DNA from: Actinomycetota bacterium
GTDB lineage: Bacteria > Actinomycetota > CALGFH01 > JBBAAN01
Direction of reading: 5' to 3'
DNA: 64,000 bases
Assembly (NCBI GenBank): GCA_041658225.1
Contig: JBBAAN010000003.1
Span: 18,969 to 82,968 of the forward strand
Position 1 is the stretch's first letter, and the number at the start of each line of letters is the position of its first letter. Positions 1 to 64,000 of this stretch are shown here, one piece after another. The notes under the pieces are model-generated. The model was not told the DNA's origin, searched no databases, and was given only the letters and a program-made list of their open reading frames with translations. The position numbers and the translations under genes are program-made.

Positions 1-865
1 TTCCGTTGCGCACCGTTCTCACAGGATCGAGGTTGCCGAGCAGGACCTGGCCGGGACCCATGGCCTCGCGCGCGAGAGCCGGATCCACCATGGAGTCCAG
101 GTCCACGATGTCGAAGCCGAGCTTGCCGATATCCGCGAGCAACGAGGTGATGTTGCCGCAGATATGCAACCGGGCCTTGGCCCCCATGTCGTGCAGCCCC
201 TCCAGCAAGCGCTTCTCGTAGGGCCATACGAACTCGCGATAGACCCGCGGTCCGACCAGAGAAGCCGCCGCGTCACCCACGCCGATCAGGTCGGCGCCGG
301 CCTCCACCTGGGCTCGTGCGAAGCGCAGGGCCATTTCCAGCGCGAACTCGAAGAGGTCCCGCACGAAATCCTCGTCGTCGAAGAAGTCGATCATCAGCCT
401 GTCCAGCCCCCGCAGGTCGGCTCCCTCGGCGCAAGGGCCCTCCACCCAGCCCTCGACCAGTAACTCCTCACCCACCCGCTCATCGAGCGCCGCCGCCGCC
501 AGGACACGGTCGTACATGCGAGCGCCACCCAGCGGATCGGGAAGCCCGAGCTTGGCCAAGTCGGCCTTGTCGGCCAGAAGGGAACGCGTGGCGCCGAGCG
601 CCGGCGGCTGGTCCTCAAAGAGCTCCAACACAGCTCCGCAATCAGCCGCCTCTCGCCCCGGGTCCGAGATGCAGGAGACGAAATCGATTCCGAACTCCTC
701 GGCCGTGCGAAGCTGGCCTTCCACGAGCAGGTCGTGGTCGAAGGCGTACTTGCCGTACTTCACTCCGATCATGTCCGCAGCGAACATCATCGTGATCGGC
801 ATGAACGGCACGTGGTCCACGGGCCGGCCTTCCAGCATTGCCAGGACTCTCTCGCGACCCTTCAC
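1..865 (-). CDS. Uroporphyrinogen-decarboxylase (URO-D) family protein (HemE/MtaA-like), 3' end truncated by the window edge; probable GTG start at 865
   Basis: Manual minus-strand translation in the GC3-rich frame gives VKGRERVLAMLEGRPVDHVPFMPITMMFAADMIGVKYGKYAFDHDLLVEGQLRTAEEFGIDFV...HICGNITSLLADIGKLGFDIVDLDSMVDP, typical of URO-D/methylcobamide:CoM methyltransferase-like folds. The ORF runs off position 1, so it is absent from the ORF track. Confidence 0.6.
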   Translation of the reverse strand, partial: MKGRERVLAMLEGRPVDHVPFMPITMMFAADMIGVKYGKYAFDHDLLVEGQLRTAEEFGIDFVSCISDPGREAADCGAVLELFEDQPPALGATRSLLADKADLAKLGLPDPLGGARMYDRVLAAAALDERVGEELLVEGWVEGPCAEGADLRGLDRLMIDFFDDEDFVRDLFEFALEMALRFARAQVEAGADLIGVGDAAASLVGPRVYREFVWPYEKRLLEGLHDMGAKARLHICGNITSLLADIGKLGFDIVDLDSMVDPALAREAMGPGQVLLGNLDPVRTVRNG

Positions 866-867
866 GG

Positions 868-1167
868 CTAGACGACGTCGTCCTTCTTCGCCAACTCCTC
901 CACGTTGACGTCACGGAAGGTCATGACCTTGACCTTGGTGACGAATCGCGCGGGGCGATACATGTCCCAGACCCAGGCGTCGGCCAGGACGACCTCGAAG
1001 TAGATCTCGCTGTTTTCGTTGCGCGGAATGACCTCCACGTGGTTGGCAAGGTAGAAGCGGCGCTCCGTCTCCACCACGTGCGAGAACATGGGCAGCACAT
1101 CCCGGTACTCACGGTAGAGCTGGAGCTCCATATCCGCCTCGTACTTCTCCAGGTCTTCGAGACTCAT
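868..1167 (-). CDS. DUF2469-family small protein conserved next to rnhB in Actinobacteria
   Basis: MSLEDLEKYEADMELQLYREYRDVLPMFSHVVETERRFYLANHVEV... Its ATG overlaps the rnhB stop (ATGA), and it occupies the conserved position after rnhB. Confidence 0.75.
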   Translation of the reverse strand: MSLEDLEKYEADMELQLYREYRDVLPMFSHVVETERRFYLANHVEVIPRNENSEIYFEVVLADAWVWDMYRPARFVTKVKVMTFRDVNVEELAKKDDVV

Positions 1168-1790
1168 CCCACGACCTCCAGTCCGGGCAGGACCCCCTGA
1201 CCGACCCGCGCAAACGATCGGCGGTGGGCCGGACACGGCCCCAGGGCGACCAACGCCGCCAGGTGCTCCTCAGTGCCGTACCCGGCATGCCGCTCGAATC
1301 CGTATCCAGGGTAGCGCGCCGCGAGCCTGGCCATAAGCCGGTCCCTTGTGACCTTGGCCACGATCGAGGCGGCGGCGATGCTGGCACAGACCCGGTCACC
1401 CTTCTTGACCGCCAGCACGGGAAACGGCGCTCCTCGAACAGGAAAGCCGTCACAAAGCCCGTAGTCGGGCGGCCCCTCCAACCGGGCGAGCGCCTGGCCG
1501 AGGGCCCAGAGGTTGCACGGCTGGATCCCCTCACGGTCGATGCGGCCCGGGGAGACTCTCACCACGGCCACACTCGCCGCAGCGAGGATCTCCTCGAACA
1601 GCGTCTCACGCCGTTGTCGCGAAAGAAGTTTGGAATCGCTCAGGCCCTCGATCGCATCGAGGTCGCGCAGCACCACGGCCGCGGCGACAAGGGGCCCGGC
1701 CAGCGCACCACGGCCGGCCTCGTCCGCTCCCGCTATCCGGCGAAACCCACCGGAGCGCAGCCGTTGCTCATAGTAGGTGCCGGCTCGCAT
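1164..1790 (-). CDS. rnhB: Ribonuclease HII
   Basis: IAGADEAGRGALAGPLVAAAVVL...DSKLLS...ASIAAASIVAKVTRD motifs, 208 aa. Confidence 0.9.
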   Translation of the reverse strand: MRAGTYYEQRLRSGGFRRIAGADEAGRGALAGPLVAAAVVLRDLDAIEGLSDSKLLSRQRRETLFEEILAAASVAVVRVSPGRIDREGIQPCNLWALGQALARLEGPPDYGLCDGFPVRGAPFPVLAVKKGDRVCASIAAASIVAKVTRDRLMARLAARYPGYGFERHAGYGTEEHLAALVALGPCPAHRRSFARVGQGVLPGLEVVG

Positions 1791-1919
1791 CCGCTCAGAA
1801 CCCGCTGACGGCCAAAAGTGGCATCACCGCCACCCAAGAGGGCGGCGGCTTCGACCTGAGGAATCCGTGGTGAGCCCTGGGAGCCCCGGCCCTGCTCAAA
1901 CCCCGGCCGGGTCCGAGGC

Positions 1920-2291
1920 TCATGACTGTGGCTGTGACGGCTCGCGCTTCTCGCGCTTCTCGCGGATCTTGGCGGCGCGGCCGACGCGCGAGCGCAGGTA
2001 GTAGAGCTTGGCGCGGCGCACGTCACCACGTGTGAGCAACTCCACCTTGGCGACGGTCGGCGAGTGCACCGGGAAGGTGCGCTCAACGCCCACTCCAAAG
2101 GAGATCTTGCGCACGGTAAAGGTCTCGCGCACGCCTCCGCCCTGACGGCGGATCACAGCGCCCTGGAAGACCTGGACGCGCTCACGGCCCGCCTCGACCA
2201 CTCGCACGTGTACCTTGACGGTGTCGCCCGGCCGGAAGTCCGGCAGGTCCTCGCGCAGGAGGGGCCTCTCTACGAGGTCCAACTTGTTCAT
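1920..2291 (-). CDS. rplS: 50S ribosomal protein L19
   Basis: MNKLDLVE...[60 protein letters not shown]. Confidence 0.95.
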
Positions 2292-2330
2292 GGCTGAAAA
2301 TGCTCCTTGCCGTGTCGGAATGCCCAGAAA

Positions 2331-3101
2331 CTATAGCACAGACCCTTGATGGTCCTCGGTTTCGCGCCGCTCTTCGGAGAGCCGGTCGAGCAACTCCCCC
2401 AACACGCGGCGGTCCTCGGGTGAGAGAACCGCTTCGGCCAGCAGATCCGGCCGGCGCCGAAGTGTGCGCTCGAGCGCCTGGTGCCGGCGCCATTCGGCCA
2501 CCGCCTCGTGGTCGCCCGAGCGCAGTATCTCGGGCACATCCAGGCCCCGGAACTCGGCAGGACGGGTGTAGTGGGGGTACTCGAGCAGGCCCTGCGAAAA
2601 GGACTCCTCCACCGTCGACTCCTCATTGCCCAACACCCCCGGCAACAGGCGGCTGACGACCTCGATCAGCACCAGAGCCGCCGACTCTCCACCGGCCAGC
2701 ACGTAGTCGCCGATCGACACTTCATCGGTGGCCAGGCTTCGCACACGCTCGTCCACGCCCTCGTAGCGCCCGCACATGAGCAGCAGCCTCGACTCTTCGG
2801 CCAGTTCCCATGCATAGGCCTGAGTCAGCACCCGGCCCGTCGGGCAGAACAGCACGGTGCGAACCGGCTCGTCCCCACGTATGGACTCAACCGCCTCGAA
2901 CCAGGGTTCGGGCTTCATTACCATGCCCGCCCCACCGCCATAGGGCTCATCATCCACCGTGCGGTGGCGGTCGTGGGTGTGGTCGCGCAGGTCGTGGAAT
3001 GCGACGTCCAACAGTCCTCGCTCGCCGGCTCTTCCCAGGAGGCTCGCCCTCAACGGGGAGTCGAAGAACTCGGGGAATATGGTCACTACGTCGATACGCA
3101 C
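2331..3101 (-). CDS. trmD: tRNA (guanine37-N1)-methyltransferase
   Basis: [13 protein letters not shown]...[17 protein letters not shown]...VLAGGE family signature. Confidence 0.95.
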
Positions 3102-3103
3102 GC

Positions 3104-3628
3104 CTAGCCCTCCTCAGCATCAGAAGGGTTGAACAGGCCCGGTATGGCGCGCACGACCACCCGGCCCTTCTCGAGGTCCACCTCGGAGATCAGCTCCGGG
3201 ACCGAGGGCACCATCACTTCATCCCCCCCAATCGTGCGAACGACCAGCATCGTGCTGGCCGGGTAGTCCAGGACCTCGCTCACTCGGCCCAGAGTCTCAC
3301 CGGCCTGGCCGACGACCTCCAACCCGACGAGCTGAAAGTCCCAGAACTCCCCTTCCGCAAGCGCGCGCGCGGTCTCGAGAGGAACCAACAGATCCGTCCC
3401 CTGGATCGCCTGCGCCGCCTCACGGCTGGCCACTCCCTCAAAGCAGACGAGCAGCCACTCACGGCCGGTGCGGCAGGCAGACACCTCCAGCTCGCGCATT
3501 TCCCCCGCTTCAGGATTGCCGGCGAGCAGACGGCTGCCCGGCGCGAAGCGAGTGGGCTCGTCGGAGAGAACCTCCACCCGCACCTCGCCATGGATGCCAT
3601 GGGGCTTTCCCACCCGCCCAACGACCAG
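3104..3628 (-). CDS. rimM: 16S rRNA processing protein RimM (start codon uncertain; probably non-ATG near 3628-3640)
   Basis: [38 protein letters not shown]... matches the RimM N-terminus (cf. MELVVGRV...). The upstream in-frame ATG at 3808 would overlap the KH gene by 165 nt, so an internal CTG/ATT/GTG start after the KH stop is more likely. Confidence 0.8.
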
Positions 3629-3642
3629 GTGAGTGGGAATGC

Positions 3643-4086
3643 CTACTCCACGATCTCCACGCTGGTCCGGTGTCCCGCCAGAGTGCCGGCGACCTTGGCC
3701 ATGGTCCGCAGCGCCCGGGCGGTCCGCCCGTGCCTGCCGATCACCTTGCCCACGTCCTCCGGGTGAACCCGCAACTCGTAGACCATTCGCCGGCTCTCGG
3801 GAACGCATGCCACCCGCACCTCTTCTGGATGCTCGACGATCGCCCGGGCGCAGTACTCGATCACTTCGAGCACCCTGTCGCCCGAGCCTTCGGAAAGCTC
3901 CTCGTCCGCTTCGCCGGCGAGCGCGCCGGCCACTTGGGCGTTTGGATCGACCTGGACAGCCTCGACACCCGGGGCCGTCTCTACCGCCTCAGGATCCTGG
4001 CTCGTCGGTTCGACCGCCTCAGGATCCTGGCTCGTCGGTTCGACCAACCCCGAGTCCGGGGCGTCCGGCCGATCTTCCGGTGTCAC
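3643..4086 (-). CDS. KH-domain RNA-binding protein (UPF0109/YlqC-like) of the rpsP-rimM operon
   Basis: C-terminal [28 protein letters not shown] motif; conserved position between rpsP and rimM. The N-terminal low-complexity region carries a perfect 30-bp tandem duplication. Confidence 0.8.
3985..4044. repeat. Perfect 2 x 30 bp tandem duplication (cgcctcaggatcctggctcgtcggttcgac) inside the KH-protein gene, encoding a repeated [10 protein letters not shown]
   Basis: Seen directly in the sequence. Confidence 0.85.
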
Positions 4087-4418
4087 TTCTCGGCCTTCTT
4101 CCCCGGATTCTTGGCCTTGGCCTTGTCCTTGTCCTTGGCCTTGGCCGCGGGGGCCGGCCGGGAAGCCTCGAACTTCTCCCAGATCCCGGCGATCTTCAGC
4201 AGGACCTGCACCTGAGCCGAGGGCTTCGCCCCGACGGACAGCCAGTACAGCGCCCGCGCCTCATCGATCTTTACGAGAGACGGTTCCTCTCTCGGCTGGT
4301 AGACCCCGATGGTCTCGATGAACCGCCCGTCGCGGGGAGAGCGGCTATCGGCCACGGTCACCCGGTAGGTCGGAGCCTTCTTGGCCCCCCCACGCATCAG
4401 CCTGATTCGAACTGCCAT
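4083..4418 (-). CDS. rpsP: 30S ribosomal protein S16 with Lys/Ala-rich C-terminal tail
   Basis: [42 protein letters not shown]. Confidence 0.95.
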
Positions 4419-4553
4419 TTCCTTGCCCCTTCTCTTCCGGCCGGCGGCCCGCCCCCGGTCCTGGGGTCTGCCTCTCCGGCCCTGGGCCCCAAAGGGCCCG
4501 ACCGTCCCCGGCTTTGCGCCGGGGCGCCCGCGGCTGCGGGCTATCCCGTTCCC

Positions 4554-5885
4554 CTAGAACGGAAGCTGCAACGGGCCCCGGCGCCCTTTGGCGCCGGCCC
4601 CGAGAGTCTTGAGCAGCTTGCGCGCGCCCTCGAACTGCCGCAAGAGCTGGTTCACCTCTTGGGTCGTGGTTCCCGACCCTCGAGCGATGCGCGCACGCCG
4701 CGAGCCGCTGATGATACGCGGATCCCGGCGCTCGTGCGGAGTCATGGAGCAGATGATGGCCTCCACACGCGCCATCTCGGTGTCGTCGACCTGAAGATCC
4801 TTGAGCTTGCCCACCCCAGGGAGCATCCCGAGGATCTGGGACAGAGGCCCCATCTTCTTCATCTGGCGAAGCTGCGATAGGAAGTCCTCGAGGGTGAAGC
4901 TGGCCTTGATCAGCTTCTCCTGCATCTTGGCCGCCTCGGCGGCGTCCATCGTCGCCTCGGCCTTCTCGATCAGAGTGAGCACGTCACCCATGCCGAGGAT
5001 GCGGGAGGCCATCCGATCGGGATGGAAGACCTCGAAATCGGCGAGCTTCTCCCCCACGCCGGCGAACTTCACCGGTTTGCCCGAGACGCTCGCCACGGAC
5101 AGAGCCGCACCGCCGCGCGCATCGCCGTCCAGCTTGGACAGAACGATCCCCGAGAAGTCGACTTCCTTGGCGAAGGCCACCGCCACGTTGACCGCGTCCT
5201 GACCGGTCATGGAATCCACGACCAGCAAGATTTCGTGCGGATGCGTGCGCTCCTTGATCGCGCGGGCCTGCGCCATCATCTCCGGGTCGATGTGCAAACG
5301 CCCGGCAGTGTCCAGGATCACCACGTCCCGGCCCTGACGATCCACTTCGCGCACGGCAGCCTCGGCCACCACCACGGGGTCCCCCTGACCCGTTCCCGGC
5401 TCCGGCGCGAAAACGGGAACACCGGCTTGCTCGCCCAGGATCTTGAGCTGCTGCACCGCGGCGGGTCGCTGAAGGTCGCAGGCCGCCAGCAGCGGGTGGT
5501 GACCCGTTGCCTTCAAATGGTGAGCCAGCTTGGCCGCGATAGTCGTCTTACCCGAACCCTGCAGTCCGGCAACCATCACAACCGTTGGGGGCTTGGGCGC
5601 GAAGATCAGCTTGGATTGCGCGTGGCCGAGGATGCCGATCAGCTCCTCGTTGACGATCTTGACCACCTGCTGAGCCGGCGTGAGGCTGGTCCGCACCTCT
5701 TCCCCGATGGAGCGCTCGCGCACGGCGGCCACGAAGTCCTTGACCACCTTGAAGTTGACGTCGGCTTCCAGCAACGCCAGGCGAATCTCGCGCATTGCGG
5801 CATCAACGTCCGCCTCAGTCAGGCGGCCGTGGCGGCGAAGCGACTTGAACACGCTCTCGAAGCGAGCGGAGAGATTGTCGAACAC
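4554..5885 (-). CDS. ffh: Signal recognition particle protein Ffh
   Basis: NG domain (GLQGSGKTT, DTAGR) plus Met-rich M domain, 443 aa. Confidence 0.95.
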   Translation of the reverse strand: MFDNLSARFESVFKSLRRHGRLTEADVDAAMREIRLALLEADVNFKVVKDFVAAVRERSIGEEVRTSLTPAQQVVKIVNEELIGILGHAQSKLIFAPKPPTVVMVAGLQGSGKTTIAAKLAHHLKATGHHPLLAACDLQRPAAVQQLKILGEQAGVPVFAPEPGTGQGDPVVVAEAAVREVDRQGRDVVILDTAGRLHIDPEMMAQARAIKERTHPHEILLVVDSMTGQDAVNVAVAFAKEVDFSGIVLSKLDGDARGGAALSVASVSGKPVKFAGVGEKLADFEVFHPDRMASRILGMGDVLTLIEKAEATMDAAEAAKMQEKLIKASFTLEDFLSQLRQMKKMGPLSQILGMLPGVGKLKDLQVDDTEMARVEAIICSMTPHERRDPRIISGSRRARIARGSGTTTQEVNQLLRQFEGARKLLKTLGAGAKGRRGPLQLPF

Positions 5886-6005
5886 TGAGTGTTCCTAGGG
5901 GATGCGCGGTCCGAGCCCGCCTACCGTACGGATCGCTCCCAAACCATGTCAACCCAACCCGTTACCAAGCCATGACCCTGGCGGGGCGGGTCCTACCTAT
6001 CCTGC

Positions 6006-7739
6006 CTATCCTGCCGCCCGCAATCTCACGACGAATCTCGCGCCGGTCGGCTGATCCGCTTCGTAGCTGATCCGCCCCCCAAGGACATCGGTCAGCCGTT
6101 TGGCGACCGCCAAGCCCAGCCCCGATCCCGGGATGCCCCGGGCGTTGTCCCCCCGGATGAACGTCTGGAAGAGGTGAGGAATGAGATTCTCCGGGACCCC
6201 GGGTCCGTCATCACGGACCGCCAGGATCACGCAATCGCTCTCCCGTATGGCCTCCAGACATATCTTCTGTCCCCCGTAGCGATAGGCGTTGACCAGCAAA
6301 TTGGCCAGGATTTGCTCCAAGCGCGCGGCGTCGGCTATGACCACCGCTCCGTCACCCAAGCGCACCTCTAAGGACTTGCCCGCCGGTGCGGGAAACGACT
6401 CAGCCACCCGGCCCATGCATTCCGCGACCGGGAAGGCCGCGAAGTTCAACTCCAGGCGACCCATCTCCACCTGGGAGATATCGAGGAGGTTCTGGACCAA
6501 GACGCGAACGCGCTCGCCCTGGCGCTCCAGAGCCGCCAGGCTCTCCTCGATCTGCTCCTCGGTCAGCCTACTCCAGTGTTTGGCGAGGGTGGCGGCGACA
6601 CCGGCGATCACCGTCAGGGGAGTGCGCAATTGGTGAGTCGCGTCGGCGATGAACTCGCGCTCGCGGGCAAAGAGCTGGCAGCGCTCCAGCGCCAGGTCGG
6701 CAAGGCCGGCGAGCATTCGCAGCAGGCGAAGCTCCTCGTCCCCGAACAGGGGTGCGAAAGGGCTGGTCCAGACCAGCAGGGCTCCGGACCGCACCGCCAA
6801 CCGCATCGGCACGGGAGCACCGGCGGGGACCGTCAGTTGGTCACCCTCCCCCACTGATGCCGAGGACATCTCCGACGCCAACTCGAGGGTGAGCCCATGA
6901 GCGCCGATCAGCTTGCCTCGCTGATCCATCAGGGCCACCGCCCGGCCGCCCGAGATGCCGGCAACCGCAGGCAGCAACCGTGCAGTAACCTCGCTCGCCG
7001 TGGTCGCCGAGATCAAATCGCCCAGAGCGGCCTGCATGGCGTCGTACTCAGGACGCCGCCAGGCTTCGCGTATGAACCTTGGAGGAGAGAACGCAAGGGC
7101 AAACAGAGCTGCGCCCAGGATCGTCAATGTCTCGATCCAGAACGTGGTTGTGTCGGATCGAACCCCCGATGTGCCCAGGCTGACCACAAGCGCCAAGTTC
7201 AACTCGATCGCGGAGATGCCCAGCAACCGCATCCGGCGTTGGGCAACTCCGGGTTCTCTCTGACCTCCGGCCAGGAAACCCACCGCGACTGCCACCAGCA
7301 GGACGGTCCACTGCACGGCCCAGGAGCTGATGAACAGAACCCGCCATCCCGAGAAAACTGTGGTTCTCGCTCCCACCCCCGGGACTAGGAAAGCCTCACC
7401 GGCGACAAGGACCGTGATCGACGCCCCTGTCCACTCCAGCCATCTACGCTGGGGGCGAAGGGCTGCCATGAACCGAAAGAGCAGGTAGGGGGCAATGACC
7501 ATCAAGGCCACGTCCACCTTCAGCGTCCAGGAGGCGGCACTCCCCTCCGGCAACCGCCGGACGACCACGTTGAGCACTTGGGCCGCAGCCGCCGCGGCGA
7601 AAGCAGACGCAACCCAACCCGCCGGCACTCCGCCGTGTCTGCGCCACAGCCGCAGTCCGATGACCGCCAGGCCGACGAAAGCCAGGGCTTCCAGGTACAG
7701 GGCGATCTCAGCGGCCAGATGCAATCCCGACTCCCCCAC
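6006..7739 (-). CDS. Membrane sensor histidine kinase (multi-TM N-terminal sensor, HisKA, HATPase_c); no response regulator adjacent
   Basis: H-box ADATHQLRTPLTVI; N/G boxes LLVNAYRYGG...DDGPGVPE...GSGLGLAVAKRL. Confidence 0.8.
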   Translation of the reverse strand: MGESGLHLAAEIALYLEALAFVGLAVIGLRLWRRHGGVPAGWVASAFAAAAAAQVLNVVVRRLPEGSAASWTLKVDVALMVIAPYLLFRFMAALRPQRRWLEWTGASITVLVAGEAFLVPGVGARTTVFSGWRVLFISSWAVQWTVLLVAVAVGFLAGGQREPGVAQRRMRLLGISAIELNLALVVSLGTSGVRSDTTTFWIETLTILGAALFALAFSPPRFIREAWRRPEYDAMQAALGDLISATTASEVTARLLPAVAGISGGRAVALMDQRGKLIGAHGLTLELASEMSSASVGEGDQLTVPAGAPVPMRLAVRSGALLVWTSPFAPLFGDEELRLLRMLAGLADLALERCQLFAREREFIADATHQLRTPLTVIAGVAATLAKHWSRLTEEQIEESLAALERQGERVRVLVQNLLDISQVEMGRLELNFAAFPVAECMGRVAESFPAPAGKSLEVRLGDGAVVIADAARLEQILANLLVNAYRYGGQKICLEAIRESDCVILAVRDDGPGVPENLIPHLFQTFIRGDNARGIPGSGLGLAVAKRLTDVLGGRISYEADQPTGARFVVRLRAAG

Positions 7740-8021
7740 TTGCTGCTTCGCCGGCGGTCACGACACCCGAGTGGACGGCCCACCCCACGCAAGCCAGTTT
7801 GACCTCTGAGCGGACATCACGCCAGAGCCGTGCAGACGGCCGATCCCTCCTGATGCCCACACTCGACGGAAGGGTTCCGCACCTCCTCGTTCCGACAACC
7901 TACGCGTCTTGAGACCGCGAGCGCCATCCGTGGATTCCTTTGGTGGTCTCGAGTGAACGGTGCGCGAACCGGCGCTCGCTGCCCGCGCACCCCCTGTCGG
8001 TCTCTCGAAGGCCGCCGTGGC

Positions 8022-8243
8022 CTATAGGAGCTTGCCGAACTCCTCGGAGGAAAGGCCCGCCTGTCGCAGGATCGACCAGAGAGTGCCCCGCGCCAGCTCG
8101 TCGTGGGCCGGAACGATCGCGATTCTCCCGTCGGGATGCCGGAGCTTGACGTGGCTGCCGCGTTGGCTGACTTGCCTGAAACCCGCTCTCACAAGCGCCT
8201 TGACGGTCTGCGCGCCCGATACGACAGGAAGGGCAGGGCTCAC
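8022..8243 (-). CDS. hicA: HicA-family mRNA interferase toxin
   Basis: TVKALVRAGFRQVSQRGSHVKLRHPDGRIAIVPAHDELARGTLWSILRQAGL (YcfA/HicA fold signature). Overlaps the hicB stop by 4 nt. Confidence 0.75.
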   Translation of the reverse strand: MSPALPVVSGAQTVKALVRAGFRQVSQRGSHVKLRHPDGRIAIVPAHDELARGTLWSILRQAGLSSEEFGKLL

Positions 8244-8440
8244 GCCGAGAGCTCGACGCTCGCGATGATTGGAGGCTCGATGGCCTCAGGGAGGGAAGCG
8301 TCCTCGAAGTAGAGCTCGAGGGCCTCCTTGAGGTTTGCCAGCGCTTCCTCGACGGTGCTGCCCTGGCTGGCCACCTCCACCTCGAGGGACCGGGCGACGT
8401 ACCAGGGCGGTTCGTGGGTGACCACGGCAGTGAATCGCAT
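8240..8440 (-). CDS. hicB: HicB-family antitoxin (UPF0150)
   Basis: MRFTAVVTHEPPWYVARSLEVEVASQGSTVEEALANLKEALELYFED, a typical HicB N-domain. Confidence 0.7.
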   Translation of the reverse strand: MRFTAVVTHEPPWYVARSLEVEVASQGSTVEEALANLKEALELYFEDASLPEAIEPPIIASVELSA

Positions 8441-8508
8441 GCTGCAAGTCTACGGCACGGTTCGCCCTCCGTCAGGTTGAATTCCTCAAGCGAGCACGTC
8501 ACGGACGG

Positions 8509-8584
8509 TGGTGGGCGCTACAGGACTCGAACCTGTGACCCCTTCCTTGTAAGGGAAGTGCTCTCGCCACTGAGCCAAGCGCCC
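8509..8584 (-). tRNA. tRNA-Val (anticodon TAC), CCA encoded
   Basis: Reverse complement GGGCGCUUGGCUCAGUGGCGAGAGCACUUCCCUUACAAGGAAGGGGUCACAGGUUCGAGUCCUGUAGCGCCCACCA folds as a cloverleaf. The anticodon loop is CUUACAA. Confidence 0.9.
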
Positions 8585-8796
8585 TTGCCTGAATCCTCTT
8601 GCCGGCCGCACGAGGATAGGGGCGCCCGCAAACAAGTGTCAATGAGTCGGCAGGCTAGGGATAGCGTCACCTCTGAGCCAGCAGAGCACCTGACCCGAGA
8701 TCCCACACCGAAAGGCGAAGGGCTCGTAGTGTCTTCTTGAGGACCAACCCAAGGAAGCGACCACGTGCCCGAGCTCACGATAGCGGTTTCGGCGTC

Positions 8797-10221
8797 CTAG
8801 CTCGCACCGGCCCTGCGAGTCCGGATGGCGAGCATCGCCGCGATCCCGATCATCACGAGGGTAAGCGGGGGCGCCGAGCCCGCGCCCGTAGCCGGCAGCG
8901 CCGTTCGCTTGCCGAGAACGCTCGACGGGGAAGGGGTGGCTTTCGTCCCGGCAGCGGTCGGTGCGCATGTGGTCGGAGCCGGACTGCCGGCGAAGCGGTC
9001 GTTCGCATATGCCAGCGCGCGGGGGATGAACCCTAGGATCGCCGCTTCAGTATGGTCGCCGAGCGGTCCCTGGTACTCAATCGGATCTCGGTAGTAGTCG
9101 AGCTGAGTTCCGCCCTCGCAGTAGCGCGCGGCGAGCTTGTCCGAGTCGCTCAGTGAGATCAGTTCGTCGTGCTGAGACACATAGAGAAACGTCGGCATGA
9201 TCGGGGCCGAGCTACCGAGTGCGTTGGCGGCGATCTCACGCGCGATGCGGGGCACGCCAAGTGGATCAGGGACCGTGGTCCAGTCCGCGATATGGTCCTG
9301 CCCGGATACGACCGGCGTGACACAGCCGGGTCCCTTCTCCATGCGAGCAGCGACGCTCCGGCCATAGTCATTGAGTAGCGAGGACCAACCAAGCGACGGG
9401 TAGGCGCGCTCCAGCGCGATCATCGCTCCCATCACCACACCCGAGCCCTCTCTCCCGTCGAAGTAGCGAAACGTCTCATCGTCGCCGGCCGGCGTCCCTC
9501 CGGCGGCCGCCCCAACAATCTTCAGTTCCGGCGCGTAGGTGTGCTGGAGTTCGGCGGCGGCCATCGTCTCGTGACCACCTCCGGAGTACCCGATCAGAAC
9601 GACCGGGGTGCGCACACCGTCGAGTTGCGCGGCCGGGAACCGTTCGGCGGCTCGGATCGAGTCGAGGATGGCGAAGGCCTCCATGCGCGTTACTAGAAAC
9701 TCTGATTGCGGGCCGTAGGGATCGGGGATCAACAGCGTGCGTCCCGCGGCAATCTGAGTGGGCGCCGCTGCGGTGAACTCCGCCAGCATGTCGGCGTTAT
9801 CCTGCTCGCCGACCTGCAACTGATACGAGGGGGCGCAGTTCGTCGTGAGGCTGTCCTCGGCGTCCTGGAGCGAGACCAGTTCGCGCCCGCCACTCAGCTT
9901 GGGGGCGATCGGCACAAGGAGCGTCGTCACGTTGGCGATCGGTCGGCTCTCGGGGTCGTTGGTCCGATACAGGAGCTGGTAGGACTTGGCGCCGAGCACC
10001 GACGTCGGCAGCGGCCCGAGCGAGGTCTCGACTTCCCGCGAGCGAATGATCGCTCCGGGAGCGTAGGACGCCAGCGAAGCCGGTGGCCGGTAGAACGGAT
10101 CGGCGTCCGGCATCAAGGGAGCCGCTTCAGCCGCGCCCGACAGCACCATCACCATCAGCGCCAACACAAGCCCGGCGATGAGCGCCTTGGCGCCGATGAC
10201 CGCAAGGAAGCCTCTCTTCAT
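8797..10221 (-). CDS. Secretory lipase (LIP family) with signal peptide and C-terminal LPATG sortase-anchoring signal
   Basis: The ORF-track ORF has a long spurious N-extension. A likely start is MKRGFLAVIGAKALIAGLVLALMVMVLSGAAEA at 10221, with a GAGAGG RBS. GYSGGG nucleophile elbow. C-terminus ends LPATG, then hydrophobic stretch, then RTRRAGAS. Confidence 0.8.
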   Translation of the reverse strand: MKRGFLAVIGAKALIAGLVLALMVMVLSGAAEAAPLMPDADPFYRPPASLASYAPGAIIRSREVETSLGPLPTSVLGAKSYQLLYRTNDPESRPIANVTTLLVPIAPKLSGGRELVSLQDAEDSLTTNCAPSYQLQVGEQDNADMLAEFTAAAPTQIAAGRTLLIPDPYGPQSEFLVTRMEAFAILDSIRAAERFPAAQLDGVRTPVVLIGYSGGGHETMAAAELQHTYAPELKIVGAAAGGTPAGDDETFRYFDGREGSGVVMGAMIALERAYPSLGWSSLLNDYGRSVAARMEKGPGCVTPVVSGQDHIADWTTVPDPLGVPRIAREIAANALGSSAPIMPTFLYVSQHDELISLSDSDKLAARYCEGGTQLDYYRDPIEYQGPLGDHTEAAILGFIPRALAYANDRFAGSPAPTTCAPTAAGTKATPSPSSVLGKRTALPATGAGSAPPLTLVMIGIAAMLAIRTRRAGAS

Positions 10222-10487
10222 CGCGCCACATCCTCTCGGGTCAGCCAGAGCGCGGGTCCGTACAGAGCGCATGGCTCCCGCGAGTCGATTCGGTCGCCTT
10301 GCCCACCGATGCACCCCCCTTCGCTCCCTTCTCTTGGCGGCGATTATGCACTCTCGGGTCCTCAGTTGTCGGCCGATCTGCCGTAGCGCTCCCCAATACC
10401 TCGGATGACGCATGAGCTTCCCCCGGCGAACGAGTCCGCGCGTGCTCTTGGACGGCCCCGCCGCCTGCGCCAGCCCTGCAACCGGCC

Positions 10488-10847
10488 CTACGTCACGACC
10501 AACGTGTAGGCGCGCTCACCCGTTTGCCCGGAGACGTTCGTGCCCAGACACCACGCGGCCACGGTGAACGCGTATCGTCCGGCGGCCCTGGGCGTTCCGC
10601 TGAGGGTCGCAGCGTTGTCGCCCCGTTGGTACGCCAGCGTCAGTCCCAAAGGCAGCTTCCCCTCGGCGACATAGATGGAGCCGACGGGAGTCTGGTTCTT
10701 GGAGACGACCAGGCTGACCTCGTAGGGTTGCCCAGCCTGGGCCGCTGGAAGTCGAGCAGGAGAGAACGCGAGCCTCGGTCGCGCATGGCACGCCGGAACC
10801 GATAGCCCCAGGACAACGATGACCACCATGAGTGTGTAGCGCCGCAT
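10488..10847 (-). CDS. Small secreted protein (signal peptide; putative Ig-like beta-sandwich) immediately downstream of the S8 peptidase
   Basis: MRRYTLMVVIVVLGLSVPACHA signal peptide; 119 aa; no recognizable catalytic motifs. Confidence 0.45.
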   Translation of the reverse strand: MRRYTLMVVIVVLGLSVPACHARPRLAFSPARLPAAQAGQPYEVSLVVSKNQTPVGSIYVAEGKLPLGLTLAYQRGDNAATLSGTPRAAGRYAFTVAAWCLGTNVSGQTGERAYTLVVT

Positions 10848-10883
10848 CCGGGAAGCTCCTCGCAGGCGTGGTTCCCTCCGCGA

Positions 10884-13800
10884 TCAGGCGGGCGGAGTGT
10901 TGGCAGGGGGATCCTTTGGATGGATGTTGAGGGCCACCGGACCGTCGATAGCGGCCTGGGACCCGTTGATCACAAGCCGGGCGTAGAGGTCGTACAGGTC
11001 CTTCTCCAATCCCCCGATGGTCAACTGCGCGGTCCATGAGGACCAGTCGCCGCCAGCGCTCGTGTCCACGGCCGCGACCCATGCCCCCTCGGCTGGTAGC
11101 TGACCGGCCGGCACGAGCTGGACCTGGACTTGCGGTCCCGTGGCGACCGTGCGCTTGACCACGATCGACACATGATCCGCGGGGCTCGTCTCGGCGCCGG
11201 CGACCGCGCGTGCGTAGACGGTGTGCCCACCATCGGCGAGGGCCGTCATGTCCAGCGTGGCCCCCCAGACTCCTTCCGCACCCAGGCTGGCGGGCACGGG
11301 TGAGGCGAAGTCGGCATCATCCAGGCTGACCTCCACCCTCTGGTCGCCACCCCCACCGGCGGCAAGAGGCAGGTCCACATAGCTGGCGGGGCTGTCCAAC
11401 TCGGTCCAGGTGAGCGCCTGGCTGTTCTCCACGACGACGGTCAAGCTCACGTCGGCCAGTGACACACCGGCGTATTGATCCCCCACGGGGAAGGAGAAAG
11501 CAAAGGGCGTTGGACCGACCAGGCCGAGAGCGTTGACAACCGCCCCCGCAACGCGCTGGCTTCCTATCACCTGAGGCATGCCGGACTTCATGGTGGTCAG
11601 CTTCACGGTGATCTCGTGCAGCGGCGACGCACCATCGGTGTCCACGTACACGACGCCGCTGACCGGAGTCCCGCCCCCCAGGGTCATCGGGAGCGCGCCG
11701 GGCTCGGCCGGGTACTCGTCGGCGAACTCCACGACCCCCGCGCCAGCAAGGGGCTGGGCCAGGTTGGTGCAGCCATTCCCACCGTCAACGCCGTCTTCAC
11801 GGCTCAGCCGCAGATTGTCGTTAGTTTCGCCGCACCCTTCCCGCCGAAGGAAGAACTTCTGGGGCTGCCCGACGGGTTCTCCGAAGCCGGCGACCCCGGT
11901 CACGGGCAAGGTCGGCGTCACGGACGGGTCGACGATGGTGCCGTCGGCCGGGCTGGCGATCGTGGCGCTGAGATCTCCCCCGCCGCCTCCCCCGCCGCCC
12001 GTCGTCGCGATCGTGAAGAAGCTGGCATGCGGCTCTTCGTAGCCGAAGTACCAGGTGGCCGTTGTATCCAGCGCAAGAGACAGGGTCAGGGTCTCGCCCA
12101 CCGCGACCGGCTGCTCGGTGGTGAATTGGAACGGCAGGGCGGTCGCTCCTTCCTCGGTGAGCAAGATGTCTCCGACTCCGGCGCCAAGGACCATCTCGGA
12201 ACTGCCCTGGCCCACGAGGCGACCGCCGGCCATAAGGGTGGCAGTCATGGTCAGCGGGGCCGGCGCGTCGGTCGCGACGTAGACCACACCGTCCACCTCG
12301 GTTCCCGAGGGAACGGTAACGGCCGAGGGCTGCGTGGAGGAGAACGACTCGACGTCCATGCCCACAAGACCCCCGGCGCCCGCGGCCCCGCACAAGTCGT
12401 CGTCGCCGGTCGAATTGGCCAGGTCCATGAACGGGCCCGGGGTGGCTCCATCGACGCACCCGCCCAGGTGATGCAGCCAGTAGGTCACGCCTGTCCCCTC
12501 GGCCTGCGCCTCGGCCGCTTCCGTCAGGGCGTTGGAGTAGAACGGCCCGAACGTCGCTTCGAGCATTCGGAGTGCGCTCGAGACGGTTCTCACCGCGGAG
12601 GGGCTCACCCCGGCAAGGGGGTTGGCTCCGAGGCTCCCCATGGCGCCCTGCGGCGCGGCGGAGTTCGTGCCCCCGCCGTTCCAGTCGCCCCAAAGGGCGT
12701 CTCTCAACGACTCGTCGGCCGTGAAGAACTGGTCCTCGTTGGGCCGTTCCGGCAGGGAAGCCTGGCCCATCAGAACCTTGAGCGCCCGAGCGCCCGAGTC
12801 GGGCTCGACGATGCCGTATCCCTCCATCAAGTACTGGGCGGGGTTGCTCGGTGTCGTCGTGGGGTAGATGGCGAAGTCACTGTTCGTGTCGTGCTCGGCC
12901 GTCTTGAACACGGCTTCGGTGAGTTCCGCTCGCGTGAGAACCCCGTCGGACAGATAGGGACTCGATGCAACCGGCTTGCCGGTCGCGATGACTCCGTCGG
13001 TCAGGTTCCCAGGTGTGTGATCTCCGGCCAGGCCATCACCGAGCGCCTCGCGAACGGCGCCGAGCACGGTCCCGAACACCCCGGCCGAATACGGCGTGGC
13101 GGCCGACGTTCCACCGAAGTTCTGCGTGCCCGTCTCGCTATCGTATGCGGCGGCGGGTATGAGGCCGCTGCCCCACGAGGTGATGTCCACGGGCTTGCCC
13201 GTACCCACGATCGGCTTCCTCGAGGAGCGCTCCGCGGCCCCAACGCGCACGACCCACTCGGGGCCGAGCTCCTCAGACGCGTATGTCTGCTCGGTCACCA
13301 CAAAAGCGTTCTCGACCCCGTTTCCGGCGGCGTAGAGACCCAACTGCCCGCGTTCGGCCGACGCCTTCGGCTGGGCGGCGTCCCAAAGCAGGCCGAAAGT
13401 GCCCACGTTCCCGATCTTCCCGTAGGAGTTCGACACGATGTCGATCCAGGGCTGACGGTAGGGCCAACCGGCGTCGCCATTGATGTCCTCGTTGAAGACA
13501 AGCAGGCAAGTTGGGCAGAACCCGAACGTGTTGCCGACGGCGACGCTCGTGGCGCCGGTGCCGTGGGAGTTGTCGTCGATTATGGGTCTGGTGTCGGCCA
13601 CGAGCTGCTCGCCGGTATCGCCGTTATCGATGGCGCCGATGATCTTCGTGCCGGGTATCCAGAAGAGCTTGCCCAAGGGGATCTTGTCGTGATTCCAGAG
13701 ACCCGCATCCTCCGCGGGCACGTATCCCTTACCCAGGGTCACGGGAAGAGCCGGGGTGTCGGCCGGGTAGCCGGGGATGTACTCGCTCGGGTGGCGGGTG

Positions 13801-15107
13801 AAGTTCTGAGTCAGTTCCAGAACGCGAGGGTCGGGGTAGGTCGCCGCCGAGTACTCCCGATGGTAGGGGTTGACCCCGGAGTCCGTCACGCCAATGACCA
13901 CCAGGGGCGTGAATCCCGCGGTCGAACCCGGCTCCACCACCCGCACGGCAGTGGTCTCCCTCGCCTCGTAGCCCGCCGCGTCCGTCGCTTTGAAAGTCAC
14001 GAAGTAGCTGCCCACCGGGAAGTGGGTTTCGGCCTGAGTCCCGGGAGTCTCGAAGACCCCATCGGAATCCAGGTCCCACGCTCCGGCAACAGGTGCCGTT
14101 CCACCATTCACGGACGCGGACAAGCGCTGAGCCTGGCCGACCTCGTAGCGGAACGGCCCTTCGGTACTCACAGCGGGAACGGGGTTGGTGGGCTTGCTCT
14201 TGGCGGTGACCGTCAGGTGGTAGGTGTCGCCCGTGCTGAGATACGCCTTGACCACCGCGGCCCAAGCCCCCGAAGCCGGATCCTTGATCGTCATGTGTTC
14301 CGGCATCCGACTCGATGCCCCGTCGGCATCCGCGTCGTGGGCGTCGGAGGGGTCATCCACATACATGTCGAAGTCGTTGACGCCTGCCAGCGGCGACTCA
14401 TCCAGTGTGCCTTGCCCAACACCGGTGTAGGTCCCCCACTCCAGGTTGAGATCGAGCTGGAAGATCTCCTCGGAGACGGCGAATTCGAACCTCCGCGGAG
14501 GCAGGCCATCCGCCTCACCGCCGTTTCCGACCAATTCATCGGGAAGGGCGGCTCCCGTGCTCACCCGCTCATCGAGCAGCAAGAGATCCTGCACTTTGTA
14601 CAGGAACAGCCGGACGGTGTCGGTCGCCACAACTCCCCTGGCGTCGGTGACCGACAACGAAACCGTGAGCGGGCCGGGATTCAGCCCGGAAGTATCCAGG
14701 GTGCTCGTCTGAGAGTCCGGCTGCGCGAAGCGGCTGCTCGAGCCCCCCACCGACCAGGAGAACTCGTAGCCGGCTCGGCCGCCGAAAGCCAGGCCCGACA
14801 CGGTTGCCGTCTTTCCGATCTCCGCGTAGGACGAGTCACCGGCATCCGCGATAAGGGCCGGTGACGCCTGGGCCTGCCCCGACACGACCAGCGTGGCGCC
14901 CCTCACCTTGAGGGGCTTGCCCGACTCCCCCGCGGCAACCGTGTGGCCGTTCACGCCGGTGATCTTGACGGACAGCCCTCCCGCGCCCGCGGGCGCCGCC
15001 AGAAGTAGGACGGCGAGCAACCCGGCAATGCCGAGGCGCATCTGACGTCCAGCCATTCGAAGATGAGTAGATGCGGCCGACACAGCTGTTGAAGTGCTGG
15101 TTTTCAT
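10884..15107 (-). CDS. Large secreted subtilisin-like serine peptidase (S8 family) with extra beta-sandwich domains and a poly-Gly linker
   Basis: Asp/His/Ser motifs GVTDSGVN, DDNSHGTGATSVAVG, GGTSAATPYSAGVFG. The signal peptide MKTSTS...MRLGIAGLLAVLLLAAPAGA is preceded by a GGAAGGA RBS. GGGGGGGG stretch. The 1129-aa plus-strand ORF inside is antisense noise. Confidence 0.85.
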   Translation of the reverse strand: MKTSTSTAVSAASTHLRMAGRQMRLGIAGLLAVLLLAAPAGAGGLSVKITGVNGHTVAAGESGKPLKVRGATLVVSGQAQASPALIADAGDSSYAEIGKTATVSGLAFGGRAGYEFSWSVGGSSSRFAQPDSQTSTLDTSGLNPGPLTVSLSVTDARGVVATDTVRLFLYKVQDLLLLDERVSTGAALPDELVGNGGEADGLPPRRFEFAVSEEIFQLDLNLEWGTYTGVGQGTLDESPLAGVNDFDMYVDDPSDAHDADADGASSRMPEHMTIKDPASGAWAAVVKAYLSTGDTYHLTVTAKSKPTNPVPAVSTEGPFRYEVGQAQRLSASVNGGTAPVAGAWDLDSDGVFETPGTQAETHFPVGSYFVTFKATDAAGYEARETTAVRVVEPGSTAGFTPLVVIGVTDSGVNPYHREYSAATYPDPRVLELTQNFTRHPSEYIPGYPADTPALPVTLGKGYVPAEDAGLWNHDKIPLGKLFWIPGTKIIGAIDNGDTGEQLVADTRPIIDDNSHGTGATSVAVGNTFGFCPTCLLVFNEDINGDAGWPYRQPWIDIVSNSYGKIGNVGTFGLLWDAAQPKASAERGQLGLYAAGNGVENAFVVTEQTYASEELGPEWVVRVGAAERSSRKPIVGTGKPVDITSWGSGLIPAAAYDSETGTQNFGGTSAATPYSAGVFGTVLGAVREALGDGLAGDHTPGNLTDGVIATGKPVASSPYLSDGVLTRAELTEAVFKTAEHDTNSDFAIYPTTTPSNPAQYLMEGYGIVEPDSGARALKVLMGQASLPERPNEDQFFTADESLRDALWGDWNGGGTNSAAPQGAMGSLGANPLAGVSPSAVRTVSSALRMLEATFGPFYSNALTEAAEAQAEGTGVTYWLHHLGGCVDGATPGPFMDLANSTGDDDLCGAAGAGGLVGMDVESFSSTQPSAVTVPSGTEVDGVVYVATDAPAPLTMTATLMAGGRLVGQGSSEMVLGAGVGDILLTEEGATALPFQFTTEQPVAVGETLTLSLALDTTATWYFGYEEPHASFFTIATTGGGGGGGGDLSATIASPADGTIVDPSVTPTLPVTGVAGFGEPVGQPQKFFLRREGCGETNDNLRLSREDGVDGGNGCTNLAQPLAGAGVVEFADEYPAEPGALPMTLGGGTPVSGVVYVDTDGASPLHEITVKLTTMKSGMPQVIGSQRVAGAVVNALGLVGPTPFAFSFPVGDQYAGVSLADVSLTVVVENSQALTWTELDSPASYVDLPLAAGGGGDQRVEVSLDDADFASPVPASLGAEGVWGATLDMTALADGGHTVYARAVAGAETSPADHVSIVVKRTVATGPQVQVQLVPAGQLPAEGAWVAAVDTSAGGDWSSWTAQLTIGGLEKDLYDLYARLVINGSQAAIDGPVALNIHPKDPPANTPPA

Positions 15108-15255
15108 CCCCCGTCCTTCCGTTCGGCGCGACGAGTCCGCCTCGATGAGCGGCATGTACGCGGCTCTGGAATCCCCCCTGACCCGGCCAGACCGGCGTCT
15201 GGCATTCAGGCCAGACGCCAATGGAACTAGATGACAGGGCGCACGTCAAACGCGG

Positions 15256-17175
15256 CTAGGATACAGCTGGCTTTCTCGGGTGCCGCATGACTGCCCGTGA
15301 CCGGCGCGCGCGAGTCGCGAACACCGCCCAGGCCGCCGACGCCACGAGGCCCAGACCAACGGGGGTTGTCGACCCACCCGTGGCGGGCAGCCGGCGCCCC
15401 GTCCCCCCAGCAACGACAGAAGGCGCCTGCCCGCCCGCCGTCTCCTTCGACGCCGCTTCCGAGCGCGTCGGGAGTCTGAGGTCCACCGAGTCGAGAACCG
15501 CGGTGGACGGCATGTTGTCCGGCCGCCACATCGGTGCGTCCGCGTTGGCCACGTCGAGCAGGAGCCTGTGCCCGGCCCCAAACGTGTAGTGGTTGCCCTG
15601 CAAGGCGATCGTCACGTCCATGGCCCCCGGGGAGCCCTGCCATCGGAAGACCCCGCGGTCGACCAGCACCAGAGACCCGTCGGGTGCTTCGTCCCAGATG
15701 CGGGCCGCGTAGATCGCATCGGTCCCCGCGACCGTGCCCGTCAGGTGCACACTGCCAAGTCCAAGCATCGTCATGCTCTCGGTGAGCGGGACCTCGAACC
15801 TCGCCGCCGAGCCGGGCACCGTCTCAGACGCCGTCGGCCCCACCACGCCACTCCCCAAGGCATAGGACAGTAGCGAATCCGAGGCGATGCCCCCGGGGTC
15901 CGGCACGTTCACCAGGACCGCCGGCCCCGCGAAGTGCTTCTCGATGACATCGGTGGACAGAGACTCCAGCGTGGGTCCCGATACCGCATGGTCGAACTCA
16001 TACGGCTTGCCGGGGGCGCGCACCGCGACCGAGGTCACATCGAAAGCCGGACGCCTGCCCGATCCGACCAGCCAGTAGGCGAACCACCGCCTGGCCACAT
16101 CAAACGTGTAGTCGACGGCCTCATCCGACATCACCCCTCTGGGATGGCCGAACTCGGACAACAGCATGGCAATGGGCCAATCCGGGTCGATACCTTTGAG
16201 CAGCCGGTGCATCCTGAGGCCTTCCTCCGGCGGGCAGATGTCGTCGTTCCAACCCTGGATGTTCAGGATGGGTATCCGCAGCGAAGGGTCGGTATGCAGC
16301 CGGGCGATCCAGTCCTTCTTGCGCGCGATCGAACGGTAGGCGAAGTTCTCGATGCCCTCCTTCACGATGGGGTCGTCCATCGTGTAGGGCTCTCCGGCCG
16401 TCAGCCGCGTCCACACCGTGGTGATCCAGTCTTCGTAGCGCATGTACGGCCGATCGGGACGCGTGCCCGTTACCGGCCCCCCTCCCCACAGCAGCCACAT
16501 GATCGAGAGCTTCATCGCACCGATGGGAGACATGGCGTCGGGCCGCCCGTTGGGGATGAAGGCACTCAAGATGTCGGTGGCGGGAATCACCGGCACGATG
16601 GTCAGAACCTTGACTCGCCTACCTTTCGGGGTTGTCCAGACCGGCTTCTCCATGGCGAGCCAACTGATGATCCCGCCTTGCGAAGTGCCCCAGAGACCGA
16701 CGCGCGAGGAGTCTATCGGGAGTCCGGAATCATCGACCACGTCGGATATCAGCGCCCTGAGGTCGGCGACCTCGTGGTCGGGATCCATGACGTGAACCCG
16801 CCCCCACGACTCCCCCCAACCCCGGACGGAGTAGCGCATCAACGCAATCCCGGCATCGGTGAACCGCCGATCCAGGTCGCGAGTCCAGGGGATGGCCGGG
16901 GTCCCGCCCACGACATCCTTGTTTGCACTCCATCCGTGGGTCCGCGCCAGGAGCGGCCAGGGCCCCCGACCGGACGGCAAGGAGAGACTGACGTCCAGCG
17001 CGACGCCGTCGGAGCCGGGAAGGAACCCGGTACAGATCGAGCCGGCGGAATCCTTGGAGCAGGCCAGGGGCGAGGTCGTGCCCATGGGCTCGGGCACTGC
17101 CGTCTGAGCCGTCGCCGCAACCGCGGGCGCGAGGACCAGAACCACAGCGACGAGAAGTGCCGCAGCGCGACGCAT
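15256..17175 (-). CDS. CocE/NonD-family (S15, X-Pro dipeptidyl-peptidase-like) alpha/beta hydrolase with signal peptide and C-terminal LPATG anchor
   Basis: MRRAAALLVAVVLVLAPAVAATA signal; WGTSQGG nucleophile elbow. C-terminus ends RLPATGGSTTPVGLGLVASAAWAVFATRARRSRA. Confidence 0.8.
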   Translation of the reverse strand: MRRAAALLVAVVLVLAPAVAATAQTAVPEPMGTTSPLACSKDSAGSICTGFLPGSDGVALDVSLSLPSGRGPWPLLARTHGWSANKDVVGGTPAIPWTRDLDRRFTDAGIALMRYSVRGWGESWGRVHVMDPDHEVADLRALISDVVDDSGLPIDSSRVGLWGTSQGGIISWLAMEKPVWTTPKGRRVKVLTIVPVIPATDILSAFIPNGRPDAMSPIGAMKLSIMWLLWGGGPVTGTRPDRPYMRYEDWITTVWTRLTAGEPYTMDDPIVKEGIENFAYRSIARKKDWIARLHTDPSLRIPILNIQGWNDDICPPEEGLRMHRLLKGIDPDWPIAMLLSEFGHPRGVMSDEAVDYTFDVARRWFAYWLVGSGRRPAFDVTSVAVRAPGKPYEFDHAVSGPTLESLSTDVIEKHFAGPAVLVNVPDPGGIASDSLLSYALGSGVVGPTASETVPGSAARFEVPLTESMTMLGLGSVHLTGTVAGTDAIYAARIWDEAPDGSLVLVDRGVFRWQGSPGAMDVTIALQGNHYTFGAGHRLLLDVANADAPMWRPDNMPSTAVLDSVDLRLPTRSEAASKETAGGQAPSVVAGGTGRRLPATGGSTTPVGLGLVASAAWAVFATRARRSRAVMRHPRKPAVS

Positions 17176-17388
17176 GCCTCCCCCCGAAAGCTCTCCAGCC
17201 GGCGGTCCTAGCCTTTCATCTCGCCGACCGGGCGATCATACCGCCGCGCCGTCCACGGAACGTTGCGACGCTCAAGGCTCACCAGGACGAGGCGACGACG
17301 AAGGACCACACCTCCGAGCCCGGGAGACCATGCCGCCCGTCCGTCCTCGGACGACCTCGAGACGCCCAACCGCAGAACATCAGGACTT

Positions 17389-19350
17389 CTAGCTGCGGGG
17401 CACGCCTCCGAGGCGCTCCACGATGCGCGAGGCCGTACGCGTGGCAAAAGCCATGATCGAGATCTGCGGGTTCACCCCGGTGCACGTCGGGAAGACGCTC
17501 CCGTCGGCCACGTACAGCCCGGGCACCTCGTGCGCCTCGCCCCAGGAATCCACCACACTGGTCTGCGGATCCGAGCCCATCCGCGCGGTGCCCATGGGGT
17601 GAAACGCCATGAGCTTGAACACCCCGGGTGAGAAGCGGGCTTCCCGCAGCGCCTGAAGATCCGCCTGTGACTTCACCGTCGGGAATCCGGGAAGGCCGGT
17701 CAGCACTTCCTTCGCCCCCGCGGCCAGGAAGATCTCCGCGATGATCCCCATGCCCTTGGCGGTGCGATCGGCGTCGTTGCGATTCAGCGAGTAGGAGATC
17801 AGCGGTCCGCCGATACCCCTGTGCACGGTGCCCTTGGAGGTGTCCGAGACCATCAGCCCGCACGAAGCGAGGTAGCGGTAGCGGGACAGGGCCTCCTTGT
17901 AGGCATGACCGACGCCCGGCATGATCCCCGAACTCACACCCGGGTAGCTGGATGTGACCTCGAGCATGATCTCGTCGCTCTCGGAAAACTCATCCACCAT
18001 GAACGGCTGAAGCGTTCCGCGCCAGGGGAATACGGGCTCGTCGAAAACCGCCCCGATTCCCGCGGCCGGGTGCATGCGCAGGTTCTTGCCCACCTGGCCC
18101 GACCCCAGCGCGAGCCTGCTCTGCTTGAGCAGCAAGGGAGTCATCGGAGCGCCGGCCGCCGCGACCACTGCCCTGGCGTGGACGGTCAGCTTGGCCTGCG
18201 GCTTGCCCGACTCGTCCAGCAGCCTGGCGACCACGCCGGTCGCCTGGCCCACCTCCTCGACTATCTGCTCCACGCGGGTCCGGCAGTAGATTACGGCCCC
18301 GGCCGCCTCCGCCAGCGGCAAGTAGGAGATGTTGGTCGACTGCTTGGCGTCCGATGGACAGCCGTAGGCGCACTCGCCGCAGCCCCGGCAGCCGATGATC
18401 CCTCGTGGGATCGGCCCACAGGAGTACCCGAGAGCCTTGGCGCCCACCTCGAAGCGGAGCGCGTTCTCGCCCAGAAGGTGACGCGGCGCGGGCTCTACGT
18501 GGCAGATCTCTTCCACCCGGTCAAAGAACGGCTTCATCGAAGCCGGGTCCGCGCCCTGAACTCCGCACTCCTTCCCCCAGTTGTCGAGCACGCGGTCGGG
18601 AGTGCGGAAGCAGGTGCCCGAGTTCACGGTCGTGGTTCCCCCGACGGTCTTGCCCAGAGGAACAGCGATGATCGGACGGCCGGCGGCCGCAGTAGTGCCG
18701 TTGCCGCGATAGAAGCGCCGGAAGCGCTCCCAGACCGGGCCCTCGAAATCGTCGCGGGTGAAGTAGTCGCCTTCCTCTATCACAAGCACCGACAACCCGG
18801 CCTCGGCGCATTCCTTGGCCACCGTCGCACCACCGGCGCCGGAGCCCACGATCACCACGTCGCACTGCTCGACGCAGTCGCGGGAGACCTCGGGGTAGGA
18901 GCGAGGGTGCAGACGCGGCGCCGAACGCGGCGGGTCATCGACCATGCAGTGACGGCCGTCCACGCCGATCGCCTTGCCCACCTCGGGGATGGAGCAGTAG
19001 CTGTTGCCAATCATGTACTTCAGCAGCATCACCAGGGCCCGGGTGGTCAGCAGCGGGCTGTGCTCGGCAGCCGTGAGGAATTCGGTGCGCTCCCGGGAGG
19101 TCAAGCGGGTGAAGAAGTCGAAGTACCGCGACCCGAAGGGCGCCGCTTCCAGAGCCAGGATCGCGCCCTGGACCTCAGCCCGCGTCGTTGGCTCGCAGGC
19201 GGCCAAGTAGGCGTCAACCTTCGCGGCGAGGTCCACGTCCTTCGCCCCCGGGGCGATCGCCCCCCCCGGCGGCAGCAGGGTTTCGCAGATCGCCTCGAGT
19301 GCCCGAAACGCCCGCGGCAACAGGGCCCTGGAACCGTTAGCCTTTCCCAT
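17389..19350 (-). CDS. GMC-family FAD oxidoreductase fused to an N-terminal gluconate-2-dehydrogenase-subunit-3-like domain
   Basis: VIVGSGAGGATVAKECAEAGLSVLVIEEG Rossmann motif and a GMC C-terminal region. The N-terminal ~150 aa resemble the small subunit of gluconate dehydrogenase. Confidence 0.8.
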   Translation of the reverse strand: MGKANGSRALLPRAFRALEAICETLLPPGGAIAPGAKDVDLAAKVDAYLAACEPTTRAEVQGAILALEAAPFGSRYFDFFTRLTSRERTEFLTAAEHSPLLTTRALVMLLKYMIGNSYCSIPEVGKAIGVDGRHCMVDDPPRSAPRLHPRSYPEVSRDCVEQCDVVIVGSGAGGATVAKECAEAGLSVLVIEEGDYFTRDDFEGPVWERFRRFYRGNGTTAAAGRPIIAVPLGKTVGGTTTVNSGTCFRTPDRVLDNWGKECGVQGADPASMKPFFDRVEEICHVEPAPRHLLGENALRFEVGAKALGYSCGPIPRGIIGCRGCGECAYGCPSDAKQSTNISYLPLAEAAGAVIYCRTRVEQIVEEVGQATGVVARLLDESGKPQAKLTVHARAVVAAAGAPMTPLLLKQSRLALGSGQVGKNLRMHPAAGIGAVFDEPVFPWRGTLQPFMVDEFSESDEIMLEVTSSYPGVSSGIMPGVGHAYKEALSRYRYLASCGLMVSDTSKGTVHRGIGGPLISYSLNRNDADRTAKGMGIIAEIFLAAGAKEVLTGLPGFPTVKSQADLQALREARFSPGVFKLMAFHPMGTARMGSDPQTSVVDSWGEAHEVPGLYVADGSVFPTCTGVNPQISIMAFATRTASRIVERLGGVPRS

Positions 19351-20017
19351 CCCGGATTCTCCTTCCCGTCCCCGCCGGCCGGCTCCGCATGCCCAGCCTC
19401 TTCCTGGTCGACAGTCCTCTGACGGTCTTGGTGACGTAGTGCTCCAGCACGCGATCCACCTCCAGGCGCGGATCGCGCCTGCCGAATAGCTCTCGCTCGA
19501 TGAAGATGGCCAGCAGGAAGTTGGCGTACTCCCATCCCGCCACGTACGGGTCGTGCTCGATGAACTCCCCGCGCTCCATGCCGCGCGCGAAGAGCCCCGC
19601 CAGACCCGCGGTCCACACGTCCATGACCTGGGCGAGGATGACCTCCGCCTCGGCCTTGTCCATCTCGGACTGCACGATGAGGAAGCGCACGAAATCGCGG
19701 TTGGTGTGCATCAGCTCGAGCGAGGCGAGCCCAACGTCGTGCAACCCGCTTGCGGCATCTGCCTCTCCGGCCTTCTCGGCCAGTTCCCCGATCGCACTGA
19801 TCAGGTCCCCGCGCTCGAGCAGCGCGTGGAAGAGGTCCTGCTTGGTCCGGAAGTAGTGGTGGATCAGGCCACGAGTGATGCCCAACTCCCCGGCGACGTG
19901 GTCAAGGTTGGTGGCTTCGACCCCGCGCCTGGAGAAGATCCGCAGGGCGGCATCGAGGATCTCGCCTCGGCGCGCATAGGCTTGCCGGGCGCGGGCCGTG
20001 GTCGGGCTGATGGCCAT
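19337..20017 (-). CDS. TetR-family transcriptional regulator (overlaps the GMC gene start by 14 nt; probable operon)
   Basis: N-terminal HTH ...GVEATNLDHVAGELGITRGLIHHYFRTKQDLF. Confidence 0.85.
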   Translation of the reverse strand: MAISPTTARARQAYARRGEILDAALRIFSRRGVEATNLDHVAGELGITRGLIHHYFRTKQDLFHALLERGDLISAIGELAEKAGEADAASGLHDVGLASLELMHTNRDFVRFLIVQSEMDKAEAEVILAQVMDVWTAGLAGLFARGMERGEFIEHDPYVAGWEYANFLLAIFIERELFGRRDPRLEVDRVLEHYVTKTVRGLSTRKRLGMRSRPAGTGRRIRDGKG

Positions 20018-20031
20018 GCCGGGAGTCTATT

Positions 20032-20053
20032 ATTGACTGACGCGCCAGTCAAT
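20032..20053. promoter_or_regulatory. Perfect 8-6-8 palindrome ATTGACTG-acgcgc-CAGTCAAT in the tetR upstream region; candidate TetR operator
   Basis: Seen in the sequence, 15 bp upstream of the tetR start codon and about 45 bp upstream of the ncRNA -35. Confidence 0.45.
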
Positions 20054-20097
20054 CAACTTCTCGGGCAACGCAGAAAGAATCCCAGAAAATATCCCTC

Positions 20098-20126
20098 TTG
20101 ACAGCCCCCTTGCGCTCACCTATCTT
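20098..20126 (+). promoter_or_regulatory. Near-consensus sigma70-type promoter: TTGACA, 17-nt spacer, TATCTT
   Basis: TTGACAgcccccttgcgctcaccTATCTT; predicted TSS about 20133-20135 on the plus strand. Confidence 0.5.
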
Positions 20127-20133
20127 TTCGCTC

Positions 20134-20471
20134 GTCGGCGGCATCCATCCGCGAGGAAGGACCGGCCGAAAGGGACGGTGCAAGGCCCCTCGGGGTCGTG
20201 GGCTGATAGCGTCGCGGGTCTTCTTTCGGGGAGGCCACCCCTTCGGGGGTAGTGCACGTGAGAGCCAAGTGCCGGACCGAGGATGGGGTCCCGAGAAGGA
20301 CCGAAGGCGGAAACGCCGGCGGCCTACTCGGGGCCCTTCCTTTTGCACGGCTATCTTGGGAAGCCCGGCCCGTGGACACCGCCGGTCACGCGCCAGCGCC
20401 CGTTCCGCTTCCACCGGGCGGAGTCCCCCGGCCCACCTGCTCCTCACGAGGCCCTTCAGGTCGGGGCCTTT
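20134..20471 (+). ncRNA. Candidate ~340-nt structured non-coding RNA of unassigned class
   Basis: A 430-bp gap between convergent genes holds no plausible ORF (the track ORFs are Arg/Pro-rich junk). It contains several stable tetraloop hairpins: CCCC-UUCG-GGGG at 20239-20250, GCG-GAAA-CGC at 20307-20316, and GGCCGAAAGG. A long-range complementarity pairs GGACCGGC (20159-20166) with GCCGGUC (20382-20388). It has its own promoter and ends at a GGCCC-N8-GGGCC-UUU hairpin. Confidence 0.45.
20450..20471. terminator. Bidirectional intrinsic terminator-like hairpin (GGCCC uucagguc GGGGCC UUU) between the convergent ncRNA and ACT gene
   Basis: Seen in the sequence; U-tract only on the plus strand. 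Confidence 0.4.
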
Positions 20472-20473
20472 GG

Positions 20474-20868
20474 CTACGCCGGTTGCCCTCCGACGGCCCG
20501 CCGCGCGCCGGCCACGTCGTCAACGCCGATGATGAGGTGCTTCTCGCCCGGCCGCTCTCCGGCCATGTACAGGGAGCGGATGTTCACCCCCGCATCCGCC
20601 AGTTGGCGCGCGTACGAAGCCAGCGCCCCCGGCTCATCGTCGAGGCTCACCAGTAGCACCTCGCGGCACTCCTGCACCTTGGCCTTGGCTTCCCTCAAAG
20701 CTTTGAGCGCGGTGTCCGGGTCGTCCACCACCACGTGGACCTGGCCCTTTCCCGAACGAGTGGTGACGGCGGCTGTTCTTATATCCACGCCCGCTCTGCC
20801 GAGCGTCTCGGCAAGTTGGGCGAGGGTGCCCGGTCGATCCTGGATGGAGACTACGATCTCGCACGACA
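20474..20868 (-). CDS. Tandem ACT-domain protein
   Basis: MSCEIVVSIQDRPGTLAQLAETLGRAGVDIRTAAV... plus a second ACT repeat (LVSLDDEPGALASYARQLADAGVNIRSL). GGAGG RBS upstream of the ATG at 20868. The ORF-track N-extension is spurious. Confidence 0.75.
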
Positions 20869-21108
20869 TGGTGAGCCTCCGGCGGCCGATGAGCCAGCAA
20901 GACAAACGTATGCGCACCGGAGGCGAACGGCAAGCCTTCCCTTGGGACCTCACCCATTCCGATCCCGGCATCCGCTGTCCGGCCAACCCAGCATCGCAAA
21001 GAGTCCGACACCGCGGCCATCGGGGTCGCCCGCGCAACCGTACGAGTTGGGAGGTCAGAAACCGCTCCGGTAGACTGGCTCCCGATCACCCCGAACGGAG
21101 GCCGGCCA

Positions 21109-23259
21109 ATGCCCGACGTCGTCCAAGCGCACTCAGAGCGTGAGCAGCTCTCAGCACACCTACAGCGCTTCATCAGCGCCAAGTCCTTCGCACTGATCGG
21201 CGCATCCAACGATCAGGCCAAATGGGGCTTTCGGATACTCAGCAACCTGATCGGCGGCGGTTTCCAGGGGCGCGTGTACCCGGTCAACCGGAAGGAAACC
21301 GAGATCCTCGGCCACAAGGCATACCCGGACATCGCATCCCTTCCCGAGGTCCCCGACATAGCGCTCATCGCGCTGCCCGCCTCACAGGCGGTCCAGGCCC
21401 TCGATGAGATAGGCCGCTTTGGCGTTCGCTCGGTAGTGGTGATCACCGCCGGCTTCGCCGAGGCCGGCAATCGCCAGGGAGAAGAGGACCTCGTCGCGGT
21501 GTCCCGCAAGTGGGGAATGGCTCTGGTGGGCCCCAACTGCATGGGTTTCTTCTCCTCGCGCGCCAATATGCACGCTCTGATGTCCAACTGCCGCCCCAAC
21601 CACGGCGGAGTCTCGTTCGTCTCCCAAAGCGGCAACGTCGGCACTGAGGCCATGCTGCGCAGCCACCTCCATGGAGTGGGTTTCTCGCTGATGTTCTCCA
21701 TGGGCAACAGCGCGGTCCTCGACTCCGACGACTACCTGCACTTCCTGGCCGACGACCCCGGAACCCAGGTCATCGCCATGTACCTGGAAGGGGTGCGCCA
21801 CGGCGAGGACTTCCTCGACGCCCTGAGATACGCCGCGCGCCGCAAGCCCGTGGTGGTGACCAAGGGCGGGCGTTCGGCTCCGGGCTTCCGGGCGGCCAGC
21901 TCTCACTCGGCGGCCCTGGCCACCCCAGAGGCGATCTTCTCCAGCCTGGTGAGGCAGGCAGGGGGGACACTGGCCGGAACGGTCGAGGAGATGATGGACG
22001 TCGCCACGGCCCTGGACCTCGCTCCCCTGCCACGCGGCTCTCGGGTGGGCATCCTGACGTGGGGTGGGGGCTGGGGTGTGCTCGCCGCCGACGCCTGCGC
22101 CGACAACGGCATGGAGGTCCCTCCTCTTTCCGACGCCACGCGCGCGGCGCTGGACCAACTGCTGCCTTCGTTCTGGAGCAAGGACAACCCCGTCGATCTG
22201 GTCGGCAGCCTGGATCACACGGCGCACATGAAGATCCTCAAGGTGATGGCCGAGGCTGAGGAGTTCGACGCGCTGATCGTCCTGGGACTACTAAGCTCGC
22301 CCGACCCCTATAACCCGAATCCAAACGATCTGATGGCCGCCGTGCATATGTACTGGGGGGCGGAGGTAACCGAGGAAATGGTCAGGCTTGCCAAGGAGTT
22401 GGGCAAGCCCATGATCGGTGTGACCATCTCCGGCGGAATGGCTCCTCCTCCGGAGGCCGAAGGCCGGCTTCCCGTCTACCCGACGCCCGACCGGGCCGTG
22501 AAAGCCGCCGCGCGTCTGGTCGACTACTCCCGCTACCTCGCCCGCAAGAGCGAGCCGCCCGCCGAGATCGCGGTTGACCGCGACAAGGTCGCGGCCCTGC
22601 TCGCCTCCGCGCCCTCCGGCACCAAGCTCTCCGAGAGGGAGTCGCTCGAGATTCTTGCCGCCTACGGTATTCCCACCGTGTCATGCGAGCTTGTCGACTC
22701 GGAGCAGCAGGCCATGGAGGCCGCGCGCCGCCTGGGATTCCCGGTGGTGCTCAAAGCCGGCGGGCGCGGTATCGCCCACAAGACCGAGCGTGGGCTGGTG
22801 GCTGCCGGTATCGCCGACGCGGGTGGGCTTTCCGCAGCCTGGGCTTCGATCAATTGCAGGCTCGGCCCGGGCGAGAAGGCCGAGGGCCTCATGATCCAGC
22901 CGATGCTGTCTTCCACCCGCGAGTTCACGCTCGGGGTGGTGCGTGACCCTGCCTTCGGCCCGTGCGTGATGTTCGGCATGGGCGGCATCTACGCGGAGGC
23001 ATTGAAGGACGTCGCGTTCCGGCGGGCGCTTCTCAGTCTCGAGGACGCGCAGGACATGATGGACGAGGTCCGGGCGGGGGCCCTCCTGAGCGCGATGAGA
23101 GGCCAGCCCGCAGTGGATTGCGAAGCGCTGGCCTGGGCGTTGGTCAGGCTTGGGAAGCTGGCCCTGGACTTCCCGCAGATCGCGGAGTTGGACGTCAACC
23201 CCATCCTGGTGCCCGAAGGCCGCCCGGTTGCCGCCGACGCGCTGATCGTCATCGGCTAA
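21109..23259 (+). CDS. Acetyl/acyl-CoA synthetase (ADP/NDP-forming), fused alpha-beta (CoA-binding, succinyl-CoA-synthetase-like and ATP-grasp domains)
   Basis: 716 aa: FALIGASNDQAKWG CoA-binding N-terminus and C-terminal ATP-grasp region. GGAGG RBS. Confidence 0.85.
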   Translation: MPDVVQAHSEREQLSAHLQRFISAKSFALIGASNDQAKWGFRILSNLIGGGFQGRVYPVNRKETEILGHKAYPDIASLPEVPDIALIALPASQAVQALDEIGRFGVRSVVVITAGFAEAGNRQGEEDLVAVSRKWGMALVGPNCMGFFSSRANMHALMSNCRPNHGGVSFVSQSGNVGTEAMLRSHLHGVGFSLMFSMGNSAVLDSDDYLHFLADDPGTQVIAMYLEGVRHGEDFLDALRYAARRKPVVVTKGGRSAPGFRAASSHSAALATPEAIFSSLVRQAGGTLAGTVEEMMDVATALDLAPLPRGSRVGILTWGGGWGVLAADACADNGMEVPPLSDATRAALDQLLPSFWSKDNPVDLVGSLDHTAHMKILKVMAEAEEFDALIVLGLLSSPDPYNPNPNDLMAAVHMYWGAEVTEEMVRLAKELGKPMIGVTISGGMAPPPEAEGRLPVYPTPDRAVKAAARLVDYSRYLARKSEPPAEIAVDRDKVAALLASAPSGTKLSERESLEILAAYGIPTVSCELVDSEQQAMEAARRLGFPVVLKAGGRGIAHKTERGLVAAGIADAGGLSAAWASINCRLGPGEKAEGLMIQPMLSSTREFTLGVVRDPAFGPCVMFGMGGIYAEALKDVAFRRALLSLEDAQDMMDEVRAGALLSAMRGQPAVDCEALAWALVRLGKLALDFPQIAELDVNPILVPEGRPVAADALIVIG

Positions 23260-23273
23260 CCGGCGGCCGTCAC

Positions 23274-23939
23274 CTAACCTCGCTTGAAGTCCGCGAACGA
23301 TATCGTCTGGCCCGGTTGAGCGACGACGAACTCCTCGTCCCAAGGCCCGTTGATCATCTTCTCGATCAGAGCATGTGACCCGGGTATCTCCTCATAGCGC
23401 AGGTTGAACCTCTCGCCCGCCCTGCGCGCGAACTCGCGGTAGCGGTCCTGATCTCGCACCCCGGTGTCGATGTAGACCACCCGTGTGTAGTTGCCCAGCA
23501 TCATCTCCACGATGGCGTCGGCCTTCTCCCGGCCGTAGTGCTCAACGAGGCGCTCGTACTCCTGGAAGGGGCTGTCACCGACCTCGATCCAGCCCTTGGT
23601 CAGGTAGTAGGTGCCGGGTTCAGTCCTGGACTGCGAGTCATAGCTGGCGCGCGAGCCGAGAAACAGCGCGATGCAGTCGTCCACCTTGGGTATGACCAGG
23701 GTGCAGTCCGTGGCCTTGAGCCCGACCGCAGCCATGGAGCACAGCCCGTATCCCAGAACGATCACGTCGGCTTCCCGCGAGGAGGAATCGATAGCCTCCT
23801 GTAGTTGCCGCCTGAGCTCGTCGGGAACCAGGTGCAGCCCGAAGTGGAACTCCTGGTGGGTCATCCCCGGCCGCATCAAGGGAAGCATCTCCTCGATGAC
23901 CGTGGCACATGCGATGACCTTCACTCGTTGCCGGTCCAT
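23274..23939 (-). CDS. DUF1638-domain protein
   Basis: 221 aa; full-length similarity pattern to DUF1638, a family usually found beside corrinoid-dependent methyltransferase systems. Confidence 0.65.
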   Translation of the reverse strand: MDRQRVKVIACATVIEEMLPLMRPGMTHQEFHFGLHLVPDELRRQLQEAIDSSSREADVIVLGYGLCSMAAVGLKATDCTLVIPKVDDCIALFLGSRASYDSQSRTEPGTYYLTKGWIEVGDSPFQEYERLVEHYGREKADAIVEMMLGNYTRVVYIDTGVRDQDRYREFARRAGERFNLRYEEIPGSHALIEKMINGPWDEEFVVAQPGQTISFADFKRG

Positions 23940-23949
23940 ACGCGCTCCG

Positions 23950-24750
23950 TCAGGAGGTGCGCACGATCAGCACGTCACATGGAGCATTGTGGGCGACCTT
24001 GTCCGGCACGCTTCCCAGCAGGAAACGTGCGGCGCCCGTCATGCCCTTGTTGCCCACGACGATGAGATCCGCGTTCTCGGTCTGGGCCACTCCGATGAGG
24101 GCTTCCGCCGGTTCGCCCTCGACAACCCTCTTCTCGAACTTGGTCTCGCCGATCACGCCCGCGACATCCTTCAAGACCTGCGCGCCCCGCGCGGCCTCTC
24201 CCGCATAGACGACCAGCAGAGAGGCGCCCGTAGCCCCGGCCATCTCCGCCGCGGCCGTCAGCGCCCTGCCGGCGCGCTCCGAACCGTCGGTTCCGACCAC
24301 TATCCTCCGGTAGGCAGGCAGATCATCCCCGGACGTTGTGTCTACGATCAACGCGCTGCATGGAGCGTGGTGGGCGACCTTGTCGGGTACGTTGCCGAGT
24401 GAGAACCGTCCCGCGCCGCCCAGGCCGCGGTTGCCGGTGACGATGAGGTCGACCCCTTCTTCCTCGGCCAGTTGGCAGATCCTGTCGGCGGGGTCCCCGA
24501 CTTCCAGCATCGTCTCCAGGAGCACGCCCTTGCCTCCATAGTGGAGCTCGACGTTGAGGAGTATCCCCTCGCCCACCCTTCGCGCGGAGGCCTCGTGCGG
24601 ACCGAAATGCGAGCCCTGGAGATCGGATGCGGAACACACACTGGTCACCGTCAGGCGAGCGCCGAGCCGACCGGCCAACTCGACCGCTCGCTTGACGGCC
24701 AGATCGGCTGAGGTCGAGCCATCGGTGCCGACGAGCAGACGACTGATCAT
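23950..24750 (-). CDS. Universal stress protein, tandem UspA domains
   Basis: Two repeats with ...LIVTGNRGLGGAGRFSLGNVPDKVAHHAPCSALIV and ...LIVVGNKGMTGAARFLLGSVPDKVAHNAPCDVLIV. Confidence 0.85.
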   Translation of the reverse strand: MISRLLVGTDGSTSADLAVKRAVELAGRLGARLTVTSVCSASDLQGSHFGPHEASARRVGEGILLNVELHYGGKGVLLETMLEVGDPADRICQLAEEEGVDLIVTGNRGLGGAGRFSLGNVPDKVAHHAPCSALIVDTTSGDDLPAYRRIVVGTDGSERAGRALTAAAEMAGATGASLLVVYAGEAARGAQVLKDVAGVIGETKFEKRVVEGEPAEALIGVAQTENADLIVVGNKGMTGAARFLLGSVPDKVAHNAPCDVLIVRTS

Positions 24751-24954
24751 CGCAATCCCCCTTGCCCTACTGGCCCTGAGCGTGCAGGAAGCCTATCCGA
24801 CCGATTCCCCCTTCGGTAGCCCGCAGCCGAGCCCCCGGCCGGAGGGCCGTTCCGCGGGCAGCGGATAGCGGCCTTTCTCCGCTTCGCCCTGGGGCGTTCA
24901 TCGTTCTACAACAGAATCCGGTTCCGCCGGCAATTGACGGCAGCCCCTCGCGAC

Positions 24955-26130
24955 CTACCGGTCGTCGAAGACCATGATCGAGCCCGAATAGCAGGCGACC
25001 CATACCCTGTCGGTCCCCCGGTCGTAGGTGATTCCGATCGGGTGCTCGGCCGTCTCCACCGTCTGGAGAATCTGCAAGTCGGCGGCGCGCAGTTTCGTGA
25101 CGGTCTTGGACTCGTGGTTGACGACATACAGGGACGCCCCGTCGGGGGCGATTGCCATGCTCCGAGGAGCCTGGCCGGTGGTCACCCGCCCCGTGACCCT
25201 CTCTGTCGAAAGGTCGATCTTCACGACCCGCCCGTCGCCGTTCGTCGTCGCGTACAGGTAGCGCCCGTGCGGGTCGAGCACGACGTGGCGCGGGCTGTTG
25301 CCGACGCCGCGGATCCAGCTCACGGTGAAGTCGGCCAGCGAGACCTTGGCGATGTCGTAGGAGCCCATCACAGCGACATAGGCGACGGTCGACCGGGCAT
25401 CAACCGCGATGCCCCGCGGATAGGCCCCCAGCCGAACTCGCCGGATCTCACGCCCGGTGCCGACATCGGCCACGCTCAAGTCATATGAGCACCAGTTACT
25501 CGCCAGCACGTAGCGACCATCAGGTGTGACCGCCACGTACTTGGGCACCGACCCGACGGCAATAACCTGGTCGATCTCCATCGAGGCAAGGGCGATTCGG
25601 TAGAGGTAGCTCGAGTCGAAGCCGTCGGAAGGGAAGCACTTGTCGTCACCCGGATGGTCGAATCCCGGGCCGAACATCGCGTAGTTGGACACGTAGACGG
25701 ATGAGCCATCGGCGCTGAAGGCCGCCTCCACCGGAGCGCCTCGAAACGTGCCCGGGTGCTCCGGATAACCGAAGTCGGATAGCCGAACCGTGTCGGGGAT
25801 GGTGCTCACGAGGTTCCCATCGGCGTCATACACGGTCACCGTGTGCCGGTACATCATGTTCTGGGCGAAGACCAGACCCCGTCCGGAAGCGACCACCGAC
25901 TTGGGAGAGATCGCCCCGCCGATCGTTCGCACCAGGCGCAGACTCCGGTCCGAGGAAAACACGGTCGGTGAGGGTGACGGCGTTGGAGTAGGAGTCGGCC
26001 TCGCGACAGCCATCCTCGCCGGTCGCCGGCGAGGCTCGCGGGCAGTGCCGCCCCCGCGGGGCTCCGCCGCACATCCAACAGCCGCACAGCAGAGGGCGAC
26101 CACGCCGGCCACGGTGCGACCCAGCCTCAT
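24955..26130 (-). CDS. Secreted YVTN-type beta-propeller repeat lipoprotein
   Basis: Signal peptide with lipobox AAVGC; Pro/Thr linker; repeated ...DGRYVLASN... / ...DGASLYVVN... blades. Confidence 0.7.
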   Translation of the reverse strand: MRLGRTVAGVVALCCAAVGCAAEPRGGGTAREPRRRPARMAVARPTPTPTPSPSPTVFSSDRSLRLVRTIGGAISPKSVVASGRGLVFAQNMMYRHTVTVYDADGNLVSTIPDTVRLSDFGYPEHPGTFRGAPVEAAFSADGSSVYVSNYAMFGPGFDHPGDDKCFPSDGFDSSYLYRIALASMEIDQVIAVGSVPKYVAVTPDGRYVLASNWCSYDLSVADVGTGREIRRVRLGAYPRGIAVDARSTVAYVAVMGSYDIAKVSLADFTVSWIRGVGNSPRHVVLDPHGRYLYATTNGDGRVVKIDLSTERVTGRVTTGQAPRSMAIAPDGASLYVVNHESKTVTKLRAADLQILQTVETAEHPIGITYDRGTDRVWVACYSGSIMVFDDR

Positions 26131-26265
26131 GGTCCTCCTTCGATGCGCGCTGCAGTGGGATGCCTGCGGCGGCGCGTCCGAGTCTACGGTCGGGTCACGG
26201 ACGACTCAAACACCGACCGGTCCGCCCTTGCCCGGTTGGCCTCCGGCAGGGTCGGCTGAGGACGC

Positions 26266-27093
26266 CTACCTGGGCTGCCTCGCCGCTCTCGACACGACCC
26301 GGGCGGTCCACCGGTCCGTGATCCCGGGGGCGGCGGAAACCACTCGGGCGAGCAGTGGCGTGGAGCGTCCCGGGAACACGTAGCGCTTGCGGGTGGCGAC
26401 GGCCCGGAGCATGGCGTCGGCGACAGCCTCCGGACTGAGAGGCTTGACGGTGCCGGACAGCGCGCGCGTCTCCGGAGGTTTCATGGGCTCCTCGGCGGCG
26501 AGCAGTGGCGTGTCGACATCGGGCGGGAACACGCACGCCACGTGGATGCCGTGAGGACGCAGCTCGCTTCGCAGAGTGTCGCAGAGCCCCCTGACGGCGA
26601 ACTTGGTCGGTGCGTAGGCGGTGTAGCCGAACACCCCGAGGATTCCCGCGAATGACGAGATGGCGATGATGCTGCCCGTGTGGCGCGCCTTCATCGAAGG
26701 CACGACTGCCCGTATCGCCCAGAGCGTCCCGAAGTAGTTGACGCGCATCTGTCGCTCGAACTCGCCGTCCTCGATTTCCTCGAAGTATCCCGGGCCGGTG
26801 ACGCCGGCGGATGTGACGAGCAGGTCACACGGGCCGCTCTGGCGTTCGCAGTCCGCGACCGCGGCCTGGAGCTCGCGCCGGTCTCCGACATCCGCCCCCA
26901 GCGCCAGAACCGGGTGGCGTCCGGGTGGGGGCTGCGACGCGAGGCGTCGAAGGTCGGCGTCCTCGAGGGCAATCACCGAGACCTTCGCGCCGAACGCGGC
27001 CAGGCGTCTGACAAGGGAGAGCCCGATCCCGCTCGATCCTCCGGTCACGATGGCGTGGCGATTGACGAAGTGCTTACTGAAGTCATGGGCCAT
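26266..27093 (-). CDS. Short-chain dehydrogenase/reductase (SDR)
   Basis: AIVTGGSSGIG cofactor motif; catalytic Y...K region. Confidence 0.85.
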   Translation of the reverse strand: MAHDFSKHFVNRHAIVTGGSSGIGLSLVRRLAAFGAKVSVIALEDADLRRLASQPPPGRHPVLALGADVGDRRELQAAVADCERQSGPCDLLVTSAGVTGPGYFEEIEDGEFERQMRVNYFGTLWAIRAVVPSMKARHTGSIIAISSFAGILGVFGYTAYAPTKFAVRGLCDTLRSELRPHGIHVACVFPPDVDTPLLAAEEPMKPPETRALSGTVKPLSPEAVADAMLRAVATRKRYVFPGRSTPLLARVVSAAPGITDRWTARVVSRAARQPR

Positions 27094-27150
27094 GAGAGGC
27101 TCCGATCAGGGCAGTGCGCTGCGAACGTCTCGTTTCACTCGACCTCTGCA

Positions 27151-27579
27151 TCAGGCGAAACGGGCGAACAAGAGCACGGCGAGCACGAGGACGGCGCCGA
27201 CGATGAGAGCGTTCGGCACTCCTTCGCGATCACGGCGGAACATCCCCTCTCGGGCGAAGTAGGCCAGGTCGATGATTCCGAGGAACGTGAGCATGCCGGC
27301 GCTGACCAGGGCGAGCGAGTTGCCGACGCTTCGCTCGAGGACCTGGAGGACCGCGCCGGTCACCAGCAGGACCGCGAGCACGCTGTCCGTGAACACGAAC
27401 GCTCGCTCGTGCTCGACATAGCCGGGCGGCAACCATGACTGAGTGTGGGGCTCGCGAAACCAGGTCACCCAGTAGAGGGCGACTATGACCGCCGCGAGCG
27501 CTTGCAGAGCGGCGAAGAACCACACCACAGCGTTGTCCGTCAACTGATCTTCACCTCCGCCGCCGATGCGGCCAGCCAC
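27151..27579 (-). CDS. Small 4-TM membrane protein (start ambiguous: ATG at 27579, or a TTG at 27543 forming a TTGA overlap with the upstream stop)
   Basis: Hydrophobic helices VVWFFAALQALAAVIVALYWV, AVLLVTGAVLQVL and others. Confidence 0.5.
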   Translation of the reverse strand: MAGRIGGGGEDQLTDNAVVWFFAALQALAAVIVALYWVTWFREPHTQSWLPPGYVEHERAFVFTDSVLAVLLVTGAVLQVLERSVGNSLALVSAGMLTFLGIIDLAYFAREGMFRRDREGVPNALIVGAVLVLAVLLFARFA

Positions 27580-29135
27580 TCCGGGATGCGGTCACGAGCG
27601 TAGACGTCGTCGATCCTCTCGGCGCTCTTGATGATCTCGGCCCGGTCGCCCTTCACGAGCACACTGGCCGGCCGAGGAAGAGCGTTGAAGTTCGACGCCG
27701 ATGACTCCTGGTAGGCGCCGGCTTCGAGGATCGCGATCACGTCCCCCGGCACGACCTCGGGCAGATGCGCCGCCATCACGATCTGGTCCGCGTAGCAGGA
27801 GTGCCCAACGATGTCGGCCGTCAGCGTCAGCGGCTCCTCGGCCTTGTTCGCGACGATGAACGGATGGCGGTTGTGCTCGAGCACGCCTCCCGCGAGGAAG
27901 AAGTAGGTGGTGTCGGTGAGCACCCAGACGTACGGGAACGGTCGCGTCTGTCGCTTGACTACCTTCACCCGCGCAAGATGGATACCCGCATCGCCGTAGA
28001 GTCCCCGACCCGGTTCCGCCTGGAGGCGCACTCCGGTGGCGTCGACTCCCTCTCGTCGCAGCCCCTCCCGCAACGCGGTCGAGATCGTCCTGCCGTACTC
28101 CTCGATGGTCGGCGGGCGCTTCGGCTCCGCGTGCTCCGTGAGCAGCGGGAGCGCTCGTCCCAGGATCCCGTGGTAGGCGCGCTCGCCGAGCCCTCGGAGT
28201 CCGGCCAGAAGGGGATAGCCGAGTGCCATGAGAACGAACTCGGAGCGGGCAAGCTCCTTGTTCATGGGATCGCGGGGGCTGGCCATCCCGCCGCCGACAT
28301 CAATCTCCAAGGGGCGCCATCCGTTCCACGCCCGGCAGAGCTCCCCGATCATGCGCGCGTAGCGATCCATCAAGCCGCGCCAGTACCAGAGGCTCGGATG
28401 ATGTCGACCCGCGTGCAAGTGCAGCCCAACCAGCTCTACGTGCTCCATCCGCAAGACCCGCCGACCCATGTCGACCAGGTACTCGGGAGGGATCCCGGAC
28501 TTGTAGATCTGGACGCCGACGTCGATGGGGACCGACATCTGCGAGAAGTCCGTCCGCCGCCAGAGATTGGGGACGGTGGGCTTCACGCGGAATCGGATCC
28601 GTGCTTTGGCGCCCACCTCGGCCGCGGCCTGCTCGATCAGGTCGATCTCGTGAACATCCTCGACCGTGATCCTGACGCCGGCCTGGATGCACGTCTTCAG
28701 GTAGTCGGGGCTCTTGCCGCCGCCGTTCACCGAGACGCGCTCCGGCTCGATGCCCGTTGCGAGGACTCCGGCGAGCTCTCCAGGGGAGTAAATGTCCGCG
28801 CCGGCTCCTTCCTGCGAGAGAATATGCCGGGTGGCGAGCATCGTGTTCGCCTTGAAGGCCGGCAGTATGTCCACCGGCCCATCCGGCCAGCCCGCCCGGA
28901 GGGCCTCACGGTAGCGTCGCAGGTTCTGACGCAACTGGGAGTCGGACATGACGAAGATCGGGGATCCGAACTGCTCCACAAGGTCCGTCGCATCTCGCTC
29001 TTCCGCGAACAGGCGCCCGTGGCGAACGGACAGGAAATCGGCGGTGGTGGACGCCGGATCCACAGCCGGCCTCCTGGGTCGTCGGCCCAAGTGCGTCTCC
29101 TGTTCGGGTGGCAGCGCTGCGCGCGCGTGCATCAT
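27540..29135 (-). CDS. PLP-dependent decarboxylase of the Orn/DAP/Arg decarboxylase (alanine-racemase fold) family, with a large insertion
   Basis: LVEQFGSPIFVMSDSQLRQNLRRYREAL N-terminal signature; C-terminal ...CYADQIV...LEAGAY.... The likely start is MMHARA at 29135. The ORF-track extension is spurious. Confidence 0.8.
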   Translation of the reverse strand: MMHARAALPPEQETHLGRRPRRPAVDPASTTADFLSVRHGRLFAEERDATDLVEQFGSPIFVMSDSQLRQNLRRYREALRAGWPDGPVDILPAFKANTMLATRHILSQEGAGADIYSPGELAGVLATGIEPERVSVNGGGKSPDYLKTCIQAGVRITVEDVHEIDLIEQAAAEVGAKARIRFRVKPTVPNLWRRTDFSQMSVPIDVGVQIYKSGIPPEYLVDMGRRVLRMEHVELVGLHLHAGRHHPSLWYWRGLMDRYARMIGELCRAWNGWRPLEIDVGGGMASPRDPMNKELARSEFVLMALGYPLLAGLRGLGERAYHGILGRALPLLTEHAEPKRPPTIEEYGRTISTALREGLRREGVDATGVRLQAEPGRGLYGDAGIHLARVKVVKRQTRPFPYVWVLTDTTYFFLAGGVLEHNRHPFIVANKAEEPLTLTADIVGHSCYADQIVMAAHLPEVVPGDVIAILEAGAYQESSASNFNALPRPASVLVKGDRAEIIKSAERIDDVYARDRIPEWLAASAAEVKIS

Positions 29136-29367
29136 GCCGGCATCGTTCGGCCGCATGATAGACGGTGGCGAACGGCAGGTCGAGGGTACTGAGGGGGAGT
29201 CCCCCACTAGGGCCGGACTTGCCCACGGAACTTGCCCCGTGGCAGGGGGCACTCGATTGAGCAGTGTAGGTTGATGTATGGGTTTGCCCTGTTCGCCAAC
29301 GAGGAACTCGTCGCACCCCCCTTGCTCTGGTCTGAGTCACCCTCCACATGAGCGGCCAAGGCACATA

Positions 29368-30942
29368 ATGAAAGCCCAAGACTTGGACCGGACTGAAGGC
29401 GGCATGCCAAAGGACGCCTCGAAACCTCGCGTAGCCCGCCCACTTCCACCGGTAGAGTGGATCGCTGCGGTGGAGGAGGCACAGGCCTGGCTGGCGGCCA
29501 TCGTGGAGTCCTCTGACGACGCGATCATCGGAGTGACGCCGGACAAGATGGTTCTCACCTGGAACGCGGCAGCCGAACGGCTGTATGGCTACACCGCGCA
29601 GGAGATGATCGGCCGGTCGGTCGCGGTACTGGTGCCGCTCGATCGCCAGGACGAAGTCCCCCGGATCATGGAACTGATGCGACGAGGTGAGCGGACCGAG
29701 CACTTCAGGACAGTGCGCGTCCACAAGGACGGACGGCCTATCGACGTATCCATAACCGTCTCGCCCATCAGAGATCGCTCAGGCGGAGTGGTTGCCTCCT
29801 CGATCACGGCCCGGGACATCACCGAGCGCGTGCGGACGGAGAGGGCGCTGGAGGAAAGCGAGGAGCGATATCGCACGATTGTCGAGGCGGCCAACGAGGG
29901 TGTGTGGATGATCGACACGAACTCGAACACCACCTTCGCAAACACCAAGATGGCCGACATGCTCGGCTACACACCCGAGGAGATGGTCGGCGCTTCACTG
30001 TTTCGGTTCATGGACGATGCGGGGCGAGCCATCGCGGCTGAGGACTTGGAGCGCAGACGCCGGGGGATCGCCGAGCAGCACGAGTTCAAGTTCCTTCGCA
30101 AGGATGGCTCCGTGTTGTGGGCGCTGCTGGGCACCCAACCGCTGACTGACGCGGCGGGCGAGTATGCGGGGGCCCTGGCGATGGTCGCCGACATCACCCA
30201 ACTCAAGCGGGCAGAGGAGGCGCGCCAACAAGCGCTCGAGCGCGAGCGCGAATCCGCGGACCGCCTTCGGGCACTCGATGAGACCAAGAACACGTTCCTT
30301 CGCGCCGTTTCCCACGACCTGCGAACACCCCTCACGGTCATTCTGGGCCTGGCGGAGACCCTGAAGCTGCACGGCGCTCGCCTCTCGCACGAGGACGCGG
30401 TGCGCATCACTGAGAGAATCGTGGCCAACGCCGGGCGCATGGAACGAATGATCAGCAACCTCCTGGACTTCGACCGCCTGTCTCATGGAGAGCTTGCGCC
30501 GGACCGACGCCCGGTCGACATCGGGTCCCTTGTGCGAGAGGCGGTTGCTGGGACTGATTCGGAGGGCCGGCCCATCCAAGTGGAGGTGGAAGAAGAAGCG
30601 CTGGTGACCTTCGTCGATCCCGCCCAGGTCGAACGGATCATCGATAACCTGCTTGGCAACGCGCTCCGGTACTCACCTCCCGAGACGTCCATCCGGATTC
30701 GGGTCTGTCGCCGCGACGGCGGGGTGCTCCTCGCTGTCGAAGACTCCGGTCCCGGCGTTCCGGACCACCTCAAGGAGGCAGTATTCGACCTCTTCCGGCA
30801 CGGCGAGGACGTCCGCCCGAAGGGGGCCGGGATCGGTCTGTCCGTGGTGGCCCGGTTCGCGGAACTCCACGGAGGCCGTGCCTGGGTCGAAGACCGCCCC
30901 GGAGGCGGCGCATCGTTCCGAGTCCTCCTGCCCGAGGCTTGA
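29368..30942 (+). CDS. Cytoplasmic PAS-PAS sensor histidine kinase
   Basis: Two PAS domains (IIGVTPDKMVLTWNAAAERLYGY...; VWMIDTNSNTTFANTKMADMLGY...); H-box AVSHDLRTPLTVI; HATPase N/G boxes. Confidence 0.85.
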   Translation: MKAQDLDRTEGGMPKDASKPRVARPLPPVEWIAAVEEAQAWLAAIVESSDDAIIGVTPDKMVLTWNAAAERLYGYTAQEMIGRSVAVLVPLDRQDEVPRIMELMRRGERTEHFRTVRVHKDGRPIDVSITVSPIRDRSGGVVASSITARDITERVRTERALEESEERYRTIVEAANEGVWMIDTNSNTTFANTKMADMLGYTPEEMVGASLFRFMDDAGRAIAAEDLERRRRGIAEQHEFKFLRKDGSVLWALLGTQPLTDAAGEYAGALAMVADITQLKRAEEARQQALERERESADRLRALDETKNTFLRAVSHDLRTPLTVILGLAETLKLHGARLSHEDAVRITERIVANAGRMERMISNLLDFDRLSHGELAPDRRPVDIGSLVREAVAGTDSEGRPIQVEVEEEALVTFVDPAQVERIIDNLLGNALRYSPPETSIRIRVCRRDGGVLLAVEDSGPGVPDHLKEAVFDLFRHGEDVRPKGAGIGLSVVARFAELHGGRAWVEDRPGGGASFRVLLPEA

Positions 30943-31181
30943 GCCGCGACAGACTCCAGGATCTTCGGGTCCCCCAACTGCGCGGCGGCGTGGGCAGCAA
31001 ATGCGGCGGCGCGCGCCTCGCTCAAGGCTATCTCACCACGCACCCAGGCACGCCCTGCTTCGACAGCCTTCCGAGGTCGGTTGCCTTTCGGGTACTTCTC
31101 CTCGAAACACGGGAGTACGTGCTCGGCGCAGTCTGTGGCCCAGAGCACCAACGACCCGTGGTCCCGCTTGTCCGGCCTCAT
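30943..31181 (-). pseudogene. N-terminal fragment (~79 aa) of an Imm-like helical-repeat protein; the reading frame continues antisense into the PAS-kinase 3' end, so the gene looks truncated or remnant
   Basis: MRPDKRDHGSLVLWATDCAEHVLPCFEEKYPKGNRPRKAVEAGRAWVRGEIALSEARAAAFAAHAAAQ resembles the N-terminus of a conserved actinobacterial family of small alpha-helical proteins. It then diverges where the kinase coding sequence begins. Confidence 0.3.
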
Positions 31182-31337
31182 TCCTCTTCCTCTTTCTTCT
31201 CCATCTGCCCTCTATGGGGTGTCGGCCAACGCCGGGCTGCGGCCCCCTCGCGACCCCCCACTCCGAGAAGGTGTCGGCGACGACGGAGCACCGGCGGCCT
31301 TCAAGGCCGCGACCAACGCTCGAAACGCCGACCAAGT

Positions 31338-31373
31338 CCCAAGCGAACGCCCAAGCGAACGCCCAAGCGGACG
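31338..31373. repeat. 3 x 12-bp tandem repeat (cccaagcgaacg) in an intergenic region
   Basis: Seen in the sequence. Confidence 0.5.
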
Positions 31374-31690
31374 GCGCGAAGGCGTGGCGGTCAGGTGAAG
31401 GTCAGAGCCGCATACGGGATGGGGCCCCAAGCGTCCCACACGCGGGCTCCTCACAGGAGGCGCCGTTCGGGTCGATGGTGAACAGCAGAGGCGCCGATCG
31501 CGAAGCGGCAGAAGACCGCACAGGCCATGCCTTTGGCCTGCCGTTCTGTTTGTGGACCCAGCTTCCCATAATACGAACCTTTCTGAGGGGCTCGGCCTGG
31601 CCGCTCCGCCACTGCGTGTGGCCTGGACAGACGGCCGACGCGTCTAAGCGAACTGACTAGCGGCGTGGCCACACCCTCCTCCGGACTCTA

Positions 31691-31719
31691 CTTGATCTGT
31701 ACGCCCATGGTGCGTACAC
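31691..31719 (+). promoter_or_regulatory. Putative tacA promoter (TTGATC, 17-nt spacer, TACACT) overlapping a GTACGC-N7-GCGTAC inverted repeat (candidate antitoxin operator)
   Basis: Seen in the sequence, 30 nt upstream of the tacA ATG and its GGAGG RBS. Confidence 0.4.
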
Positions 31720-31749
31720 TCGGTGCCGGGACGACGTATGGAGGGAATC

Positions 31750-32040
31750 ATGACACCGCGAAGCCCACACGCCCTGAAAGCCGAGCGCCTGCATCTGCGT
31801 GCCACCGAGGATCAGGCAGAAATGATCGAAAGAGCGGCAGAGGCAACCGCCAAGACCGTCAGCGCCTTCGTGCTCGACGCCGCCGGCCTTGAGGCTCAGC
31901 GTGTCCTCGCCGACCGTCGCCGCTTCATGCTGGATCCCGAGCAGTGGAAGCGCTTCGTGGAACTCCTGGACCGTCCGGCGACCCCCAAACCGCGCCTGCA
32001 CCGGCTTGTTCGCCAGCCAGGCGCGCTCGACCAGACGTGA
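31750..32040 (+). CDS. DUF1778 (RHH) antitoxin of a TacA/TacT-type module
   Basis: MTPRSPHALKAERLHLRATEDQAEMIERAAEATAKTVSAFVLDAA...; GGAGG RBS 5 nt upstream. Confidence 0.75.
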   Translation: MTPRSPHALKAERLHLRATEDQAEMIERAAEATAKTVSAFVLDAAGLEAQRVLADRRRFMLDPEQWKRFVELLDRPATPKPRLHRLVRQPGALDQT

Positions 32041-32540
32041 GTTCCGTCTCCGCGGTCGAGCCCCTGAACGACAGCCACAGAACGGACGCCTTCGATTGCG
32101 GCAAACCAGAACTGACCATCTGGCTTCGCCGACACGCCTTGAACAGCCAGCGGGCGGAGACCGCACGTACATATGTCGTGCACCGGGACCTCAGGGTGGT
32201 CGGCTACTACTCGCTTGCCGCCGGAAGCGTCGAGCACGCACGGGCACCGGCGCGTGCGGCCAAGGGCATCGCCCGGCACCCGATCCCAGTGATCCTTCTG
32301 GCCCGCCTGGCGGTGGACACCGCAGAGCAGGGCCGAGGGCTGGGAGCTGCACTGCTCAAGGACGCACTCATCCGAGTGGCCGGCGCGGCGGACGAGATCG
32401 GTGCTCGGGCGCTTTTGGTTCATGCCCAAGATGAGGAAGCGCGGTCCTTCTACGAGCGGTTCGACTTCGACCCCTCCCCCGCAGATCCCTTGCACCTTCT
32501 ACTGCTGATGAAGGACCTCCGGAAGGCAATCGGCCGCTGA
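32037..32540 (+). CDS. GNAT-family acetyltransferase toxin (TacT-like)
   Basis: The GTG start overlaps the antitoxin stop (GTGA). ...PLNDSHRTDAFDCGKPELTIWLRRHAL...RTYVV... is a typical TacT N-terminus. Confidence 0.75.
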   Translation: MSSVSAVEPLNDSHRTDAFDCGKPELTIWLRRHALNSQRAETARTYVVHRDLRVVGYYSLAAGSVEHARAPARAAKGIARHPIPVILLARLAVDTAEQGRGLGAALLKDALIRVAGAADEIGARALLVHAQDEEARSFYERFDFDPSPADPLHLLLLMKDLRKAIGR

Positions 32541-32649
32541 GGCCAAGAGCAGGAAGGGGCGGACGTCGTCCAGGCCGAGACGGCGCACTCCCTTCGTTGT
32601 TCCTGCTCGGTGGCCTGCGTGTTCCAAATTCGTGTTATGGCCTGTTGGG

Positions 32650-32723
32650 TGGGCCCGGCAGGGATCGAACCTGCGACCGGCGGATTATGAGTCCGCTGCT
32701 CTTACCAGCTGAGCTACGGGCCC
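32650..32723 (-). tRNA. tRNA-Met (CAT anticodon; elongator-type, or tRNA-Ile2 if lysidinylated), CCA not fully encoded
   Basis: Reverse complement GGGCCCGUAGCUCAGCUGGUAAGAGCAGCGGACUCAUAAUCCGCCGGUCGCAGGUUCGAUCCCUGCCGGGCCCA gives a perfect cloverleaf. The anticodon stem lacks the 3 G:C pairs of an initiator. Confidence 0.85.
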
Positions 32724-32728
32724 GGCGA
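32683..32728. repeat. Direct repeat copy 1 (46 bp; 5' half of tRNA-Met plus 5 nt upstream)
   Basis: Matches 36802-36847 at 45 of 46 positions. Confidence 0.6.
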
Positions 32729-33030
32729 ACGCATTATGCCTGCCCAGATGGCGTATGTGCCATCCCACAGCGAAGACTCCTGCCCCTCCAAGCTCTCGGC
32801 CGCGTCTGCGCCTTCTCGGGCACCTGCCATCGCACGAAAGGCCATCGAAGAAGCCGGACCTTGACATACCTGGGACAGCGGGCGCGATCTCCGGCCCCTT
32901 CCTCGCGGCGGACTGACTTTCCCTCCCCGCTGCTGCTTCCCTAGTGAAGTAGCCACGACGCCAAACGGCTTCCCGGCGTCAACATGACCGAGGGGGTCTC
33001 GGCGCTGCGCAGGTGGTGTCCAGGGTGCCT

Positions 33031-33813
33031 CTATTGCGTGTTGTCGCCGGACCTCAATTGCCAGGCCGTCACAGCGACGCCCGCCGCGAATGTCAGCACC
33101 AGCACCATCAGGCTGCCGATTGGCAGCCTCTCGACCCTCGGCCCCGCCACACCCGCGAACAGCGGCACGATCGACCAAGGGACCCACTTTCCCCACCCCG
33201 TCGCGCCGAAGACCATGCCCAGCACCAGCATGAAGATGGTGAAGCCCAGCGGTGCCAAGTAGCCTCGGCCGACGGTCGCGACCCAGGCCACGACCGGCAC
33301 GAGCAGCCAGGCACCAAGCGCCGCAAGGAGTATGTCGGCAACCGACGTGACCGCGAGCGACGCGGAGAGGCCCGGAAGTCCCATGAGCAGGCAGACCACG
33401 AAGCCCTCGACGATGAGCCACACGGTCAGGATCCCGAACCACACGAGCACCACCGCAAGTTTCGCGACGGCGAACCAGTGCCGGCCGACCGGCAGCGCAA
33501 GCAGGTTCTTCGCGGTACCTTCAGAGTACTCGCGCCCGAAGACGTAGGCCGCAATCACCGAAACCAGGATCATCCCGCCAATCCCCGTCGTCTGCAGAAG
33601 AAGCTTGAAGAAGCTCGGCCAGTCGGCGGTGAAGCCCGCGAACTGCGTCTTCTGGCCCAACAGCCCGAGCTTCGCGGCGCGCTCAGGCTCTCTCACGATC
33701 CACATGAACAGCGCACCGACCAGCGGGATGATGGAGAGGGCGACCCAGGACAGCCATGTGATCAGACTGCGTCGCAGCTTCAAGAACTCGGTGGCCAGGA
33801 CTCGCGCGAACAT
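33031..33813 (-). CDS. ABC-2 family transporter permease
   Basis: Six hydrophobic helices; the ATG overlaps the ATPase stop (ATGA). Confidence 0.75.
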   Translation of the reverse strand: MFARVLATEFLKLRRSLITWLSWVALSIIPLVGALFMWIVREPERAAKLGLLGQKTQFAGFTADWPSFFKLLLQTTGIGGMILVSVIAAYVFGREYSEGTAKNLLALPVGRHWFAVAKLAVVLVWFGILTVWLIVEGFVVCLLMGLPGLSASLAVTSVADILLAALGAWLLVPVVAWVATVGRGYLAPLGFTIFMLVLGMVFGATGWGKWVPWSIVPLFAGVAGPRVERLPIGSLMVLVLTFAAGVAVTAWQLRSGDNTQ

Positions 33814-34730
33814 CAGGTCCGGCCCCCTGTCTGCCGCATGAAGTGCGCCTCGAGGTCCTCTTCTGTAAGACACAGACGCGTCAGATCGAGGCCATCCTCG
33901 ACGAGAGCCCGTGCGATTGCCGCAGTGCGATCCAGGCCGTCGAGCACGCGAAGACTACCCTCCGCTGTGCGCTCCACCTGCTTCATCCCGAGGCGCTCAG
34001 CAAGCAGCGTCACGGCCCGGTCCGTGTTTGACACGACAATATCCAGGTACGTGCGGGACCGTGCGCGCAGTTCCTCATAGCCAAGATCCTCGATGAGCCG
34101 CCCGGCGTGCACGATACCGATGCGATCGGCAAGATGCGCCACTTCCGCGAGGATGTGGCTCGACAGGAAGACGGTGACGCCGTGCTCGTCGGCTAGACAC
34201 CGCAAGAGATCGCGGACCTCGACGATACCGGCAGGGTCCAGCCCGTTGGCTGGCTCATCCAGCACCAGCACATCGGGACGATGCAGGAGCGCTCGGGCGA
34301 GCGCGAGCCGCTGCTTGTTGCCAAGTGAGAGATGTCCGGCGCGGCGGTCCGCGTACTCCTCGAGACGCATGAGCCCGATGGCCTCGGCGACGGCTTCGCG
34401 CGGCGCGCGGGTCAGGCGGCGCTGGATGTCGAGGTTCTCGCGCACGGTGAGGTTCGGGTAGGCGGTTGCCGTCTCGACCAGAGCGCCGACGCGTCCGAAC
34501 ACGATCTGTTCGCCTCGCACGACGCGGGTGCCCAGCATCGTGACCTCGCCGGCGGACGGCTGGATGAGGCCGAGCAGCATGCGGATGGTCGTCGTCTTGC
34601 CCGCGCCGTTTCGACCCAGGAAGGAGTAGATCTCACCGCGGTGAACGCTCAGATCGATCCCGTCCACGGCGCGCACATCCCCGTAGTGCTTGGCCAGGCC
34701 GTGAGTAGCGATCACGGTCTCAGCCGGCAC
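33813..34730 (-). CDS. ABC transporter ATP-binding protein (ABC-2/drug-export type)
   Basis: Walker A GRNGAGKTT; signature LSLGNKQRLALA; Walker B LVLDEP. Confidence 0.9.
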   Translation of the reverse strand: MPAETVIATHGLAKHYGDVRAVDGIDLSVHRGEIYSFLGRNGAGKTTTIRMLLGLIQPSAGEVTMLGTRVVRGEQIVFGRVGALVETATAYPNLTVRENLDIQRRLTRAPREAVAEAIGLMRLEEYADRRAGHLSLGNKQRLALARALLHRPDVLVLDEPANGLDPAGIVEVRDLLRCLADEHGVTVFLSSHILAEVAHLADRIGIVHAGRLIEDLGYEELRARSRTYLDIVVSNTDRAVTLLAERLGMKQVERTAEGSLRVLDGLDRTAAIARALVEDGLDLTRLCLTEEDLEAHFMRQTGGRT

Positions 34731-35367
34731 GGCGCCTCTCCGCTACCCTCTTGCGGGTGGCCGGGACCGGCGTCGGCTTGGCGTGTCCGAGGGTGCGCAG
34801 CGCGCACTCCATCGCAGCCGCAGCAACGGCACGTTGACCGGCAAGATCGGTGAAACCACGCTCGAAAGCGTGCAGTCCGCCAAGGACAAACCAGGCCGCG
34901 ACGCGCGGGTTGTCGGCGACGAAGACACCTTCCGCCACACCCTGCTTCACGATCTCCTCGACTAGAGGTGCGAGCCGAAGTGAGATCCGCTCGGCCATCT
35001 GGTCGTGAACTTCGCGGTTCTCAGGGCCGTGATAGGCGCCGGCGATTTCCCGTGCCGTCGGGTCCTCGGCAGTGACCAGCAGGGCGTCGCGCAGCACGAG
35101 CAACTTGGCGACGGCCCCCGCGCGGGCCGCGGCCACGGAACGCTCGATCGCACCGACCATTTCATCGCCTATGTGCTCGGCCACGGCGTTGACGATGTCA
35201 GCCTTGCTGTCGAAGTAAAGGTAGAAGGTCCCCTGCGCCACGCCGGCTGCCTTGACGATGTCGCTCACCGCGGCCTTGGCCACCCCCTTCTCCACGAAGA
35301 TCTTCGCGGCTGCGGCAACCAGTTCGCCTCGTCGTGCTTCAGGATCTGTTCGTCGTTTGGTACTCAC
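34720..35367 (-). CDS. TetR-family transcriptional regulator
   Basis: ...AVSDIVKAAGVAQGTFYLYFDSKADI... HTH. Confidence 0.85.
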   Translation of the reverse strand: MSTKRRTDPEARRGELVAAAAKIFVEKGVAKAAVSDIVKAAGVAQGTFYLYFDSKADIVNAVAEHIGDEMVGAIERSVAAARAGAVAKLLVLRDALLVTAEDPTAREIAGAYHGPENREVHDQMAERISLRLAPLVEEIVKQGVAEGVFVADNPRVAAWFVLGGLHAFERGFTDLAGQRAVAAAAMECALRTLGHAKPTPVPATRKRVAERRRAG

Positions 35368-35564
35368 CGGCGCTCCACAAAGAGGGCTGACTGATCGTCA
35401 GTCAGCGTACTCGACCCCCCGGAGCCGGTCAAGAAGTCAGCCATCGACTCCCAGGGAGCGCGGGGGCGCAAAGCCCAGACCCGCTGCTGCCAGGCGAACT
35501 CAGGTACCAGCACGCGTGGGCTGCAGTCTGTAGGCGTCGAGAGGAAGCCGCCCGCTTTCGGCAA

Positions 35565-35616
35565 GTTGTTCGGAACAATTAGATGGCCTTGAACCGAACA
35601 ACTCTCGTGATACTAT
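35565..35616 (+). promoter_or_regulatory. fic promoter (TTGAAC, 16-nt spacer, TACTAT; leaderless, ATG at 35624) overlapped by the inverted repeat GTTGTTCGG-N20-CCGAACAAC
   Basis: Seen in the sequence, in the divergent region between tetR and fic. Confidence 0.4.
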
Positions 35617-35623
35617 CCAAGTC

Positions 35624-36622
35624 ATGAAGAAGCCCGGGCGCCCCCGGCGAGACGAGGTCTACAAGCGGCTGGAGGCAGCCGTAGAAGAGCTTCGTCATCG
35701 GTTCGGGGGGCTCCCATCGCCGACAGAAGCCCCCGACATCTGGAAGGACATCTGGTTCCAGGAGGCTCACAACTCCACCGCGATCGAGGGCAACACCCTC
35801 GTGCTCAAGCAGGTCGCGGCGCTTCTTACAGAGGGACGAGCGGTGGGCAACAAGCAGCTCGGAGAGTATGTGGAGGTCCGCGGATACGCGGATGCTGCCC
35901 AATGGGTGTATGGACAGGCGATTGAACCCGATTCCCGGACCGGCGGCCATCTGCTGACCCTTGCGGAAATCAGGCACGTGCACCACATCGCGCTTCAGCC
36001 AGTCTGGGACGTCGCTCCCCACCCGGATGCCACTGAGCGCGAGAGGCCCGGCAGCTTCCGAGAGCACGACATCCAGCGCTTTCCGGGCGGGATGGCGCCG
36101 CCGCCATGGACCGACGTGCCGGCCTTGATGAAGGACTGGCTGGACGATGTGAGAACGCTGCGGAAGCGCACGGGCCAAGAAGTCGAGCGTGTGGCGGATC
36201 TGCATGCGCGGTTCGAGCGTATCCACCCCTTCCTCGACGGAAACGGAAGGGTGGGAAGGCTCGTCACGAACCTCGTCTTGATTCGAACCGGGTATCCGCC
36301 GGCCATCGTTCTCAAACGAGACCGAATCCGGTACCTGGCCGCGCTCCGCCGCGCAGACTCCGGTGACGCGGGCGCCCTCGGCGAGCTCCTCGCGCGCGCC
36401 ATCATCGACAACCTCTACCGGTTCATTGTGCCTGCGGTGGCCGGCCCAGCGCGGCTGGTTCCACTCGCGGCGCTTGCCGACAAACGAGCCAGCTCAAACG
36501 CGCTGCGTGTGGCCGCGATCCGAGGCCGACTCCGCGCCCAGCGAGGCACCGACGGCCAGTGGAGGAGTTCGCGACGTTGGGTCGACGAGTACTTGAGAAC
36601 GCGCTACAAGCGCGAGCCATAG
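35624..36622 (+). CDS. Fic/Doc-family protein (adenylyltransferase-type; HPFxDGNGR motif)
   Basis: HPFLDGNGRVGRLVTNLVL core motif; 332 aa. Confidence 0.85.
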   Translation: MKKPGRPRRDEVYKRLEAAVEELRHRFGGLPSPTEAPDIWKDIWFQEAHNSTAIEGNTLVLKQVAALLTEGRAVGNKQLGEYVEVRGYADAAQWVYGQAIEPDSRTGGHLLTLAEIRHVHHIALQPVWDVAPHPDATERERPGSFREHDIQRFPGGMAPPPWTDVPALMKDWLDDVRTLRKRTGQEVERVADLHARFERIHPFLDGNGRVGRLVTNLVLIRTGYPPAIVLKRDRIRYLAALRRADSGDAGALGELLARAIIDNLYRFIVPAVAGPARLVPLAALADKRASSNALRVAAIRGRLRAQRGTDGQWRSSRRWVDEYLRTRYKREP

Positions 36623-36801
36623 CCTCCCTGGCCAAGAGCTCCTGCCTTGAGCAGCGGTGGGAAGGCGGACCGTTTGGGGGCCGCGCCAGGGCCGCATGAG
36701 AGCGTCGAACGCTGCAAACCAACGACAGTCCTCCAACCCAGAACGCCAGGCCAGAGGCCCTTTTCGATCGGAATCCCTACCCTCGCGAGTCACCCTGCCC
36801 A

Positions 36802-36847
36802 GATTATGAGTCCGCTGCTCTAACCAGCTGAGCTACGGGCCCGGCGA
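36802..36847 (-). repeat. Degenerate partial tRNA-Met copy (5' half only; direct repeat copy 2). This is a pseudo-tRNA that cannot form a cloverleaf
   Basis: gattatgagtccgctgctctaaccagctgagctacgggcccggcga matches copy 1 with one mismatch. The downstream sequence lacks the anticodon-stem 3' side, the T-arm and the acceptor 3' strand. The ~45 nt upstream are about 70% similar to the region upstream of the intact tRNA. Confidence 0.6.
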
Positions 36848-37069
36848 TTCCACTATGCCTGCTCAGAGGGGGTGTGCGCCATTTCGGAACCCGGTCACCG
36901 TGTCCCCTTCCCATCCGCGTGGGCCGCATTTGGGCCGCGACAACTCGCCGCCCGCTTTTTCGAGGCGACTTGCTCGGAACCCCAGCGCCCCAACGGTTTC
37001 ACGCAACCTGCCTCCCAGCACACCCGCCTCTAGGGTTCCGAGGTCCGATGCGCTTCCGGCGCGAGTCGG

Positions 37070-38251
37070 TCAGCTCCCGGCCAACCGCACGCGCTTGAGG
37101 GCCAAGTGGACCGCGAGCCTCTTGTCGGGCGAATCGAGGGAAGAGCCAAGCAACCCGCGGATCCAGCGGAGCCGGTAGCGGACCGTCTGCTCGTGCAGGT
37201 ACAGACAGCGAGCTGCCTCGGCCACGCTGCCGTTGTTGTCCAGGAGCGCCTCCAGCGTCTCCTCGCACACCCCTCGCTTGGCTGGGGTCAGGTTCCGCAG
37301 GGGACCGAGCACTTCTTCCGCCAACTCCTCGGCAGACGCCGATCCGAGCAGAAAGCGCTCCAGCCATACGTCTTCGAAGCGGACACTCTCTCGCGTCTGC
37401 CGGATCGCCATGGCCAGCGCCTCTCGAGCTTCGCTGTAGCTCGCGCCGACCCCCAAGGGGCCCGCGTGTGGGCGTCCGATGCCGACGAGCGCCCCGGGTA
37501 CGGGGCCTTGAAGATTGTCGGCCACTCCTCGTGCGTCCAACACCACCAGTACACGTCCCTCGGTGGGTGCTACCAGGACCGGCCCGGCTGCCGCGAAGAT
37601 TCTCCTCATTCGCGACACCAGATCAGCGAGGGCGTCTAAGGGGTGGGAATCTTGTTCTCGGGGCTTTGCGAGCAGAGCCTGCCAGGTTCCTGCCATGGGT
37701 ACGTCCAGTATTCGCGAGATCCGGCTTGCTTCCTCCAGGCGCGGCGGGCTGGCTATGAGGGCATCGATCAGTGCGCGCTCCGCATCTCCCAGGCGCTCGC
37801 CGCGCTGTTTCTCCGCCTCCAACATGCTGTGTGTCAGCGCGGTGCTCAGGTCGTTCAGATACTGGATGCCGACCGGTACCGCTTCCAACGGGAACCGGCG
37901 GTCCAGACGTCGGTGGAGCAGAGCGAGGCTGCCGAAACTCCGCCAGAAGACCTCAGCGGCGATCCGGTAGGCCTGAAGCGTTTCCTCGAGGGTGATCCCG
38001 GTCTCCGGGGGCGGGATCCCGATCGTGGCCAGTCGGTCGATCTCCTCGGCACTCGCGCGGCGGGACTCTCGCCATAGCTGCACTAACTTCAGGTAGGTGC
38101 GCGTGACCACTGCCTCGACACCCGTCCAGATCGGCGGACCCGCCCGGCGATAGCCGTCGATGTCTCGCGCTATCTCCTCCGTGGACTCTCGCGCAATCGA
38201 GGCCGCGAGCCCACAGAGCTCATCGAGGAAGTGTGTCCTGGCATCGTTCAT
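37070..38251 (-). CDS. PucR/CdaR-family transcriptional regulator
   Basis: C-terminal HTH ...SVAEAARCLYLHEQTVRYRLRWIRGLLG...; probable start MNDARTHF at 38251. Confidence 0.7.
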   Translation of the reverse strand: MNDARTHFLDELCGLAASIARESTEEIARDIDGYRRAGPPIWTGVEAVVTRTYLKLVQLWRESRRASAEEIDRLATIGIPPPETGITLEETLQAYRIAAEVFWRSFGSLALLHRRLDRRFPLEAVPVGIQYLNDLSTALTHSMLEAEKQRGERLGDAERALIDALIASPPRLEEASRISRILDVPMAGTWQALLAKPREQDSHPLDALADLVSRMRRIFAAAGPVLVAPTEGRVLVVLDARGVADNLQGPVPGALVGIGRPHAGPLGVGASYSEAREALAMAIRQTRESVRFEDVWLERFLLGSASAEELAEEVLGPLRNLTPAKRGVCEETLEALLDNNGSVAEAARCLYLHEQTVRYRLRWIRGLLGSSLDSPDKRLAVHLALKRVRLAGS

Positions 38252-38435
38252 CGTGTCTCTATAGTACCGTGGCCGGACTAAACGCGAATGCAACGCCGAG
38301 CTGGTTTCAACCTTGTAGCTTTCCCACAATCCCGGATCTATGAATTGCTAGCAGGGCGACAGAGGGCCGGCAGGCGGTGTCGGCGAATCTAACCAGGGAT
38401 GGCCGCGGAGGCGTCCTCTTGAAGGGAGAAACGCG

Positions 38436-40241
38436 ATGCGCGCACGAATGGCCGCCTGGCTCGGGGGTCCAGAGGTGCGAGGGAAAGGGCAGGCTGCGAG
38501 GCGAGTCCGTGTGAGCCAGCACAAGAGTCGACGAGGCGTTCCTCGCATCCCGCTCGTGCTCATGGCGGTTGCCGTCGCCTCGACGCTGGCCGTGTCAGCC
38601 GGCGCCGACTCGGGCGGGCCGCCGCCGGACCCCGCACCCGGTAGCACCGAATGGCAAGCGCGAGACACGCAGAACATGCTCGACGCGACAGGCCGTCTGC
38701 AAGATCAGTACACCAATCCGGCGTTCCACAAGGAGAACGCCTCCAACATCCCGGGGGCCTACGGTGAGAACCTCAGCCGCCAGCTTGCCGATCCCACTCG
38801 CCCGACCGTTTCGCTCGGGCAGTCGCTCCCGGGCGCCAGAACCGCGGATCCGTTCAGGATCGACTGGCAGGAGCAGGGTCGCGGGATCCGCTACGACTTC
38901 ACGTTCCTCAACCGCTACGGCGCGAGACTTGCGGGGATCTTGTGGGCGCCGAACCCGGACGCCCCGAACCCCCTCACCGGCAAGCCGATGCATGCGCCCT
39001 ATCCCGCAGTGGTTATCACGGATGGATCGATCCAGGCGTACCAGGAACTGTACTTCTGGGCGGCTCAAGGTCTCGCGGAGGCCGGCTATCTGGTGATGAC
39101 GTTCGACCCACAAGGCCAGGGCGAGTCCGAGGTCTTCGGGCACGACTCGAAGGGCAACATCTGGTGCGACGGCCTCTCGTCCGAGACGCCCCCTCAGGCG
39201 CCGCCCTCCGGCGCCGAGCAGAACCCCTCGTGTCCCGGGTTCCCGTTCCAGCAGACGGCGAACTTCGTATATGGAACGGAAGATGCTCTGGGCTTCTTCT
39301 TCTCGACACGTAGCGCACCGTACCACTGGTACCGTCCTGACACGGGCACGCTTGCCTACAACCCCTGGGCGGCCCTGATCGACCGTGAGCACGTTGGGAT
39401 CGCCGGTCACTCGCTGGGCGCCGGTGCGGTTTCGATCATTCAGGCCTACGACAGGCGTGTCCAGGCCGTCGTTGCGTGGGACAACTTGTCGACCGGGGAG
39501 CCTGCCTCCGATGGCGGCGGGGGCGCCCCCCCCAGCCTTGCCCCATGGAGCGTGACGTCACGCGTGCCGGCGCTGGGTATTACCGCCGACTATGGGTTCA
39601 ACGTGCAGCAGACCTCCTCGCAGCCAGCGCCCAAGGACGGCGGATTCCAGAAGTGGAAGAAGGCCGGCATCGACACGATGGAAGTCTCGCTGGTTCACTC
39701 GACCCATCTCGACTTCAGCTACATACCGTTCATCTTGCCGGCGTCCAAGGACGGAGAGCGCGTCGCCTTCCACTACACCCTCGCCTGGTTCGACCGGTAT
39801 CTCAAAGGGGTGACTGACCCGACTCAGCGTGCCGACGCCACGCGCCGGCTGACCGCGGGAGTCTTCGACGCGAGCGCCGACACCAGCGCTATCGGCGCCG
39901 GAGCCTGGGATGTGGCGACCAACAGCAACGTGCCCTACAAGATCGCGGGTGACCCCGTCTGGGAGCATCTGTCCTTCTACCAGCCAAGCGAGTACTGGCT
40001 GGACAAAGGCAAACTGGCCTGCACGGACATGCGTCGGGACACCTCATGTGCCGCGAGAGCGTCAAAGGCCCAGGGTTCCACCAGCGTTCTCGGCGCCAGG
40101 TCACGGGCGATGGTCGGGGTCCTGCCCGCCACCGGCCCCCGCCTGCCAGCCGGCCTGCCCCTCGGACTCCTTGCGCTCGGCCTCGCGGCGATTCTCAGGC
40201 GGTTCCTCGTGGGGCCGAAAGCCGTGGGGCTCCACCAGTAG
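38436..40241 (+). CDS. Secreted alpha/beta-hydrolase (esterase/lipase-like) with C-terminal LPATG sortase signal
   Basis: N-terminal signal/TM; GHSLGAG nucleophile elbow. C-terminus ends LPATGPRLPAGLPLGLLALGLAAILRRFL. Confidence 0.75.
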   Translation: MRARMAAWLGGPEVRGKGQAARRVRVSQHKSRRGVPRIPLVLMAVAVASTLAVSAGADSGGPPPDPAPGSTEWQARDTQNMLDATGRLQDQYTNPAFHKENASNIPGAYGENLSRQLADPTRPTVSLGQSLPGARTADPFRIDWQEQGRGIRYDFTFLNRYGARLAGILWAPNPDAPNPLTGKPMHAPYPAVVITDGSIQAYQELYFWAAQGLAEAGYLVMTFDPQGQGESEVFGHDSKGNIWCDGLSSETPPQAPPSGAEQNPSCPGFPFQQTANFVYGTEDALGFFFSTRSAPYHWYRPDTGTLAYNPWAALIDREHVGIAGHSLGAGAVSIIQAYDRRVQAVVAWDNLSTGEPASDGGGGAPPSLAPWSVTSRVPALGITADYGFNVQQTSSQPAPKDGGFQKWKKAGIDTMEVSLVHSTHLDFSYIPFILPASKDGERVAFHYTLAWFDRYLKGVTDPTQRADATRRLTAGVFDASADTSAIGAGAWDVATNSNVPYKIAGDPVWEHLSFYQPSEYWLDKGKLACTDMRRDTSCAARASKAQGSTSVLGARSRAMVGVLPATGPRLPAGLPLGLLALGLAAILRRFLVGPKAVGLHQ

Positions 40242-40287
40242 AGCTGAGGGACAGCTCAGACTCGCATGGGGACATAGAAACCCGAAG

Positions 40288-40308
40288 CCACCACTGAGCT
40301 ACGGGCCC
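40288..40308 (-). repeat. Third, shorter tRNA 5'-end fragment (GGGCCCGUAGCUCAGUGGUGG), with upstream sequence homologous to that of the other two copies
   Basis: The first 15 nt are identical to the tRNA-Met 5' end and the rest cannot fold. Upstream, cactatcgctcgtgag resembles cactatgcctgctcag of copy 2 and cattatgcctgcccag of copy 1. Confidence 0.35.
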
Positions 40309-40588
40309 GCAGGGCGCACTATCGCTCGTGAGCCAGCTTCTCTGCTATGCCACTCCCTCCGCGGCCCCACCCCGCACGGCCGCGCTGTGGCGACGGAAGC
40401 CCCCCTTTGGGTTCTCCCCTCGATTCTTGCTGGCATCAGAAGGCGGAGATAGCATGCGTTCGTCGTTCGTCGAGGCAAGGCTCGGATCCCGCCTGGCCTG
40501 AAACCGACCGGCAGTGATCAGCAGCGACACGGGAAGCGGCTTCATATGCCGACCTCCCGATCCGCATTGACCATGGAGTCCGAACAAC

Positions 40589-41353
40589 GTGAACCCGCCC
40601 GGGCCATCCGCCGGAACGCGCCCCAAGGTCATCGTGGTGATGCCCGCATACAACGCCGCCAAGACGCTTCAGCGCACTCACGCAGAAATCCCGCCGGACG
40701 TGGTGGACGAGGTAATCCTCGTTGACGACGGCAGCAGCGACGAGACCGCGGAAGTCGCACGGAAGCTGCGGTTGCACGTGATTCGCCACCCCCACAACGT
40801 GGGCTACGGAGGCAACCAGCGTACGTGCTACATGGAGGCGCTTCGCCGCGGGGCGGACGTGGTGGTGATGCTTCACCCCGACGGGCAGTACGACCCTTCG
40901 GTCCTTGGGGATCTCGTAGCTCCCATCGCGGACGGGCAGGCCGACTTCGTGATCGGCTCTCGGATGAAGATCAAGGGGGGCGCTCGTCAGGGCGGCATGC
41001 CCCGGTACAAGTTCCTGGCCAACAAGTTCCTCACTTTCGTGGAGAACTTGGTTCTGGGCACCAGACTCTCCGAGTTCCACAGTGGCTACCGGGCTTTCAG
41101 TCGCCGTCTGCTCGAGACGGTGCCTTTCCTTCGCAACTCCAACGGCTTCGTGTTCGACCAGCAGATAGTCGCCCAGGCGGTGGCGTTCGGCTTCCGCATT
41201 CACGAGGTGCCGATCCGGACCCGCTACTTCCCTGAGGCTTCCTCAGCGAGCTTCGGCCAGAGCATGGTCTACGGGCTGGGGACTATCTGGACGATGTGGC
41301 GCTATCTGCTGCACCGGCTACGGCTCTGGCGCTCACCCCTGTTCTCGCCCTGA
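40589..41353 (+). CDS. GT2 glycosyltransferase, polyprenol-phosphate mannose/glucose synthase-like (DPM1/Ppm1-type)
   Basis: VIVVMPAYNAAKTL...VILVDDGSSDETAEV...DGQ motifs; GTG start in the track. Confidence 0.85.
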   Translation: MNPPGPSAGTRPKVIVVMPAYNAAKTLQRTHAEIPPDVVDEVILVDDGSSDETAEVARKLRLHVIRHPHNVGYGGNQRTCYMEALRRGADVVVMLHPDGQYDPSVLGDLVAPIADGQADFVIGSRMKIKGGARQGGMPRYKFLANKFLTFVENLVLGTRLSEFHSGYRAFSRRLLETVPFLRNSNGFVFDQQIVAQAVAFGFRIHEVPIRTRYFPEASSASFGQSMVYGLGTIWTMWRYLLHRLRLWRSPLFSP

Positions 41354-41447
41354 TCCGCACGCCCGCGGCTTGACCGGCTTCCGGCCCTGCCGCCCCTTGC
41401 CGCCCCCGCCGCAACGCACACGCGGCCGGTTATCCATCGCCGCGAGG

Positions 41448-42602
41448 CTACACGGCAGACGACGTGGCGTATTCCTGCGGAGAGCCAACCGCCGGGCTCT
41501 TCTCGCTTGCCAGAGCCAGAGGCAAGAGAACCAGGAGCGGCGCGAGTATCCGCCAGAGGTCCTTGGGGTATAGAAGCGCCCACCAGTCCAGCAGAGTGAA
41601 AAGCGCGGCGAAAGCCAGGAACACCGTGCCCGCAAGGCTCGGGTGGCGCAACGCCCGCACCACCCCAAGCGCACTCAAGGCAAGCAGCGCGGCAAGCAAG
41701 GGAATCTGGCCGAAGGCCAACTGCATCTGGTCCGGAGAGCCGAAGGCGTGGTCGGCGGCCATCCGCAACGTGCGCAAGATCCCAACGAATGGAGGGGCGA
41801 GACTGAAGCCTCCCTGCAACGCGGTTCCCGGAATGCGAGTCCGCAGGTACTGACTCCACACGGCGGGAACGAAGAAGGGCAGCAGGTAGGGTAGCAAGCG
41901 GTGCATCGGCCAGGCATTCCGGCGCTGCCATAGGTGATAGACCAGCAGCGCCAGGGCAACCAACACGAAGATCTCCTTGGTGAGCGAGGCCCCCGCCAGC
42001 CACAGCGCCGATGCCACGGGTCGCCCGCGCCTGTAGGCCAAGAGCCCCCAAACGCAAAACGCCATCGCCAGTGCCTCGCTGGTGTCCAGCGCGACCGCCG
42101 CTATGAGACCTGGAGACAACCCATAGACAACGGCCCACCGCGCGCGGCGGCCCTCTGCTTCCAGGAACCGCGCGGCGCCATAGGTGCCCATGAGCACGGC
42201 CAGCAAGTTGACGACAATCATCGTCCAGGCGATCAGGCCCGGACGTCCGAGAGCCAGAATCCAGGACAGAAACGGATAGCCCGCATGCTGGTAGCGGTAG
42301 GCCGGGAGTTCAAGAATCCCGGGGACTTGTCCCCTGGCAAGCGGGTCGTGGGCCACAGCGTAGAAGAACGCCCCATCGTAGTGGGCCGGGGCATCGACCT
42401 CGACGGTGCCTTCTCTCCAGGTAGTTGCCAGCCTTGTCAGCGCCTCTCCCCGTCCCAGGCGAACCAGGGCAGTCGGCTCCCACCGCGCACGGGAAAGAAT
42501 CCCCCCCCACGACGCAGAGGTTCACGACGAGCGCCAGCGCGGCGGCAACCAACGCCGCCAAGACCGACGACCGAGACTTCGCCTGGGATCTCATTGCCGG
42601 CA
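41448..42602 (-). pseudogene. Polytopic membrane protein (GT-C/DUF2029-like glycosyltransferase candidate) split by a frameshift at an 8-G homopolymer (42500-42507)
   Basis: N-terminal piece MPAMRSQAKSRSSVLAALVAAALALVVNLCVVGG (42310..42735 ORF frame, RBS GAAGG). The frame is lost exactly at the G8 run. The downstream frame is closed by a TGA 5 codons before the run, then reads ...ILSRARWEPTALVRLGRGEALTRLATTWREGTVEVDAPAHYDGAFFYAVAHDPLARGQ... continuously into ORF 41448..42356. A 9-G run would give one roughly 385-aa protein. Confidence 0.5.
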
Positions 42603-42658
42603 TGTTACCTTCGCATGCGGTGGAAAGAGGGCTGCGCGGCCCCCCGGGGCCGGACTCG

Positions 42659-44089
42659 TCAGAAGGAGCTTCTGAAGCCTCCGACCTGGTTCCAGTGGTC
42701 CCCGGCGATGCGGTACTCCGCGACATAGTTCGCACCCACCCGAACGCCAGGGCCGAAGCGCAGCGGACACCACGTCTGCGGCGCGATGTTCAAGGACTGA
42801 AAAGCTGACCGGAAGGTCTTGTAGCCGAGGTCCGAGCCGGCTGCCAGGAGCGCGGCGTGCATGACCTCGCCCACCCCCCAGCCGACCAGGCCGATGTCGT
42901 CGGGTTGATCGTTGGGGTCGGTGTAGGTCTCCCGGTAGGCGGCCTTGTAGGTGTTGGCTGCGGGGTTGGACAGCGCAACCCAGGCGGAGAACGCCCTTGC
43001 GCCCTTCAGGGCTCCGTTCGCGTTGCCTACTTGGGCGACCGTGTTGAAGCCCCAAGAGATGGAGTTGCCGAACCACACCGGGTCGTAGGAGACCGCGTGG
43101 CTTTGCTGGGCGAGCTTGATGAGCGGGGTGGGCGCACCGTAGTACCAGACCACCTGGGCGTCGGCCTTCTCTAGATTGAGCACCGTCTGGGAGAAATCGT
43201 TGTCGTCCCCCTTTACCCTCTCCTCAGCCACGAGATGGATGCCCTTCTCGGCCAGCCGCGCCTTGAGGGCCTCGACCGCCGGGATCAGATCGGGCACGTC
43301 TTCGCGGACGTAGGCGTACTTCTTGCCCGCCAGGTCGCCGTTGGTCCAGTAGTCGGCGATGAGCTTCCCCTGCATCCGGTGGTCGACGCTGATAGTGAAG
43401 CTGTTGGTCTGGTCGGGCGCGGCGGCGGAGACCGAGGCCTCCACCAGGACATGCGGCATCCCCTTGTCGTTGAGGAACTTGGCGATGGGTCCCTCCACGC
43501 CCGCACGGTCGAAGACTACGAAGGTGAAGGCACCTTGGTTGATGCATTCGCGGGCCGCGGACAAACCCGTGTCCACCTTGGAGTCGGTGTTCCCGACCAT
43601 GAGGGCGACATTGCGCCCATGGATCGTCCGGCCCTTGTCCTTGAGGTACTTCCAGTACAGGTTGGCGCCCTTGTCCCAACTGGTCGGGATCGGGGCAGCA
43701 CCGGTCAAGGCCACCAGGTAGCAGAGCTTGATCTCAGTGTCGCTCACCCCCGGGTGGGGGCCCGGATCGATCTTGGCGCTGCCGGTCCCGGAGCCTCCGA
43801 AGCCGCTGGGGCGAGGGGTCGAGACCCGGCCGGAAGCCTCCGAGGACCCCCCACCGGTGCCGGGTGAGAGAGTCCCCTCGGCGCCAAAGGAAACCCCTTC
43901 CCCGACCCAGGTGGTTTCCCCCGGGGTCCCCTCGGCAGCGGCAACTCGTTGCTCACCTTGGTCGGCTCGCAGTTCCTGTTCGGCCGGCCACCGCGCGCCG
44001 CAAGCCGGTCCCAGCAACGTCAGTGCCGCCGCCGCGCTTGCCCACCGAAGGGGAAAACCGATCCCGCGACTCCGCGCCCCACCGCGCAC
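42659..44089 (-). CDS. ABC-transporter substrate-binding protein (Leu/Ile/Val-binding, Peripla_BP_6-like) with signal peptide and Gly/Ser-rich linker
   Basis: 476 aa; the N-terminal hydrophobic segment has a Cys; the body resembles LivJ-type solute-binding proteins. Confidence 0.75.
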   Translation of the reverse strand: MRGGARSRGIGFPLRWASAAAALTLLGPACGARWPAEQELRADQGEQRVAAAEGTPGETTWVGEGVSFGAEGTLSPGTGGGSSEASGRVSTPRPSGFGGSGTGSAKIDPGPHPGVSDTEIKLCYLVALTGAAPIPTSWDKGANLYWKYLKDKGRTIHGRNVALMVGNTDSKVDTGLSAARECINQGAFTFVVFDRAGVEGPIAKFLNDKGMPHVLVEASVSAAAPDQTNSFTISVDHRMQGKLIADYWTNGDLAGKKYAYVREDVPDLIPAVEALKARLAEKGIHLVAEERVKGDDNDFSQTVLNLEKADAQVVWYYGAPTPLIKLAQQSHAVSYDPVWFGNSISWGFNTVAQVGNANGALKGARAFSAWVALSNPAANTYKAAYRETYTDPNDQPDDIGLVGWGVGEVMHAALLAAGSDLGYKTFRSAFQSLNIAPQTWCPLRFGPGVRVGANYVAEYRIAGDHWNQVGGFRSSF

Positions 44090-44328
44090 CTCTTACCCCC
44101 CTCGCCCCGAGACAGCCCCAACGAACCCGGCCCGCTCGCCACCCGCCCCAGGTCGCTATCCGCGAACGCCGGCAATCAGCAGGTGTCGCTGCGCGACGCA
44201 CGTAAGCTAGCACGTGGCTTTGCCCCCGTACATGAAGCGCCGCCCGGGGTCACCATGGCCTATCCGATGACACCGAAACCATCGCCGCTTGACAACAACC
44301 ACACCCGGGATGTCTAGTCCCGAACACC

Positions 44329-45513
44329 ATGTGCGACACGATGATTGTTGTCTCTCCCGAGCGGGTGCTCTTCGCCAAGAACTCGGATCGAGATGCCAAC
44401 GAGGCGCAGTTGCTCGACTGGCAGCCTCGGGGCACACACGCGCCGGGAGCGACGCTGCGGTGTACCTGGATCGAGATCCCGCAGGTCCCGGAGACCAACG
44501 CGGTACTACTCAGCCGACCCTTCTGGATGTGGGGGGCCGAGATGGGCGCGAACGAGCACGGCGTGGTCATCGGCAACGAGGCCGTCTTCACCAACCAGCC
44601 GTATACCAAGACGGGTCTCACCGGGATGGATTTGCTTCGTCTCGCGCTCGAGCGCGCGGCTACGGCCAGCGCCGCCGTCGAGACGATCACCGACCTGCTC
44701 GCCCGGTTCGGGCAGGGTGGCGGGTGCGGGTTCGAACACCCTCGCTTCACCTACCACAACAGCTTCCTCATCGCGGACCCCCGAGAGGCGTACGTGCTGG
44801 AGACCGCGGGAAGGCTGTGGGCGGTCGAGCGAGTCACGCAGGGGGCCAGAAGCATCTCCAACGGCCTGACGATCCCCGGCTTTGCCGAACAGCACTCCGA
44901 TTTCCTCAAGACAAAAGTCTCGGCCTGCAGGGCCAGACAGGCGCTCACCCAGCGCCGTGCCGAGGTGGCCAAGAGCGCCGGCGATCTGATGGCGATACTG
45001 CGTGACCACGGTGATGGAGGACCGCGCTACTCGTGGGTCAACGGAGCCCTGTCGGCTCCGTGCGTACACGCCGGAGGAATCGCCACCGGGTCGCAGTCGG
45101 TGGCTTCCTGGGTGGCCGATCTCACCCCAGCCGGCGTCCGTCACTGGGTGACCGGCACCTCAGCCCCGTGCACCGGCCTGTTCAAACCCGTGGAGGTTGG
45201 CCGCCCCCTGGACCTTGGCCCCGAGCCCACCGGCGTGGCCGATCCGGCGTCACTGTGGTGGCGGCACGAGCGACTGCACCGCCGGGCCCTGCGTGACCCG
45301 GAACGTCTGCTCCCGCTGTTCACCCCCGACCGCGACGCGATAGAACGGCGCTGGCTCGCCGATCCGCCGGAACCCCCGGAAGCCTTTCGCGTAGCCGACG
45401 GGTTGCTCGCCGAGTGGACGGACCGTTTGACACTCGTCCCCGATCGCCGCCCCTCCTACGTCCGCCGCTACTGGAAGGCCAGGAACCGCTCGGCGGGGAT
45501 GATTCTCCTCTGA
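44329..45513 (+). CDS. C69-family dipeptidase (Ntn-hydrolase; Cys2 nucleophile)
   Basis: MCDTMIV... N-terminus with Cys directly after Met; 394 aa. A possible leaderless promoter lies upstream (TTGACA at 44287; ATG about 12 nt past a TCTAGT -10). Confidence 0.8.
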   Translation: MCDTMIVVSPERVLFAKNSDRDANEAQLLDWQPRGTHAPGATLRCTWIEIPQVPETNAVLLSRPFWMWGAEMGANEHGVVIGNEAVFTNQPYTKTGLTGMDLLRLALERAATASAAVETITDLLARFGQGGGCGFEHPRFTYHNSFLIADPREAYVLETAGRLWAVERVTQGARSISNGLTIPGFAEQHSDFLKTKVSACRARQALTQRRAEVAKSAGDLMAILRDHGDGGPRYSWVNGALSAPCVHAGGIATGSQSVASWVADLTPAGVRHWVTGTSAPCTGLFKPVEVGRPLDLGPEPTGVADPASLWWRHERLHRRALRDPERLLPLFTPDRDAIERRWLADPPEPPEAFRVADGLLAEWTDRLTLVPDRRPSYVRRYWKARNRSAGMILL

Positions 45514-45937
45514 ACCCGGGGCCCGGGTGACGCTCCGCCGAACTGGTGTTCCGGGTGTTCCGGTGCGAGAGCGCCGAGGTCAACGGCGTGCCAGTCCCGC
45601 AGGCCGAGTGCTACGCCGACAAGTACATTGGCCTGCACGTCACGCCGATCAATGGCGGAAAGAGCCACACCCAGACCGGCAATGAGTCCCGGGCCCACTC
45701 GGCCGCGCCCGGCCGCGGCGTTGAAGGCCGACCGCACCAACCCCGCCGCTCAGAACTTCGACAAGAGGGTGAAGGGGCGAGCAGCCGCGACCCGAGCGCA
45801 AGAACTCGGCGATCCGCCCGTTGTACACGGAAAGGTGGTTGCGGGATCCGGGATCCGACGACCAGCGAGAGCCAGGAAGAAGACGGTAAAATGAATGCCA
45901 TCTTCCAGCCAGTTCCTCTTCACGAAAGGAAGACCAG

Positions 45938-46808
45938 CGTGCTCCATTCTCCGGGTATGAGACTCGTGCGCGGCATCACGGCCGTGGTGACCCTCCTCCT
46001 GGTACCGCTGCTTGTCATGACGACCTCTCCGGCCGCGGTTGCGGACCCTGCCTGGGCTCCGGCGGGGGCGGCCACCATCCATCCGGGCGTCCAGACGTTC
46101 AGCCTGCCGCCCGGCGGGAACCAGTGCACGGCCAACTTTATCTTCGCCGACGGCACCGAGGTCTATATCGGTCAAGCCGCTCACTGCTCGGGTACGGGCG
46201 GCAACACGGCCACCGACGGCTGCACCTCGCCGTCCCTGCCGCTCGGCAGCCAGGTGAAGGTCGAGGGTGCGTCCCGGCCGGGCGTGATGGTCTACAACTC
46301 CTGGCTCACCATGCAGGCGCTCAACGAAACGGACTCCGACACTTGCAGGTTCAACGATCTTGCCCTGGTCCGGGTCGATCCCGCCGACGTGGCCCGAGTG
46401 AATCCCTCGATCCCGTTCTGGGGCGGGCCCATGGGGCTGAACTCCGCCGGGACCACGCTCGGCCAGTTCGTCTACAGCTACGGCAACTCCGAGCTGAGGC
46501 TGGGAATCAGCCAGCTCAGCCCTAAGAAGGGAATCAGCCTCGGCGACGCCGGATCCGGATGGAGCCATAACGTCTCGACTGTGACGCCGGGAGTTCCGGG
46601 CGACTCGGGCAGCTGCTTCCTCGACACCGCCGGCAACGCCCTCGGCGTCGTGAGCACGCTCAACGTCGGCCTTCCCGGAGGGGTCTTCAACGGAATCGGC
46701 GACCTGTCCAGGGAGCTCGCCTACATGCACGCCCACACGTCGCTAACCGGCGTGCACCTCGTGCTGGGGGACGTGCCGTTCAACGGCAACCGACTGCCCG
46801 TCGGGTAG
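45938..46808 (+). CDS. Secreted trypsin/chymotrypsin-like serine protease (S1 family)
   Basis: GTG start preceded by an AAAGGAAG RBS; signal peptide MRLVRGITAVVTLLLVPLLVMTTSPAAVA; catalytic GVPGDSGSCFLD; AAHC histidine region. Confidence 0.8.
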
Positions 46809-46947
46809 AGTTCCCTCCTGCCGCGGCTCTTGCCTGGATATCAGCCGGACAGGCGGCGCGAAGGTGCTGCTGATTGTGCCGGCCCGTTGAGAAGCGAGGT
46901 CGCACTGTGTTCCGCACCGTCTTCCCCTGGGCGGCCTAGCTGACGCC

Positions 46948-48324
46948 CTATTCTGACCAGCCGGCGCGGCGGGAGACTACGGCAATGAGCCACACGCTGG
47001 CCAGGATCAGGATGGGGTCAACAGCCCCAACCCGGAATCGCACGTAGGGCAGGTGAGCAGCCAACACCACAAGAGGAACGACCGCCGCCGCGAACAGGAA
47101 CTTGCCGCACCGCCTGCCGCGCAAGGCAAGACCGCCGAGCCCACACAGACCCAGCACGACCAACGGGCCCGAAGTGAACCAGAGGACGGTCTTGCTCACG
47201 CCCGGGGTCAACTCCTCCCGGCTCACGCGACTTGGAGCGGGAGAGAGAATGGCAACGGTCTTGAGTACTGCCCGGCGCAGGAATCGTCCCGGAGCCGCTC
47301 GCACGTCCTTCACCATCAGCGACCGAAACCACTCGTCGCGCGCGGCTTCCGGCGCGGAGGCGAAATCGAACCCCTCGGAGGCGGCCCTGGCCTCGATACC
47401 CGGGAAGAACCGCCCATAGGTCGCGTACGTCTCGCTCCCCGGATAGAGGGGGTCGCTGTCGCTGTACACGTGCTTCAGATCCTTCGCGTCGGGCCGGTTC
47501 GCCGCCCATAGGGTGAACCCCTCGCTCGAAGTGACCGGCACGAAGCCCCCCAGCGCATGCGCGTTGCGCAGGGTCCAGGGCGCAAGCACGAGGAACGCCG
47601 CGAGAACCACGCTCCCGGCGATGACCAAGCGACGACCCAGCGGGCGTGCAAGGGCAATGACAACAACGCCCACCACGAAGGCGGCGAGCGCCGCCGGGCG
47701 GGCGAGAATGGCCAGGCCCCAGGCCGCTCCGCACAGCAACCCGGCCGACCACCTGGGGCGGTCCAGCGCAACAAGAGTCGCCCAAACACCGAGGACAAGG
47801 AGGGGGATCGCCAAGTTCTCTGAGAGTGCCTGGCTCGAGAAGTGCACAAAGGGCGGGTAGAGCGCCCCTGCCCACGCCGCCCCCAGCGCGGTCCAGATCG
47901 GTATCCGGAGCCGGCGGGCGGCGCCGAAGAAGAGCAGCGGCAGGGCGCCGCCGAGGAGCGCCTGGACCCCCTGGACACCCCGAATCCCGAGTCCCAGCTC
48001 TCGCAGCCCGGCCAGTAGCAAGACGTAGCCCGGTGGTCGCCAGGCCGTTGGTGTTCCCAGGTAGCTGAAGCCTCGACCGTGAGCGAGGTTGGTGGCGATC
48101 GCCCAGAAGCTGGTCTCATCGTCGGTGAGCCTTGGCCCGATCCCCCAGAAGGCGTAGGCAAGCCGCGCAGCGACGGCCGCGACCACCGCCCCGGCCAGGA
48201 CCACCCGCCAGCTTCTTTCAGTCGAATCGACCAGACGTTTAACGGATGTCCCCAGTCTCCCTGGGTGAGCGCGCCGACCGCCCTGGTCGTGCTCGCCGCG
48301 GCCAAGACCCCAAGCCGGCCTCAA
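46948..48324 (-). CDS. PMT_2/GT39-like (ArnT/protein-O-mannosyltransferase-type, GT-C) polytopic membrane glycosyltransferase
   Basis: About 12 TM helices; periplasmic loop-1 DE-type motif LTDDETSFW. Confidence 0.7.
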   Translation of the reverse strand: MRPAWGLGRGEHDQGGRRAHPGRLGTSVKRLVDSTERSWRVVLAGAVVAAVAARLAYAFWGIGPRLTDDETSFWAIATNLAHGRGFSYLGTPTAWRPPGYVLLLAGLRELGLGIRGVQGVQALLGGALPLLFFGAARRLRIPIWTALGAAWAGALYPPFVHFSSQALSENLAIPLLVLGVWATLVALDRPRWSAGLLCGAAWGLAILARPAALAAFVVGVVVIALARPLGRRLVIAGSVVLAAFLVLAPWTLRNAHALGGFVPVTSSEGFTLWAANRPDAKDLKHVYSDSDPLYPGSETYATYGRFFPGIEARAASEGFDFASAPEAARDEWFRSLMVKDVRAAPGRFLRRAVLKTVAILSPAPSRVSREELTPGVSKTVLWFTSGPLVVLGLCGLGGLALRGRRCGKFLFAAAVVPLVVLAAHLPYVRFRVGAVDPILILASVWLIAVVSRRAGWSE

Positions 48325-48376
48325 GGCTCTTGGCCGGTTGTACTCGACCCCAGACGTGGCAGGCGCCGACCGTGCC

Positions 48377-51343
48377 TCACCGGACGGCCCGTTCCCAGCA
48401 ACTAACTAGCTCCCCAGTGCACGCCGCGAGGGAGAAGCGCTCCTCGACACGGCGGCGCGCCGCGGCTCCCATGCGGTCCAGCCTCTCCTCGACCGTAACA
48501 GCCACCTCTTCAAGCGCGCACGAGAGCGCGGCCGCGTCGGCGGGCGGAACCAGCCAGCCGGTTTGCTCGTCCACCATCTCGGGAATCCCCACCTCCGCTG
48601 TCGCCACCACCGGCAGCCCCATGGCCATGGCTTCTTTCACGACCACCGGCTGGGAGTCTCGGTTGCCATCGGACGCCACCACGCACGGAAGACAAAAGAC
48701 AGAAGCTCCCTCCAGCGCCGCCCGAACCGCCGAAGGCGGCACGGACCCCTCAAGATAGACCGCCTGGCGCAGACCCAATTCCTCGATGAGCCGCTCCAGG
48801 GCCCCCCTTTCGGAGCCCTCACCGAGTATCCGGCACCGGAAGGATACGCCTCTGTCGCGCAGAAGCGCACACGCCCTGATGAGGTAATCGAAGCCCTTCT
48901 TCTCGACGAGCCGCCCCACCGCGACGATCGTGAAAGGATCTCGCCGGTAGGGTTGCATGCGGTAGAAGCGATCGACGTCCACGCCGCACGGGACTACCTC
49001 GATGTGGCCCAGCCCGGGCCAAGTAGTCTCGATGAACCGTCGGTTGTATTCGCAGACGGTCAGAGTCACGTCGGCCGCGCCGAGCTTTCGCTCCATGTCG
49101 AACGGACGCACGAACAGGTCGTAGGCGTGACCCGTGAAGGAGAAGCGTGACCCGAGCGCCGCCGCCGTGAGCATCGCGGTCGAGGCCGACACCAGCGCGA
49201 AGTGGGCGTGGATCCTCTCGGGCCGATCGGGGCCAAGCTCATCCAACAACAGGATGCTCTTTGTGAGGGCACGCATCTGTTGCCGGGAAGGGCGGCGCAG
49301 CGCGAGGGCGACGACGCGCGCCAGACGAGCGGGATGGCGAAAGGCGAGGCGCAGACTGGCCCCAAGGAACCGAACCGGGTGGTGAACGACCGAGACAAGG
49401 CACTGAAACGGAAGATCTGAAGCGTCCGTGTCCAAGTCCTGGTGCGCTCGGATGGCGAAGATGCGAGCAACCACGCCCAGCTTGCGAAGCTGGCGAAGCT
49501 CGCTCTGGATGAACGTCTCCGAACGCTCGGGGAAGCGTTCCAGTACGTACACGACTCCGCCGGCCGCACGGGAGGACGCTCCTTCGCTTGCGCCTACCGG
49601 GACATCGTCAGGGGAATTCTCCCCGCGGTGCAGAGAACCTGGGTCTGCATCCACCATGGGCTCGTCGTCGTCGGGCAAACCCAGCACCCCGTCCGGGGGA
49701 TCCTCCCGGCGCTCCAACAAACCCAGGTCTGCATCCACCATGGGCTCGCCGCCGTCGGGCAAACCCAGCACCCCGTCCGGGAAACGCCCGGCGCGGACAG
49801 GGAAACCCCCGGCGCGGACAGGGAAACCCGAAGCCCCGTCCCGTAGGTCGGGAGCTCCATCAGGCAAGCCCACCCGGGGAGGCTGCCGCGCGGCGGATGC
49901 CACAAGCTCCTTGACAAGCCAGCGCAGCAGTTCGCGATCCACTATCAGAAACATCAGGGCCGACAGCGCCACGAAGAGGACGACGACCCCCGCAAACCAA
50001 ACCACAGTCGTCGGTGGCCCAGTTGCCCAGCGAAGACCCAGGGCCAACAGCGCCGCGGTTCCCGACGCCAGGAACTCCCGCCGAGCATTCAAGAAGAGGT
50101 TGAGGCCGGGAAACAGCCTGCGCATCATCGCCTGGCGAGCGAACACCGCTATTGGGCCCATGGTTGCGATAGCCCAAGCCGCTCCCTTCAGGCCGCCAAG
50201 CACTACGACCGGAAGCAGGATGAGAAAGACCCAGGCAGTACCTATGGCGCTGATGACCAAAGTGGGCCGCGTCTCGGCGCGGGCCCTGAAGAACACGTCC
50301 CACGAATAGCCGACGCTCCCGACCGCGACCGCAAACCCCTGCGCGACAAAGAGCGCAACAGCGGGCTCCCACTTCGACCCGAGTATGAAGCGCACCAAGT
50401 CCGGAGCGAAGATCGCGAGTCCGAAACCTATCGGCCCGGCCCACATCACCGTGATGCGGTTGGTGACGGTGAACGCTCGCCGCTGGCCTTCGAGGTCCTC
50501 CGGCGCCCGGCACAAAGCCGGGAAGATCGTCTGTCCGATCAGCGAGTCCAGACGGAAGGCGCGCTGGGCCAGGGCCTGGGAAAGGGCGAAGTACCCCAGT
50601 GCGGAGATCCCCATGACCGCGGAGATCACGGCGGTTCCGCCCCACGCCGTCGCGATCCCCAGGACGCCCGCGATCCAAAGCGGCCAGCCGTAACGAATGA
50701 AACGCTGGGTGATGGCGCGGTTGAGCCGGATTCGCGGCCGAAGGGGAGCAGCCCAGGCGATGACTCCCCCGGAAGCCACGAGAGCGGCAACCGCACCCGC
50801 GATGGGGCTCCACACACCGGCCCCGGCAAGAGCCAGCGTCACCGTGACCGTGAAGTTAACCGCGGGCCCGATCGACGTGATGATGTTGCGGCGCCTGTAC
50901 TCCAGCTCCCTGAGATACAGCGCGCTCGGCAAGTTCAGGAACGCAGTCGTGTAGATCGTGAGGCCGAGTACGCAAATCATGGGCACGAGAGCCGGGCGAT
51001 GATAGAGGAAGGCAACCAAGGGGGAGAGTCCGGCTATCAGAAGGAAGACCGCCGTGGAGAAGAGCATCTCGAGCGTGAAGGCAACCGAATAGGCCAGCGG
51101 CAGATCGATTTCCCGCTCCTGAACAAGCTTCTCGTGGCTTCCGAACTCCCTGAGAGACTGACCGGCACCCACGGCAACGAACGCCAGTGTCAGCAGGCCC
51201 ATGCGCCCGGGACCCAACAACCGCGACACCAGAAGGGTCTGGACGAGCACCAACGCCTGAAGGGCAAAGTCGAACCCGAGATTGACGATGAGGCCGCGCC
51301 CCGCGGCTCTACGCATGTCGCCAAGCTTCACAGCGGCGCTCAC
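48377..51343 (-). CDS. Fusion protein: N-terminal Wzx/PST-family polysaccharide flippase (about 480 aa, about 12 TM), repeat-containing linker, C-terminal GT4 (group 1) glycosyltransferase
   Basis: A single uninterrupted 988-aa ORF. The C-terminal region carries GT4 hallmarks (...EGSVPPSAV...PVVATAEVGIPEMV...). The linker contains DNA tandem repeats. Confidence 0.7.
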   Translation of the reverse strand: MSAAVKLGDMRRAAGRGLIVNLGFDFALQALVLVQTLLVSRLLGPGRMGLLTLAFVAVGAGQSLREFGSHEKLVQEREIDLPLAYSVAFTLEMLFSTAVFLLIAGLSPLVAFLYHRPALVPMICVLGLTIYTTAFLNLPSALYLRELEYRRRNIITSIGPAVNFTVTVTLALAGAGVWSPIAGAVAALVASGGVIAWAAPLRPRIRLNRAITQRFIRYGWPLWIAGVLGIATAWGGTAVISAVMGISALGYFALSQALAQRAFRLDSLIGQTIFPALCRAPEDLEGQRRAFTVTNRITVMWAGPIGFGLAIFAPDLVRFILGSKWEPAVALFVAQGFAVAVGSVGYSWDVFFRARAETRPTLVISAIGTAWVFLILLPVVVLGGLKGAAWAIATMGPIAVFARQAMMRRLFPGLNLFLNARREFLASGTAALLALGLRWATGPPTTVVWFAGVVVLFVALSALMFLIVDRELLRWLVKELVASAARQPPRVGLPDGAPDLRDGASGFPVRAGGFPVRAGRFPDGVLGLPDGGEPMVDADLGLLERREDPPDGVLGLPDDDEPMVDADPGSLHRGENSPDDVPVGASEGASSRAAGGVVYVLERFPERSETFIQSELRQLRKLGVVARIFAIRAHQDLDTDASDLPFQCLVSVVHHPVRFLGASLRLAFRHPARLARVVALALRRPSRQQMRALTKSILLLDELGPDRPERIHAHFALVSASTAMLTAAALGSRFSFTGHAYDLFVRPFDMERKLGAADVTLTVCEYNRRFIETTWPGLGHIEVVPCGVDVDRFYRMQPYRRDPFTIVAVGRLVEKKGFDYLIRACALLRDRGVSFRCRILGEGSERGALERLIEELGLRQAVYLEGSVPPSAVRAALEGASVFCLPCVVASDGNRDSQPVVVKEAMAMGLPVVATAEVGIPEMVDEQTGWLVPPADAAALSCALEEVAVTVEERLDRMGAAARRRVEERFSLAACTGELVSCWERAVR
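49642..49822. repeat. Tandem repeats inside the flippase-GT4 linker: about 1.7 copies of an 84-bp unit (49642-49781) followed by about 2.5 copies of a 21-bp unit (aaacgcccggcgcggacaggg)
   Basis: Seen in the sequence; they encode the repeated PDGVLGLPDxxEPMVDADxG and FPVRAG peptides. Confidence 0.65.
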
Positions 51344-52296
51344 AGCAACAATGTCCGGTTGCGAATACTGGCCGCAACAAAAACGCCGACCTCGAACGCC
51401 TCGACCAGAGCTTCCTGCAGGAACCGAAGGAGCAGCCTCGGGACCGAGTCACCCCTGGCACGCTTCAAGATCAGATAGCCCAGGAAGGCGCCCGCTGCGA
51501 CCAGAGGGGCCAGCCAGTATCGCAGCAGCCCCGCCGCGACCAAGAGCGCCAGGAGACCAAGCAACCGAGCGTGCGAGGGCCGGAAGAAGTAGCGGTGGTA
51601 CACCAGTGCCCGGCTCCCCGGATGATGGCGCACCACCCGTACGACCTGTCCCCACCGGCGCCGATCCCTCAGGTACGCCCAGTACGAGGATTCCGAGACC
51701 GCGTGGTAGACAAGCGCCTCCGGCTCGTAGCAACTCCTGTAGCCGGCCTCCAAGGTCCGAAGAGCCAGTTCGGTGTCCTCCCCCGCCGCGTACGCGAACT
51801 CCGTGCGAAACCCCCCCACCCGCTCCAACGCCTCTCGCCGGTAGGCGATGTTGCACGTCCGATACAGCCCATCTTCGCGTTCGACCCGCAGCGTGCGCGA
51901 CCACGGCCCCAAGCGGTTGATCTGGTCGAGGCGAGGAAGGGTACGCCCCTGCACGATGTCCGCCCGGCCCTGTTCTATAGGAGACGCTATCGCCTCGAGC
52001 CAGCCCGGGGCCGGCAGACAATCGTCGTCGGTGAAGGCAACCACCGGCGCCCGCGCCGCTTCCCACCCGACCTGACGCGCGTACGCCGGGCCCCGCCGGG
52101 ATACCCGAATGGTCCGCACACCTCGATCCCGCAGCAGTTCAGGAGTCCCGTCCGGCGACTCATCGTCCACGACGATGAGCTCGAAGTCACGCCGCGTCTG
52201 GGACTCCAGCCCGTCCAGCATATCCGCCAGGAGGCCAACCCGGCCGCACGTGGCCACAACGACGCTGACGGCCGGGTCAGTTGGCGAGGTCTGCAT
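51340..52296 (-). CDS. GT2 glycosyltransferase
   Basis: VSVVVATCGRVGLL...ELIVVDDESPDGT...AFTDDDCLPAPGWL. Confidence 0.85.
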   Translation of the reverse strand: MQTSPTDPAVSVVVATCGRVGLLADMLDGLESQTRRDFELIVVDDESPDGTPELLRDRGVRTIRVSRRGPAYARQVGWEAARAPVVAFTDDDCLPAPGWLEAIASPIEQGRADIVQGRTLPRLDQINRLGPWSRTLRVEREDGLYRTCNIAYRREALERVGGFRTEFAYAAGEDTELALRTLEAGYRSCYEPEALVYHAVSESSYWAYLRDRRRWGQVVRVVRHHPGSRALVYHRYFFRPSHARLLGLLALLVAAGLLRYWLAPLVAAGAFLGYLILKRARGDSVPRLLLRFLQEALVEAFEVGVFVAASIRNRTLLL

Positions 52297-53383
52297 AAGT
52301 GGCCTCCAGGTCGGGGCCCACGCGCGACCAATCCCAACACCCCGCCGCAGCCCGGCAGCGGACGGCGGTCTCCGGGTCCTCCGCCATCTCGATCACCTCG
52401 ACCAACTTCCGGGCCAGCGCCTCGCCGTCATCGGGAGGAAAGAGGCGGCCGATGGAAGGATCGTCGATGACCTCAGGGATGGCCCCATGGTCCGCTCCCA
52501 CCACCGGAGTGCCGGCAGCCAGAGACTCGACCATCACCAACCCAAAGGCCTCATCGACTGATGGGAGCACGCTCACGTGCGCGGTGCGGTACAGCTCCGC
52601 AAGTGACCGCGCATCGAGTCCGGTCCGCACTTCGGCTCGGGCGCGGCTGGGGGCGTCAAGGCAATCGAGCATGCGCTCCGCCTCCTCGGCTCGAGGCGCG
52701 GCCAGCGCGAGGCGCGCGTTCGGGACCTCACGCAGCAGCAAGGGGAAGGCCCGCACCAGCACCTCCACGCGCTTGCGGGGATCCTCGGGTGCGGCGGCGC
52801 ACAGCACGAGCGGTTCCCCCGTTCTCGGCTTCGGGCCCTGGTAGAGTTCCGTGCGCACACCGGGAGGGACGACCTGGGACGCGACCCCGAACTCCTCCTT
52901 CAGGGCGCGGGCGGCGAAGCGGCTCAACGAGTGGATGCGCGCGGCGCCCGCCACACCGATCCGGAAAGCGGCCCAGTGAAGTGGACGGCCGGTGAACCTG
53001 GCACGCCTCGGGGCCCCCGGCACCCACATGACGTATGGGACCCGCCTCCCCAGCGTTCCGAGGCGCGCGGCAAACGCGTCCGCGTGGCCGTGGCACTGGA
53101 TCACGTCCGTGTCGAAGTCCCTCACGCCCCGGGCAATACAGGGCACGGTCCGCAGGAGCTCATCGACCCGGAGGGGTCCCCACCCGAAAGGCTTGCCCGG
53201 CAGGCGATAGCGAATGGTGACGCCCGGGACCGCAGCCTCGTCGCGGGCGGAGTCCGGAGCGGTGGTCGCGATCGTGACGACATGGCCCCGCCCCGCCAGC
53301 CACTCGGCCAGCTCGTGCAGGTACCTCTCCGCCCCACGCCATACGTACGGATGCGCATAGGGACTCGTAAGTCCGATCTTCAC
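52277..53383 (-). CDS. GT4 (group 1) glycosyltransferase
   Basis: C-terminal ...VLPSVDEAFGLVMVESLAAGTPVVGADHGAIPEVI... Confidence 0.85.
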   Translation of the reverse strand: MKIGLTSPYAHPYVWRGAERYLHELAEWLAGRGHVVTIATTAPDSARDEAAVPGVTIRYRLPGKPFGWGPLRVDELLRTVPCIARGVRDFDTDVIQCHGHADAFAARLGTLGRRVPYVMWVPGAPRRARFTGRPLHWAAFRIGVAGAARIHSLSRFAARALKEEFGVASQVVPPGVRTELYQGPKPRTGEPLVLCAAAPEDPRKRVEVLVRAFPLLLREVPNARLALAAPRAEEAERMLDCLDAPSRARAEVRTGLDARSLAELYRTAHVSVLPSVDEAFGLVMVESLAAGTPVVGADHGAIPEVIDDPSIGRLFPPDDGEALARKLVEVIEMAEDPETAVRCRAAAGCWDWSRVGPDLEATYADLAN

Positions 53384-53390
53384 GGCGACA

Positions 53391-54101
53391 TCATCGTTGG
53401 CGGACGACCTGGGCGGGGATGCCCGCTACGACGGACCCGGCGGGCACATCGTCCTTGACCACCGCATGAGCGGCGACCACGGCCTCATCCCCAATCGTGA
53501 CCCCCATGAGGACCGACGCTTTGGCGCAGACCCACACGTTTCGCCCGATGCGTATTGGGGCGGTCTGGACATTGTGATGGATGGGGCTGTGGGCCGCGTC
53601 GTGGAAATGCCGGGAGTCAACGATCGTCACGAACTCGGTGAGAAACGAGTGGCGGCCGAGCACAATGCGCTCCGCGCAATGGACGACGTTGTAGTAGCCG
53701 ATGACGTTCTCGCCCTCGAGCTCCAACTCGCCGGAGACCTTGAGAACGCTGCCGCGCCGGATGCTCGCGCCGGGTCCGAGCAGCAGCGTTCCTCCTCGCA
53801 TGAGTATGCGGACTCCGTCTTCGATCCGGCACCCGGGACCCGCAACGATGCGGTTTCTCGAACGGGATTCGACCAGGATCCGGACATCTCGCCCAAGCAC
53901 GAGGTCCGGCGCGGCCGAGAACTCGACCTTTGCGCCCTTCGCCGCCGCCTGTAGACGCAACCCGGCAACCAGGAGCCATCGGCGAAAGGACCTTCCCAGC
54001 CGCAGCAACGAACGCATGGCTGCCAGCCTGTTCATCCCGCCGGCTTGTCCGTCACCGGCCAGGCGGTCGCGGTCCGAAAGCAACGAACGCATAGTCATCA
54101 A
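53391..54101 (-). CDS. Hexapeptide-repeat (left-handed beta-helix) acetyltransferase, sugar O-acetyltransferase-like
   Basis: Repeating [LIV]GxxxxI hexads ...IGRNVWVCAKASVLMGVTIGDEAVVAAHAVV... Confidence 0.8.
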   Translation of the reverse strand: MMTMRSLLSDRDRLAGDGQAGGMNRLAAMRSLLRLGRSFRRWLLVAGLRLQAAAKGAKVEFSAAPDLVLGRDVRILVESRSRNRIVAGPGCRIEDGVRILMRGGTLLLGPGASIRRGSVLKVSGELELEGENVIGYYNVVHCAERIVLGRHSFLTEFVTIVDSRHFHDAAHSPIHHNVQTAPIRIGRNVWVCAKASVLMGVTIGDEAVVAAHAVVKDDVPAGSVVAGIPAQVVRQR

Positions 54102-55293
54102 CCTCGTGACCCGGTACGAGATGAAACCCGATCCCCGATCTGAGCTCGCTTTGCCTTCCCGGTGCTCTCAATCAACGTGGACAACTCCTCAGCCCTGCGC
54201 GTCCACGACTCGGACCGGACCCGCTCCACCCGCTCGAGCCGCACGGCAGGATCCTCGATGAGCCGACCACGTTCGCCCCAGATGCGATCCACCAGGCGAG
54301 CAAACTCCGCCGGACCGTTTGCCGTCATGACGTGGGGGGCCAGCTCCCGCGCGGCCGGAATATCAACCGATACGACCGGCAGGCCCGCGGCCATGTACTC
54401 CAGCAGTTTCAGTGGGCGCGACGGTTCGACGATGCCGCTGCGAAGATACGGAACCACCGCAATGTCAAAGCCCGCAAGCCACGAAGGCACCTGTTCGTAG
54501 GGCACCTCGTCCTCGAAGACGCACCCGGCGCGGCTGAGCCTACACATGTCGCGCCAGGGCAACCGGCGAGGCCCCAGGATTGTCACCGAGCCCCGGCCGG
54601 CCGCCATCGCGCAGACGGCATCCACGTCGAAGCGGCGTTCGGCCTTGCCGACGAATCCAATTCGAGGACGTGCCCGATGCTCCATTGCCGGAGCGGGCGT
54701 CACCTTGCCACGGGCAACCGGCTCGAAGATCCCCACGTCCACCCCGTGGGCAACATGGTGTGCCTCCACGCCGTAGCCACGAAGCCTCTCGGCAATCTCG
54801 GGCGTGCAGCCCACGGCGAAATCGGCCGACCGGAGGATCTTCCGCAGGAACGTCTCGTACTCAGGACGAAACCACGGGTAGTCCCAGAGCGAATCCGTCA
54901 GGTGAAGGAAGTGCACCGACGGATCGATACGAGGAGCCACGAGCGGGGAGTAGTAGACGGGGCAGGTGTTCCACAACACGGGCCGCTTCCATCCCAGTTG
55001 CCTGACGGCACACTCGACCGATTCCGCGTACGAACGCTGGTTCCACCAAGTGGTCAGGTGAAACCTCAAGGAGCCGGCGAAGGGTAGGTGCGGTGGCGGC
55101 TCCAAGCGCAGGATTCCGCCCCCCTCGTCGTGGAGACGCTCGCCCGGCGTGCCGGCCTGCCAGAGGTGTCGTGGAGGGTCCACGAAGAGGACTTCGTTCG
55201 TGCCGGCGAGGATGCGGGCAAGGTGATACCGACTGGTTCGCAGGAAGTCCCAGCGCAGCCAGGAGAGGCACACGATCTGCCGGCCCTCTATCA
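54098..55293 (-). CDS. GT4-type glycosyltransferase (TuaH-like)
   Basis: Probable start MIEGRQIVCLSW at 55293; C-terminal ...KLLEYMAAGLPVVSVDIPAARELA... Confidence 0.7.
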
Positions 55294-55313
55294 TGAGGCG
55301 ACTCCCGCGAGAC

Positions 55314-56679
55314 TCATGGCGGATCGCCGGCACAACAGCCGGACTGAGGGCCCGATCCCACGGACGCGACCGCACCCTCCGCCGGTCCGCCTTCCGCAGG
55401 GGCACGCCGGCACTCACGCAGAGCGATGGTGAAGTACCACCACCACGCGATGGCTCCCATCCACATCGTAAGCGCCACGCCCCACGCCGCACCCCGCGCA
55501 CCACCCGTCACGGCTCCGCTGATGCCGCCGACAGCCATCAAGGAGGCAGTGATGAGTCGGGCCTTCAGGCTTTGCCTCGCGGCGGCAAGGGCACGCAACC
55601 CGAACAGGGCCCCCGCCACAGCGCTTGACGCCACCAGGGCCACACCCATGGGAAGGACTACGGCTCTGGCCGTCACCCATGACTCCCCGAGAGCGAGCCT
55701 TCCGATTCGGTCGGGCAGCAGCAGCACTACGCTCGTCCACATCACGACACCGGCAGCGAGTGTCACGGACAGCAGGACCGTCACGGGCCTCAGCCTGGAG
55801 GGGTGGGCTCGGAAAAGCCCTACCGCCTCTGGAATCGCAGCCAGGGCCACTCCCACGAAGAGCACGTTGAGCGGTCCCATCAAGAGCCCGGCTCCCTTAT
55901 AGGCGCCCGCCGCCGAGAGCCCAGCCGCCGCCGCGACCCCGTAGAGGACGAACTCCAAGGCGAAGTTCATTGCCAGGAACTCCCCCAGATAACGAGGGGC
56001 AAGGTCTCGATGAGCGCTCAGCCATCGACCGGCCAGACACGGTCTCGGAATCGTGCCCGCCTGGAGGGCGCCGAGCGCGGCGGCCACAGCGGCGGACCCG
56101 GCCCACGCGAACACGAACCACGACACGGACGCCGCGCGCACCCGCGGGAGCAGCAACAGCGGAGCCAGCATCATCGCCCCTCGCGAGAGGTCGTTGAGGA
56201 ACGCCAGGTGCCCTTTGCGAATGGAGAAGAACGCGTCCCGCCACAGGTCCTGCAGTAGCAGGGCCGGCAGTAGAAGCCCCAGGGGCAAGAGCGCCTGGCG
56301 GAGCGGGCCGTGCATCGCCCACGCGGCCACCAGCACCCCCAGGCCCAGGATCGACCCGACCACCACGCTCGTGCCCGAGGCGGCACGCGCGGCGGCGCGC
56401 CAGGACTCCATGTCCGACCCGCTGTGTCGCACCAAGAGCGGTTCCGCCGCCAGCGCTCGCGAGGAGCCGAGAGCGAGAGTGCACCCGGAGAACGCCAGGC
56501 TGAAGGCGCCAAATTGCGACGGGGACAGTGTGCGAGCCACGAGGACGGCAAGCGCAAAGCTGGTGAGGCTGGAAAGCGACTGGTCGGCGAGTCCCCAACC
56601 GAAGCGTCCCGCGGTGGCCCACCCCCGCTCCGCGGACGGCCGCTCCGCCTGGCTTTCCGCCGCGGAGGGCACGCGCATC
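55314..56679 (-). CDS. Polysaccharide biosynthesis protein / oligosaccharide flippase (Wzx, PST family), 12-14 TM
   Basis: Continuous hydrophobic helices; probable start MRVPSAAE at 56679. Confidence 0.7.
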
Positions 56680-56908
56680 CGCAAACGACCCGGTCGTTCA
56701 GTGACTACGCTCAACGCCGTTCTCCCTTTGCGGCTGTTCATATGTTCAACGGAGCCGGTGCCGATTCCTCCCGGCTCGGCACTGATCTCAAGTCCCCCGC
56801 CGGGCAAGACTCGCCGTCTCGCGGCAGGAGACCCTGCCACCGGGCGAGCAAGCAGGTAGAGACCGGCGGACCCATTCCTCCCTCACCGCGCCTCACCGCG
56901 CCACCATG

Positions 56909-57730
56909 TCAGTCCCCACCCCGAGGCTCGGCTTCGATGACGATTACGCGCCCGAGCCGGCGCAGCGGTCCGCGACGGACCAGTCTGGAGGCGAGCCGGC
57001 CCTTCCAGCCCCGCGACCAGGCAACCGTGGCCCTGCGGCGTATCACGAGCGAAGGCTCGACCAGGCCTTCGAACTCCCGCCACCCGTATTCCCTCAAGTG
57101 GCTCGACGCGGCGAAGTATGCCGACGTGGGCCGCCGCCGGCCGCGCACCCAATCCCGGGCTCGCCAGCACAGAACCTGCAGGTTGTGCCGGTTGGGAGTG
57201 GCGACCACGACATGACCCCCGGCGGCTACCACTCTTGCGAGTTCCCGCACGCCCACTCGATCGTCGGGCAGGTGCTCGACGGTGTCGTCACACACGGCCG
57301 CGTCGAAAGCACCGGAACGAAACGGAAGTGCCTCCAGATCGCCGACGACGCCGCGAAGGGAAACCCCAGCGCGACCTGCGAACGCCCGGGCCAGCCGGAC
57401 GCTGCCGAGTGAGATGTCGAGTGCCACCATGGTGCACCCGGCCACCCGACCGAGTGCCAGGGACACGGCCGGGTTCGGGCCACAGCCTGCGTCCAGGATC
57501 AGCCCCCTCGCCTCGCTCAGCAGGTCGACCACGACCGGAAGGGTCTCCGGGAAAGAGAGCAGAGGCGGCGCCTCCGAGTCGCCCAGCGAGGACTCCAGCG
57601 ATCCGCCCAGTTCCACATACAGGGCCTTTATCGCGGCAGAGTCCCCAGTCGGCAGCACGCGGTCGACGTGAGCGCGGTGCTGGGTCAGGATGTCCTCCAC
57701 GCCCAACCGAGCGTCATCCCGGTCGGCTCC
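56909..57730 (-). CDS. Class I SAM-dependent methyltransferase
   Basis: Motif I ILDAGCGPN; ...VVCDDTVEHLPD...; probable start MGSEHP at 57730. The longer track ORF overlaps the plus-strand MTase remnant. Confidence 0.75.
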   Translation of the reverse strand, partial: GADRDDARLGVEDILTQHRAHVDRVLPTGDSAAIKALYVELGGSLESSLGDSEAPPLLSFPETLPVVVDLLSEARGLILDAGCGPNPAVSLALGRVAGCTMVALDISLGSVRLARAFAGRAGVSLRGVVGDLEALPFRSGAFDAAVCDDTVEHLPDDRVGVRELARVVAAGGHVVVATPNRHNLQVLCWRARDWVRGRRRPTSAYFAASSHLREYGWREFEGLVEPSLVIRRRATVAWSRGWKGRLASRLVRRGPLRRLGRVIVIEAEPRGGD

Positions 57731-57961
57731 TGACGGGTGCTCGCTCCCCATCCTGCCCCTTCCACGGGTACTCACGCGGATCCAGTGGGCCGCCAGCGGC
57801 GCCCTTGGTCCGCCCATGTTCCAGGTTCCAGGCGGATCCTCGAGAGACAAGATCCGGGTCGGCAGCCATTGTAGGGCGCGTAGACTACTCCCCTGTAGTG
57901 CCGGCGAACCGGACGACCGGTGTGAGGCAGGAGGGCTGCCACGCCTCCCAGTGAGGATCCC

Positions 57962-58662
57962 ATGCGCGCGTATTGGGACGAGCGCGCGCGGGTCAACGCC
58001 GTCTGGTACGTGGACACGAGCCTCGATTTCGACCACCCGGACCTGGAACGGTTCTTCGAGACCGGCCGGCGCATCGTCTCCGAGGCGCTGGACCACGCCC
58101 CAATTGCTCCGCCGGGGTCCTCGCTTGCCGTCGAGATCGGATCGGGCCTGGGTCGGGTGTGCCTCGCGCTGACCGAGCGGTTCAGCCGGGTCATTGGGGT
58201 GGACGTGTGACCCGAGATGGTGCGCCGCGCGCGCGCGAGTTCGCGCCGAATCCACGGATATCCTTCGAGGTGGGCGACGGAGCCAGCCTCGCGATGATCC
58301 CCGACGCCTCCGCCGACCTCGTGCTCTCGTTCACCGTGTTCCAGCACATCCCACACGTGTGGGTGACAGAGCGCTACATCGCCGAGGCTGGGCGGGTCCT
58401 GCGACCCGGCGGCATCCTCGTGTTCCAGTGGAACAACTCGCCGGGCGCGGTTCGCTGGGCCTTGCGGCGCGAAGTACTCTCGCTTCTAAGGCGAGCGGGG
58501 TTGGGGTTGGAGCGTTTCGACCGTCACGCCCCTGCGTTCCTCGGCAGCCGCGTGCCGCTGAGCCGGATACGGCGCTCCCTTGAAGGCGCCGGCCTCGCGC
58601 TTCGGGGCACGAGAGGGCTCGACACCCTGTTTGCCTGGGCATGGGCGGAGAGGGTCTCGTGA
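57962..58662 (+). pseudogene. Class I SAM-dependent methyltransferase disrupted between motif I and the rest: an in-frame TGA at 58208 plus a frame change within or near a (GC)5 run at 58226-58236
   Basis: The N-terminal frame MRAYWDE...VEIGSGLGRVCLALTERFSRVIGVDV stops at TGA, then reads PEMVRRARA. The downstream frame reads ...REFAPNPRISFEVGDGASLAMIPDASADLVLSFTVFQHIP.... The expected joined peptide GVDVSPEMVRRAREFAPNPRISF needs TGA to be sense and 2 nt removed from the (GC)n run. Alternatively one base is missing before the TGA. Confidence 0.55.
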
Positions 58663-59645
58663 TCACCGCCCCACGCGTATCGGTCATCGTGCCCGTCCGC
58701 AACCGGCGAGATCTCCTCGGGGCGCTCCTCGAGGCGCTTGCGCGCCAGACGCTGTCGGGCTTCGAGGTCGTCGTCGTGGACGATGGCTCCAACGACGGCT
58801 CGGCCGAAGAGGCGAACGCCTGGGCGGCGCGCGGCCTGACGCTGCGTGTCCTTAGAACCCAGGGCGTCGGCGCGGTAGGCGCGCGCCGACTCGGTGTGGA
58901 GGCCTCACGCGGCGACGTGCTGGCTTTCACCGACAGCGACTGCGTGCCGGAGCCGCGGTGGCTGGCCGAGGGGCTCGCCGCTATCGAGGCCGGGGTGGAC
59001 GTGGTCGAGGGCGCGACCCATCCCGTGCGCGAGATGCGTGCGTTCGAACACGCGGTCCGGGCGGGAGACGACGGCCTCTACAACACCTGCAACGTCTTCT
59101 ATCGCCGGGAAGCCTACGAGGCCGCGGGCGGCTTCGACGGGAACACCGGACGGCGCATGGGTTTCCGGCCGGGATCATTCGGGCGCGGTCTCGGCTTCGG
59201 GGAAGACACCCTGCTCGGCTGGCGCGTGCGCCGCGCCGGCCGAGCCGCATTCGCGCCGCTCGCCATTGTGCGCCACCAGGTCCTGCGATCCTCCCCGCGC
59301 GAGACGATCAACCGAACCTGGATGTGCGGCGGCTTCCCCGCGCTGGTCCGAGAGGTACCCGAACTTCGGGGAGCCCTTCTCAAACACCGGCTTTTCCTCG
59401 GGCGCAGGCGCGTGCCGCTGTACGTGCTGGTGGCCGCGCTGCTGCTGCGCCGGCGCAACGCCGCGCTGATCGCGGCGGCATGGTGGTTTGCTGCTCGCGC
59501 CCGCGATGTATCGCGTACGAACGGTGCCGGGCACGGGATCAAGCGAGGGCGGCTGCTCGATATTCCGGTCGAGCTCGCCCGCGATGTCGTGTCCGCGGCA
59601 GCCCTGCTGGCCGGCAGCGCCAAGACCCGGACACCCGTGCTGTGA
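58641..59645 (+). CDS. GT2 glycosyltransferase
   Basis: VSVIVPVRNRRDLL...VVVVDDGSNDGS...AFTDSDCVPEPRWL. Confidence 0.8.
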   Translation: MGGEGLVITAPRVSVIVPVRNRRDLLGALLEALARQTLSGFEVVVVDDGSNDGSAEEANAWAARGLTLRVLRTQGVGAVGARRLGVEASRGDVLAFTDSDCVPEPRWLAEGLAAIEAGVDVVEGATHPVREMRAFEHAVRAGDDGLYNTCNVFYRREAYEAAGGFDGNTGRRMGFRPGSFGRGLGFGEDTLLGWRVRRAGRAAFAPLAIVRHQVLRSSPRETINRTWMCGGFPALVREVPELRGALLKHRLFLGRRRVPLYVLVAALLLRRRNAALIAAAWWFAARARDVSRTNGAGHGIKRGRLLDIPVELARDVVSAAALLAGSAKTRTPVL

Positions 59646-59727
59646 TGTGCCGCCGCCGGTTCGCCCGCAGGTTCCTTCGCGGGGGCCATCGCGGCCCGGG
59701 TAGCGCGTCTCGCCCCGAGGCCCGACC

Positions 59728-60894
59728 TTGAGGAGCTCCCCGCCGAAAGTCGCCATCCGTGGCGCCGCCCGCTCGGCAGTCCCGGCGGGGCTGATCGCCG
59801 TGATCGCCTGGCCTGGAGTCCCGCTGCCAATGCGACTGGGCGCCGCCGGCGCCCTCTTCGCCTTCTGGGCCGCCGTCTACGCCCGCTACCGCGCCGCCGG
59901 TCGGCGCCAGACCCGGCACGAGTGGGAGCTGCTGCGCAGAACCGACCGGCAGGCCCTCCGGCGCCACTACGACGAACGCGTCCCCACGATGGAGCAGGAG
60001 TTCGAGCAGTGGGGACCCTACTACGCCTACAAACACCAAATGCGCTACAACCTCGTCGCGCGCGCCGTGCGCGACAACCTACCGCCCGGGGGACGCGTCC
60101 TCGACACCGGCTGCGGGGCCGCGCTCGTAGCCGCGCGCATGCTCGACCTTGACGCTGAATACCTCGGCTTGGATTTCGGCGGCCCACACATCCAGTACGC
60201 CGCAAGGAAGTTGCGCGAAGCAGACGGGCGGCTGCGAGTTCGATTCGTGCGCGCCGACGCCGAGCAGATACCCCTCATCGACGCCTGCGTGGACGTTGTC
60301 GTCATGAGCGAGGTCATCGAGCACCTCTTGCGACCCGACCGCGCCGTCTGGGAAGTAGCCAGGGTGCTACGCCCCGGTGGGACCTTCATAATGACCACCA
60401 ACAATGCCTGCGAGGTGCCACTGCGCTCGCCGCTTGCCAACCCTCTCGCGTGGTTCGAGAAGGCTCTCGGCACCGGGCATCCCTCGCTCATCTCGCACCG
60501 CCACTGGGTGTGGCCCGAGCCGGTCGACCGCGAACTGCTCCCGGCGCAGGCGGAGGATGTCTATGTTCCCCACACGCACCACATTCCAGCCGAGACCTGC
60601 GGGATGCTCGCCTCTGCCGGGCTCAAGACTCCGCGCTGGTCGACGTTCGAGTTCCCCCCGCCGCAAAGCGTCACGGCCGCGTTGCTTGCCAAGGCGGGCA
60701 GCGCCGGCCGGCGGCTGGCCGACGCCACCGAGTGGGTGGCCCAGCACGCACCGCTGGTCAACCGCCTGGGTACCCACCTCTTCATGCTCGCGCGCAAGAC
60801 AGGCGCGCCGGTCGCGGCGGACCCCCCGCCCGGCGTGTGGCCGGGTCCGGTTCCCCAGGTGCTCGGGCCCTTCCCCGACGATCTCAACTGGTAG
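59728..60894 (+). CDS. Class I SAM-dependent methyltransferase
   Basis: Motif I VLDTGCGAA; ...VVVMSEVIEHLLRPD... Confidence 0.75.
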   Translation: MRSSPPKVAIRGAARSAVPAGLIAVIAWPGVPLPMRLGAAGALFAFWAAVYARYRAAGRRQTRHEWELLRRTDRQALRRHYDERVPTMEQEFEQWGPYYAYKHQMRYNLVARAVRDNLPPGGRVLDTGCGAALVAARMLDLDAEYLGLDFGGPHIQYAARKLREADGRLRVRFVRADAEQIPLIDACVDVVVMSEVIEHLLRPDRAVWEVARVLRPGGTFIMTTNNACEVPLRSPLANPLAWFEKALGTGHPSLISHRHWVWPEPVDRELLPAQAEDVYVPHTHHIPAETCGMLASAGLKTPRWSTFEFPPPQSVTAALLAKAGSAGRRLADATEWVAQHAPLVNRLGTHLFMLARKTGAPVAADPPPGVWPGPVPQVLGPFPDDLNW

Positions 60895-60927
60895 TCTGGC
60901 CGAACCTGATCCACGTGCGGCCGGGAG

Positions 60928-62694
60928 GTGCGCGAAATGAGGTCTGCGGATGTCATCCGGGTTGGCGTCTCACACGTCGTCGGCGCGTTCGCTACCGGTG
61001 GCGATGATGGCCAGGCGGGCGTTGCCGATGCCGCGACGCAAAGGCTGCTGAGGTGGACGCAGGACACCGGCCGAATCCAAGCGAAGGCGCATCTCGCGTC
61101 CGGATGGTCCGAGAAAGCTAGGGCTGGGATAGCTGTGGCCGGCCCCATGGAAGCCGATGGCCAGCTTGCGGCCCCGAGCATCGTGGTATGGGGGCTGCCT
61201 CTTGGATCCTCCGGCGAGGCCTCGGACGACGAGATCCGAGAGGCCGTGCGAGCCCGAAGAGCCGACGAGCTCGATGGGGTCTTCGCTTTGTTCGCACTGG
61301 ATGCGGAAAGCATGTGCGTGCTTACCAGCACCTGGCCGGTCGGGATTGTCCGCGAAGTGTCGAACGGCCCACTGCGTGCTTGGGCGACGCGAGGCGGGGC
61401 GGCCCACGCGCTGGCCAACTCAAAGACACAGATCGCGGGCGAACGGGTGGCGGAACTCGTGACGCTTGACCATGTGATCGGAGCCGACGAATTGCTGGCC
61501 GGCACTGCGCTGCTCGAGGAGGGCTGCGCCGTCGAAGTCACGAGAAACGGCGTGAGGCGTTCGTCGCCCTCTCGGTCCGCTCTCTACGAGCCGGCTCCCA
61601 GGGCCGATGCTCGGTTATTGCGTGAGGTTGTTGGAGACAGCGCGGAACGACTTGTCGGCATTCGAGGAGCGCGGCTCGGACTCACAGGAGGCCGCGACAC
61701 TCGGCTGATTGTCAGTTGCCTGGCCGAGCGCGGGGTGATGCCCAAGACGTTCACCGTGGGCCACCCGGAGTTTCCGGACATGCGCGGTGCTCGCGCCCTC
61801 GCCGCCAAGTTTGGCTGGCAGCACGACGCGGTCGAACCGGCCGCCTACGATGGGACGCCGCTGGGAACACTGGCCGCGCAGAACCAGTGGATCCACCAGG
61901 CTAGTCAGGCCAAGCAGGCTGGGGCTGCGCTATTTGGCGTTCTGACCCGAGCGGCGCTGTGGACCGACGGACTCGGGCACCCACGCGCCGCTCTCGTGGG
62001 GCACCCCCAATTCCCTTGGGACGACACGGTGTGGGTCACCGGGCACGGAGCCGAGATCGGCCGCGCGTACTACTGGCACGGCCACCGGCCGCCGCTGGAT
62101 CCCGTTCCGGTACTGACCGACCGGTGGCGTTCGATCCTGTCGCCGAGCGCATGGGCGACTCTCCGCGAACGCGTCGCGGCCGAGATTGCCGAGACCCCGG
62201 GAAACGAGCCGGCAACCCGTCTCGATGTGTTCTACGCCCGCAACTGGATACGCAAGTACATCGGTCCCGCCCTCCCGGCCGACCGCAGACTCGCCGCCTA
62301 CTCCGCCATATACCTTTGCCGGCCCGCCATCAGCACGCTGCTCGCGTTACCCCAGGAAGACCGCGCCACCAGCCGGGCCTTTGGCGCCGCCATCTCCATT
62401 TGGAGTCCCGACCTTCACCGGAGCAGAGCTGCGGTAGTCGCGCGCTCGATGCTCGCGCGCGCAAGGCAACGCCTCCGGATTCCCGCACCATCGCCACTCG
62501 CGTCCGCCTGGCCATTGCTCGAAGCACTCCTGCGACACCTCGACCAAACCGGCTACCGTTATCGAGGCGTCTTTGACGACGCCTGGTGGTCGCGCGCTCG
62601 CCGAGATGGTGAGCGAAACCCTCGGCTCCGCCCTCCACTGTGGTGGTTGGTCGCGGCGGAAGCCGCGGCGGCGGCGGTTGAGCTGTCGGACTGA
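60928..62694 (+). CDS. Asparagine-synthetase-B-family amidotransferase-like protein (PP-loop)
   Basis: PP-loop-like LGLTGGRDTRLIV. The N-terminus lacks the Cys2 glutamine-hydrolysing nucleophile. Confidence 0.65.
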   Translation: MREMRSADVIRVGVSHVVGAFATGGDDGQAGVADAATQRLLRWTQDTGRIQAKAHLASGWSEKARAGIAVAGPMEADGQLAAPSIVVWGLPLGSSGEASDDEIREAVRARRADELDGVFALFALDAESMCVLTSTWPVGIVREVSNGPLRAWATRGGAAHALANSKTQIAGERVAELVTLDHVIGADELLAGTALLEEGCAVEVTRNGVRRSSPSRSALYEPAPRADARLLREVVGDSAERLVGIRGARLGLTGGRDTRLIVSCLAERGVMPKTFTVGHPEFPDMRGARALAAKFGWQHDAVEPAAYDGTPLGTLAAQNQWIHQASQAKQAGAALFGVLTRAALWTDGLGHPRAALVGHPQFPWDDTVWVTGHGAEIGRAYYWHGHRPPLDPVPVLTDRWRSILSPSAWATLRERVAAEIAETPGNEPATRLDVFYARNWIRKYIGPALPADRRLAAYSAIYLCRPAISTLLALPQEDRATSRAFGAAISIWSPDLHRSRAAVVARSMLARARQRLRIPAPSPLASAWPLLEALLRHLDQTGYRYRGVFDDAWWSRARRDGERNPRLRPPLWWLVAAEAAAAAVELSD

Positions 62695-62955
62695 CGGCTC
62701 ACTTCACTGCTCGGGCAACCGGTCACAGCCCGAAGGGAGCGCATCACTGACCCAGACGACCTTCCTGTGCAACCGTCTTCTTGGGTTCATGCGGAGAACC
62801 CCAGGATACCGGGTAAGATACCGTGGCCATGCTGGTTCCCCATCTTGGCGCAGCGGGTCGAGCCGTCGGCGTGCTCTGTCTATGACCGCTCCGCTGATCG
62901 CTGAGAGGGGCGAGGCAGCTCCGAGGTCCACTGAAGACCGCCGCGGGATACGCCT

Positions 62956-64000
62956 ATGTCTGATTGCCTGATCACGCCTCATGGCGGGGCCTTGGTCGAT
63001 CTCCTGGCCGACCCCGAGCGTGCGGCCGAGTTCCGTGCGGCCTCCCGGGACATGCCCTCCTGGGACATGACCCCTCGCCATCTCTGCGACCTCGAGCTCC
63101 TGTTGAACGGCGGATTCTCCCCGCTCCGGGGCTTCATGACTCGAGGGGACTACGAGAGCGTCTGCTCTTCGATGCGCCTATTGGACGGGACCTTGTGGCC
63201 GATCCCCATCACTCTCGACGTTCCGGAGGACCTGGCCCGGAACCTCGACGCCGGACGGGGCCTGGCGCTTCGCGACCCCGAGGGGGTCCTGCTCGCCGTG
63301 TTGTGGGTTGAGGAGGTCTGGAAGCCCGACCTCACGCTGGAGGCCCAGACGGTGTTCGGCACCGTCGATGAGGACCACCCCGGTGTGAGCCATCTCCTCC
63401 AGAGCACCCACAGTTGGTACGTGGGAGGCCGCATCGAGGGGATCCACCTGCCGATCCACTACGACTTCCGCTCCTTGCGGCTGACGCCCCGGCAGGTTCG
63501 CGCCGATCTCTCCCAGCGCTCGTGGGAGCGGGTCGTGGCCTTCCAGACGCGCAACCCGATGCACCGCGCTCACTACGAGTTGACGCTCCGGGCGGCTCGG
63601 GACACCGGGGCGAGACTGCTCGTCAACCCCGTGGTCGGCCTCACGAAACCGGGCGACGTGGACCACTACAGCCGCGTGCGCTGCTACCAGGCGGTGCTGC
63701 GCCGCTACCCGCCCGAGACCGCCATGCTCACCCTGCTGCCCCTGGCCATGCGGCTGGCGGGCCCGAGGGAAGCGCTCTGGCACGGCATCATCCGCAAGAA
63801 CTACGGCTGTACGCACTTCATCGTGGGGCGCGACCACGCCGGCCCCGGCGCCGACAGTCGAGGGACGCCCTTCTACGACCCTTACGAGGCGCAGGCCATG
63901 TTCCTGTCGCATCAAGACGAGTTGGGAATCGGCATGGTTCCGTTCAGGGAGATGGCCTACGTCCCCGAGTTGGACTCCTACCTGCCCGAGGACGAGGTCG
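62956..64000 (+). CDS. sat: Sulfate adenylyltransferase (ATP sulfurylase), 3' end truncated by the window edge
   Basis: Manual translation from the ATG at 62956: MSDCLITPHGGALVDLL...QTRNPMHRAHYELT...GRDHAGPG... (QTRN and GRD signature motifs). It is absent from the ORF track because no stop falls inside the window. Confidence 0.9.
   Translation, partial: MSDCLITPHGGALVDLLADPERAAEFRAASRDMPSWDMTPRHLCDLELLLNGGFSPLRGFMTRGDYESVCSSMRLLDGTLWPIPITLDVPEDLARNLDAGRGLALRDPEGVLLAVLWVEEVWKPDLTLEAQTVFGTVDEDHPGVSHLLQSTHSWYVGGRIEGIHLPIHYDFRSLRLTPRQVRADLSQRSWERVVAFQTRNPMHRAHYELTLRAARDTGARLLVNPVVGLTKPGDVDHYSRVRCYQAVLRRYPPETAMLTLLPLAMRLAGPREALWHGIIRKNYGCTHFIVGRDHAGPGADSRGTPFYDPYEAQAMFLSHQDELGIGMVPFREMAYVPELDSYLPEDEV

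Follow-up and report, generated by a model that had tools for sequence, protein, structure and literature searches.

Whether Wzx flippases form physical complexes with the glycosyltransferases (GTs) that finish their substrates is debated, and direct evidence on such complexes is scarce, as neither partner is easy to study. In the 64-kb stretch of DNA analysed here (the window), a single open reading frame (ORF) runs from a flippase into a GT, which raises the questions of whether the two are truly fused, how the join arose and whether it couples sugar transfer to flipping. The ORF very probably reflects a true fusion of two genes, specific to one lineage, within a Wzx-type polysaccharide biosynthesis operon of an uncultured actinobacterium.

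A flippase and a complete GT4 domain share one reading frame

The ORF (48377..51343, minus strand, stop codon included) encodes 988 residues from a GTG start that overlaps the stop codon of the upstream GT2 gene (GTGA). The NCBI record MFA5785647.1 starts at an alternative ATG, M10 (51314-51316), which gives 979 residues, and names the product only 'oligosaccharide flippase family protein'; the glycosyltransferase half was missed. The 988-residue ORF consists of a flippase (residues 1-485), a linker (486-596) and a GT4 domain (597-988). Its reading frame is unbroken, with no in-frame stop codon and with GC3 (0.62-0.93) exceeding GC2 in nearly every 40-codon segment; the sole and marginal exception, residues 481-520 (GC3 0.68 versus GC2 0.70), was assigned to the linker. 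No promoter-like site was detected inside the ORF, and terminator-like sites were not in excess.

The flippase part (49889..51343, minus strand) was identified as a MOP/PST (Wzx-type) domain by Pfam, NCBIfam and the AlphaFold model. Pfam matched Polysacc_synt_3 (PF13440) to residues 39-329 at 168.8 bits (E = 2e-49; cut-off 23) and Polysacc_synt (PF01943) to residues 16-279 at 57.7 bits (cut-off 28.2), and the NCBIfam MOP flippase model spans residues 30-482. The WzxC equivalog (NCBIfam NF007773 / PRK10459) was not reached (100.7 bits versus a cut-off of 273). Fourteen transmembrane (TM) helices are predicted, with pLDDT >90 over most of the domain in the AlphaFold model, and a cytoplasmic amphipathic helix is predicted at residues 470-485, after the TM part. 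Arg/Lys-rich loops lie on alternate sides and are positive-inside throughout, and this reading of the sequence points to an N-in, C-in topology; both termini of Wzx are also cytoplasmic in the WzxE reference topology (PMC11706664). With both flippase termini in the cytoplasm, the GT4 domain is therefore predicted to be cytoplasmic as well, the side on which an earlier note on this DNA had placed it. The genes around the ORF, four for GTs and one for an acyltransferase, support a polyprenyl-diphosphate-linked oligosaccharide as the putative flippase substrate.

The C-terminal part (48380..49555, minus strand) is a complete, WcaL/AmsK/EpsE-like GT4 of GT-B fold, as indicated by Pfam, NCBIfam, Foldseek and the junction alignment. 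Glycos_transf_1, Glyco_trans_1_4 and Glyco_transf_4 matches lie across residues 669-964, with Pfam scores for the domain of 102.1 (PF00534), 107.6 (PF13692) and 32.8 bits (PF13439), and NCBIfam EpsE/WcaL-like GT4 models span residues 599-974. The domain was modelled by AlphaFold at pLDDT >90, and Foldseek found it to resemble the solved GT4 structures PimB', MshA and BshA at TM values of 0.75-0.83 (PimB' 3oka 0.79, BshA 0.81, 2jjm 0.83). By its domain matches and its modelled fold, it is a CAZy GT4 enzyme with a predicted two-Rossmann GT-B architecture. An acidic E/D-x7-E motif of the C-terminal GT-B domain, D896-x7-E904, lies inside DGNRDSQPVVVKEAMA, a segment kept in the family consensus, and probably has a catalytic role; the family's conserved DGxRDSxPVVxKEAMA segment is retained.

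In the junction alignment, the first residue of the fused GT corresponds to residue 3 of stand-alone orthologues (VVYVLERFPERSETF), and the domain shares 52-61% identity with stand-alone GT4 proteins of ~400 residues. The label WcaL/AmsK-like reflects only the JGI naming of homologues, and the domain missed the equivalog cut-offs of both WcaL (TIGR04005; 145.4 versus 537.6 bits) and EpsE (NF041876; 161.9 versus 400 bits). With scores so far under these cut-offs, the proposal in the earlier note that the enzyme adds the last sugar may be entertained by analogy only. A GTG codon at 49550-49552 (V598), preceded at short spacing by GGCGGAG, is a putative internal start from which the GT could be translated separately.

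The linker carries tandem repeats that preserve the frame

The linker (residues 486-596; 49556..49888, minus strand) was delimited by disorder prediction and composition. Pro, Asp and Gly are abundant in it and an (L/F)PDG motif recurs; it has no Pfam match and is predicted to be disordered, with pLDDT <50 at residues 487-594 in the AlphaFold model; at about 108-111 residues it is longer than the ~90 first claimed. The 84-bp and 21-bp repeats described previously were recovered by TRF, the former as 1.9 copies at 49642-49795 (score 243) and the latter as 2.4 copies at 49779-49829 (score 95). Read in frame, they comprise two 84-bp (28-codon) units, FPDGVLGLPDGGEPMVDADLGLLERRED and PPDGVLGLPDDDEPMVDADPGSLHRGEN, followed by a partial third unit that starts SPDD (49616..49783, minus strand), and two 21-bp (7-codon) units, SGFPVRA and GGFPVRA, followed by a partial further copy (49790..49831, minus strand). 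Copies of the 84-bp unit share a 56-bp core at 96% identity (E = 3e-22), which occurs nowhere else in the window; a dispersed or mobile repeat was rejected, the unit being confined to the linker.

The fusion is found in independent assemblies and in a second population

The identical 988-residue protein is encoded in two assemblies, once on a Logan/ENA contig of 106,382 bp and once on a JGI/NCBI contig of 96,722 bp. A separate population, represented by contig L001 (JGI 3300038466), shows 92-95% DNA identity and 94% protein identity, and its synteny with the window reaches into the downstream gene (46948..48324, minus strand), whose product is a multi-TM, PMT_2-like membrane protein of GT-C type. 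The L001 orthologue has the same in-frame junction but is shorter by 7 and by 28 residues, that is, by one unit of each repeat, with one of each left. The flippase has a dN/dS of 0.215, the GT one of 0.202 and the linker one of 0.713, with dS of about 0.10-0.14 in both enzyme halves. Both enzyme halves have been under purifying selection since the fusion; the linker evolves almost neutrally, its length shifting by whole in-frame 21-bp or 84-bp units. Domain matches, the continuous frame and the independent assemblies together establish a genuine single-ORF flippase-GT4 fusion. A repeat-mediated fusion artefact, the alternative that had been raised, is contradicted by the recurrence of the fusion across independent assemblies and by the allele in which each repeat is single-copy.

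Short-read assembly of tandem repeats is error-prone and the DNA comes from a metagenome, so an error in assembling or sequencing the repeat region might have merged two separate genes into one ORF. This is scarcely credible: two assemblers gave the same product, a divergent population with single-copy repeats has the same junction, no in-frame stop interrupts a GC3 signal that continues through the linker, and the absence of an ancestral stop/start overlap together with an entire propeller domain (see below) goes beyond any repeat miscount. It is also very improbable that the repeats serve as a contingency (phase-variation) switch for the fusion or the GT. Both repeats do differ in copy number between the two known alleles, and in this respect the predicted repeat-number variation is real; however, 84 and 21 are both divisible by three, and a change of copy number therefore alters the length of the tether but cannot break and restore the fusion, as had been suggested. 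Both alleles are in frame, and no frame-shifting unit, homopolymer or short-unit tract was seen. Decay of the fused gene into a young pseudogene, the loss of the propeller having killed the flippase or the fusion the GT, is likewise very unlikely, though the fusion lacks a domain that almost every close relative has kept, and a 508-residue multi-TM ORF at 55314-56840 has weak PST-like similarity (hhalign probability 28%) and could stand in for the flippase; the cluster may therefore have another transporter besides the fused flippase. Against decay, both halves show dN/dS of ~0.2 over the dS given above, both domains are modelled at high confidence, the conserved segment of the GT is kept, and the fused protein alone in the 64-kb window has a recognisable MOP domain or WcaL-like GT.

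The architecture is rare

Among the best 150 of 189,512 matches in 1.84 billion representative proteins, the flippase was joined to this GT in this cluster only; one unrelated GT2-flippase fusion, P0094, was present among those 150. None of the best 120 GT homologues has a flippase domain, nearly all being stand-alone proteins of ~400 residues, in keeping with the rarity asserted in the earlier note. Matches of 800-1450 residues in several stretches, obtained in the representative search, proved to be proteins with two to four GT domains in tandem and not flippase fusions. In GTDB species genomes, only the GT domain was matched, at 30-43% identity, mostly in Proteobacteria and Acidobacteria, with no fusion and no close relative. 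A metagenome scan gave no more fusion alleles and yielded L038, in which the genes are separate, and L040, in which a GT gene and then a flippase gene are separate and overlapping. No Wzx-GT fusion was found described in the literature, a weak negative given incomplete coverage. The flippase-GT4 protein is thus a rare, real fusion restricted to one lineage.

Loss of a beta-propeller accompanies the fusion

Upstream of the fusion gene in the same operon lie genes for a hexapeptide acyltransferase (53391-54101), a GT4 (52277-53383) and a GT2 (51340-52296), all on the minus strand; this region (51340..54101) is syntenic with relatives, in the same order and at 54-59% identity. The operon of these relatives (L070, L073/74) encodes a hexapeptide acyltransferase, GT4, GT2, flippase and GT4. 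In L070, L073/74, L038 and L077 a flippase-propeller gene is followed by an overlapping GT4 gene, L038 and L077 confirming this pair only and not the full gene order. The relatives' flippase, to which the fused flippase is 49-59% identical, carries a C-terminal Vgb-lyase/NHL-like beta-propeller of ~330 residues, and the start of the separate GT4 gene (product ~400 residues) overlaps the flippase stop as GTGA or ATGA. The comparison of orthologous clusters that the earlier note had called for therefore gives separate flippase and GT4 genes.

By Pfam, HMM and permutation tests, the fused protein has no C-terminal Vgb_lyase/NHL/SGL-like propeller after TM14. In word-index searches, flippase homologues at an identity of at least 42% were all proteins of ~800 residues with a propeller, except for a 368-residue fragment (P0025); an exhaustive search added two propeller-less homologues of ~500 residues (P0020 and P0022). 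The window's flippase nests within the propeller clade in 85 of 100 NJ bootstraps. A MAFFT alignment and weak tblastn matches in the correct frame hinted that the linker could be a relic of propeller blades, which was rejected on HMM and permutation tests. A propeller HMM scored -4.9 bits against the linker, below many shuffles, and -4.9 or lower in all three frames; Smith-Waterman permutation of the window linker against the propeller was not significant (p ~0.06 for the mean and 0.36 for the maximum); with P0002, whose linker is single-copy, p was 0.7. Relocation of the propeller within the window was also dismissed, the only propeller-like ORF (24955-26130) being without specific similarity.

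As the syntenic relatives show, the ancestor had the five-gene operon described above, with a flippase-propeller gene followed by a GT4 gene for ~400 residues with overlapping stop and start. Loss of the propeller and the stop codon, probably by deletion, let the 14-TM flippase read through into the complete downstream GT4, so that the two genes became joined; these relatives point to that loss, instead of the repeats, as the origin of the fusion. According to the model and the sequence, the product is predicted to be one polypeptide with a disordered tether of ~110 residues between two cytoplasm-facing ends, and the tether has changed in length by whole in-frame 21-bp or 84-bp units. The locus offers a clean case in which an operon gene pair became one protein: a domain was lost, translation read through into the next gene, and in-frame tandem duplication then lengthened the disordered tether.

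Coupling or neutral join

Loss of a flippase while GTs stay active sequesters Und-P (PMC11706664, PMC12826051). The fusion would keep the GT4 at the membrane, next to the cytoplasmic entrance of the flippase and in a fixed 1:1 ratio with it, and the GT4 product, an undecaprenyl-diphosphate-linked oligosaccharide, might therefore form at the site of flipping. It is plausible that sugar transfer and flipping are functionally coupled, and a natural, selectively maintained flippase-GT4 fusion is a testable hint of it as well as a ready-made construct for biochemistry or cryo-EM. The disordered linker of ~108 residues sets little geometric constraint. A more specific proposal is that flippases of this clade recruit the GT4 non-covalently through the cytoplasmic beta-propeller and that the covalent tether replaced this contact after the propeller was lost. 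We consider this rather unlikely; if true, the fusion would be a natural 'Rosetta stone' for a physical complex of a late GT and the flippase, in which the completed lipid-linked unit passes directly to the transporter.

The fusion may also be real but neutral, a by-product of the propeller deletion in which the modules work independently and the GT is perhaps also made from the GTG at V598; we give this reading substantial weight, somewhat short of an even chance. In its favour, the linker is long and disordered and evolves almost neutrally (dN/dS 0.71), the overlapping stop and start already tied the ancestral genes together in expression, and the unrelated P0094 fusion indicates that such joins arise sporadically; with both joined ends in the cytoplasm, the fusion would have been tolerated. 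It is known from two closely related populations only and could be a recent, neutral event. Against neutrality stand the purifying selection on both halves and a frame kept through two separate repeat-number changes, but these facts show maintenance of the ORF only and not selection on the tether itself. The evidence fits the neutral and the coupling readings alike, and if merely neutral the fusion would be a minor evolutionary curiosity.

Relation to known systems

The closest counterparts are the ancestral-type operons of related Actinomycetota/Microthrixaceae MAGs (L070/P0003 with P0168, L073/P0004 with P0023, L038, and L077/P0009). There, flippase and GT4 are likewise adjacent, are translationally coupled and share 49-59% identity gene by gene with the window, but the flippase has a propeller and the GT4 of ~400 residues is separate, whereas here the propeller is absent and a linker with repeats joins the GT4 to the flippase. 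In E. coli wzxC/wcaL and Erwinia amsL/amsK, a MOP flippase and a WcaL/AmsK-type GT4 are also encoded close together in one polysaccharide cluster, as separate polypeptides in contrast to the actinobacterial fusion, and WcaL works at the end of repeat-unit assembly (PMC12826051). Both fused domains score well under the WzxC, WcaL and EpsE cut-offs and so are family relatives, not orthologues.

Mycobacterium tuberculosis MviN (MurJ), like the window fusion, is an actinobacterial 14-TM MOP flippase with an extra C-terminal cytoplasmic domain; the added domain is a pseudokinase, not a glycosyltransferase, with one more TM helix and an extracellular domain behind it, and the substrate of MviN is lipid II. 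In MprF/PplT, a lipid-modifying enzyme is fused to its own flippase, and GT-B fusions occur in Actinobacteria (bioRxiv 10.1101/2022.03.11.483950). As in the window, an enzyme that makes a lipid-linked product is thus joined to a membrane domain proposed to translocate it, but the PplT fold is unrelated to MOP and its substrates are phospholipids or glycolipids instead of polyprenyl-diphosphate oligosaccharides. Synthase-type systems (BcsA, hyaluronan synthase) also combine glycosyl transfer and membrane translocation in one protein; each is a processive GT2 enzyme that has its own channel and uses no flipped lipid-linked repeat unit, whereas the window fusion tethers a GT4 of non-processive type to a MOP transporter. 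P0094 from the representative library (842 residues) likewise holds a glycosyltransferase and a Polysacc_synt_3 flippase in one polypeptide, the two flippases being 31% identical. Its GT, unlike that of the window fusion, belongs to family 2, is N-terminal and is 26% identical to the window's GT2; P0094 is an independent fusion.

A flippase and a GT4 glycosyltransferase share one reading frame

The ORF at 48377-51343 (minus strand) encodes a 988-aa protein in which Pfam places a Polysacc_synt_3/Polysacc_synt (MOP/PST, Wzx-type) domain at residues 16-329 and Glycos_transf_1, Glyco_trans_1_4 and Glyco_transf_4 matches at residues 669-964. Full-length NCBIfam models identified a MOP flippase at residues 30-482 and an EpsE/WcaL-like GT4 at residues 599-974, both with scores below the equivalog cut-offs. 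Through the linker, third-position G+C still follows the ORF frame (window G+C, 66.8%); therefore, the single-ORF fusion described in the earlier note holds, in agreement with the domain assignments and with independent alleles. The NCBI record MFA5785647.1 (P0306) is named 'oligosaccharide flippase family protein' and starts at M10, nine residues downstream of the longest-ORF start; the complete GT4 half is absent from the annotation.

The same 988-aa product is present in two assemblies, a 96,722-bp JGI/NCBI contig and a 106,382-bp Logan/ENA contig. A second allele, P0002, comes from JGI sample 3300038466, where it is encoded on the 3,037-bp contig L001, with 92-95% DNA and 94% protein identity to the window. 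Its flippase-linker-GT4 junction is identical in kind and in frame, and P0002 is shorter by exactly 7 and 28 residues, one unit of each linker repeat. L001 has the fusion with single-copy repeats, so the repeats did not create it, and the suspected repeat-mediated artefact is not borne out by this allele from a different assembly. Nei-Gojobori dN/dS values between the two alleles were 0.215 (flippase), 0.202 (GT4) and 0.713 (linker), indicating that purifying selection has acted on both halves since they were joined and that the tether is drifting. The independent alleles and these dN/dS values speak against readings as an assembly artefact or a pseudogene. The L001 contig opens with a perfect 60-bp palindrome (1-60; CTATCAGCAGGAAGACCGCCGTCGAGA / TCTCGACGGCGGTCTTCCTGCTGATAG), most likely a contig-end assembly artefact, which truncates the flippase at residue 93.

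Predicted topology and the repeat-containing linker

AlphaFold2, supplied with flippase and GT homologues in an alignment of 70 rows, gave a model of the fusion protein with a mean pLDDT of 85.9; both domains were mostly above 90 and residues 487-594 below 50. The membrane part contains 14 TM helices and an amphipathic helix (residues 470-485). Arg/Lys-rich loops alternate sides from the basic N terminus onwards, giving a predicted N-in, C-in topology, and the linker and GT4 would therefore be cytoplasmic, as the earlier note had supposed for the GT. A nucleotide-sugar-dependent GT-B enzyme requires this location. The C-terminal domain matched the solved GT4 enzymes PimB', MshA, BshA and BA1558 in Foldseek (TM-scores 0.75-0.83). 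For WzxE, an N-in, C-in topology is known by experiment and structure (PMC11706664).

The linker measures ∼110 aa rather than the ∼90 aa first estimated. Tandem Repeats Finder detected an 84-bp period in 1.9 copies at 49642-49795 (score 243) and a 21-bp period in 2.4 copies at 49779-49829 (score 95), corresponding to two in-frame 28-codon units (49616-49783) and two in-frame 7-codon units (49790-49831); no further copy of the linker repeat was found in the 64-kb window. Repeat number does vary between populations, as had been anticipated, but only in whole codons: both periods are multiples of three, and copy number cannot break or restore the fusion. We reject a phase-variation switch, since slippage of a 21-bp or 84-bp unit leaves the frame unchanged. 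About 20 of the N-most linker residues can be aligned with the ancestral post-TM14 segment; the remainder showed no significant similarity to the propeller of related proteins (see below) in any frame, and the (L/F)PDG motif that recurs in it suggests that it expanded through successive local duplications.

Origin from adjacent genes

The nearest flippase homologues (42-59% identical; Microthrixaceae/Actinomycetota MAGs and metagenomes) are nearly all ∼800 aa long and bear a C-terminal Vgb-lyase/NHL/SGL-like β-propeller where the window protein has its GT; the exceptions are a 368-aa fragment and two ∼500-aa proteins. Homologues of 38% identity or less in a word-index search are stand-alone proteins of ∼500 aa. 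Flippase-propeller genes lie at 6001-8436 in the related loci L070, L071 and L073, 3501-5921 in L075, 3501-5909 in L076, 2337-4673 in L077 and 2-1972 in L038. The ∼330-aa propeller, present in at least 17 clusters, follows TM14 immediately with no additional TM helix and is therefore presumably cytoplasmic; in P0003, the L070 protein, its score of 48.7 bits lies just under the Pfam cut-off of 50. We know of no description of a flippase C-terminal propeller.

L070 and L073/74 share the operon order of the window (hexapeptide acyltransferase, GT4, GT2, flippase-propeller and a separate ∼400-aa GT4), and the flippase-propeller/GT4 pair was confirmed in L038 and L077. Thus the comparison of orthologous clusters proposed earlier did uncover separate genes, in all four of these loci. 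Flippase stop and GT4 start overlap as GTGA or ATGA in L070, L073/74 and L038; in L077 the overlap between the gene calls is 49 bp. Gene-by-gene identity between relatives and window is 54-59%. The window GT domain starts at the equivalent of position 3 in stand-alone GTs, the junction reading GG-VVYVLERFPERSETF in the window versus MN-VVYVVERFPERSETF in L038. Neighbor-joining analysis of flippase domains placed the window sequence inside the propeller-bearing clade in 85/100 bootstraps. Because of this nesting, the parsimonious history would be that the propeller and the stop/start junction were lost, joining two adjacent, already co-translated genes. The downstream GT4 is absent from L071/72, L075 and L076, so the gene pair is typical of the window's sub-clade but not universal. 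On a 174-kb metagenome contig, L040 (7995-10654) carries a homologous 408-aa GT4 followed by a 478-aa MOP flippase with a 4-bp overlap, unfused and in reversed order relative to the window.

Rarity of the fusion

When all 1.84 billion representative proteins were searched with HMMER, 189,512 matches were obtained; among the best 150, which were inspected and which more divergent fusions would escape, flippase and this GT occurred together only in the window protein's own cluster. The many proteins of 800-1450 aa that matched in several stretches were tandem proteins with two to four GT domains. P0024, P0026, P0027, P0041, P0045 and others (1100-1450 aa, representative library) carry two to four WcaL-like GT4 domains in tandem. 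None of the best 120 GT homologues, nearly all stand-alone and ∼400 aa, had a flippase domain, and no close relative was found in GTDB species genomes. P0094 (842 aa, representative library) is an independent GT2-flippase fusion (GT2, residues 4-247; Polysacc_synt_3, residues 356-822), and P0018 (914 aa) is a MOP flippase with a C-terminal ATP-grasp-type domain; soluble cytoplasmic domains are thus occasionally appended at either end of MOP flippases. The flippase-GT4 join was seen here only in two closely related populations. Literature searches turned up no account of a Wzx-GT fusion. The nearest published parallel is MprF/PplT (bioRxiv 10.1101/2022.03.11.483950), in which an enzyme that modifies lipids, in Actinobacteria also a GT-B domain, is joined to a flippase domain unrelated to the MOP flippase of the window. 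The protein combines known parts in a genuine and rare fusion that is specific to this lineage, and its evolutionary origin is clear.

Possible function

The data show a single ORF whose two intact, constrained domains are connected by a disordered cytoplasmic tether that varies in length, and a functional meaning for this arrangement is plausible. The GT4 would be held at the inner membrane face beside the cytoplasmic entrance of the transporter in 1:1 stoichiometry, so that its Und-PP-linked product would tend to be flipped at once and fewer dead-end intermediates would be left. Und-PP-linked intermediates that build up tie up Und-P, to the harm of the cell (PMC11706664, PMC12826051). The named relative WcaL works in the last stage of building the colanic-acid unit (PMC12826051); addition of the last sugar by the window GT4, to which the earlier note suggested that flipping may be coupled, stays an analogy because the domain falls below the WcaL and EpsE equivalog thresholds. 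The fusion may instead be of neutral origin and merely tolerated, or the GT may be translated separately from an internal GTG codon at V598 (49550-49552).

Other features of the window

The ORF at 55314-56840 (minus strand; 508 aa) shares 190 nt with the 5' end of ORF 54098-55504 and encodes six or more hydrophobic segments. It has no Pfam or NCBIfam match; the motif LADQSLSSLTSFALAVLVARTLSPSQFG at its N terminus, together with a weak PST-like hhalign match in the TM9-12 region (probability 28%, E=6e-4), suggests a membrane protein of PST-like type that has diverged strongly and could be a second transporter or a polymerase in the cluster. Just downstream of the glycan cluster, the 420-aa ORF 45546-46808 (plus strand) contains the serine-protease-like motif GDSGS, but its Trypsin_2 match stays below threshold (19.2 versus 27.6 bits). 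The ORF at 10884-15221 (minus strand) is very long, encoding 1445 aa.
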